Virus record (IMG/VR): IMGVR_UViG_3300023198_000987
From: a virus
DNA: 34,800 bases
Reading direction: 5' to 3' (one strand)
The notes under the pieces are model-generated. The model did no database searches, was not told where the DNA came from, and saw nothing but the letters and a program-made list of their open reading frames with translations. The translations under genes were made by a program, and so were the position numbers. Of this stretch, positions 1 to 34,800 are shown one piece after another. How positions within the stretch are numbered: the first letter of the stretch is position 1; each line of letters begins with the position of its first letter.

Positions 1-55
1 ATTTCGGCAGGCATTTACAGAGTTTCTAGCACGATGAGCTGCAAGAACAGGTCGA
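1..55. repeat. 55-bp direct terminal repeat, identical to 34746..34800; assembly-type overlap closing a circular or circularly permuted genome of 34745 bp
   Basis: Read directly: atttcggcaggcatttacagagtttctagcacgatgagctgcaagaacaggtcga occurs at both ends of the window. Bases 1-37 duplicate the 3' end of the CDS at 34606..34782. Confidence 0.95.
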
Positions 56-111
56 GATACTGAAAAGCAGCGGCCAGTAATTTCACACGAAATCCAACGG
101 AGGAAACCGCA

Positions 112-738
112 ATGTCATACAAACCTGATAGTGCCGTGGTCTGGTTGGTTCAGCACTACAGCGCCACATACATCGAAAACGAATACAGCTATGCCGATCT
201 TGAGGCGGGCCACATTGCGAGGGGCTTCCGTGAGGGTGGCTATCACTATTACATCACATTCCCGCGTCCCGGAAAGCCTGCCCGCGTCATCACGGGCCGT
301 GATCTAAGCCAAGCCGGTCGGTTTGAAATGGGCGCGCATTCGAAGGGCGAGAATGCCGCGAGCATCGGCATCTGCTGCGAGGGCGGGCTGACCAAGATCA
401 CCGGCCCTAACGCGGGGATCGACACGCGGCATAAGGATCAGATCAAGTTGCAGATCGAATTGATCGACACGCTAATGAAGCGGTTCCCCGGCGCGGTGGT
501 CGAAGGGCACCGGGACATGCCCGGCGCTGCGACACAATGCCCCGGCTACAGCGGGCGTTCGTGGTGGGACCGCGTTTTGCGTGAGCGGGCCAGCGAAAGC
601 AAGGTTCAGCGCCCAGACGACATTCAGACACCATCGGAGCCGGTCCGTTCTCCCGGTAGCCCCGGTGGGCGGTCAGCGTGGCTAAACCTCCCAGCCATGC
701 TGACCGCAATATTTGCACGATTTTGGAAAAGGAAATGA
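112..738 (+). CDS. Endolysin: N-acetylmuramoyl-L-alanine amidase (T7 lysozyme / Amidase_2 / PGRP fold) with a Pro/Ser-rich linker and a cationic hydrophobic C-terminal tail
   Basis: 208-aa ORF. Alignable by eye to T7 gp3.5: VVWLVQHYSAT (Zn His), GYHYYI (catalytic Tyr region), GHRDMPGAATQCPGY (Zn His and Cys), WWDRV. ggagga lies about 8 nt upstream of the ATG. The stop overlaps the next start (ATGA). Confidence 0.85.
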   Translation: MSYKPDSAVVWLVQHYSATYIENEYSYADLEAGHIARGFREGGYHYYITFPRPGKPARVITGRDLSQAGRFEMGAHSKGENAASIGICCEGGLTKITGPNAGIDTRHKDQIKLQIELIDTLMKRFPGAVVEGHRDMPGAATQCPGYSGRSWWDRVLRERASESKVQRPDDIQTPSEPVRSPGSPGGRSAWLNLPAMLTAIFARFWKRK

Positions 739-929
739 CCATGACCAAGCCTATCTGGAAATCCAAGACCTTCTGGTTCAACACCGTTTCCGGTATCCTG
801 ACTGGCATTGAGGTGGCTGGCGTCACTGACATGCTATCGGCTGGCCAGCAAAGCTCTTTGGCTATTGGCGTGATCGTTGCCAACATCATCCTGCGATGGC
901 TGACCGTTCAGCCGGTGACTATCCGATGA
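735..929 (+). CDS. Putative holin, two transmembrane segments (class II-like)
   Basis: 64 aa with two hydrophobic helices (TFWFNTVSGILTGIEVAGV and SSLAIGVIVANIILRWL). ATGA overlaps with both the amidase stop and the next start. It sits between the endolysin and the spanins. Confidence 0.6.
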   Translation: MTMTKPIWKSKTFWFNTVSGILTGIEVAGVTDMLSAGQQSSLAIGVIVANIILRWLTVQPVTIR

Positions 930-1150
930 GCCTCTGGCTTGCGGCTGCCACTGCCGTAGCCGCGCTGTTTGCAGTCATTGGGGCGTTTGTGCAGGGCAAG
1001 CGCAGTGGTCGGCAACAGGTTGAAAACAAAGCCTTAAAGGATCAGATCCTAACCCGTGAGGAGATCGACAATGCAACGATTGATGGCGATCTTTCCCTTG
1101 CTGATCGTGTTCTCGCTGAGCGGTTGCGGTGGGGTAAGGATCGGAAGTAG
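926..1150 (+). CDS. Putative i-spanin (N-terminal membrane anchor plus charged helical periplasmic part)
   Basis: 74 aa. N-terminal TM MSLWLAAATAVAALFAVIGAFV is followed by a charged helix. The start overlaps the holin stop (ATGA). The gene contains the start of a lipoprotein gene in another frame. Confidence 0.6.
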   Translation: MSLWLAAATAVAALFAVIGAFVQGKRSGRQQVENKALKDQILTREEIDNATIDGDLSLADRVLAERLRWGKDRK

Positions 1151-1283
1151 CGCAGCGATCTGCAATGGTACTGCGTCCGCTCAAGATGCGCTGGCAGAGA
1201 AGATCGTGGAACACAGCCCGCATCCTGAAGTTCGGATCGCGGCGGCGGAGTTGATCGTCAAGCTGGAAGCGGGCTGCGTGTAG
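1071..1283 (+). CDS. Putative o-spanin lipoprotein, overlapped architecture with the i-spanin gene
   Basis: MQRLMAIFPLLIVFSLSGC is a signal peptide with an L-S-G-C lipobox. gaggag lies 7 nt upstream of ATG 1071. The gene begins inside the i-spanin ORF in another frame and extends past it. Confidence 0.7.
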   Translation: MQRLMAIFPLLIVFSLSGCGGVRIGSSAAICNGTASAQDALAEKIVEHSPHPEVRIAAAELIVKLEAGCV

Positions 1284-1295
1284 TTCAGTTGATGG

Positions 1296-1496
1296 TCACT
1301 GGTTTGTCTCCTTGGCTGGCTCGGCGCACATAAACAGGATGACCAGCCCGGTCAGTTCGGTGATCTGGGTTGCAAGGCGGTTGCCCTTTAGTTGGCACTG
1401 AGTCTCGTTCATCCCGCAGTCGTACTCGATGATGCGGGGTTGCAGGTCGGGGATGTGTGCTGCCCCCAAGAATAAGCAGAAAGTGGTGGCGATCAT
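1296..1496 (-). CDS. Hypothetical protein (66 aa), last gene of the leftward operon
   Basis: ORF with ggagaa about 7 nt upstream of the ATG. Preferred over the overlapping 1285..1503 frame, whose product is Arg/Pro/His-rich and looks off-frame. No recognisable domain. Confidence 0.5.
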   Translation of the reverse strand: MIATTFCLFLGAAHIPDLQPRIIEYDCGMNETQCQLKGNRLATQITELTGLVILFMCAEPAKETNQ

Positions 1497-1499
1497 TTT

Positions 1500-1706
1500 T
1501 CATTCTCCGTAGGTGATGGATTCGGCTTCGCCCAGTTGGTTGCGAAGTTTTACGATGTACCTGCTTTTTTGGAGATTGTGGCAGCGGACGGAAAGCTTGT
1601 TCAGTTCATCATCCGGCAGCAGCATCACAAGGTCCGAGACAGCAAGGGCTGTCATGTTGCGCAGGCTAGGTGCGGCGACCCTTTTGGTCATTTGACGATA
1701 GCTCAT
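1500..1706 (-). CDS. Hypothetical protein (68 aa)
   Basis: ORF whose start overlaps the upstream stop (ATGA at 1703-1706). Protein-like composition. No recognisable domain. Confidence 0.55.
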   Translation of the reverse strand: MSYRQMTKRVAAPSLRNMTALAVSDLVMLLPDDELNKLSVRCHNLQKSRYIVKLRNQLGEAESITYGE

Positions 1707-1957
1707 AGCGCAGTTCCTTGCGTCCAGCCGTTCCGGAAATGGACGAGGTGCGCCCCCAACGATGCGTGCATCGATGTGCGATCTCGCCGGAAATACTCAC
1801 GAATGTCTGCCGGTTTGTGGCCATTTTGAAAGCTGAAGAAAATTGCGTGCGACCGCGCGACATACATATCACGGGTTCTCCCTCTGCCCGTCATTTCAGA
1901 TGGGTTGACGCCATAGCGATCTGCAATCTCGGTCACGATTTCTGGGATGGGTTTCAT
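1703..1957 (-). CDS. DnaA C-terminal (domain IV)-like helix-turn-helix protein, stand-alone
   Basis: IPEIVTEIADRYGVNPSEMTGRGRTRDMYVARSHAIFFSFQNGHKPADIREYFRRDRTSMHASL follows the DnaA domain IV pattern (I..V...Y.v...dl.s..R.r....aR..am.l........Ig..f.rDhstv.ha). ATG 1957 has aaaggag 8 nt upstream. An upstream GTG at 1975 is an alternative start. Confidence 0.65.
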   Translation of the reverse strand: MKPIPEIVTEIADRYGVNPSEMTGRGRTRDMYVARSHAIFFSFQNGHKPADIREYFRRDRTSMHASLGAHLVHFRNGWTQGTAL

Positions 1958-1971
1958 TGGTCTTGCTCCTT

Positions 1972-2055
1972 TCACAGAAAAGCCATTGCCATGCAGGCCA
2001 GGAAAAACGCGGCGATCACCGATAATTCCAGAATGAATATCAAAACAAACTTCAT
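1972..2055 (-). CDS. 27-aa hydrophobic micropeptide (MKFVLIFILELSVIAAFFLACMAMAFL), translationally coupled
   Basis: Its ATG overlaps the stop of the upstream zinc-ribbon gene (ATGA at 2052-2055). Its stop abuts the DnaA-IV-like gene. The sequence is a single TM-length hydrophobic helix. Below the ORF-track size cutoff, found by reading the 1972..2298 frame. Confidence 0.4.
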   Translation of the reverse strand: MKFVLIFILELSVIAAFFLACMAMAFL

Positions 2056-2345
2056 TTCTCTTTCTCCTTTACGTCCCAGCGCGCCCGATCTTCGGCAAGG
2101 ATCGCGTCCAGCCTGTCGCAAACGTCGCTCATTTTCCCCTCGCCCGGCGTTCCCTTCGCGCCCCGGTGTTTCCGCCACACCTTGAGCATTTGCATAAGAG
2201 CCTTGCCCTGCGCCGCGAGGCGGTTGGAATAGGTGGCACTGCACCGGGCATCGCAGTAAAAGCGATCCGGCGGCACGGGTGCCCCGCATTCGTTGCATCG
2301 GCCTTCCTCAATCGGCAGGCTACGGTTTCGTTCTTTTCGTGCCAT
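2052..2345 (-). CDS. Zinc-ribbon protein (97 aa), function unknown
   Basis: MARKERNRSLPIEEGRCNECGAPVPPDRFYCDARCSATY has CxxC...CxxxC. A strong SD (aggagg) lies 7 nt upstream of ATG 2345. The longer form from 2378 lacks an SD. Confidence 0.65.
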   Translation of the reverse strand: MARKERNRSLPIEEGRCNECGAPVPPDRFYCDARCSATYSNRLAAQGKALMQMLKVWRKHRGAKGTPGEGKMSDVCDRLDAILAEDRARWDVKEKEK

Positions 2346-2401
2346 TGTCTGACCTCCTGTGGCGCGGCTGGGCGGCATGGTGCCGTTTTTGGTGTGGTGG
2401 T

Positions 2402-2432
2402 GCCCGGCGGCATACTTGCCTGCCTGCCGGGC
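2402..2432 (-). other. Stable intercistronic hairpin with no U-tract, inside the leftward operon
   Basis: gcccggc (2402-2408) pairs with gccgggc (2426-2432) and ggca (2409-2412) pairs with tgcc (2421-2424), with a one-base bulge. It lies in the 108-nt gap between the HNH gene and the zinc-ribbon gene. No T/U run follows on either strand. Confidence 0.5.
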
Positions 2433-2453
2433 CTCTCATCAAGCGCACGTAAC

Positions 2454-3146
2454 TTAGTCAAATGACAACTGCACTTCCTGCGCTTCGGCTTTCGGCGGCG
2501 GGGCCATGACGGTCGCCTGCGGGCCGAACACTTGCACGTCGCGGCCAATCCGCTTGGCGCGAACGCTGGCGGCGGCCTTGGCCTCGGCCATGCAATCCTC
2601 GCCCTGGAATGGGGTCACGCTCAGGCGTCCGGTCGGGCTGATATCCAGGATCACGGCGGTTTTCGCGCGCGCGTCAAATTCAACAGGCTTTTCGGCGGGG
2701 GTTTTGTCGGGTTTTGTCATTCGTAATTTCTCCTGTGGATGGTACTTTTGAACGGCAGTCTTGATCCGGTCTGCCGTGTCCCGGTCGATAGCGCCATAAT
2801 AGCGCTCAACCCACGCCCAAAAGGCGTAGGGCAGTCTGTCGGCTTTGAAGGCATTGCAGGACCAGCAAAGCAATATTGTATTGTCATCGCGGTCTGGACC
2901 GCCGCGTGACCTTGCGACAATGTGATCGCAGGTTGCGCGGGACTTCTCGGCCTGCCCTTTCGTGGCCTTCTGGCCGGATCGAAGGAACGCGCCTCGCCAC
3001 TCGGCCTTTGTCTCATGGCCCTTAAAGAACATGCGGCGGCGGCAGGCCGGGCATTCCCTGCGCCCGGCCTCCCATGCCTCGGCCCGCAACTTGCGGCCTT
3101 GCTGGTGCTGCCAGGCGCGACGACTGCGCTTGAGAAACCATTGCAC
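2454..3146 (-). CDS. HNH endonuclease fused in frame to an 88-aa C-terminal module that has its own SD and ATG (2720)
   Basis: CPACRRRM...TCDHIVARSRGGPDRDDNTILLCWSCNAFKADR is an HNH motif with flanking Cys pairs. The only plausible start after the Erf stop is GTG 3146; the part of the 359-aa ORF upstream of it is off-frame-looking and overlaps erf. An internal aggaga-N8-ATG sits at 2720. Confidence 0.65.
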   Translation of the reverse strand: MQWFLKRSRRAWQHQQGRKLRAEAWEAGRRECPACRRRMFFKGHETKAEWRGAFLRSGQKATKGQAEKSRATCDHIVARSRGGPDRDDNTILLCWSCNAFKADRLPYAFWAWVERYYGAIDRDTADRIKTAVQKYHPQEKLRMTKPDKTPAEKPVEFDARAKTAVILDISPTGRLSVTPFQGEDCMAEAKAAASVRAKRIGRDVQVFGPQATVMAPPPKAEAQEVQLSFD

Positions 3147-3147
3147 A

Positions 3148-3927
3148 TCAAATGCCCGCCGTGCGCTTGTTGGCGTCGTGTTCCCCGCTGTCGAACAGCC
3201 AGCCCCGGTGCATCTGCGGCAGGGTGTCGAGGTAGCGCTTGTACGCGCCCGCCGATCCTGCGGCCTCGTTCTGGGCGGCGGCCTGGGCCTTGGCGGATAC
3301 CTCGGCCTGCCAGGCTTCGGTCGGCTTTGCGATCTGCCGCGCTGCCGCGCCGTCTTTATCCTCGTTCTCGGTGATGATGTTGAACGCGGCGCAAAGCGTG
3401 TGGCGCTTGCCGTAGCTGCCAGCCGATCCCGCGCCCTGGGTGGCGTTCTTGCTGCCGGTCGTGTCGATGGCCAGCGGCATCGGGCCGAAGCGCTCAACGT
3501 GGCTGCCGTGTTCCGCGTCCATGCTGGTAACAATACAAGTCACCAAAACCTTGCCGGTTTCGTCGCCGCTCAATTCAAAGCCCACGTCGAGACCTTCGGC
3601 TTCCCAAATGGGCCGCGCCACTCGGTCGATGGCCTCATAGGTGGCGTAACGCGACTGCACATTGCCTGCCTTGTTGGTGATCGCGCCGTCACGGGTAATG
3701 CGCGGCATACCTCGCCGGGCCTGAAACATGGCCCGGTTGAACGCATCGCGCGCCAGCCGCGCCTTTTCATCGGCGGCGGTGCGCAGGACTTGGGTTTGCA
3801 CATCGGCCAATGCCTGAATTTTCCCGGCGTCAATATCCGGGTTATTCGCGGCTTCCATCAGTTGCGAAAACATGCGCTCGGCAGGCGTCAAATCGGCCTG
3901 CTGCACGGTTGCGATTTCGTTTTTCAT
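3148..3927 (-). CDS. erf: ERF-family single-strand annealing recombinase
   Basis: 259 aa. The N-terminal two thirds (FNRAMFQARRGMPRITRDGAITNKAGNVQSRYATYEAIDRVARPIWEAEGLDVGFE) fit the ERF superfamily pattern. A low-complexity Ala/Gln tail follows. The gene is coupled (ATGA) to the upstream exonuclease gene. Confidence 0.7.
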   Translation of the reverse strand: MKNEIATVQQADLTPAERMFSQLMEAANNPDIDAGKIQALADVQTQVLRTAADEKARLARDAFNRAMFQARRGMPRITRDGAITNKAGNVQSRYATYEAIDRVARPIWEAEGLDVGFELSGDETGKVLVTCIVTSMDAEHGSHVERFGPMPLAIDTTGSKNATQGAGSAGSYGKRHTLCAAFNIITENEDKDGAAARQIAKPTEAWQAEVSAKAQAAAQNEAAGSAGAYKRYLDTLPQMHRGWLFDSGEHDANKRTAGI

Positions 3928-5108
3928 GCCGTTTCCCCATCAAGCCAATAGTCGTTAAAATCATCGTCGGTCAGCGGCGTGACCGGATAGAGCGGTGCCC
4001 ACGGCGCGCCTTTGTCGCCGTGGAATTCCATATGCGTCCGGTATTCCCGCGCTGCGCTGTCGATGTGGAGCCGCGCCTTGCGGTGCAATCGGGTCGGATT
4101 GAGATATTTCCGAACCTCGCTTGGCGCGTTGCCTTCGCTGATATCTTCGGGCGCGTCGTCGGTGAGGATCGTCGCGGCATCCATGCCGGGCGGCAGGTGA
4201 TAGAGCCTGATAGGTGTCACCATGACATTTGGCACACCGCCGGTCTGCGCCCAAATGTAGGTGCAACTGGCAAAGCGCTTTTCGGCGATGTGTTCGCCCA
4301 GGTGCTTGCGGATATCGGACAGGATCGGCGGCGCTTCCCCTATGATCGGCAGATCGGGAATGGTCTGGACCGCTTCATGGTAGAGCGCGGCCTGAATGTA
4401 GTATTGGCGATAACGGAATTCGTTGCAAAGGTGCTGCCGCAATTCCTGCCCGCGTTGATTGCCAAAAGTTTTCAAATCGACGAAGCCTTGCGAATTCAGG
4501 CTATCAATGCGCACTTTCCATTTCGTGCCGTTTTCGTCGGTCCAGATCACCGTGACCTCTGGCACACCATTGCCCAACAGGGCCGCGACCTGATCCACGC
4601 GCCAGAGCGTGTCAATCTCGTCGCTCAATCGGTCATAGATTTTTGCTGACAGGATTTCGCGCGCGCCGATAGAGATTTCCCACAGCGCTTTTTCGTGCGA
4701 CCAGATCAGCGCGTCAGGATCGACCGCCAGAAGGCGCTTCGCCCGCTCGGCGGCAACCTCGCCCGCCTTGGTCTGCGCCTCGCCCATATCTTTCAGCCGG
4801 GCTTTGACCTCGCTGTCTGTCATCAGGACGTTTTCGCCGATATCGCCCGGCTCAAGAGCGCGGGCATAGCGCAGCGGGAATTCTGACGGTTCCAGAACGC
4901 CCGTGTGCCACGCCCGGCCCAGAGATCTGGCTGGGCTGTCGTCATCTTCGGCGGGTTTCGGGTTCATCCAGGACCGCGACCAGAAGTCGGCGGCGCTGGC
5001 TTGCAGCGCCTTGACGCCAGACGACGACAGGGCCGGGACCGCAAGGTATTCTTCGAACGGCATCCGCCAGTAAATGCCATCGGGGTATGTTTTGGGTTGG
5101 TCGCTCAT
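3924..5108 (-). CDS. PD-(D/E)XK exonuclease, Exo VIII / DUF3799-like; partner of Erf
   Basis: The true start is MSDQPKTY at 5108 (ATGA overlap with the upstream gene). GRAWHTGVLEP and VRIDSL...FVDLKT match the PDDEXK exonuclease-8-like pattern. The first 120 aa of the 514-aa ORF are Arg/Pro-rich, look off-frame and overlap upstream genes. Confidence 0.7.
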   Translation of the reverse strand: MSDQPKTYPDGIYWRMPFEEYLAVPALSSSGVKALQASAADFWSRSWMNPKPAEDDDSPARSLGRAWHTGVLEPSEFPLRYARALEPGDIGENVLMTDSEVKARLKDMGEAQTKAGEVAAERAKRLLAVDPDALIWSHEKALWEISIGAREILSAKIYDRLSDEIDTLWRVDQVAALLGNGVPEVTVIWTDENGTKWKVRIDSLNSQGFVDLKTFGNQRGQELRQHLCNEFRYRQYYIQAALYHEAVQTIPDLPIIGEAPPILSDIRKHLGEHIAEKRFASCTYIWAQTGGVPNVMVTPIRLYHLPPGMDAATILTDDAPEDISEGNAPSEVRKYLNPTRLHRKARLHIDSAAREYRTHMEFHGDKGAPWAPLYPVTPLTDDDFNDYWLDGETA

Positions 5109-5365
5109 GCGAATTCCTCCGGGTTCATGATGCGTTGCAGGTGCGGCAGGGCGGCGGCGCGCTGGGCCGGGTCCATCTGCCCGATGCGAGCCAGACACTC
5201 GGCGGTCACGGCGTCCAGGGAAAACACGGTAACACTGCCTTGATCGGCATACTGATCTTTGCTGGAAAACGATAAAGTTAAAGCGTTGGAGTTTGTGAAA
5301 TCGGGGTAATAGTCTGGGCAAGACAGCTTCCCGTCTCTGACCAGATGCAGGATAAATTGGGCCAT
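5105..5365 (-). CDS. Hypothetical protein (86 aa)
   Basis: ORF with aaggaaggaag upstream of the ATG. Its stop overlaps the exonuclease start. No domain recognised. Confidence 0.55.
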   Translation of the reverse strand: MAQFILHLVRDGKLSCPDYYPDFTNSNALTLSFSSKDQYADQGSVTVFSLDAVTAECLARIGQMDPAQRAAALPHLQRIMNPEEFA

Positions 5366-5367
5366 GT

Positions 5368-5544
5368 TCAGGCTTCCTTCCTTGGATAAAGCAGATCATC
5401 GCTGCTGGGCTGGGGTGGTGCCGGGGCGCTGATCGCGCGCCCGGCTTCGCATCGGCAGGCTTCCGCAATTTCGGTGCTGCGCTCGTAAAGCACGCGCCTG
5501 GTTTCGCGGATCATGCCGGTGTCTTTGCATTGTGAGCAGGTCAT
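5368..5544 (-). CDS. Small Cys-rich (zinc-finger-like) protein, 58 aa
   Basis: MTCSQCKDTGMIRETRRVLYERSTEIAEACRCEAG has CxxC...CxC. ATG 5544 overlaps the DUF3560 gene stop (ATGA). The longer 80-aa form would overlap the upstream gene by 70 nt. Confidence 0.5.
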   Translation of the reverse strand: MTCSQCKDTGMIRETRRVLYERSTEIAEACRCEAGRAISAPAPPQPSSDDLLYPRKEA

Positions 5545-6377
5545 TCCGTCATCATATTGATGACGCGCTGGGCCGCGTAGCGCCCGGCGTTGTTCAAGTG
5601 CCGCTGCCATGCGCCTTGCGATGGTGCCCAGCGAAACCCTTTTGATTTCAGGACCGCGCGCACATTGGCGTCGGGCTTGGCCTCAAACATGAATTGAACG
5701 CGGTTCGCTTCGGTGTTTTCGACCAGTTCAAAACCGTCGAATTCCTGCGCGACGGTTTCCGCTTCCGCACTTGCCTCAAGCTGGGCAAGGCGCTGCTTCA
5801 TGCGCCGGATGTTGGCGTTATTGTTGGTCAACTGATAGTCGGCAAAACCAATGCGCCCGGCGAAATCGCCCTGCAACAGAGCGGCGGCGGCGGCGGGCGT
5901 GATGTTTTCGCCGCCAGGCAGGTCATTCAATTTGGTCAGGTAGCGCAGCCACAAGTCGCCGCTATCTGCGTCACGAACGCCTGCCTTGTAGAATGCGCGA
6001 ACAACCTTGTTCGCCGCCTTCATAAATGCTTGGCAGTTCTCGGCCTTGTTGATCTTGGCTTGCAGTTTCCGGATCGCTTCGGGATCGTCGCTGCTGATCC
6101 CGCCTTGCCCAACAGCGGCGGCGCGTGCGCGCAGATCACCGGCCCGCTTGCCTTCGTCGATACTCTTGCGCATGGCATTGTCGGCCCGCGCAATGGCGCG
6201 ACGGTGGCGGCCTTCGCTGTGGTGGCCAACAAGGATCGGCTGGCCCAGCGGAATGCCGGATTTTTCCTCGCGCAGATCGCCGCGATCAAATGCGGCGGCG
6301 GCGCGTTCCTCTGCCCGGTCGGCGGCGGCGTTCAGCCGGTCCCGCTTGGCTTCCTGTTTTGCTTCGTAGTTGTTCAT
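5541..6377 (-). CDS. DUF3560-family protein
   Basis: 278 aa. GQPILVGHHSEGRHRR and the C-terminal LKSKGFRWAPSQGAWQRH are the signatures I associate with DUF3560, a family common on plasmids, ICEs and phages. The start overlaps the upstream stop (ATGA). Confidence 0.65.
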   Translation of the reverse strand: MNNYEAKQEAKRDRLNAAADRAEERAAAAFDRGDLREEKSGIPLGQPILVGHHSEGRHRRAIARADNAMRKSIDEGKRAGDLRARAAAVGQGGISSDDPEAIRKLQAKINKAENCQAFMKAANKVVRAFYKAGVRDADSGDLWLRYLTKLNDLPGGENITPAAAAALLQGDFAGRIGFADYQLTNNNANIRRMKQRLAQLEASAEAETVAQEFDGFELVENTEANRVQFMFEAKPDANVRAVLKSKGFRWAPSQGAWQRHLNNAGRYAAQRVINMMTE

Positions 6378-6577
6378 AGAATCAACAACACCTTTTTGAT
6401 TTCAGGGACCGAACGCATGGCCATGCGGGCCAATTGCGCCAAGGTCAAATTGGGGTTGGTATCGAACGCATCCCGGATATCGTCATCATCCATGTTTTCG
6501 GCAATCAATGCCTCAAGATCGGTCTGGCGTTCGCCGGTCTGGCCGCGTGCGCCGGGCTGGTCGAAAAGATCATTCAT
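6374..6577 (-). CDS. Acidic 67-aa early protein sharing a roughly 30-aa motif with the C-terminus of the 24553..28221 protein
   Basis: MNDLFDQPGARGQTGERQTDLEALIAENMDDDDIRDAFDTNPN. Compare VGERQTDLEDLIAERDPDNPTFKDLFDTMPG at 28012..28101. agaggaa lies upstream of the ATG. Confidence 0.6.
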   Translation of the reverse strand: MNDLFDQPGARGQTGERQTDLEALIAENMDDDDIRDAFDTNPNLTLAQLARMAMRSVPEIKKVLLIL

Positions 6578-6604
6578 CTGGTTCGTTCCTCTGGTTATTA
6601 TGCG

Positions 6605-6886
6605 TCAGTATCCAAAGCCGTTTTCGGTCGGGTCGTCGGCATAGTGATCGGCGAAGGCGTCAGCGCTCATGTGGCGGCGGTTGTAGTCGATTAAACTGTC
6701 GTGGGTGACACTGGCGGGCGATCCTTTAGTGACGTGCCCGTCCCGGTGCATGACGGTGTTGATGTCAAACAGGTGCAGGTCGTTGTTGACATCAAATGAC
6801 TCACCCACGCTGGGCTGTATTTGTGGAAACCCGAATTTTGTATTGAGGCTATCGCGGAAAGTGTTGGCAATGCGGTGCATGGTCAT
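6605..6886 (-). CDS. First leftward early gene; hypothetical acidic protein (93 aa)
   Basis: ORF immediately downstream of the divergent control region. aaggga lies upstream of the ATG. No domain recognised. Confidence 0.6.
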   Translation of the reverse strand: MTMHRIANTFRDSLNTKFGFPQIQPSVGESFDVNNDLHLFDINTVMHRDGHVTKGSPASVTHDSLIDYNRRHMSADAFADHYADDPTENGFGY

Positions 6887-6928
6887 CTGGTTCGTTCCCT
6901 TTTGCTATACGTCACCTAACAGCCCACA

Positions 6929-6957
6929 TTGACATAGGCAATAGTTTTTAATAATAA
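6929..6957 (+). promoter_or_regulatory. Putative sigma70-type rightward promoter (TTGACA-17 nt-TAATAA)
   Basis: TTGACA at 6929-6934, a 17-nt spacer, and TAATAA at 6952-6957, in the only AT-rich intergenic region. It lies about 40 nt upstream of the first rightward ATG (6997). Confidence 0.4.
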
Positions 6958-6978
6958 AAGAGCAATTATTTACCACAA
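6951..6978 (-). promoter_or_regulatory. Putative leftward promoter (TTGTGG-16 nt-TATTAT) whose -10 shares bases with the rightward -10
   Basis: On the minus strand, TTGTGG is at 6978-6973, the spacer is 16 nt, and TATTAT is at 6956-6951. The -35 match is weaker. Confidence 0.3.
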
Positions 6979-6996
6979 AAAAAGCAAGGTGTTGAA

Positions 6997-7377
6997 ATGA
7001 CTGAGGAAACAAGCGCGTCGGAAATGATAGACCGGGCGCAAAACCTGGCCAAAAGGGAAGGCATACCGCTTTCCGAGGCCATGGCGCGGGTCGAGGCTGC
7101 GCTTGCTGCGCCGTCGATGGGCGAGGACGAATGCACCTTTGAAATCACGGTAAAACTCAAGCCGCGCATTGCCAGGTGGTTGCGGTCTGTTCTGCCGCCA
7201 GAGGGCAAACTGACAACCGAGGACCGGCTGGCCGCGTACCTGCCGTATTTGCTGGGGCGGTCGTTTCGGGAAAACCGCGACATAGGCCGCGACGCGGCAG
7301 AAGTCACAAAAGGGCAGGCGGTCACAGTGCGCGGGCGCTTGGTTGAAGATGGCAAGGGGGCCAAGGTCGATGTTTGA
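6997..7377 (+). CDS. First rightward gene; hypothetical protein (126 aa)
   Basis: ORF with aagg upstream. No domain recognised. Confidence 0.6.
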   Translation: MTEETSASEMIDRAQNLAKREGIPLSEAMARVEAALAAPSMGEDECTFEITVKLKPRIARWLRSVLPPEGKLTTEDRLAAYLPYLLGRSFRENRDIGRDAAEVTKGQAVTVRGRLVEDGKGAKVDV

Positions 7378-7558
7378 TATTGATCCTAAAATTCTGATCG
7401 GCGCTGATCCGCGCGTTTTGGGGGCGGCGCTGAAAATTGCTTACGCTGATGTGCCAGAGGATCGCGCCCAGCACGTCAGCGGCGTAAGCGTGTATGTCTG
7501 GCGCGCGCAATCGGCGGAAATCATGGAGTTAGCGCAGCGGATTAGGGTGAAGGCATGA
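7370..7558 (+). CDS. Hypothetical protein (62 aa)
   Basis: In-frame ATG at 7370 (MFDIDPK) overlaps the upstream gene by 8 nt. The stop overlaps the next start (ATGA). Confidence 0.5.
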   Translation: MFDIDPKILIGADPRVLGAALKIAYADVPEDRAQHVSGVSVYVWRAQSAEIMELAQRIRVKA

Positions 7559-8394
7559 GGCGGTTTGGCATGATCGCAACATCAATCTGGCGCAGCCGCA
7601 AGTTTCGGGCGCTGGAAAACGACGCGGCCCGCATGACCTATCTGTATCTGCACACGTCCAAGCACGGCAATTCGGCTGGCGCGTTTATCATGCCGCCTGA
7701 ACTGGCAGCGCTCGAATTACCTTTCAATTCCGCGCAGGCCGGTGATGCCTTGGCGAACTTGTCCGACGTTGGCCTGATCCGGCGTGACGAGGATGAGGAA
7801 ATGGTGCAGATCGTGGATTTTTTCCGGGTCAATGTGATTTCCAGCATCAAGCACGCCGCCGGGCCGGTGAGCGTTCTTGAAGCGCTGCCCCACAGCCATT
7901 TGGTGCAGTATGTGGCGGCAGATATCACGCTGGCTATGGTGGCGCGTTTGGTCGAGTGGCGCGAGAAGATCCAATCACTGCGCGCAGCCGAAAACCCAAC
8001 CAGAAACCAGAGCGAAACATTATCACGAATGGCACAGTCGTTTGCCTCATTCGCAGCCGCTGCGGCAGACGTTGCAACTCGGCACAAAGCGGCGGAAATC
8101 ATCCCGAAAATCACAACCGAACCCGCGTTGCTAAATGGCGTATCGGAACACCTATCAATACCCCTATCCGTACCCCTAGCGATACAAGGAGACGGAGATA
8201 AACACGGATACGAGGACGAGGACGGACACGAGGACGAGGACGAGGACGAGGACGGAAAGGGCGAAAAATCGCAAAAGGCAGCGAAACCGCCTGACCTTCC
8301 CGCTATTAGCGGTCAGGCGGCCCGCCGTGGTAAGAGGGTTCCAGCCGAAACCGCCGCGCAAATCGCTGAACTCAGAGCAAAGGCAGGAAAATGA
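7555..8394 (+). CDS. Putative replication organizer / initiator-like protein (winged-helix N-terminus, acidic repeat tail)
   Basis: The N-terminus IATSIWRSRKFRALENDAARMTYLYLHTSKHGNSAGAF...LANLSDVGLIRRD resembles the phage replisome-organizer / DnaD-like N-terminal pattern. The C-terminal part has a YEDEDGHEDEDEDEDG repeat. The functional call is weak. Confidence 0.45.
   Translation: MRRFGMIATSIWRSRKFRALENDAARMTYLYLHTSKHGNSAGAFIMPPELAALELPFNSAQAGDALANLSDVGLIRRDEDEEMVQIVDFFRVNVISSIKHAAGPVSVLEALPHSHLVQYVAADITLAMVARLVEWREKIQSLRAAENPTRNQSETLSRMAQSFASFAAAAADVATRHKAAEIIPKITTEPALLNGVSEHLSIPLSVPLAIQGDGDKHGYEDEDGHEDEDEDEDGKGEKSQKAAKPPDLPAISGQAARRGKRVPAETAAQIAELRAKAGK
8212..8253 (+). repeat. Tandem GAGGAC hexamer tract (6 perfect copies and 1 variant) encoding an Asp/Glu run
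   Basis: Read directly: gaggac gaggac ggacac gaggac gaggac gaggac gaggac. Confidence 0.9.
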
Positions 8395-8957
8395 TTGAGG
8401 GCCTATCATTCGCAAAGCATCCACGCGACGAAAAAACCGGCATGTTTGTGCGCAAGATCACCAGCGCGGATCAAATCAGGGAACTCTGCCAAGCATATTT
8501 CAATGGCCTGCTGGTCATGGCCGAGGAAATCAAAACCGACAAGGACGGCAACGAAACCCGAAAGCCGTTTGTCCTGAAAGAAAACAAAGCTGGGATCGCA
8601 GGGCTGGCCGCGTACCTGGGCATTAACCGCTCGTACCTGTTCGAATACATGCAGATGACCGATCCGGCCCTAGAACCCATCCAACACGTCTTGCGCGCGG
8701 CGAGGGCCACAATCGAAGCAGAACAGGAGCAATCGCTGTTCCACAGGGAAACCAGCCGGGGCGCTGAATTCTCACTGCGCTGCAATTTTCGCTGGGGCGA
8801 GACTGGCGCAGGGCAATCCGCAGTGATCGAGGAAGAAATCGAAGAACCAGAGGACGACGCGCAAGCGATCCCCAAGTGGAGCGCGCCAACACCCGGCAGC
8901 GCCCGCCTGCCAGCCACAACCGGCGATGATGATCCTTTTGGCGGTCATGGTACTTAA
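8391..8957 (+). CDS. terS: Terminase small subunit
   Basis: 188 aa, immediately upstream of the packaging genes. It has the HTH-like AGIAGLAAYLGINRSYLFEY, then LRAARATIEAEQEQSLFHRETSRGAEFSLRCNFRW, and an acidic tail, which is the typical terS layout. Confidence 0.6.
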   Translation: MIEGLSFAKHPRDEKTGMFVRKITSADQIRELCQAYFNGLLVMAEEIKTDKDGNETRKPFVLKENKAGIAGLAAYLGINRSYLFEYMQMTDPALEPIQHVLRAARATIEAEQEQSLFHRETSRGAEFSLRCNFRWGETGAGQSAVIEEEIEEPEDDAQAIPKWSAPTPGSARLPATTGDDDPFGGHGT

Positions 8958-9019
8958 AACCGGAGTTGCCCGTCAGCGGGCCGCTCAGAGAGTGAACGTC
9001 ACGTAAGGAGGGAAACTGG

Positions 9020-9433
9020 ATGGAATATATCAAAGCAACGCCGCACGATCCTGAAATCGGGCAGATTGGAGACTGTTTCCGCTGCTGCATCGCGGCGATT
9101 ATGGGGCTGCCCAAACGAGATGTGCCGCACTTCTTTGGCGATGATCGCGGCGCAGAGGGTGCATTCGATTGGGTGCGATCCTGGCTTTCCATTCGCGGCC
9201 TCGTCTTGGGATGGATGAATTACTATGGCGAGCCTGCCGACGTTCTGGCCGTGTCGGGCGAATTAATGCCCGACGTGCCGCTGATCCTGTGCGGGAACAC
9301 GCGCACGGGCACGGGGCACGCCGTGGTTGTCATGGGTGGTCAGGTTGTCATGGACCCAAGCGGTGCGCCGATTGCCGGGCCTGCGGACAACGGCTTGCTC
9401 AACGTGTATTTCATCGCCAAAATGTCAGCATGA
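9020..9433 (+). CDS. Papain-fold (C39-like) cysteine peptidase-like protein, 137 aa
   Basis: GDCFRCCIAAIMGLP (candidate nucleophile Cys at a helix start), then GTGHAVVVMGGQVVMDP (His followed by Asp). The order and spacing are typical of papain-like C-H-D enzymes. A strong SD (aaggaggg) is present. Confidence 0.45.
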   Translation: MEYIKATPHDPEIGQIGDCFRCCIAAIMGLPKRDVPHFFGDDRGAEGAFDWVRSWLSIRGLVLGWMNYYGEPADVLAVSGELMPDVPLILCGNTRTGTGHAVVVMGGQVVMDPSGAPIAGPADNGLLNVYFIAKMSA

Positions 9434-9696
9434 ACGTGTTTCGAGCGCACCCGAGCGAGGTTGCCAAGGTTGCAGATCGCGCCATTGCTGAAACGGCGGA
9501 TTGGCGGCGGCAGGCTGATCTGGCGATCCGCGATGTGCCATTCGATGACAAAAACGCATCGGCGGTCAGGCGCAAGCGGGCAAGGCACTGGTGCAAAGAC
9601 TGCGGCGAGGCGATCAATGCGCGCGCCGTGACAGGTCTTTGCCATCCGTGCTACATGAAAGGCCACCACGGGAAAAAGCGCGGGGGGACGGCGTGA
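9430..9696 (+). CDS. Zinc-ribbon protein (88 aa)
   Basis: ATG 9430 overlaps the upstream stop (ATGA). CKDCGEAINARAVTGLCHPC has CxxC...CxxC. The upstream part of the 175-aa ORF overlaps the previous gene and looks off-frame. Confidence 0.55.
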   Translation: MNVFRAHPSEVAKVADRAIAETADWRRQADLAIRDVPFDDKNASAVRRKRARHWCKDCGEAINARAVTGLCHPCYMKGHHGKKRGGTA

Positions 9697-11318
9697 CCTG
9701 GACCTTTAAGGCCAGCCCGGTTGCGTTTGACTTCCTGAATGATCGTTCGTTCGGCTCATTCGTGGTCGGGCCGGTCGGCGGGGGTAAGACGCTGCCCGCA
9801 ATCCTCAAGATCAGGGAAATCGCCAAGGTGCAGGCGGCATCGCCTGACGGGGTGCGCCGGTCGAGGTTTGCAATCATCCGCAACACCGCGCCGGAACTGC
9901 GGACCACAACCGCGCAGACGTATCAGATCGTTTACCCGCCGGAGAAATACGGCGATATTGTCTGGCGATCACCAGCCACGCACAACTACGCGCCCGCCGG
10001 GTCTGACGTGCAGGCAGAGGTCAACCTGATCGCCCTGGATAAGCCAGCCGATGTTAAAAAGCTGCTTTCAATGGAACTGACGGCGGCATTCCTGAACGAA
10101 GCGCGCGAAATCCCGCGTGTTGTGGTCAGTCGCATGACTGAGCGTGTGGGCCGGTATCGCGTCAATGAGCGTGAAACCACATGGTCCGGCCTTTGGGGCG
10201 ACTACAACGCGCCTCATGCCGATCATTGGCTTGCCGACTGGCACCTGAACAACACGCCGGAGGGCTTCAAGTTTCACCAGCAACCGCCCGCTGTGCTTGA
10301 GGTCAGGCCGCTACAGGGCGGCGGTGCCGAGGTCATCGACCAGAACTTTCCCGACTATCAGGGCCAGCGCTGGACCGATGCGGACGTGATGATCTGGTAC
10401 AAGGGCCGGGCTAGGAAAGTGAATTGCCCGATTGAGATATGCGAGGCGGCGGATCGCTACTGGATCGTCAACCCATACGCCGAAAACCTGATTGCGCTGT
10501 CCCGCGTTGACAACACGGTCAACCCGATTGGTGCCCGATCCTACTATGGCCGGGCGCTGGCCGGTAAGCGTGTGGCTGAAATCCGTTCATACCTGCAAGG
10601 CGTTTATGAGTTTGTCAGCGACGGCAAGCGCGTGGTGCCGAACTACGACGACGACGCCAGCGCGGTGCCCGATCTGCAACCGATGAAGGAATTGCCGATT
10701 ATGTTCGGAATGGACATTGGCGGCGGCACGCTGCAACCGGCGGCGATCTGGTTTCAGCGGCATCCAGAAGGCACATACCTCATCCTGGGCGAGACAATCG
10801 GGCGGGAAATGGGCACGGATCGCTTCAAGGACCAGTGCTGGCAAGACCTGAACCGCTGGTTTCCTGACCATGTGTCGCGCGGCAAGATCGGGCAGGGCTG
10901 GGGCGACCCGGCAGGCGAGGGGCGCGATGAGATATTTGAGGTCAAGGTGCTGGATTTCCTGCGGCGTGAGGGAAAATTCGACATTCGCCCGGCACCATCG
11001 CAGGATCCAAAGCTGCGCGCCGGGGCATGGGTGGCGGCCTGCGGTCGATCCATTCGAGGCAAGCCCGGCGTTCTGGTCAACAAGGAACGATGCCCGCAAC
11101 TGCGCACCGGCCTGATGGGTGCCTGGCATTACAAGCGGGTTCAAGTGGCCGGGGAAGATCGCTACCAGGACAAGCCGGTCAAAAATGACGCATCGCATCC
11201 GTGTGACGGCGGCGGGTATGGCCTGCTGGGCGCGGGCGAGTATCAGGCGGCAGGCGGCAGAGTGAGCGTTGAGACAACGCAGGCGGTCATGGCGGATGGC
11301 GACTTTGATGTATTCTGA
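9693..11318 (+). CDS. terL: Terminase large subunit
   Basis: Walker A GPVGGGKT, Walker B-like TAAFLNEA, and nuclease-half acidic motifs MFGMDIGGG, GDPAGEGRDE and NDASHPCDGGGY. The start is taken as GTG 9693 (GTGA overlap with the upstream stop). GTG 9591 is the alternative. Confidence 0.85.
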   Translation: MTWTFKASPVAFDFLNDRSFGSFVVGPVGGGKTLPAILKIREIAKVQAASPDGVRRSRFAIIRNTAPELRTTTAQTYQIVYPPEKYGDIVWRSPATHNYAPAGSDVQAEVNLIALDKPADVKKLLSMELTAAFLNEAREIPRVVVSRMTERVGRYRVNERETTWSGLWGDYNAPHADHWLADWHLNNTPEGFKFHQQPPAVLEVRPLQGGGAEVIDQNFPDYQGQRWTDADVMIWYKGRARKVNCPIEICEAADRYWIVNPYAENLIALSRVDNTVNPIGARSYYGRALAGKRVAEIRSYLQGVYEFVSDGKRVVPNYDDDASAVPDLQPMKELPIMFGMDIGGGTLQPAAIWFQRHPEGTYLILGETIGREMGTDRFKDQCWQDLNRWFPDHVSRGKIGQGWGDPAGEGRDEIFEVKVLDFLRREGKFDIRPAPSQDPKLRAGAWVAACGRSIRGKPGVLVNKERCPQLRTGLMGAWHYKRVQVAGEDRYQDKPVKNDASHPCDGGGYGLLGAGEYQAAGGRVSVETTQAVMADGDFDVF

Positions 11319-11520
11319 GGACGAAATCAGGGCCGAGGGCGACCGGGTTAAGTCGGCAATCCGGGCTTGCGGCAGGGTGGTTGATGTGAACGACGCCGCG
11401 CGGACCTTTGCGCCCGTGGTGGCCAAGCTGTCCAAGTCTGGCATCGACGGGCAAACGATGGTCATTCAAATCAAGAACCTGGCGGCCTATCGCCGCTGGG
11501 AAATCAGGAGGGATGAGTAA
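11308..11520 (+). CDS. Hypothetical protein (70 aa)
   Basis: ATG 11308 overlaps the terL end. The stop overlaps the next start (TAATG). No domain recognised. Confidence 0.5.
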   Translation: MYSEDEIRAEGDRVKSAIRACGRVVDVNDAARTFAPVVAKLSKSGIDGQTMVIQIKNLAAYRRWEIRRDE

Positions 11521-12017
11521 TGCCGTTGAACCAACCCGATGAACTGAACCTCAAGCTGGATATTCCGACGCTCATGCAGGCTTGCAAGGGCAACGTCGAT
11601 AACCTGCCTTCGTTCGTGGTTCACAACGATGACGTTTGGCCCGCGTGGCGTAAGACCATGCTGGACAGCAAAAACCGCATTCACATTCGGCGCAACTCGT
11701 TCAACGCCACGGTCGCGCTTCAGGTTCCGGTCAGGCCGGGCTTGTGGCTGCGCGTTGACGCCCAGCAATTCCACATTGATTTGGAACCGCATCACTTGCA
11801 GGGCGGCACCGAGGGAATGCACAAGGCCACGGATCACAAGCATTCGCGCGCCGTGGTGCAGGCCGACGATGACGGGCAGACGCCGGGGGATTGGGAATAT
11901 GGCAAAAACCGCTCGACTATCTCGGAGCGTGACGGACGGAAAGGGCCGTCATTGGCTGATATCGAACATGCACGAAAGCGCGGCAAAGGAAGCATCGCAG
12001 TCGATATTACAGATTAG
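11520..12017 (+). CDS. Hypothetical protein (165 aa)
   Basis: aggaggg lies 7 nt upstream. Third-position GC is high for most of its length and falls in the last 25 or so codons. Confidence 0.55.
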   Translation: MPLNQPDELNLKLDIPTLMQACKGNVDNLPSFVVHNDDVWPAWRKTMLDSKNRIHIRRNSFNATVALQVPVRPGLWLRVDAQQFHIDLEPHHLQGGTEGMHKATDHKHSRAVVQADDDGQTPGDWEYGKNRSTISERDGRKGPSLADIEHARKRGKGSIAVDITD

Positions 12018-12444
12018 GCAAACGATCTATGCGCCCTACCAAGCGAGCATTCTTGAGGGCAATGCGCTGGTGGCGGGCTTCTGCGTCATGCCAGACGACG
12101 ATCAGGGCAAAGGCTGGTTTGTCGGGTATCGAGGCAAGGCGCTCAGATCGGCGGCACAACTGCGGATCGGGCTGCGCTGGTGGCATCAGGTGCGGGCCGA
12201 ATTCGATGAGGTTCACGCCTGGGTGCAAAGCGATTGGCCGGAAGCGCGGGCGCTGGCCGAGTGGGGCGGGCTGAAACGTGAGGCTGGACCAATACAGGGT
12301 ATTTCGGGTATTGGTCTGGAAATGGACCTAATGGTGTGGAGAAAGTCAGATGGGAAGCATGTTCGGCGGCGGCGGAATGTCGCAACAGCAAAAGGATCAG
12401 ATCGCCTCGTCCAAAAAGCAGACGCAGCAAAACATGGAAGATAG
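11968..12444 (+). CDS. Hypothetical protein, weakly GNAT-acetyltransferase-like; both boundaries uncertain
   Basis: ALVAGFCVMPDDDQGKGWFVGYRGKALRSAAQLRIGLRWWHQVRAEFDEVHAWVQSDWPEARALAEWGGL loosely resembles a GNAT core. There is no good SD at ATG 11968. The last 95 nt overlap the next gene in a low-GC3 frame. Confidence 0.35.
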   Translation: MHESAAKEASQSILQIRQTIYAPYQASILEGNALVAGFCVMPDDDQGKGWFVGYRGKALRSAAQLRIGLRWWHQVRAEFDEVHAWVQSDWPEARALAEWGGLKREAGPIQGISGIGLEMDLMVWRKSDGKHVRRRRNVATAKGSDRLVQKADAAKHGR

Positions 12445-12559
12445 CGGGCGGTCCCAGCAACGGGCCGAACGCGGATCAAGCCGGGCGGGCAGTCGCGGCA
12501 TTCTGATGGGCCTGCTGACCAAGGGACTTACCAACCGTCTTGGGAGCCAAGGTAACTGA
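12350..12559 (+). CDS. Small basic Gly/Gln/Ser-rich disordered protein (69 aa) immediately upstream of the portal gene
   Basis: ggagaaag lies 6 nt upstream of the ATG. GC3 is high in this frame. Confidence 0.6.
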   Translation: MGSMFGGGGMSQQQKDQIASSKKQTQQNMEDSGRSQQRAERGSSRAGSRGILMGLLTKGLTNRLGSQGN

Positions 12560-12560
12560 C

Positions 12561-14198
12561 GTGGCACAATGGTCAGTGAAAGAGGCGCAGCGCGAAAGCC
12601 ACGCCGCCAAGAAGATCAAAGACCGGCGCGATGAACTCTATCGTGAAGGCGTTGAACTGACGGTTCCTGACCGCGAAAACTTCACCAACAACAATCCGAA
12701 CGCCGACAAGGCGTCTTTCATCTGGGACAGCACGGCAGGCATCAACCTGATGCGCGCCGCCTCGCAGATGACGACCGACTACACGCCGAAAGATCAGGAT
12801 TGGGCGCAGGTCAAGCCCGGCAAGCTGGTTGATGTGGCCGGGCCTGAGTACGTCAAGGAACAGACCGGCCAGACCGCCGATGATTTGAAGGCCACGCTGG
12901 CGGCAACCACGGCTTTTATCCAAGCGATCTGCCACGGCCCGACATTCCAGACGGCTTCGTTTGAAATGTATGTTGACTGGCTGATTGGTCAGGGCGGGCT
13001 GGATATCATCACCAACAACGTGTTTGCGCCGTCGCCGATCACCTTCCGGTCCATGTCGATTGCAACATTCGTCACGCGGGACGGGCCATTCGGCGTGGAC
13101 CGCGTGTTCATGTGGCACGAAATGGACCCGCGCAAGATCCAAGTTGAATGGCCAGACGCCAAGATGCCGGATGGAATCACGCAGGCAATCGACAACGCCA
13201 AGCGCGATAATTCGCAGCCAAAGGACGTGAAGCTGTGCCAGTGTCGTTACTTCGATTATGATGAGCGCGGCGACCGCAAGTGGCGGCATGAGGTCTTTTG
13301 GTTCAACGGCAACTATCATGACGGCGGCTCGCGCGTGGTTGAGCGGATGCACTTGGGCAAGAAATGCGTGACACCGCGCTATTCTGCTATGGCAGGCGAG
13401 GAAATCGGGCGCGGCCCCGTCATCTTCGCCCTGCCCGATATCAGGACCGCCAACAAGATCGTTGAAATGACCCTGCGCGCGGCTGCTGTTGCGGTCGGCG
13501 GGATTTACACGCAGGTCCGTGACGGCGTTCTGTCGCCGATCAAGATCAAGCCTCTGGCCGTCATCAAGGTCGAGGCGAACGCGGGCGCGCGCGGGCCGTC
13601 TCTGCAACGCTTGGACACGCCGCAACAGATCAACTTTGGCGATGTGCTGCTGGAAAGGTTGCACGAAAGCATCAAAAAAGTTCTCGGGGATCGCAGCTTG
13701 CCGAGTGAATTGGGGCCGGTCAGGACCGCAACCGAATTCATTGAGCGCGTGCGCGAACTGGTGTCGGACCAGGCGGGCGGGATTGCGCGTCTGGATGGCG
13801 AATTCGTCACGCCGCTGTTTCAGGAAGTCATCGACGCGGGCGTTGACATGGGGATCGTCGGTCAGCGCGTCGTTATTGACGGGCTTTTGGTCGATGGTCG
13901 GATCAAGTCGCCTCTGGCTCAAACGGCTGCAATGCAAGAGGCGTCAACGCTGGTGCGCTTTGTGGAAATCGTTCAAATGCTTCTGGGACCGCAAGGGACC
14001 ATGATGGCGCTGAACATGGAGCGCGTGGCAAAAGAGATTGCCCGCTTGATGGAAGTCGCACCACACATGATGAACACGCCAGAGGAAGCGCAGGCGATCA
14101 TGAAAGGCATGGCGGCAGCGGTGGCGGCAGAGGGTGGCGGCGACCCTGTTCAGGCGGCAGAAATGGTGGGAGGCGAGGAGGGTGGCAACACAGTTTGA
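12561..14198 (+). CDS. Portal protein (T7 gp8-type head-to-tail connector)
   Basis: About 545 aa. FIWDSTAGINLMRAASQMTTDYTPKDQDWAQV fits the T7-type connector N-terminal pattern (DsTa...la.gl...l.P....W). It follows terL and precedes scaffold and MCP. Start is GTG 12561 or TTG 12540. Confidence 0.8.
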   Translation: MAQWSVKEAQRESHAAKKIKDRRDELYREGVELTVPDRENFTNNNPNADKASFIWDSTAGINLMRAASQMTTDYTPKDQDWAQVKPGKLVDVAGPEYVKEQTGQTADDLKATLAATTAFIQAICHGPTFQTASFEMYVDWLIGQGGLDIITNNVFAPSPITFRSMSIATFVTRDGPFGVDRVFMWHEMDPRKIQVEWPDAKMPDGITQAIDNAKRDNSQPKDVKLCQCRYFDYDERGDRKWRHEVFWFNGNYHDGGSRVVERMHLGKKCVTPRYSAMAGEEIGRGPVIFALPDIRTANKIVEMTLRAAAVAVGGIYTQVRDGVLSPIKIKPLAVIKVEANAGARGPSLQRLDTPQQINFGDVLLERLHESIKKVLGDRSLPSELGPVRTATEFIERVRELVSDQAGGIARLDGEFVTPLFQEVIDAGVDMGIVGQRVVIDGLLVDGRIKSPLAQTAAMQEASTLVRFVEIVQMLLGPQGTMMALNMERVAKEIARLMEVAPHMMNTPEEAQAIMKGMAAAVAAEGGGDPVQAAEMVGGEEGGNTV

Positions 14199-14472
14199 CG
14201 AGGCGTTAGGGTTTGAGGCGTTCCAGGACGCGGCAGAGGAAGGCAAGGCGGGCCAGGGCGATAGCGCCGGGCCGCCGCGCGAGTTGTTCCGCATGGTGTT
14301 TGGATCGACCGAGGGGCGCGAGGTCATGGCCTACCTGTTCCGGCAGTTTGTCCACGGCCAGCGCTGGCAGCCTGGCGAGCCTATGGAATTTGGCGTGATG
14401 CGCGACGGTCAGGCCGCCGTGGTTTCACAGATGTCGAATTGGGCCTACGGGCCGTTACCGGAGGATGATTGA
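14182..14472 (+). CDS. Small conserved head-module protein, possibly Bbp19-like
   Basis: FRMVFGSTEGREVMAYLFRQF...FGVMRDGQAAVVSQM resembles, from memory, the Bbp19-like family found after portal genes in BPP-1-type podoviruses. The GTG 14182 start is uncertain and ATG 14293 (RMVFG) is the alternative. Confidence 0.45.
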   Translation: MATQFDEALGFEAFQDAAEEGKAGQGDSAGPPRELFRMVFGSTEGREVMAYLFRQFVHGQRWQPGEPMEFGVMRDGQAAVVSQMSNWAYGPLPEDD

Positions 14473-14840
14473 TGACTGCGAAGAAACCAACCAACGCTGG
14501 CGTCGCAAAGGTTGACGAAAAGGCCGCCGGCCAGGCCGCAATGGCCGAGAAGGCCGAGAAAGCGCAAGCCGATGCCGATCAGGTCTATCATGGCCTGGCT
14601 CTGCGGCGGATCAGCGGCGGCAGTGAGCGGCGCTGCAACCGGGCGCGGCACAACCTGGCATCGGCGATTGACGCCTATGCGGCTGAAATGGACCGGCAGG
14701 TCTACAAGGTCGATGAGGACGGCAAGCGCGCGGAAGGCTGGCGCTGGCTGGATGAAGTGCGCGATTTCAAGGAGCGCTTGGCGGGCGTTCACAACCAACT
14801 GAACGGGCTGCGCCAGTCAATCCGCGCGGATCAAGACTGA
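14472..14840 (+). CDS. Hypothetical protein (122 aa), head module
   Basis: ggagga lies 7 nt upstream of ATG 14472 (TGATG overlap). The sequence is Ala/Lys/Glu-rich and helical-looking. Confidence 0.55.
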   Translation: MTAKKPTNAGVAKVDEKAAGQAAMAEKAEKAQADADQVYHGLALRRISGGSERRCNRARHNLASAIDAYAAEMDRQVYKVDEDGKRAEGWRWLDEVRDFKERLAGVHNQLNGLRQSIRADQD

Positions 14841-14854
14841 GGAAGGGTCAAACG

Positions 14855-15823
14855 ATGAGCGGCAAAGATGAATGGATGATCTGGTGCGGGGCGCAAGGTG
14901 TGCGCCCCGTTGCCTTTTTCGGTGATGACGACGGCGAGGCTGAGGGCGACGGTGGGGAAGGCGATTACGACGGCGCTGCACCGAAGGGTTCGCTGTCTGA
15001 AATGCTCGACCACGCAAGCGACGGCGAGAAGGACGGCGACAAAGGCGAGGCAGACGGCGATTGGTCTAAGATAGCGGCCAAGCTGGGCGTTGACGCGGAA
15101 CACATCGGCAAAACGCCAGAGGACACGGTGAAGGCCCTACAGGGCCGGATCAAAGGGTTTCGGGACCAGATCGGCAAGGGCAAGAAGGCGGGCGAAGTGC
15201 CCGAAACTGCCGAGGGTTACGAAATCGAGGCAGACGGCGAGGACGATATTGTTGCGCCTTACCTCAACGCCGAGGAAAACACGCCGATCCTGAATGCGTT
15301 TCGTGAGGCGGCACTGGCGCGCGGCATGGACAAGGGGCAATTCGCCGGGTTCCTGCGCGATGGACTGTCGGCGGCGCATGATGGCGGGCTGATTGATCTG
15401 CGCGATGGCGACACAGTGATTGCCGAAAGCGCGCAACAGGAAATGGAAACCCTGAGCGAACAGATTGGCGCGTCCGAGGCCGTCGATATGGCGAATTCGG
15501 TCATCAACTTCGGCAAGGAACTTGTCGATCAGGGCACGATCCCGAAGGAATGGCAGAACGAATTCAACGTGATGTGCGGAACCGCAGAGGCAACGCAGAT
15601 CATGTATAACATCATGACGGGCAAAATGGGTCTCAAGGCGCAACCGCATGGCGACCCGATCAAAGGGGCGAAATCCGTTGATGATGCAAATGACGCCTAT
15701 CGCGCGGCGCTGGCCATGAAGCCTGGGGCCGAGCGGGATACAGCGGTGCGGGCTGCGGAAAAAGATGTGCAAAAGGCAAACGCGCATTTGGGCCAGGGAA
15801 CGTCCGTCCCGCTTGAACTTTGA
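14855..15823 (+). CDS. Scaffolding protein
   Basis: 322 aa, strongly acidic and helical. It lies between the portal and MCP genes as in T7 gp9. gaggaaggg lies upstream. Confidence 0.6.
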   Translation: MSGKDEWMIWCGAQGVRPVAFFGDDDGEAEGDGGEGDYDGAAPKGSLSEMLDHASDGEKDGDKGEADGDWSKIAAKLGVDAEHIGKTPEDTVKALQGRIKGFRDQIGKGKKAGEVPETAEGYEIEADGEDDIVAPYLNAEENTPILNAFREAALARGMDKGQFAGFLRDGLSAAHDGGLIDLRDGDTVIAESAQQEMETLSEQIGASEAVDMANSVINFGKELVDQGTIPKEWQNEFNVMCGTAEATQIMYNIMTGKMGLKAQPHGDPIKGAKSVDDANDAYRAALAMKPGAERDTAVRAAEKDVQKANAHLGQGTSVPLEL

Positions 15824-15872
15824 TGCGTTCCGCGCCTATTGTGCGCGCACCTCTCCTAACTGTTACTTCAAT

Positions 15873-15905
15873 CCCGGCGTAAAAACCGGGCTTGCTTTTT
15901 GTTTG
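15873..15905 (+). terminator. Weak intrinsic-terminator-like hairpin after the scaffold gene
   Basis: cccgg (15873-15877), loop cgtaaaaa, ccggg (15886-15890), then cttgctttttgtttg. The stem is only 5 bp. Confidence 0.3.
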
Positions 15906-16035
15906 CTACCTGCTGCATAACGTTGCCCAAGACGCAGACCCGCGAGTTTCGGCACCCGGCGCACTAGCGATCAAGGCCCGTCACAACTCAAGGCACTCGG
16001 TCAATCCCGAATGTAACCTTGATGGAGTGACGAAA

Positions 16036-16875
16036 ATGTCCACCACACTTTCTGTTGCAGCGATTGCGGCGTTTGGCCAAGAGGTCAAGCACGCCTACCA
16101 GGATCGCCCGAAACTACGCGGCACCTGCCGGGACCGTCGCGGCGTGAATGCAGCAACATACCGTTTCCCTAAGCTGGGCGCTGGCATCGCAACGCGGCGT
16201 TCGCCGCAAACCGACGTTGTGCCGATGAACCTGGTTCACACCAACGCCACGGTGACGCTCGAAGATTGGAACGCCGCTGAATACACCGACGTGTTCAACC
16301 AGGCGAAAACCAATGTCGATGAGCGTTCCGAACTGGCGCAATCCATCATGCTGGCTATTGGGCGGCGTGAGGACCAGCTTTTGATCGACGCGCTCGAAGC
16401 CTCTGCCACCACGTTGACCGTTGCCGAAAGCATCGGCGGCGCGAACACCAGCGTGAACGTGGACAAGCTGCGCCGCGCGTCGCGCCTGCTTGGCGACAAT
16501 GGCGTTGAAGAACAGGGCATGACCTACGTTGGTTCGCACTACGGCAAGGAAAGCCTGCTTGGCGAGACCGAGGCCACGAGCCAGGACTACAACGCTGTTC
16601 GCGCGCTGATGACCGGCGAAATCGACACCTTCATGGGCTTCAAATTCCGCTGGATCGCATCGCGTTCCGAGGGCGGGCTTGACCTAACGTCGAACATTCG
16701 CGCCAACTTTGCTTATGCACATTCCGCGATGGGCTGCGCATCCGGCACAAACAACCGGATGGAAATCAACTACATTCCGACGAAAACCTCGCACCTGGCC
16801 AACTATCTGTTCAGCGCCGGATCGACTGAGGTTGACGCCGGGGGCGTGGTTGACGTGTCCACTTACGAAGCCTGA
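16036..16875 (+). CDS. Major capsid protein
   Basis: 279 aa from ATG 16036 (ggag 8 nt upstream). It follows the scaffold gene and precedes the strongest terminator in the genome. FGQEVKHAYQD...LRG..R...G..A.TYRFPKLG...A and NVDERSELAQSIMLAIGRREDQLLIDAL fit a podovirus capsid family pattern recalled from memory. Confidence 0.75.
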   Translation: MSTTLSVAAIAAFGQEVKHAYQDRPKLRGTCRDRRGVNAATYRFPKLGAGIATRRSPQTDVVPMNLVHTNATVTLEDWNAAEYTDVFNQAKTNVDERSELAQSIMLAIGRREDQLLIDALEASATTLTVAESIGGANTSVNVDKLRRASRLLGDNGVEEQGMTYVGSHYGKESLLGETEATSQDYNAVRALMTGEIDTFMGFKFRWIASRSEGGLDLTSNIRANFAYAHSAMGCASGTNNRMEINYIPTKTSHLANYLFSAGSTEVDAGGVVDVSTYEA

Positions 16876-16926
16876 TAGGTGGCGGCCTTCGGGCCGCTGC
16901 TTTCACACTTAATTGGAGGCCGGGAA

Positions 16927-17175
16927 ATGGCATTCACTATCGTAAATCTTGAAAACCTGGCTGGCAGTGGCGGCGGTCGGAAAATCTTTTCGTATGCCAC
17001 GACTGCGGACAACAAGGCTGCCGTGAAGGGTGCGGGGTACTTCAACGAAGCCGCCGGTCTGCTGACCGTGGGCGACCGGATTGCAATTCACTGCACTGAT
17101 GCAGATTTTGACTGCCACGTGTCGGCGATTTCGGCGGGCGTGGTGACTATTGCCGCCGTGGATGCGTTCGCCTGA
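16927..17175 (+). CDS. Small protein after MCP (82 aa); possible decoration or cement protein
   Basis: ggagg lies 7 nt upstream of ATG 16927. It is co-terminated with the MCP gene. The function is inferred from position only. Confidence 0.5.
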   Translation: MAFTIVNLENLAGSGGGRKIFSYATTADNKAAVKGAGYFNEAAGLLTVGDRIAIHCTDADFDCHVSAISAGVVTIAAVDAFA

Positions 17176-17204
17176 TCCGGTTCACGTTTCGGGCGAGGGA
17201 TAGG

Positions 17205-17234
17205 GGCCGGGCGGGGAAACCTGCCCGGCCTTTT
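17205..17234 (+). terminator. Rho-independent terminator after the capsid genes
   Basis: ggccgggc (17205-17212) pairs with gcccggcc (17223-17230), with a 10-nt loop, followed by tttt (17231-17234). Confidence 0.8.
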
Positions 17235-17252
17235 GAATAGAAAGAGACCGCA

Positions 17253-17900
17253 ATGGCCGACGATCAGTTTGATGTATGTTCCAAGGCGCTTGGTTTGATG
17301 GGCGAGGAACCGATTACCAGCTTCGAGGACGACACTGCCCAGTCAGAGCAATGCGGCCTTCATTATGAAATGTTCATCCGTTCGCTGATGATGGCGAAAG
17401 ACTGGTATTTCTTGCGCAAGCGGGCCGATCTGGTCGAAGATGGCGCGGCGGTTCCGGTGAATGAGTGGACGCGGGCGTTTCTGCTGCCGAGCGATGCACT
17501 GGGGCCGCCGGTCGCGGTGTTCTTTTCGTCATCGACCGGCGCAAGCCCGGTGGTCGAGGGGTGGGAAATCTCAGGCCGTCACCTTCTGACCGACGCGACG
17601 AGCGTCACGGTGCGCTACGCGGCGCGCGTCAATGAGGGGCTGTGGCCAGCATACTTCGAAAGCCTGGCCGTGTGGGGGCTGGCGGCGGAACTGTGTGTGC
17701 CGATCACCGAAAATGGTGCGCAGGCTGAGCGCTTGCACGTCAAGGCGTTTGGCAATCCGTCCGATAGCGGCAAGGGCGGTATGTTCATGAGCGCAGCCCA
17801 GGCCGATGAGGTAGGTCGCCCGACTGAAAGCCTGCTGGACGACAGCGACCCGATGACCGAGGCGCGCTTTGGTCACTACGGCGGGCGGGGATACTATTAA
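17253..17900 (+). CDS. Tail tubular protein A / adaptor (T7 gp11-like)
   Basis: 215 aa, the T7 gp11 size class. CSKALGLMGEEPITSFEDDTAQSEQCGLHYEMFIRSLMMAKDWYFL matches the AL..lG...i.s.....s.ea..c...y......ll....W.F pattern of podovirus gp11-like proteins. It sits directly before the nozzle gene. Confidence 0.55.
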   Translation: MADDQFDVCSKALGLMGEEPITSFEDDTAQSEQCGLHYEMFIRSLMMAKDWYFLRKRADLVEDGAAVPVNEWTRAFLLPSDALGPPVAVFFSSSTGASPVVEGWEISGRHLLTDATSVTVRYAARVNEGLWPAYFESLAVWGLAAELCVPITENGAQAERLHVKAFGNPSDSGKGGMFMSAAQADEVGRPTESLLDDSDPMTEARFGHYGGRGYY

Positions 17901-20662
17901 TGCCGGTTATGCGCCACACTCAGCATTCGCTGGCCGCAGGCGAGTTGCAGCCCGACGCCTGGGGGCGTGAGGATATCGGGCCGTTCTACAATTCCGCGCG
18001 CATTATCGAGAACATTACGTCGCTTGCGCAAGGCCGGTTTGGCCGACGCGAGGGAACGCGGCACAGTTACCCGCAACGCGGGGCACTGTCTCAGGTTGAC
18101 ACGACGGCAAGCGGCACCTGGACCGCGACCAGCGGCGGCACTGCGGGGAACATTGACGACGACGACGAGGCAACGGCGCTGTTGACGACAACCAGCGTGG
18201 GCACGACCGACGACTATGTGATTGCGCACCTTGATTTCGGGTCGGCCCAAGAGGTCGATTTTGTCGATTTCACCGACCTGCAATTCACGACGCTGCCCAG
18301 CGGCATCACCAGCGCCAGCATGGAGTTGCATTATTCGACCGACGATGCGGCATGGAGCGTGGCGGCCACGATCAACGTGGGGGCCACGGCCTATGATCGC
18401 CGGTTTGCTGCCGCGCCCGATGCGCACCTGTTCAATGCCCGGTATATGCGCCTGGTCCGCGCCGGGACCGATGATCTGGACACCGCCAAGGTGCAGTTTA
18501 CAGAGGCGCGCGTGTGGACCGAGGCCAGCCAGTCGGACAGCGGCGCGACGCTGGGCGCGATTTCCGAGCATGAGATTGCGACCGAGCGCGACGCGCAATT
18601 CAAGATCATCCTGACCGCCCTGAATGCCGACGTGTTCAACTCGGTGACGGGCGCGTTTGTTGCCGCGATTGCCATTCCGCACACGGAAGCGCAGATTGAC
18701 GCGATCAATTCAACCGCCGACCTTGATACAATGGTTCTGTTTCACCAGGACGTGCATCCGTTTGTGGTGCAGCGCCTTGATGATGAAAGCGATTGGCGCG
18801 GCGGAAATTATGAATTCGACACGATTGTTGCCTTTCCATTCGATGACGCGACAACATACCCGGCACAAAACGAGGTCCAGATTGCGGACTTCCAAAGCAT
18901 GTCCAATAACGACGAGTATGTGATCGAATTCGCGGGCGAACGCACCGACACAATCACATGGTCAAACACTTCATCGACCAACATGACGCGGATCAAAAAC
19001 GCAATCGAAAGCCTGCCGCAGTTTTCCAGCGTCACAGTGACGGACAAGGGCAATAGCGATTATGAGTATGAATTCGACGGCGACGACGCCGGGCGGTCAA
19101 TCGCGGTTTTGATCTTCGACCTGGCGACCGGCGGGGGCAACGCCAACGTCACGCGGATGCAGAACGGCAAGGCGGCGACTGATGATCTATGGGGCGCAGA
19201 CCGGGGCTATCCGTCTTGCGGCGCGTTCCACCAGGGCCGGTTCTGGCTTGGTGGCTTCAAGGCCCGGCCTGGCGTTCTGGCGGCAAGCCGGGCCGGTGAT
19301 GTGGCCGACTTCCGCGAGGAACTGGACCCGGTGGCCGCCTCGCCAATCGTTGTTGAGCCGCGCGTTGACGAGGAAGTGACGGTTGAGCGGATCGTGTCGG
19401 GCCGTCACCTTCAACTGTTCACATCGGCGGGCGAATTCTATACGCCAACGGAACCGATCACGCCCGACAACGTGGCGTTCAAGAACACGTCGCGCCATGG
19501 CGTGAGGCCCAACACCCGCACCGCAGACGTGCAGGGCGCAACGGTGTTTGCGGACGCATCCGGCACGGCGCTGCGCGAATATCTGTTCGAGGACAACGAG
19601 CAATCCTATTCCGCCGAGCCGATTTCACTGCTGGCCGGTCATCTGGTTTCCGATCCTCTGTCGCTGGCGCTGCGCCGGGCGCAGAACGCATGGACGCCGA
19701 CAATGTTGCTCGTGGCCAACAGCGGCAACGATGAGGCGGGCGACATGGTGCCAGCGGCGCGCGTGGTGATTGACCGTGTGCAATCCGTCGCGGCCTTCCT
19801 GCGCATGACGACGCGCCTGGGCACATTCAAGGCATTTGTCGCCACGCGATCCAGCCTGGCATCGGCGGTTGTCTATCGCACCCTGGCCGGGAATGCCTGG
19901 AACTACATCGAACTGTTTGACCCGGACTGCCTGAATGATTGCTCAACCTTCATCGACAATCCCGACATTGAGGACTTTGACGCCTCTGCCGATCAAACAG
20001 TGTTCACCTACACATTCACATCGCCAACCGAGGAAGGCGATATGCTGGTCATGTTCGAGGAAAGCGGTGTTTATCGCCCGTTGTCGGCGAGCGATTACAC
20101 GCTGGACTTGAGCGCGAAAACTGTGACCTTTGCCGTTGGTCGCAGTGAGGGCGACGCCATTCGTATCCTTCCAAGGATGGCGTCGCTCGACCTTTCCGAC
20201 GTGGCCGAGCGCTTTGAGGGCATTGAGGTACAGGTGAACAATGACGGCAAGAGCGTGGGGCGGTTTACGCCGTCCAGCAACACGATAGACCTGGGCGAAT
20301 TCCGTGTGGATCAACAGGCCGAGGTCGGGCTGTTCATGGTGCCGCGTCTTGAACTGCATCCGCCGAAGGGCAAGGGCGAAACGTCGCCGACAATGCAGAA
20401 CATGCGAATTTTCCGGGCGCTGATTTCGTTCTATCGCACCGCGACTTGCACCATTGGCATCGGCACTGGGCCGCAACGGACGGTGCCGCTGCAACGCTGG
20501 GGCGCGTTAGATGTGGACCCGGTGGCCGACGACTTGAATTTCACGGGCACAAAGCGGATCAGCGGCCTGCGGGGCTGGGCAGTTGAGCCGACACTTGTTT
20601 TAACGCAAAGTGAGCCGGGGCCGTGGGCAATCCGGTTTATCACTTATGACGCGAGGTTTTGA
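17900..20662 (+). CDS. Tail tubular protein B / nozzle (T7 gp12-like) with an inserted discoidin (F5/8 type C)-like domain
   Basis: 920 aa. The N-terminus SLAAGELQPDAWGREDIGPFYNSARIIENITSLAQGRFGRREGT parallels T7 gp12 GGISQQPDILRYPDQG...N. Residues about 65-208 follow the discoidin pattern (DDDDEAT..., YVIAHLDFGSAQEVDFV, ELHYSTDDAAWSV, ARYMRLV). Confidence 0.65.
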   Translation: MPVMRHTQHSLAAGELQPDAWGREDIGPFYNSARIIENITSLAQGRFGRREGTRHSYPQRGALSQVDTTASGTWTATSGGTAGNIDDDDEATALLTTTSVGTTDDYVIAHLDFGSAQEVDFVDFTDLQFTTLPSGITSASMELHYSTDDAAWSVAATINVGATAYDRRFAAAPDAHLFNARYMRLVRAGTDDLDTAKVQFTEARVWTEASQSDSGATLGAISEHEIATERDAQFKIILTALNADVFNSVTGAFVAAIAIPHTEAQIDAINSTADLDTMVLFHQDVHPFVVQRLDDESDWRGGNYEFDTIVAFPFDDATTYPAQNEVQIADFQSMSNNDEYVIEFAGERTDTITWSNTSSTNMTRIKNAIESLPQFSSVTVTDKGNSDYEYEFDGDDAGRSIAVLIFDLATGGGNANVTRMQNGKAATDDLWGADRGYPSCGAFHQGRFWLGGFKARPGVLAASRAGDVADFREELDPVAASPIVVEPRVDEEVTVERIVSGRHLQLFTSAGEFYTPTEPITPDNVAFKNTSRHGVRPNTRTADVQGATVFADASGTALREYLFEDNEQSYSAEPISLLAGHLVSDPLSLALRRAQNAWTPTMLLVANSGNDEAGDMVPAARVVIDRVQSVAAFLRMTTRLGTFKAFVATRSSLASAVVYRTLAGNAWNYIELFDPDCLNDCSTFIDNPDIEDFDASADQTVFTYTFTSPTEEGDMLVMFEESGVYRPLSASDYTLDLSAKTVTFAVGRSEGDAIRILPRMASLDLSDVAERFEGIEVQVNNDGKSVGRFTPSSNTIDLGEFRVDQQAEVGLFMVPRLELHPPKGKGETSPTMQNMRIFRALISFYRTATCTIGIGTGPQRTVPLQRWGALDVDPVADDLNFTGTKRISGLRGWAVEPTLVLTQSEPGPWAIRFITYDARF

Positions 20663-20664
20663 CC

Positions 20665-21207
20665 ATGGCGACAATGTTTCTCGCTATCGGAAAAGGGATC
20701 GGCGCGCTTGGCGCGGCGGGGGCATCGGCGACGGCGGGGGCATCGGCGACGGCGGTTGCCGGGCCGGTCGGCGCGGCCTCGCTGGGGCTGGCAAAGGGCC
20801 TGTCCGTTTTCCGGGCGCTGACCACAATTGCGGCGGGGGTATCCGCCAACCGAGCGGCGCAAGATGCGGCCAACGAAGCCAGTGTGACCGAAGCGCAGGA
20901 GGGGGCGGCAGGGTCCGCCAATCAGCGCAAGCTGGCCAAGGAATATGAGGCGCTGATTTCCGAGCAACAGGTTGTGCAGATCGCCAACGGGGTCAATCCG
21001 GCAGTGGGCACGGCCCGGCAAATTCGTGAGGCCACCAGCGCCGAGGCCGGGCGCGATCTGAACACCAACCGCAACAACTACCAAAACCGAATGCGCCTTG
21101 CGCGCCGTCGTCGCCGGGGGCTTTTGAGCGAAGGCCGCGCGGCGCTGCTCGGATCGTTTGGAACCGGCGCGGGCATTCTGGCAAAAGGAGTGAGCGATTA
21201 TGGCTAA
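20665..21207 (+). CDS. Internal virion protein, gp14-like (Gly/Ala-rich membrane-active N-terminus)
   Basis: 180 aa. Size and position match T7 gp14. The N-terminus is Gly/Ala hydrophobic and the protein has a second hydrophobic C-terminal segment. Confidence 0.5.
   Translation: MATMFLAIGKGIGALGAAGASATAGASATAVAGPVGAASLGLAKGLSVFRALTTIAAGVSANRAAQDAANEASVTEAQEGAAGSANQRKLAKEYEALISEQQVVQIANGVNPAVGTARQIREATSAEAGRDLNTNRNNYQNRMRLARRRRRGLLSEGRAALLGSFGTGAGILAKGVSDYG
20719..20754 (+). repeat. Perfect 18-bp tandem duplication (ggggcatcggcgacggcg, 2 copies) encoding GASATA GASATA
   Basis: Read directly from the sequence. Confidence 0.9.
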
Positions 21208-24200
21208 TGTCCGTCGCTATGGCCCGTCCCGCGTTGACCCGATGGTGCAGGGGCCGCAGCCCGTTCTGGACGGCGAAGCGCGGGCCATGGCTGGCTTCGC
21301 AAGCGTGTTGGGCGCTGCATCCGATTTTCTGCGCCCGGCGGCTATGGAGGTTCGCAAGCGGCAAGCCGAAACCGATCTGCTGGGCGAGGTCGAAACCGGC
21401 GGGCCGTCCTGGGAAGTGCGATCACAAGAGGCCGCCAGCGCGGGAACCATCGCAGGGCTTGATGCACGCCCGGTGCAGGGGCCGAACCTGCCGACTGCGC
21501 AGAAACCGCCCAGGCCTAAAGCCCGCCCTAACCTCGCTCAGGGGGCCGCAGGGGGTGGTGCCGCGCCGGTCACGGCGGCCAATGCGACGTTTATCCTGCC
21601 GGGCTTCCTGGGAATGGGCGACAAAACGCCGGGGGCCAGGCGAAATCGCGGGCTGACAGATGAATACATGGCGACGGTTTCGGCGATTGTCGCCGGATCG
21701 CTGGGCAAGGGCTGGGACGTGCGCGTCAAGTCGGGCGGTCAGTATTCCGAAAACCAGCTAAAACAGATGGCGGCTGCGCGGGGCATCACGAACCCGGTGG
21801 ATATCGCCAAGTTTGTCAATGCGCGCCGCACCGGATCAACCCGGCACGATGTACACGATCACGGGAAATCGGGCACGGCTGACTTTGTGCTGAGCTACAA
21901 CGGCAAAGATGTTACGCCCGATCAGAATAAAAAAGCCTACGCCAAACTGTTCCGTGCCGCTGCACCATATTTTCCGGGCATTGGGCATTATGGCTGGGGC
22001 GTTCACATTGGCGGCGGCAATGAAATGTTTTGGGGGCCGAACACACGCGGCCAAGATCACGATGAATTCAACGGCGACCTGACACTTTTGGCCGCCGTCC
22101 GCGAGGGCCGAGCGGCGGGCGGGCGCAAGTATGGGCAAACCCGCGTTGAGGTCGGGCCGGTGGCCGCTGGGCCTGACGGCAATTTCATTCCGCAAATGCC
22201 GGATATGGAACTGGTATCGACGGGGGGCGCATCATTCGAGCGCCGCTTGCCGTTTACCTATTATGACGCTGCATTCAACGAGGCCGCAGAGCGCGTGATT
22301 GGCGCGCGGGCGCGGCAGGCGCTTTATTCCGGGGCCTCTATTGCTGCGATGGAAGCGGGCGGCGACCTGGGCGCGCTCAATCAACAGATGGACGCCCTAC
22401 GCTCGCAGGTCATGGGTGATCTTCCCGCGTCGATGACCGGCCTTGCAATCGACATGGAAACCGAATTCGAAACGCAACGCGGCGTGGCGGTGCGGCAGGC
22501 AATCGGGCAGATCGAGAAAAAGACGATTGCCGGGCAAACCGAAGCCTTCAACATGGCGGTCGATGCGGCAAACGAACAAGCGCAATGGCTGGCTCTGTCC
22601 GGTGCCAGCACGTCGGAAATCCAGGGGCACCTGGTCCGCACACAGCGCCAGCTTGCGCAATTCGGGCCGCGTGAGGCGTTCACCTTCAACGGTGTGGACT
22701 ACCCTGCTGATCGGGCGCGCGCGGGGATCATGAGCGTTGCGCAGATGGGCGCGCAAATGCAGGCGATGGGTGACGCTTCGGCAGAAATGATGATCCGGGG
22801 GGATTTCGAGAGATCGACCGCCAAGGGCGCGTTTGTCTCGGAAATGAGGAAAGAGATTTTCGCGGGCCGGTCGCCCCTGCCGCCGGGTCAGGCGCTTCAA
22901 CTGCTGGGCCAGCTTGAGGTCGGGGTGCGGGCAGAACAGGCGCAGAAGGAAGCGGCGGCGCGGGCCGCTGCCGCCACGCTGAAAAAGCACACGACGGAAA
23001 CGATCAACCCCTACGTGTCGATGACCGAAGCCGGTGCGCCGATTGCCATTCCCGCCGAGGAACGGGCCGCGATCCTGGCCGATCTTGAGGGCTACCCGGC
23101 ATTGCAGCGCGAAGCCGAGGTTGCATTCGCCACGGCTGACGCTGCCGTTGCCACGCACGGCATGACCGGCGGGGAACTGAGCGCGTATATCAACAGTCAG
23201 AAAACCCAGCTTCAAGCCGCTGCCGAGCGCGGCGAAATAGATGACGAGGCAACCGCCGTCATTCTTCAACTCGAACATAAGCTGAAAGAACTTCAAAAGG
23301 GCATCACCGCCGACATGACAGGCGTGAACACAATTCTGGATGCAACGGTGGAGGGCACGGTTCTTGATGAAATTGACTGGGCCGGAATGGAGGCGCAGGC
23401 CGCAGGCAAGCCGGAATTGCTGGAACAGATCGCCCAGGCAAAAACGGTTTATGATACAATCGGCGATATGACCGACCTGACCGCCGATCAGCGCGATGAC
23501 GCGATGACGGCAATTCAGGAACGGCTGAACGATCTGGCCGCCGAGGGCAAGGGCTACGGCAAAGAGGGCGTGTTCATTGGCGAGGTTCTGGGCAAGCTGG
23601 ACGAGTGGAGTACCAACTTGACGGAAATGGCGCGCAGCGACGCCACGAGTTTCGCCAAGGCCAAGGGGATCGAGGTTATCCCGCTGGACGGTGAAACGAC
23701 TGGCGACCTGGGCGCGCAGGTTGCGCAGCGTGTGCTTGATGTGAGCCTTGCCGCCGAGGGTGAGGGCGTTTTGACGCCGGTTCCGCTGGACGCCGCCGAA
23801 AAGACACGGCTCAAAGGATTGTTGGACGATACCGAACTGTCGGCAACAGCGCGCATTGAATTCCTGGAAGGGCTGGCAGAATTGCCGATGGAACAGTCAA
23901 CGGCGGTTCTGGAAGCGCTGGGCGGGAATGGCATGTACGCAATCGCCGGTTCAATGGCGCGGCTGGGCCGGACGCAGGATGCGGAGGTCATGCTGTTTGG
24001 GACCGAAAGCGACCTGACCATTCCGAATAAAATCGACCGGCACACTATCAGGCAAGAGGTCGCGGGCGCGGCGATTGCGGCTGGCTACTTCGCTGTCGGC
24101 ACCCTGTCGCGCGTTGAGGATATCGCGGAGCATTACGCGATTGGCTTTGCGGCGCGGGATAACAAGGCCGAGGTCGAAGATAAGCACATGCAGATGGGCT

Positions 24201-24556
24201 ACGAGGTTGCATTCGGCATGGACAGCGCGACCAAGGCGGGCGGTGTTTACAATAGCAACTTTGGCCCGGTTATTCTGCCCGATAAATGGACGACCGAAGT
24301 GTTCAACAATGCGATGGGTGTGGCGAGCAACCCGCAGTTTTTGGAAATCGGATTGGGTGCCCAGCCGTTTGACACCTACGGCAAGCCAATTCCGTTTGGG
24401 CAATTCATGGGCCTGGTTGGCCAGATGAACCCGGTGCCGGGCAATCAGTACAAGTTTTTCCCTGCCGATGATTTTGGCAACACGTTTATTTATGAGGACG
24501 GATCGACGGTTGAACTTGACGTTTCGCGCCTTTGGGCGCTTGGGCGTGGCCAGTGA
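21200..24556 (+). CDS. Internal virion / ejection protein with an M15 (LAS-type) peptidoglycan peptidase-like domain
   Basis: 1118 aa. Residues about 150-280 (VRVKSGGQYSENQL...GSTRHDVHDHGKSGTADFVL...FPGIGHYGWGVHIGGG) resemble Peptidase_M15A/VanY-like motifs (S.H..G.A.D ... GiG.Y...vH). The rest is long and helical. It occupies the T7 gp15/16 position. Confidence 0.6.
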   Translation: MANVRRYGPSRVDPMVQGPQPVLDGEARAMAGFASVLGAASDFLRPAAMEVRKRQAETDLLGEVETGGPSWEVRSQEAASAGTIAGLDARPVQGPNLPTAQKPPRPKARPNLAQGAAGGGAAPVTAANATFILPGFLGMGDKTPGARRNRGLTDEYMATVSAIVAGSLGKGWDVRVKSGGQYSENQLKQMAAARGITNPVDIAKFVNARRTGSTRHDVHDHGKSGTADFVLSYNGKDVTPDQNKKAYAKLFRAAAPYFPGIGHYGWGVHIGGGNEMFWGPNTRGQDHDEFNGDLTLLAAVREGRAAGGRKYGQTRVEVGPVAAGPDGNFIPQMPDMELVSTGGASFERRLPFTYYDAAFNEAAERVIGARARQALYSGASIAAMEAGGDLGALNQQMDALRSQVMGDLPASMTGLAIDMETEFETQRGVAVRQAIGQIEKKTIAGQTEAFNMAVDAANEQAQWLALSGASTSEIQGHLVRTQRQLAQFGPREAFTFNGVDYPADRARAGIMSVAQMGAQMQAMGDASAEMMIRGDFERSTAKGAFVSEMRKEIFAGRSPLPPGQALQLLGQLEVGVRAEQAQKEAAARAAAATLKKHTTETINPYVSMTEAGAPIAIPAEERAAILADLEGYPALQREAEVAFATADAAVATHGMTGGELSAYINSQKTQLQAAAERGEIDDEATAVILQLEHKLKELQKGITADMTGVNTILDATVEGTVLDEIDWAGMEAQAAGKPELLEQIAQAKTVYDTIGDMTDLTADQRDDAMTAIQERLNDLAAEGKGYGKEGVFIGEVLGKLDEWSTNLTEMARSDATSFAKAKGIEVIPLDGETTGDLGAQVAQRVLDVSLAAEGEGVLTPVPLDAAEKTRLKGLLDDTELSATARIEFLEGLAELPMEQSTAVLEALGGNGMYAIAGSMARLGRTQDAEVMLFGTESDLTIPNKIDRHTIRQEVAGAAIAAGYFAVGTLSRVEDIAEHYAIGFAARDNKAEVEDKHMQMGYEVAFGMDSATKAGGVYNSNFGPVILPDKWTTEVFNNAMGVASNPQFLEIGLGAQPFDTYGKPIPFGQFMGLVGQMNPVPGNQYKFFPADDFGNTFIYEDGSTVELDVSRLWALGRGQ

Positions 24557-27500
24557 CGGATTGGATTAAAACAGCCGCACCGCGCGGGCAGGTTGCCGAT
24601 CTGAGCGGCGGGGCTGGGCTGTTGTCGTCCATCGGTGCCAGTTTTGGGCTTGAGGCACCAATGGATGCGCGGCGTGACGAAAAATTCAACCAGTCGGCAT
24701 ACGAGGAATACCTTGATTTCGCATTTGACAACTGGCCAGAAGATCAACCGATTGACCCACTGTTGGACCTTGAGGACCGCCTGGGCCTGTCTGCCTTCGA
24801 TGATGGTTCCGCGCCTGACATGGGCGACGTAAGCGGCGACCTGGGCGCGCTTAATGAAATCCTGACGCGGGGGGGCGTCGAGGTTCCAGAGCAATTTGGC
24901 GTTACAGCGGTGCAGGAAAGCCGCAACGACAAGGCGGAAAGCGATCTGGAACTGCGCGAATTCCAGGAACGGCGCATTGGTGCCGCTGGGCCGGTCGCTG
25001 GAACCGCCGGGGCCTTGATCGGTGGCTTTGGCGCACAATTCACGCACCCTGAAAACCTGGCCACGCTGGCAATCGGCGCACCTGCCCGAATTGGCTTTTG
25101 GGGTACGCTGGCGATTGAAAGCGCGCTGAATGCTGGGATTGAGGCGGGAATAACGCCGAGCCGCAACGCCTATCTCGAAGCGATTGGCGATGAGCCGGAA
25201 AGCGTTTGGGTCAATGCCCTGTTTGGCGCGGCCTTTGGTGCTGGCTTTGTGGCGCTGTTCAAGGGGCCGGGGGCACTGATCCGCACGCTCAAGGGGGGCG
25301 GCACGCCAGAGGAACGCCGCACCCTTGCCAAAGGCTTGCAGGACACCGGGCGCGCGGACGCTCAAGCTGTGGGCGCACGGATTGCCCGTGATCTGGACGA
25401 TGCCGCAGCCGCAGCAACCGAAACCGATGTGCTATCGGCGGGCGAGGCGCGTCAGCGTGAGACGCGCGCGGCGGTGGGCGAGCCGCAACCGGACAGGCCG
25501 ATCTTTGACACGGCACCTGGCGGGGCGCTGCTGTATGGTGCCGTCGATGAAGTCAGGGCCGCCGATCTGAAAATAATGCCGGGCCAGTTTCAATTCAAAA
25601 GTGATGCTGACGCTTCCGGGGTAACGGACAAGCTGCGCAATGATCCTGAATGGGACAACAGCCTGTCGGGCCGGGTTATCGTCTACGAATTCAAGGACGG
25701 CACCCGCGCGATTGTGGATGGGCACCAGCGCGTCAGCCTTGCGCAACGGATAATGAAGCGCGATCCATCCCAGGATATCCGCCTGCTGGCCGAGGTCTTG
25801 CGGGAAAGCGACGGCGTGTCGGTCGAGGCCGCGCGTGTGGCGGGCGCGATCAAGAACATTGCGGAAGCCGCAGACGGGATGACGGCGGCCATGGCACGCG
25901 ATGCAGCCAAGGTCTTGCGCGTTGCGCCAGAGGTCATTGAAAATCTGCCTGTCGGGCCGGGAACGATTGTCGCCACGCACCTGACGCGGTTGAGTGACGA
26001 CGCATTCGGGCTGTTCATCAACGAGGTTGTGCCGCAAAACTTTTCCGCTGCCGTTGGCCGCATGGTCGAGGACAAGGCGCTGCACCTGCCGATCATGCGG
26101 CTGCTGGAACGCCTGAAACCCGCGAACCTGGCGCAAGCCGAAAGCATCATTGACCAAGCCCTGAACGCGCCGCGCACAAAGGAAGTCACTTCCGATCTGT
26201 TTGGGGAAAGCGTCACGACCGAAAGCCTGTTCGCGGAAAAGGCCAAGGTGCTGGACCGCGCTCTGCGCATTCTGGGCGAGGACAAGGCGACATTCCGCAC
26301 CCTGACCGAGCGGGGCGACCGGATCACGTCGGCGGGCGAAAACCGGCTGGACCAGGCGTCCAATGCGGCGATAAGGCAAACCACGGAAACCGCGATGGCG
26401 CTGGTCAAAAAACTGGCGCACCGGGCGGGACCGATTTCGGAGGCTCTGAACGATGGCGCGAAAAGCTACAAAGACACCGGCAAAATCAAAGACGCAGCCC
26501 AAGCCGTCGCCGATGCTGTCCGACGAGGAATTGAACGAGGCGATCTTGACGGGGCTACAGGCAGCCGCGCAGGACCGGATGGCGATAATCAAGGCCAGAG
26601 CGCTCAAGCACCTGACCACAACGCCGCCGTCGGGGAACGAGGCAGCGAGGCGCAACGCGAACAAGTAGCGGCGAACCCGATCCGCGATACAGTCGAGCCG
26701 GAAGGGGGGCAATCCGCTGATGAAGTGGTGGCCGACGCCGAAGATGCTTTGAACGAGGTTCGCGCCGATTGGGAAGCACTAGAAGCCGAGGTTGAGGCGG
26801 GCACCGCTGGAGACAACAAGCTAGATTTGTACATGACGTTGAGCGCGGCCCTTAGCGATGCGCGGCGCGTTCTGGCCGATGCGTTGGCGGCGACGGGTAT
26901 GCCTGCCCGCTTGGAAACCCGCAATGGCAAGTTAAAAGCGCTTGTCGGCCCTCGCATGGATGGCCAGCCCGGCGCGCGCATTACTTATCTTGACGATAAG
27001 GGTCCGAGCGGCGACACGCACCACGATAGTTTCCAAGCTGCCTACAGGGACGCGCTTGACCAGGGGTATGAAAAGGTAGTTAGACCGATTGCGGACGAGC
27101 CGCGCGAGGCGTTTCAGGACGATAGCGACCTCCTGTCCGATCTGGCTGCGATTGTCGAAACCGGCATCGAGCGCGAGGTTATCGACAATCATCCGGCGGT
27201 GGTGCAAGCGCTGGAAGACATGGCAGCGCGCCCGGAAACCCGCGACGCGCCGGGCTACGACAGCGACGATTGGCACGCAACGCGGTCTTATGATTTCGAT
27301 GGCGAAACCGTCACCGGCACCGCCGAGGCCGTGCCGCGATGGGTCGCCAAGGCGCGCGAGCAAGCGGGGGAAACAGGCCAGGACCGCACGGCCACGATTG
27401 TTCTGGGGCCGCCTGCCGCCGGGAAATCCACGGTTGCCAATAAGATCGCGAAGGCGCAGCGCGCGGCAATCATCGACCCTGACGACATTAAGGCAACCCT

Positions 27501-28221
27501 GCCCGAATATGACGGCGGCATTGGCGCGAATGCCACACATGAGGAAAGCAGCGATCTTGCCAATGCCCTGATGGATGGCATGATGGCCGAGGGCGAAAAC
27601 CTGGTCATTCCCAAGGTCGGCGGCAATGAGGCAAGTATCGCCAGGGTTATTGCAAAGCTACGTGAAGCAGGCTATGTTGTCCGTGTGGCGAGCATGGCGG
27701 TTGAACCAGCCGAAGCCTACCGCCGCATGATCCTTAGATTTGTGAATACCGGGCGCTTGATCGCGCCGGAGTATGTGGACGCAGTGGGCGATAAGCCTGC
27801 CGCGGTGTTCCGGTCATTGCGCGACCAGGACGCTGCGGACGGCTTTGCAGAAATCGACAACAACGGGGGGATAGATGACCCAAAAGCAATCAGCGAAATC
27901 CAAGGGGAAAACCCATTCGACGGGACCAGCTTCGGCCTACCTGCGGCGCGAACTGAACCCGGAGCCGGAACCGAGCCAGGCAATGCGCGAGGCGGTGTCG
28001 AAGGGCCTGAAGTTGGCGAACGCCAAACCGACCTAGAGGACTTGATCGCCGAGCGCGATCCAGACAACCCCACATTCAAGGACTTGTTTGATACCATGCC
28101 GGGCGACCGGCTGGACGATGCGGGCGATGTTGTGTTTGAAAAGCGCAACCCGAACGACGTTGCGGCAGAACTGGATGAAATTGACGAAACGCTAGACATT
28201 GCAGAGGTTTGCCTGAAATGA
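24553..28221 (+). CDS. Polyvalent ejection-operon protein: hydrophobic Gly-zipper N-region, ParB/Srx-like nuclease domain, helical linker domains, zeta-toxin-like P-loop kinase domain, acidic C-terminal motif
   Basis: ParB-like: GQFQFK...GVTDKLRNDPEWDNSLSGRVIVYEFKDGTRAIVDGHQRVSLAQRI, with DGHQR at 25717-25731. Zeta-like: IVLGPPAAGKST (27406-27432), AAIIDPDDIKATLPEY, GENLVIPKVGG, REAGYVVRVASMAVEPAEAYRRMILRF..GR.I. Start is GTG 24553 (GTGA overlap); TTG 24532 and ATG 24661 are alternatives. Confidence 0.7.
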   Translation: MTDWIKTAAPRGQVADLSGGAGLLSSIGASFGLEAPMDARRDEKFNQSAYEEYLDFAFDNWPEDQPIDPLLDLEDRLGLSAFDDGSAPDMGDVSGDLGALNEILTRGGVEVPEQFGVTAVQESRNDKAESDLELREFQERRIGAAGPVAGTAGALIGGFGAQFTHPENLATLAIGAPARIGFWGTLAIESALNAGIEAGITPSRNAYLEAIGDEPESVWVNALFGAAFGAGFVALFKGPGALIRTLKGGGTPEERRTLAKGLQDTGRADAQAVGARIARDLDDAAAAATETDVLSAGEARQRETRAAVGEPQPDRPIFDTAPGGALLYGAVDEVRAADLKIMPGQFQFKSDADASGVTDKLRNDPEWDNSLSGRVIVYEFKDGTRAIVDGHQRVSLAQRIMKRDPSQDIRLLAEVLRESDGVSVEAARVAGAIKNIAEAADGMTAAMARDAAKVLRVAPEVIENLPVGPGTIVATHLTRLSDDAFGLFINEVVPQNFSAAVGRMVEDKALHLPIMRLLERLKPANLAQAESIIDQALNAPRTKEVTSDLFGESVTTESLFAEKAKVLDRALRILGEDKATFRTLTERGDRITSAGENRLDQASNAAIRQTTETAMALVKKLAHRAGPISEALNDGAKSYKDTGKIKDAAQAVADAVRRGIERGDLDGATGSRAGPDGDNQGQSAQAPDHNAAVGERGSEAQREQVAANPIRDTVEPEGGQSADEVVADAEDALNEVRADWEALEAEVEAGTAGDNKLDLYMTLSAALSDARRVLADALAATGMPARLETRNGKLKALVGPRMDGQPGARITYLDDKGPSGDTHHDSFQAAYRDALDQGYEKVVRPIADEPREAFQDDSDLLSDLAAIVETGIEREVIDNHPAVVQALEDMAARPETRDAPGYDSDDWHATRSYDFDGETVTGTAEAVPRWVAKAREQAGETGQDRTATIVLGPPAAGKSTVANKIAKAQRAAIIDPDDIKATLPEYDGGIGANATHEESSDLANALMDGMMAEGENLVIPKVGGNEASIARVIAKLREAGYVVRVASMAVEPAEAYRRMILRFVNTGRLIAPEYVDAVGDKPAAVFRSLRDQDAADGFAEIDNNGGIDDPKAISEIQGENPFDGTSFGLPAARTEPGAGTEPGNARGGVEGPEVGERQTDLEDLIAERDPDNPTFKDLFDTMPGDRLDDAGDVVFEKRNPNDVAAELDEIDETLDIAEVCLK

Positions 28222-30701
28222 GTTTTGGTGACTGCATCCGCCGCGCCGTCGATGACGGGCACATTCCACCAGAGCGCGCGCGCGAACTATTGGAGGAACA
28301 CGCAAGCGAGGCCGCCGACATGGGCGCGGCCATGGGCGACGTGCAGGCCGACGCGGCTGCGGCGCGGGCGATCCTCGACCGGACACGCCAGGAAACATTC
28401 CAGCGCCGTCGCCGCACGGGCCTGACGCGATCAACGCTCAAGCGCCGCACTGATGAACTGTCAGAGCATCGCACCCTGACCGGCAAGATCAACCCGGCGG
28501 CGGCACTGTCTGCAATGGTGGAGGATCCAAGCGGCACCTATGCCGGGCAAACCATGACCGGGCAGTATCATGCCGTCCGATCCTACCTCAAAGGGCCGAT
28601 GAGCGAGGCCATGCGGACATTCCGCCGCAATGCCCTGACCATGCGCCGCAAAAAAGCGCTGATGATGGACACGCTGCGCGAGGTATTCGGCGAGGAAACG
28701 GGCGACGCCCAGGCCAAGGGCTTTGCTAAGGTGTGGGCCGACACCGCCGAGCGGGCGCGCACCAGGTTCAACGCGGCAGGCGGCGATATTGCCAAGCTGG
28801 CGCGCTGGAACATGCCGCAATGGCATGACACGAATAAGGTGCGGGGTGCCCGGCCCGGCGAGTGGGCCGACGCGACCGACGGCCTGCTTGATTGGGACGC
28901 GATGGCCGAGCGCGACAATGGGGGCGTTCCCTATAGCGCCGCAAAGCGCCGGGCAATACTGGATCGGGTCAACGAAGATATCCGCACCGACGGCCACGCC
29001 AGCCGCAACCCGACCGCACACGCGGGCCGGGGCATGATGGCAAAACGCCGATCCGATCACCGCTTTCTGATCTTCAAGGACGCGGATAGCTGGGCGTCCT
29101 ACAACGAGCAATTCGGCGGCGGGGCCGATCCTTTCGACACAATGCTGCGGCATCTGGACAGCATGGCGCGCGATATTGCCATGATGGAAGTGCTAGGGCC
29201 AAACCCGACGCATTCATGGGCCTGGCTCAAGGATGGCGCGCGGGGCATCGCGGCACGATCCGGCGAAAAGGATGCGCTCAAGCTGTTTGAAAAACGGCTC
29301 TATCAGGCCGAAAGTAAGTTTCGGCTGTTCACCGGGGAAACCAACGTGCCGGTCAACGAGCGGATGGCGGCCACAATGGCGGCAACCCGCAACTGGCTTT
29401 CGGCGTCTCTGCTGGGCAAGGCGGTGATTTCTTCGATCTCGGATTTCAACTCGCAGCGTGTTTCTGCCAAATTCGTCGGCGTGGGGCAGTTTCAATTTCT
29501 GAGTGACTTTGTGCGACTGGCAGCATCCGGGGCCAATCGTGAGGCGGCGGGCGACCTGGGGCTGATCCTGTCCGTCGGACTGGACTATGGCGCGGCTGCC
29601 GCGCGGCATGACCTGGAAGATATGGTTATGAAGTCGAGCGCGGGCATTGCCGAAAGCGTTATTCGTATGTCCGGCCTTGGCTTCCTGACCGAAACGCACC
29701 GGACGGCGGCGGGCACGTCGCGGATGCGGGCATTTGCTGCCGCGCGTGATAAGGGCTGGGGCGAGTTGGACCCGCGTCAACGCCGGTTTCTGCAAAAGAT
29801 GGGGCTGACCGAAGGCGATTGGGACTTGATGCGCGCGGGCGACATGGACGACTTCGCCGGGCTTGAGGTTATGGGCATGAACGCGGTGCGCAAGGCGGCG
29901 GGCCAGGAGGCGGCTGATCGCTGGATGGCGGGCATCTATCGCGACATAGAGTTTGCGGTGCCCAGCGCGACGATATCAGGCCGGGCGGCTGTTATCGGGC
30001 AATCGAAACCCGGCACACTGACGGGCGAGACGGCGCGGGCCGTGTTTCAGTTTCGCAGTTTTTCCCTGACGGTTCTGATGACGCACGTTGCGCGGTCGGT
30101 TTCCGAGGCATTCGACGGGCGACCGCTGACGGCGGCGAACTATGCGGCGCAACTGCTGATCTGGAACACAATTCTGGGCGGCGTGGCCATACAGTTGAAA
30201 GAGATTGCAGCGGGCCGCGATCCAAAGGACATGACGACGGCCAAATTCTGGGTCGCGGCAATGGCTCAGGGTGGCGGGCTGGGCATCTTCGGGGATTTCA
30301 TTTTTACGGATCACAACCGCTTTGGCGGCGGGCTGGGCACAACGCTGGGCGGGCCGACGCTGGGGCTGGGCACCGATATTGTTGGGGCGACGCTGGGCAA
30401 TGTGCAGAACGTGGTGCGCGGCGAGGAAACCAACGCGGGCGCAGAGTTTGTGCGACTGGGCCGCAACTACACGCCGGGCGGCAACCTTTGGTTTGCCGAT
30501 ATGCTTTGGGAACGGGAGGTTATGGACCGTCTTGAAGATATCCTGAACCCGGATGCAAGCCGATCCTTCCGGCGAAAAAGGAAGTCCGCGCGTGACTTTG
30601 ACACGCAATTCTTTTATCCACCAGGTGCGGCAACTGGTGGCGGGCGGTCGAGCATTCGGCTTCCCGATCTGAAAAACGCTCTAGGCGACGGGGGCCGATA
30701 A
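28218..30701 (+). CDS. Internal virion protein (827 aa), function unknown
   Basis: ATG 28218 overlaps the upstream stop (ATGA). It is a large helical protein with C-terminal hydrophobic Gly-rich segments ([17 protein letters not shown]). It lies between the ejection proteins and the fibre. Confidence 0.6.
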
Positions 30702-32404
30702 TGGCGCACACTGAAAACAATATGCAGGTCGGGCCGTCGCTTCTGGCGAACGGTGTGGACACAATCGGGCTTGATTTCTACTTCGCCGCCAATGCGGAAC
30801 TGGTGGTTTACAAGCAAGGGTCTGACACGCCGCTGGTGCTTGATACCGATTACACGGTCACGGGGGCGGGCACGTCGTCGGGCGTGGTGACACTGACAAC
30901 GCCAGCGGACGGATCGACATATTACGCGGTTTTGTGGGCGGATAGCGTTGAGCGGGCCAGCAATATCGGATCACGCGCGGGCTTCACTGCCAGCTTGTTC
31001 AACAATGCGATGGATCAGGTCTATCGGCATTTGTCGCGGTTGCTGACTAAGTTTGACCGGGCGCTGATGGTTGAGCCGACTTCGGAAGCCGTGACAACCA
31101 GCGTGGGCCGGGCGACAGATCGGGCGTCCAAGTATCTCAAATTTTCCGCCGATGGGCTGGACCTTGAGACGACGACGGGGCCGAGCGACGGGGCAGATGG
31201 TGCTGACGGGGCAGACGGCAGCGACCCCGGTTTCCTCTACCTGTTCGATACCGGCACCGCTGCGGCTGGTATTCCGGGCGGTGACATTCGTTTCAACCAT
31301 GCGACCGTGGCCAGCGTCACTGAAATTTTCATTGCTGACGCGGATAAGAGCGCTGCCGATCTTTCCAGTTTTGTCAACGCTTGGGACGTAGGTGAGTTGA
31401 TCGTTCGTAATACCGTCACGTCCGCTAAGGTCGCGGTGTTCACAGTAACGGCTGCGGCTAACGGTTCGGGCGTGACGACCCTGACTGTGACAGGTGGCGT
31501 TGGGGGCACAGCGCTGGCCGATAACGACCCCGTTTCGGTGCAATTCTACCGCAAGGGTGACACGGGGGCTACGGGTGCAACGGGCGCAGCCGGTGCCACG
31601 GGTGCCACGGGTGCGACCGGCGCTGACGGCGCTGACGGTGCGGACGGTGCGGACGGGGCCACCGGTGCCACGGGTGCCACGGGTCCGAGCGGCGCTGACG
31701 GTGCGGACGGTGCGGACGGGGCCACGGGTGCCACGGGTGCCACGGGTGCGACCGGCGCTGACGGTGCGGACGGCGCTGACGGTGCGGACGGCGCTGACGG
31801 CGCTGACGGTGCGGACGGCGCTGACGGTGCGGACGGCGCAGCGGGCCTTAGCGGGGGCTTCAACTATACGTTCAGCACGACTGTAACGGACGCAGACCCC
31901 GGTGCTGGAAACTTGCGGTTCGATAACGTCACGATAGGAAGCGTGACAGGTGTTTATATCAGCGAAACGGATGACGACAGCCGAGATTTGGCTGCATATT
32001 TGGCGAGCGTTGATGGTGGTCGTCTAATCATCCGACAGCTAAATGATGCGACCAAATGGGCCGCGTTGGAAATTACAGCGATGACCGATAACACCGACTA
32101 TATCGACTGGACGGTGACGGTCACGGACGCCGGGGTTCTGCCTGATGATGCTGCCGCGATAAGTGTCGAGGTTATTCCCGGTGGTGCTGGTGGTTCTACT
32201 CTTGGCGCGGAACAAAACGGATCGTGGTCGAGTTATTCTGATTGGGGTAGCGCTTCCTCGATGTCAGGTACTCTGACATCTGGTCAAGCCGCACCAAGCG
32301 ACGGGGTAATCACTGGGATTGAATGGGCGGATTCAACAGCGGGGCCGAATGATAACACCTACGAAACAATGCGAACGCGCGTGACTTACAGGAGTGTAAC
32401 CTAA
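30701..32404 (+). CDS. Tail fibre: T7 gp17-like N-terminal adaptor, duplicated beta-domain flanking a 33-triplet collagen-like Gly-X-Y tract, divergent C-terminal tip
   Basis: The N-terminus [19 protein letters not shown]...[11 protein letters not shown]...[26 protein letters not shown]...FNNAMDQ parallels T7 gp17 (FNIPFEYL...V.......L....DY......i.L.....g....i.R.t). GDT/GAT/GAD triplets cover aa 286-384. Confidence 0.8.
31556..31852 (+). repeat. Collagen-like triplet repeat (33 Gly-X-Y codon triplets, mostly GAT and GAD) built from 9-bp units ggtgccacg / ggcgctgac / ggtgcggac
   Basis: Counted directly from GDT at 31556 to GLS ending at 31852. A short GAD x3 tract also occurs near 31190-31215. 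Confidence 0.95.
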
Positions 32405-32853
32405 TGCCCGTCAGAGACATTTACTTTTTATTCAACGACGCGGACGGCAGTTATAACCATCACGGTCTGAAACCTCATCCCGCCTTTATGAAAAAGGGCG
32501 AGGTTTCCGAACGAATGTTGTCCGTGGACCTGTCGCTATTTGAAGATATCACCATGGTGTTTTACGACGAAGTGACAGGCGATCTTGTCGATGGATCGGC
32601 CATGATGACCCGGCTCAACAGTTCCGAACGCGGGCAAGCTGAACTGGAAAAGATGCTGATTGATGTGGCGGCGGACCCGAACAATGTTGCAGATGCTTCG
32701 CCCGAAAAGATCGCCCGGAGAAACCACCTGATCCAATTGGCGCGCGAGTTCATGCCCGCCAAAGCGGTGAACCGCATCCTTGCAGATGGTCGGATCGGCG
32801 CAACCGAAACGGCGCAAATCAAAGCGGCGATCCAAGCCGCGAAAGGGGCGTAA
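32404..32853 (+). CDS. Hypothetical protein (149 aa); possible fibre chaperone by position
   Basis: TAATG overlap with the fibre stop. Noticeably lower GC than the genome, like the fibre tip. No domain recognised. Confidence 0.55.
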   Translation: MPVRDIYFLFNDADGSYNHHGLKPHPAFMKKGEVSERMLSVDLSLFEDITMVFYDEVTGDLVDGSAMMTRLNSSERGQAELEKMLIDVAADPNNVADASPEKIARRNHLIQLAREFMPAKAVNRILADGRIGATETAQIKAAIQAAKGA

Positions 32854-32854
32854 T

Positions 32855-33370
32855 ATGGTGAACAAGATTGAACCAAATGAGCAAGTCACGGCCCTGCTGG
32901 CGGATGTGATCGCAGAGACCGCCCACAACTGGGAAGGGTTGCCAACCGGGCCAGACGTGAGCGAGGCGGAGTTCCTTGCGATGAAAATCCCGCAGGTCGA
33001 GATCTACAGGAAAAGCGCTGGCCAGCCCTCGCTGCTCATCTCGCCGCTGGACTTCCACCGGCAGATGCCCGCGCTGGAAGCCTGTGCAAAGATGGTCGGC
33101 GCGCGCGAGGTGAAGAACCACTGTCTCTATCTGCCACGTACCGCGATGCAGTGGCACACGAACCGCGACGAGCCGGGCAAGCGGACCTATTACAGCCTGA
33201 CGCTGGGCCGGGCGCTGTTCCGCTGGATGGATGCCAAGGGGCAAATCCACGTTGATGAGGATGAGCCGGGCGGCTGGACGGCCCGCGAGTTTGACGTGAG
33301 CGCGGATTATCCGATGTGGCACAGCATCTGGACTGATAAAACGAGGTTTTCCTTTGGCTTTCTCGGATGA
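32855..33370 (+). CDS. Hypothetical protein (171 aa), possibly a double-stranded beta-helix (cupin/oxygenase-like) fold
   Basis: ATG 32855 lies 2 nt after the upstream stop. AMQWHTNRDEPGKRTYYS...FRWMD...GGWTAREFDV...PMWHSIWTDKTRFSFGF has His/Asp...His...Arg spacing reminiscent of DSBH enzymes but no canonical HxD. Confidence 0.5.
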   Translation: MVNKIEPNEQVTALLADVIAETAHNWEGLPTGPDVSEAEFLAMKIPQVEIYRKSAGQPSLLISPLDFHRQMPALEACAKMVGAREVKNHCLYLPRTAMQWHTNRDEPGKRTYYSLTLGRALFRWMDAKGQIHVDEDEPGGWTAREFDVSADYPMWHSIWTDKTRFSFGFLG

Positions 33371-34016
33371 CTGGATCGCTCGGCGTAGCGATCAACCCTT
33401 CAAAGCGCAGTTGCTGCCGCTTATCAAGCGGTTCGAAAGGCATCTCACCGACGACATGACCCACATTGATGATCTGAGCGGCCCGGTTTCTGACCGGGTT
33501 GTTTGGTCTGAGGGGAACCCCATTCCGCACTGGTTCATGGTCAACCGTGGCGGCTTGCACGTCAGTCACTTCTCAGCGATCCCGCCGTGGGCGGACATTG
33601 ACATTGATAGCGATGTGATCCGGCGTGTGCCGCATTGCCCTCAGAAGTGGAAACCAGAAGGAATTTCTAAGTATCCGGGGCGACCGGGGTTCACGTTGGT
33701 TTTGGGAGATGAGAATTGGGGGCCAGGGTCTGTGAACAGGCGGCACCCTTCCGACGCTTCCACACTGTACTCATTGGACAGTCAGATCGACGGCGCGAAG
33801 TTCATTCGAATTTGCAATCCGTATTCGGGACTGATCCTCTCCGCAGCGATGTCCGGTAAGCCATTCTCTGCGCCGCTGGGCGGCTTGTTCGGCCCTTTGG
33901 TGGGCGACCCTTCATATGACAACGTGCTGCGATGTCTGACATGGCTCGAGAAGTTCTCAGTCGATGTCTTGGACCCATGCTTCGCTGACAAACTGGATGA
34001 GAGGTTAGCCGCATGA
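33354..34016 (+). CDS. Hypothetical protein (220 aa)
   Basis: TTG 33354 is the only in-frame start near the upstream stop. The next in-frame ATG is about 35 codons downstream. The stop overlaps the next start (ATGA). No domain recognised. Confidence 0.5.
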   Translation: MAFSDDWIARRSDQPFKAQLLPLIKRFERHLTDDMTHIDDLSGPVSDRVVWSEGNPIPHWFMVNRGGLHVSHFSAIPPWADIDIDSDVIRRVPHCPQKWKPEGISKYPGRPGFTLVLGDENWGPGSVNRRHPSDASTLYSLDSQIDGAKFIRICNPYSGLILSAAMSGKPFSAPLGGLFGPLVGDPSYDNVLRCLTWLEKFSVDVLDPCFADKLDERLAA

Positions 34017-34588
34017 CCCCGTTTTTGTTCAAAAATGGAGAGCGTCAGTTCTACGAATTGGCGCAGGCGGAGTGGGATAGGGGCACGCCCGGTCCTGATG
34101 GCCGTGCGAACGTGCCTATCACAGGCGCTCTGCTGGGTTATCTTGCCGACGAGCTGAGTATCGCTGCAAGGGCATTTGAAAGTTCGCTCAATGAGGCTTA
34201 CGGCCCGGTTGACATCACGATTTGCCGGGCGATGTTTGCAACTCAGCCAGCAAGCCCTGAACTGACCCCGGTTCGCGGCAAGCACTTGGACACGGGCGAC
34301 AAGGCGATTGTGGGGCTGTGGTACTTCGCACACCCCGGCGATCTTGCGGGCGGGAACCTCAAGCTGGGGCTGGACACGATGATCCCGTACCAGCCAAACT
34401 CGATGGTCATATTTCCGAATTTGCCGTCCGCATGGCACGAGGTCACGCCTCGAGGGCCGTCTATCTACGACCGGCGTTTTATCAATTTTGTGGCAGAGAC
34501 AGATGTTCGGTTGCACGATTATTGTCGTGACCCTTTGGGGCGCGATAGGTTAATGGAAGTTAAGGCGCGGCCAGATCGCAGCAAATAA
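34013..34588 (+). CDS. 2OG-Fe(II) oxygenase, prolyl-4-hydroxylase-like (2OG-FeII_Oxy_3 type)
   Basis: RGKHLDTGDKAIVGLWYF (HxD), GGNLKL, PNSMVIFPNLPSAWHEVTP (distal His) and YDRRFINF (2OG-binding Arg) occur in canonical order and spacing. Confidence 0.7.
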   Translation: MTPFLFKNGERQFYELAQAEWDRGTPGPDGRANVPITGALLGYLADELSIAARAFESSLNEAYGPVDITICRAMFATQPASPELTPVRGKHLDTGDKAIVGLWYFAHPGDLAGGNLKLGLDTMIPYQPNSMVIFPNLPSAWHEVTPRGPSIYDRRFINFVAETDVRLHDYCRDPLGRDRLMEVKARPDRSK

Positions 34589-34605
34589 CACAGAAAGCGA
34601 TTTAG

Positions 34606-34782
34606 ATGACACAGAAGCCACTATCGGACGAGGAACTGGTCGCGCTGCGGGACATAATGACGGCTGACGCACGCCGACAGTGGTTAATCAGCGGGGCCAA
34701 GGCCGTCGCCATATGGATCGCTGCAATCGCCGGGGGCTGGCTCGCATTTCGGCAGGCATTTACAGAGTTTCTAGCACGATGA
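34606..34782 (+). CDS. Small single-pass membrane protein (58 aa) preceding the endolysin; possible holin or antiholin partner
   Basis: MTQKPLSDEELVALRDIMTADARRQWLISGAKAVAIWIAAIAGGWLAFRQAFTEFLAR, found by hand because it is below the ORF-track cutoff. It runs into the terminal repeat. In the circular genome it ends 74 nt upstream of the amidase ATG. Confidence 0.45.
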   Translation: MTQKPLSDEELVALRDIMTADARRQWLISGAKAVAIWIAAIAGGWLAFRQAFTEFLAR

Positions 34783-34800
34783 GCTGCAAGAACAGGTCGA
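34746..34800. repeat. Second copy of the 55-bp terminal repeat (same as 1..55)
   Basis: Exact identity read directly. Confidence 0.95.

Follow-up and report, generated by a model that had tools for sequence, protein, structure and literature searches.

An exchangeable zeta-type kinase cassette on a ParB/Noc-like core in a podovirus ejection-operon protein

Results and discussion

The window analysed here, a 34,800-nt stretch of viral DNA (IMG/VR record IMGVR_UViG_3300023198_000987), encodes a 1222-aa protein. It is probably an ejection protein, housed inside a podovirus virion, in which a scaffold that stays conserved carries an exchangeable effector cassette. The cassette contains a zeta/PezT-type kinase and the scaffold a domain of the ParB/Noc fold. 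A preceding sequence-only reading had proposed an injected multi-domain effector in the ejection operon; both modules, the translational coupling of the gene, a polyvalent relative and the interchangeable cassettes support this candidate. The features are listed in Table 1.

Table 1 Features of the 1222-aa protein gene and its neighbours (positions in the window)
Feature	Residues (aa)	Position	Strand	Evidence or remark
Tail tubular proteins A (17253-17900) and B (17900-20662)		17253..20662	+	phrog_394 E 2e-28, phrog_376 E 8e-56
Two upstream slot genes, 182 aa and 1118 aa		20659..24556	+	ORF list, Pfam, sister-contig comparison
Whole gene, 1222-aa multi-domain protein	1-1222	24553..28221	+	stop overlaps downstream ATG (ATGA)
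Acidic N-terminal region	1-140	24553..24972	+	21 D+E vs 6 K+R in first 100 aa
Hydrophobic Gly/Ala-rich helices	141-246	24973..25290	+	three segments
ParB/Srx-like alpha+beta domain	330-445	25540..25887	+	AF2 model, Foldseek, invariant columns
Mobile conserved core	346-670	25588..26562	+	phrog_10691 E 6e-44
Helical region	446-665	25888..26547	+	first ~100 aa within ParB/Noc DNA-binding-domain match
Cargo cassette	711-1148	26683..27996	+	missing from P0002; Tas1-like domain instead in other relatives
Helical N-terminal extension of kinase	857-935	27121..27357	+	conserved with zeta cassette
Zeta/PezT-type P-loop kinase	943-1129	27379..27939	+	Pfam, PDB profile, model, Foldseek
Walker A GPPAAGKST	952-960	27406-27432	+	K958 = zeta K46
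IIDPDD	973-978	27469-27486	+	D977 = zeta D67
PKVGG in place of zeta E116-GTGR		27610-27624	+	alignment
AGYVVRVASMAVEP	1039-1052		+	motif of the sequence-only reading, confirmed in place
LRF..TGR	1061-1068	27733-27741 (R1062), 27748-27759 (R1068)	+	R1062 = zeta R158; R1068 = zeta R171
Disordered Gly/Pro/Glu-rich linker	1130-1168	27940..28056	+	pLDDT <50
Conserved C-terminal tail	1169-1222	28057..28218	+	helix, beta-hairpin, long helix; near-terminal Cys
827-aa internal virion protein		28218..30701	+	phrog_684 E 2e-155; tblastn to 120 phages

Gene and operon context

The open reading frame is a real gene. It starts with GTG at 24553, overlapping the upstream TGA as GTGA, and ends with the stop codon 28219-28221; the start is supported by a homologue, P0002, that aligns from residue 1. 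The four-gene slot and the motifs described before were all recovered in place, with genes at 20659-21207 (182 aa), 21200-24556 (1118 aa), 24553-28221 (1222 aa) and 28218-30701 (827 aa from an ATG overlapping the stop as ATGA, 830 aa from a TTG at 28209). Start/stop overlaps of 4-8 nt were read directly at the three junctions, and the ORF coordinates imply like overlaps at the tube B and fibre ends of the slot. The 1222-aa gene is translationally coupled, with tail tube B upstream and a homologue of the epsilon15 gp17/T7 gp16 class downstream, a gene order found alike in SI2 and three sister contigs.

The phage belongs to the epsilon15/VP5/Pelagibacter-podophage structural group. The 827-aa protein is homologous to proteins of these three groups, of which the epsilon15-group homologues were assigned to the T7 gp16 (IVP-D) family by Hardies et al. 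(PMC4819975). At the position of the 1118-aa protein, the sister phages encode a protein of about 1050-1070 aa with 36-37 % identity (tblastn), and Pfam SLT matched two of three of these proteins, one of them weakly. In this lineage the slot normally comprises four to five genes and some gene is always present at the position of the 1222-aa protein; the earlier description of an extra ejection-operon protein is valid against T7, but not within the phage's own lineage. Neither T7 gp15/gp16 nor their published relatives matched the 1222-aa protein in Pfam, PHROG or PDB, and no T7 ejection protein was among the PDB fold matches of the core model (Foldseek). The position-equivalent protein of Pelagibacter phage Skadi-3, an internal virion protein of 424 aa, showed weak collinear similarity (hhalign E 1e-3, probability 22 %; hmmsearch E 0.026). 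An endolysin of the phage itself, an amidase, is encoded at 112-738.

The gene is placed between tail tube B and the fibre and adjoins genes for recognised internal virion proteins. It shares the operon position, the tight translational coupling and the hydrophobic helices with T7 gp14-gp16, epsilon15 gp15-gp17 and N4 gp50; homology to gp15 or gp16 is not detectable. Packaging and ejection of the protein are inferred from synteny and analogy. Gly-rich hydrophobic helices (aa 145-163 and 220-236; hydropathy on the Kyte-Doolittle scale peaking at 1.83 at aa 218-236) belong to a putative membrane-insertion or oligomerisation region that is kept in most family members. The C-terminal tail of ~55 aa, which members have regardless of whether their cargo is zeta, Tas1-like or missing, is a candidate assembly or incorporation signal.

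An exchangeable cassette

The cassette consists of a disordered acidic/Gly linker, a helical extension and the kinase, and stands between the core and the conserved C-terminal tail. P0002 lacks aa 711-1148, retains the tail and is 83 % identical elsewhere. In another pair of relatives (P0012 and P0040) both flanks are 100 % identical around unrelated cassettes. Among 205 core-bearing relatives, zeta cargo was present in 62 and Tas1-like cargo in 57; 22 had other cargo and 64 none. The second cargo is apparently a (p)ppApp-synthetase domain, as the profile of 18/19 sister proteins of this cluster matched Tas1 (6ox6) with an E value of 7e-13. On the core tree, at least 84 changes of cargo class were counted. 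Since the cassette is exchanged or missing in related phages, the cargo has to be seen as accessory and under diversifying pressure, with a constant scaffold, and the occurrence of near-identical relatives with a different toxin or none gives the protein the appearance of a DNA-coinjected protein with a replaceable weapon. The single-site cassette swap between conserved flanks is a new result of this analysis; it was not found in the consulted passages of the survey of polyvalent proteins by Iyer et al. (PMC5512222).

Such a pattern also brings to mind a weapon in competition. Virions would deliver a lethal enzyme to cells without the matching immunity, be it competitors or cells lysogenic for rival phages, following the polymorphic-toxin logic of MuF proteins, and the cassette turnover would reflect toxin/immunity arms races. 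The two common cassettes are each of a known toxin family, zeta/PezT from toxin-antitoxin modules in one case and the type VI secretion effector Tas1 in the other; the frequent changes of cargo class and the different cassettes between identical flanks agree with this view, and MuF polymorphic toxins with (p)ppApp-synthetase domains are a phage precedent (PMC5576092, PMC12226406). However, neither in the window nor in three sister contigs is the toxin gene followed by an immunity-like gene, the next gene overlapping it by 4 nt, and no gene co-varies with the cargo type in the available loci, which cover mainly the structural module. We consider a competition weapon unlikely.

The expression of the gene along with the late structural genes would suit an action in the producing cell, without injection: the kinase would block peptidoglycan precursors and assist lysis, while the ParB-like core would handle the genome during packaging. 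Zeta toxins do cause autolysis via inhibition of cell-wall synthesis (PMC5923241). Yet the kinase is fused in frame between the conserved core and the tail inside an internal-virion-protein operon, about a third of the relatives have no cassette, a Tas1-like ATP drain in the producer would oppose ATP-driven packaging, and an endolysin is already at hand. We consider a late action very improbable.

The zeta-type kinase

The zeta-toxin-type kinase signature of the sequence-only reading was confirmed by profile and structure. Pfam Zeta_toxin (PF06414) matched aa 943-1103 with an E value of 2.4e-18 (66.8 bits; cutoff 22.3), far above chance, and the family profile matched the PDB zeta sequence 1gvn (E 6.9e-5). 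The kinase and its extension were modelled confidently, with pLDDT >90 across aa ~860-1129. In Foldseek, the zeta/PezT structures 3q8x, 2p5t and 1gvn came first (E 3e-8 to 3e-7; TM 0.58-0.63 normalised to target, rmsd 3.2 Å) and AvrRxo1 next; polynucleotide kinases were also matched (4gp7 with a TM of 0.70 normalised to target; phrog_505 with E 1e-5). Among PDB sequences no match to the helical N-terminal extension was obtained. Of 48 aligned kinase modules, 46-47 retain K958, D975/D977, R1062 and R1068. The kinase is apparently active.

The fold, the Lys, the Asp and the two Arg agree with a zeta kinase, but Glu116/G-T-G-R of zeta, the substrate motif of UDP-GlcNAc kinases, is replaced by P-K-V-G. 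The zeta segment aligns to N-L-V-I-P-K-V-G-G, and within P-K-V-G the Pro (Pro1020) and the Gly are each present in 47 of the 48 modules, the Lys in 35. Because of this replacement, UDP-GlcNAc cannot be taken for granted as the substrate. With zeta, PezT and AvrRxo1 the module has in common its fold as well as the Lys of Walker A, the catalytic Asp and both transition-state Arg. Besides the altered substrate segment, it differs from zeta and PezT by the additional helical N-terminal extension of ~80 aa, the embedding in a 1222-aa structural-operon protein and the lack of an antitoxin gene: no epsilon/PezA-type gene was present beside the kinase gene in the window or the sister contigs, where both flanking genes are large structural genes overlapping by 4 nt.

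The unusual substrate pocket would also be compatible with an anti-defence enzyme that, at DNA entry, disables a defence pathway by 3'- or 5'-phosphorylation of NAD, of a nucleotide second messenger or of a nucleic-acid end, general host metabolism not being the target. The NAD kinase AvrRxo1 is structurally second to zeta/PezT, and polynucleotide kinases are among the matches. The role of zeta Asp67 has been described, and the substrates of the zeta family vary (PMC5923241). Iyer et al. cast polyvalent proteins as early counter-defence (PMC5512222). But there was no match to any PADLOC defence model and no tie of the 1222-aa protein to a specific defence system, and the alternative cassette is of a plain ATP-draining toxin type. 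We regard the anti-defence function as quite improbable.

The ParB/Noc-like core

The mobile core recurs in about 2200 protein clusters (2188) of 750 aa to 4142 aa length, with the invariant or near-invariant motifs FQFK (25588-25599), DGHQR (25717-25731) and KNIAE (25852-25866). The AF2 model of aa 325-690 had a pLDDT of 84.7, and all 24 top PDB matches in Foldseek were Noc, ParB or Spo0J (probability 0.77-1.0), the best with an E value of 1e-4, probability 1.0 and 231 aligned columns. The alignments to Noc/ParB covered 220-233 columns and included the helical DNA-binding part; after the first ~100 aa of the helical region the model continues with a beta-hairpin (DLFGE..., aa 548-) and long helices. 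Sulfiredoxin appeared further down in the PDB list, and phage ParB proteins were matched in BFVD. The ParB signature noted earlier stands as a confidently matched fold, but no sequence profile detects it: Pfam ParBc or related models were not matched at E ≤ 0.1 by the whole protein, at E ≤ 0.01 by 40 members or even at E ≤ 10 by the isolated domain, and a family profile had no match, to ParB or otherwise, among the PDB sequences.

The core has in common with the ParB/Noc/Spo0J clamps the ParB/Srx-domain fold, the helical DNA-binding domain after it, and a strand leading into a helix with the motif G-x-x-R; in Noc, a membrane-binding element is joined to such a fold. Across 40 sequences D389-G-H-Q-R393 does not vary, and in the model it joins the strand 385-389 to the helix 391-403. 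By its position, DGHQR may be the counterpart of ParB GERR. The motifs FQFK, DGHQR and KNIAE follow the order of the CTP-binding boxes QPR, GERRxR and ENLQR, with different residues. Unlike the clamps, the core is part of a virion-operon protein, has no ParA partner or known parS-like site, and lacks a sequence-profile match.

The sequence-only reading had called the module a ParB-like nuclease; such an enzyme, once injected, could degrade host DNA. The ParB/Srx fold includes several nucleases or NTPases, and nuclease activity is predicted for polyvalent ParB domains by Iyer et al. (PMC5512222). The invariant Asp and Arg of DGHQR fit the pattern given there for DdrB-like ParB domains, an active-site Arg together with an Asp/Asn that closes a strand; D389 is the last residue of its strand and R393 comes after it. 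The best templates, however, are CTP-dependent DNA clamps (Noc, ParB), the match spans their DNA-binding domain, and P1 DdrB showed no similarity to the family profile (hhalign probability 0.4 %, a weak test with a single-sequence template). Moreover, the core is retained in cargo-less members, which suggests a structural or mechanical role. A nuclease core is doubtful, though it deserves some weight; given the clamp templates and the DNA-binding-domain match, binding of DNA or NTP by the modelled core is at least as likely as cleavage.

Proposed function and relation to known systems

For the scaffold-and-cassette protein favoured here, we infer the membrane topology, the DNA binding and the kinase substrate as follows. 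The scaffold, that is the N-terminal hydrophobic Gly-zipper region, the ParB/Noc-like domain with its helical DNA-binding part, the long helices and the ~55-aa tail, would be packaged on the portal core together with the other internal proteins. At infection the protein would exit via the tail and anchor in the inner membrane, where the ParB/Noc-like module may hold or guide the entering DNA end, possibly under nucleotide control. The cassette is tethered by two disordered linkers. Ahead of any phage gene expression, a few injected kinase copies could phosphorylate an abundant nucleotide-sugar or dinucleotide (UDP-GlcNAc-like or NAD-like) using host ATP. This would stall the envelope or the central metabolism of the host, or else a defence that relies on it.

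A growth-arresting toxin could harm the replication of its own phage, most of all the ATP-draining Tas1-like alternative, which speaks against this explanation.

Enzymes riding on ejection proteins are known from the T7 gp16 transglycosylase and the N4 virion RNA polymerase (PMC8954989, PMC4819975). The single enzymatic module on ejection proteins in the review PMC8954989 is the muralytic domain, the N4 polymerase being taken from PMC4819975, and the words "toxin" and "effector" are absent from the text of that review.

The 1222-aa protein parallels the MuF polymorphic toxins, which join a conserved, virion-associated N-terminal carrier to a variable toxin domain (Jamet et al. 2017, PMC5576092); (p)ppApp-synthetase cargo occurs both in MuF toxins (Apk2, PMC12226406) and in sisters of the 1222-aa protein. 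It differs in that the scaffold is a ParB/Noc-like protein of a tail-proximal ejection operon, that the cassette lies inside the protein, ahead of a conserved tail, and that there is no adjacent immunity gene. In Pfam, the MuF domain PF04233 was not matched by the 1222-aa protein. In cyanophage PSS2, gp030 carries a zeta domain fused to the head-internal MuF, with 34 % identity to the kinase of the window (tblastn, E 3e-7); zeta-MuF fusions are noted by Iyer et al. (PMC5512222).

The protein agrees with the polyvalent proteins that Iyer, Burroughs, Anand, de Souza and Aravind (2017, PMC5512222) described computationally from phages and conjugative elements. These unite disparate enzymatic domains in one polypeptide, are encoded beside virion genes and are predicted to be injected with the DNA. 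The components listed there include ParB-superfamily domains, zeta-like kinases, RelA/SpoT and ART. The zeta kinases described in that paper are MuF fusions in phages and proteins of conjugative elements, not podovirus ejection-operon proteins, and in distinction to polyvalent ParB domains, the core matches by sequence neither Pfam ParBc nor P1 DdrB. The polyvalent architecture proposed before is supported by the union of the ParB/Noc-like core and the zeta kinase in one protein and by the recurrence of the core in other combinations: it is combined with ART-PolyVal and LPD38 in other proteins, and in a 3912-aa protein of Ruegeria phage 45A6 it occurs with an SNF2 helicase, a methyltransferase, GNAT and LPD38.

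Position of the gene in the ejection operon

At its 5' end the gene shares bases with the upstream 1118-aa gene, its GTG start lying across the TGA there (GTGA); at its 3' end the TGA runs into the ATG at 28218 of the next gene (ATGA). One junction further upstream, the overlap is 8 nt. The product of 1222 aa begins at the same residue as that of a homologue with 83 % identity (P0002). All peptide motifs named in the sequence-only reading were found in the protein at the positions proposed there. A GC3 filter for gene calling rejects the open reading frame itself. Two long antisense open reading frames inside the gene (426 aa and 202 aa) are attributed to the high G+C content of the DNA, since the plus strand carries all evidence from homology and domains.

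The 1118-aa upstream protein had no match in Pfam or PHROG. Its counterparts in two sister contigs matched the Pfam family SLT (lytic transglycosylase), weakly in one of them; the protein is probably a muralytic ejection protein with an enzyme domain diverged or lost in the window. The downstream protein of 827-830 aa matches phrog_684 (E 2e-155) and has counterparts in 120 phages from the epsilon15, VP5 and Pelagibacter-podophage groups. Hardies et al. had recognised homology to T7 gp16, IVP-D in their naming, in epsilon15 gp17 and VP5 gp18 (PMC4819975).

The sequence-only reading had considered the gene an extra member of the ejection operon. The interval from tail tube B to the fibre holds five genes in Enterobacter phage Tyrion and in Pelagibacter phage Skadi-3, and four each in SI2 and in three sister contigs. 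Hence the gene counts as extra only with T7 as the reference; within its own lineage this position is always filled by a gene. The protein in the equivalent position of Skadi-3 (424 aa) resembles the N-terminal hydrophobic region weakly and in collinear order (hhalign E 1e-3, probability 22 %; hmmsearch E 0.026), which is only suggestive of a relationship. As a query in protein searches, aa 1-330 yielded no matches, probably because Gly/Ala-rich word matches swamped the search.

A ParB/Noc-type core

A ParB-like module had been proposed from the sequence. Profile searches did not recover it: Pfam had no ParB match at E<=0.1, 0.01 or 10, a PDB search with the family profile returned none, and NCBIfam gave a weak match at aa 377-449 (E 0.007) without identifying ParB. 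The fold, however, bears the proposal out. A model of aa 325-690 was built from 40 sequences (pLDDT 84.7), and in a Foldseek comparison to the PDB the first 24 places were occupied by Noc, ParB and Spo0J only, with sulfiredoxin lower. The best match was Noc (7nfu; E 1e-4, probability 1.0, 231 columns, TM 0.52 normalised to target), spanning the ParB/Srx domain and the following helical DNA-binding domain. In a viral structure library the core matched homologous large phage proteins, some of them named "large polyvalent protein associated domain-containing", followed by phage ParB/Spo0J proteins. At the level of the predicted structure, a ParB/Noc-type fold is thus established. Three invariant or nearly invariant family motifs, FQFK (aa 346-349), DGHQR (aa 389-393, at a strand-to-helix junction of the model) and KNIAE (aa 434-438), have the same order as the ParB nucleotide-binding boxes, with other residues. 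P1 DdrB is the prototype of the ParB domains described in polyvalent proteins by Iyer et al. (PMC5512222); an hhalign comparison of DdrB with the family profile, a weak test with a single sequence, found nothing.

A search with the core alone retrieved 2188 cluster representatives at E<=1e-3, and 938 at the stricter limit of E<=1e-30, in proteins of about 750 aa to 4142 aa; the core represents a large domain family of about 2200 clusters missed by Pfam. In a 3912-aa protein of Ruegeria phage 45A6 the core (aa ~740-1080) is joined by SNF2-type helicase, methyltransferase, GNAT and LPD38 domains, which makes this protein typical of the polyvalent proteins defined by Iyer et al.; ART-PolyVal or LPD38 are carried by other core members. 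The record of this cultured roseobacter phage (KT820175) labels the protein as hypothetical only. Gene 114 of Halovirus HCTV-5 (1293 aa) was deposited as 'zeta toxin and ParB nuclease domain protein', so the pairing had already been claimed for an archaeal tailed virus. Pfam confirmed the zeta domain (E 1.7e-20) and had no ParB match at E<=0.001.

The zeta-type kinase

The second module of the sequence-only reading, a zeta-toxin-like kinase, was confirmed by a match to Pfam Zeta_toxin at aa 943-1103 (E 2.4e-18), and a profile of 48 kinase modules matched the PDB zeta structure 1gvn (E 6.9e-5). With an AlphaFold2 model of aa 840-1222 (pLDDT 85.4), zeta and PezT were the best fold matches (E 3e-8, rmsd about 3.2 A, TM about 0.6 normalised to target), followed by AvrRxo1 and generic P-loop kinases. 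In the alignment K958 corresponds to zeta K46, D977 to the catalytic D67, R1062 to R158 and R1068 to R171. Their conservation in 46-47 of the 48 modules speaks for an active enzyme. Where zeta has V-I-E116-G-T-G-R, the aligned residues here are V-I-P-K-V-G-G, whose proline is almost invariant among the 48 modules; these modules define a zeta-kinase subfamily with an altered substrate pocket. Known substrates in the zeta family are UDP-GlcNAc, UDP-MurNAc and NAD (PMC5923241); in view of this variation no single substrate is assigned.

A helical extension of about 80 aa (aa 857-935) accompanies the kinase in every case. It has no recognisable relative, and neither the extension nor the C-terminal tail had an informative sequence match in the PDB. 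The EzeT protein of E. coli reportedly carries a cis-acting antitoxin, and by analogy the idea arises that the extension may act in this way. Searches with defence-system models gave no PADLOC match.

Cassette polymorphism

The kinase sits in an internal cassette, aa 711-1148, because P0002, with 83 % identity over aa 1-710 and 86 % over aa 1149-1222, has no counterpart of this stretch, and because the last ~55 aa form a conserved tail common to members with and without cargo. The linkers bounding the cassette are predicted to be disordered. The G+C content does not set the cassette apart: 0.616 at 27001-28000, which covers most of it, versus 0.618 and 0.636 in the flanking 1-kb windows.

A second cargo cluster comprised 19 non-zeta relatives (P0023, P0026-28, P0030-32, P0035, P0037, P0040, P0042, P0047-48 and P0054-59; alignment A3). 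A profile of 18 of these 19 proteins matched Tas1 (6ox6; E 7e-13), a Pseudomonas type VI (p)ppApp-synthetase toxin. The Tas1-like domain, not detected by Pfam, occupies the same position as the kinase cassette of the window. Local profile searches sorted 205 core-bearing proteins into carriers of a zeta kinase (62, of which 56 have the conserved C-terminal tail), of a Tas1-like domain (57, 47 with tail), of no cargo, defined as less than 200 aa after the core (64, 44 with tail), and of other or unknown cargo (22, 5 with tail).

On a neighbour-joining tree of 198 core sequences at least 84 changes of cargo class were counted, a figure inflated by the use of cluster representatives, in which close relatives of the same class are collapsed. 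Direct evidence, independent of this count, comes from P0012 (zeta) and P0040 (Tas1-like), which are 100 % identical over about aa 298-690 and the last ~100 aa, and 10-20 % identical in the stretch between these flanks. P0036 and P0055 show the same pattern of identical flanks and different cassettes. A separate kinase gene appeared to be present in the loci L004 and L005, which pointed to gene fission; tblastn homology continues in another frame, and these are single frameshifted genes. The frameshifts are most likely assembly errors, the alternative being programmed frameshifting.

An adjacent antitoxin or immunity gene was absent from the window and from three sister contigs with zeta, Tas1-like and no cargo. 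In each of them the next gene overlaps by 4 nt, leaving no room for such a gene. No window gene co-varied with the cargo in six related loci, a weak test on loci that share only the structural module with the window.

A putative delivery function

The protein is read as a structural ejection protein also delivering an enzyme, because the hydrophobic helices, the core and the tail are constant and the cassette is accessory. The membrane-active N-terminus and the Noc-like fold suggest an anchoring at the inner membrane, where the protein may hold or guide the entering DNA; the flexibly tethered kinase would have host ATP and a nucleotide-type metabolite as its substrates in the cytoplasm. It is quite possible, while falling short of probable, that the podovirus ejection apparatus includes a so far unrecognised effector-delivery platform, in which a membrane-anchoring ParB/Noc-like DNA clamp carries one swappable internal cassette that is injected before gene expression. 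The carriers would be a large group of mostly uncultured podoviruses of ~35 kb, and recombination would exchange the cassette, even between near-identical phages, for a zeta-type kinase, a Tas1-like (p)ppApp synthetase, other enzymes or nothing. Upon injection, host nucleotide or cell-wall metabolism might collapse within seconds. Type VI and toxin-antitoxin toxin families would then be first-strike weapons of phages, apparently with no immunity gene linked to them. The cargo variants also prompt the question how a phage withstands an enzyme of its own that drains ATP or precursors. The benefit of the injected toxin has three rival explanations: host shut-off, anti-defence and competition. The three natural states (zeta, Tas1-like, none) between flanks of up to 100 % identity are ready-made controls that could reveal which of these applies.

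In cyanophage PSS2 a zeta domain is fused to the head-internal MuF domain and matches the window kinase in tblastn (34 % identity, E 3e-7). As the carrier there is MuF and here a ParB-like scaffold, the predicted virion delivery of zeta-type kinases recurs on independent carriers. In short-tailed phages, ejection proteins have been studied as a DNA conduit. A review of them describes muralytic modules alone as riding on these proteins and leaves toxins or effectors unmentioned (PMC8954989); the N4 virion RNA polymerase is a further enzyme precedent (PMC4819975). The present family would add catalytic toxins to this cargo, and its ParB/Noc-fold carrier may handle the entering DNA itself. Computationally the category is already known, from polyvalent proteins (PMC5512222) and MuF polymorphic toxins (PMC5576092, PMC12226406). 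The literature searched provided no account of the carrier, its place in the podovirus ejection operon or the zeta, Tas1-like and empty polymorphism.

Phage genome and relatives

Features of the window and of the comparison loci
Feature	Sequence	Position	Strand	Remark
Amidase endolysin	window	112-738
DUF3560 protein	window	5541-6377	-	E 4e-31
Small terminase	window	8391-8957
Large terminase	window	9591-11318
Portal	window	12540-14198
T7-type scaffold	window	14855-15823
Major capsid protein	window	15892-16875
Tail tube A	window	17253-17900
Tail tube B	window	17900-20662
1118-aa upstream protein	window	21200-24556
Carrier gene	window	24553-28221	+
Antisense ORF	window	25432-26712	-	426 aa
Antisense ORF	window	26932-27540	-	202 aa
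Collagen-repeat fibre	window	30701-32404		Pfam Collagen E 4e-14, aa 286-340 (triple-helix repeats); putative tail fibre
2OG-Fe(II) oxygenase	window	34013-34588	+	weak match, E 1e-3
Frameshifted gene	L004	7854-11146		shift at about 9671/9677 (tblastn)
Frameshifted gene	L005	8050-11632		shift at about 9873/9908 (tblastn)
45A6 3912-aa protein	L006	11781-23519
Counterpart of 1118-aa protein	L008	6834-10004
Tas1-like carrier	L008	10001-13294
Counterpart of 1118-aa protein	L009	6789-10001
HCTV-5 gene 114	L011	3545-7426

The window appears to hold almost all of a phage genome of about 35 kb, and the 1222-aa protein is encoded in identical form on a 35,363-bp metagenomic contig. A virion RNA polymerase was not seen in the window. 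No relatives at the DNA level emerged when 20.8 kb of the window were compared by megablast with the phages in GenBank. Among GenBank records, "Dunaliella viridis virus SI2" (L001, NC_023841) is the closest and has the same gene order. This record names a green alga as host; its podophage structural module is complete and syntenic with the window, and genes for Erf and exonuclease VIII are also present. SI2 is probably a bacteriophage out of a non-axenic algal culture. Early genes of the window include exonuclease VIII, an HNH protein and a DnaD-like loader, and the DUF3560 protein is among them. The oxygenase match lies near the right end. The AT skew reaches +0.33 at 8001-9000, a stretch that takes in the small terminase gene and the last part of the DnaD-like gene, versus -0.2 to +0.24 elsewhere.
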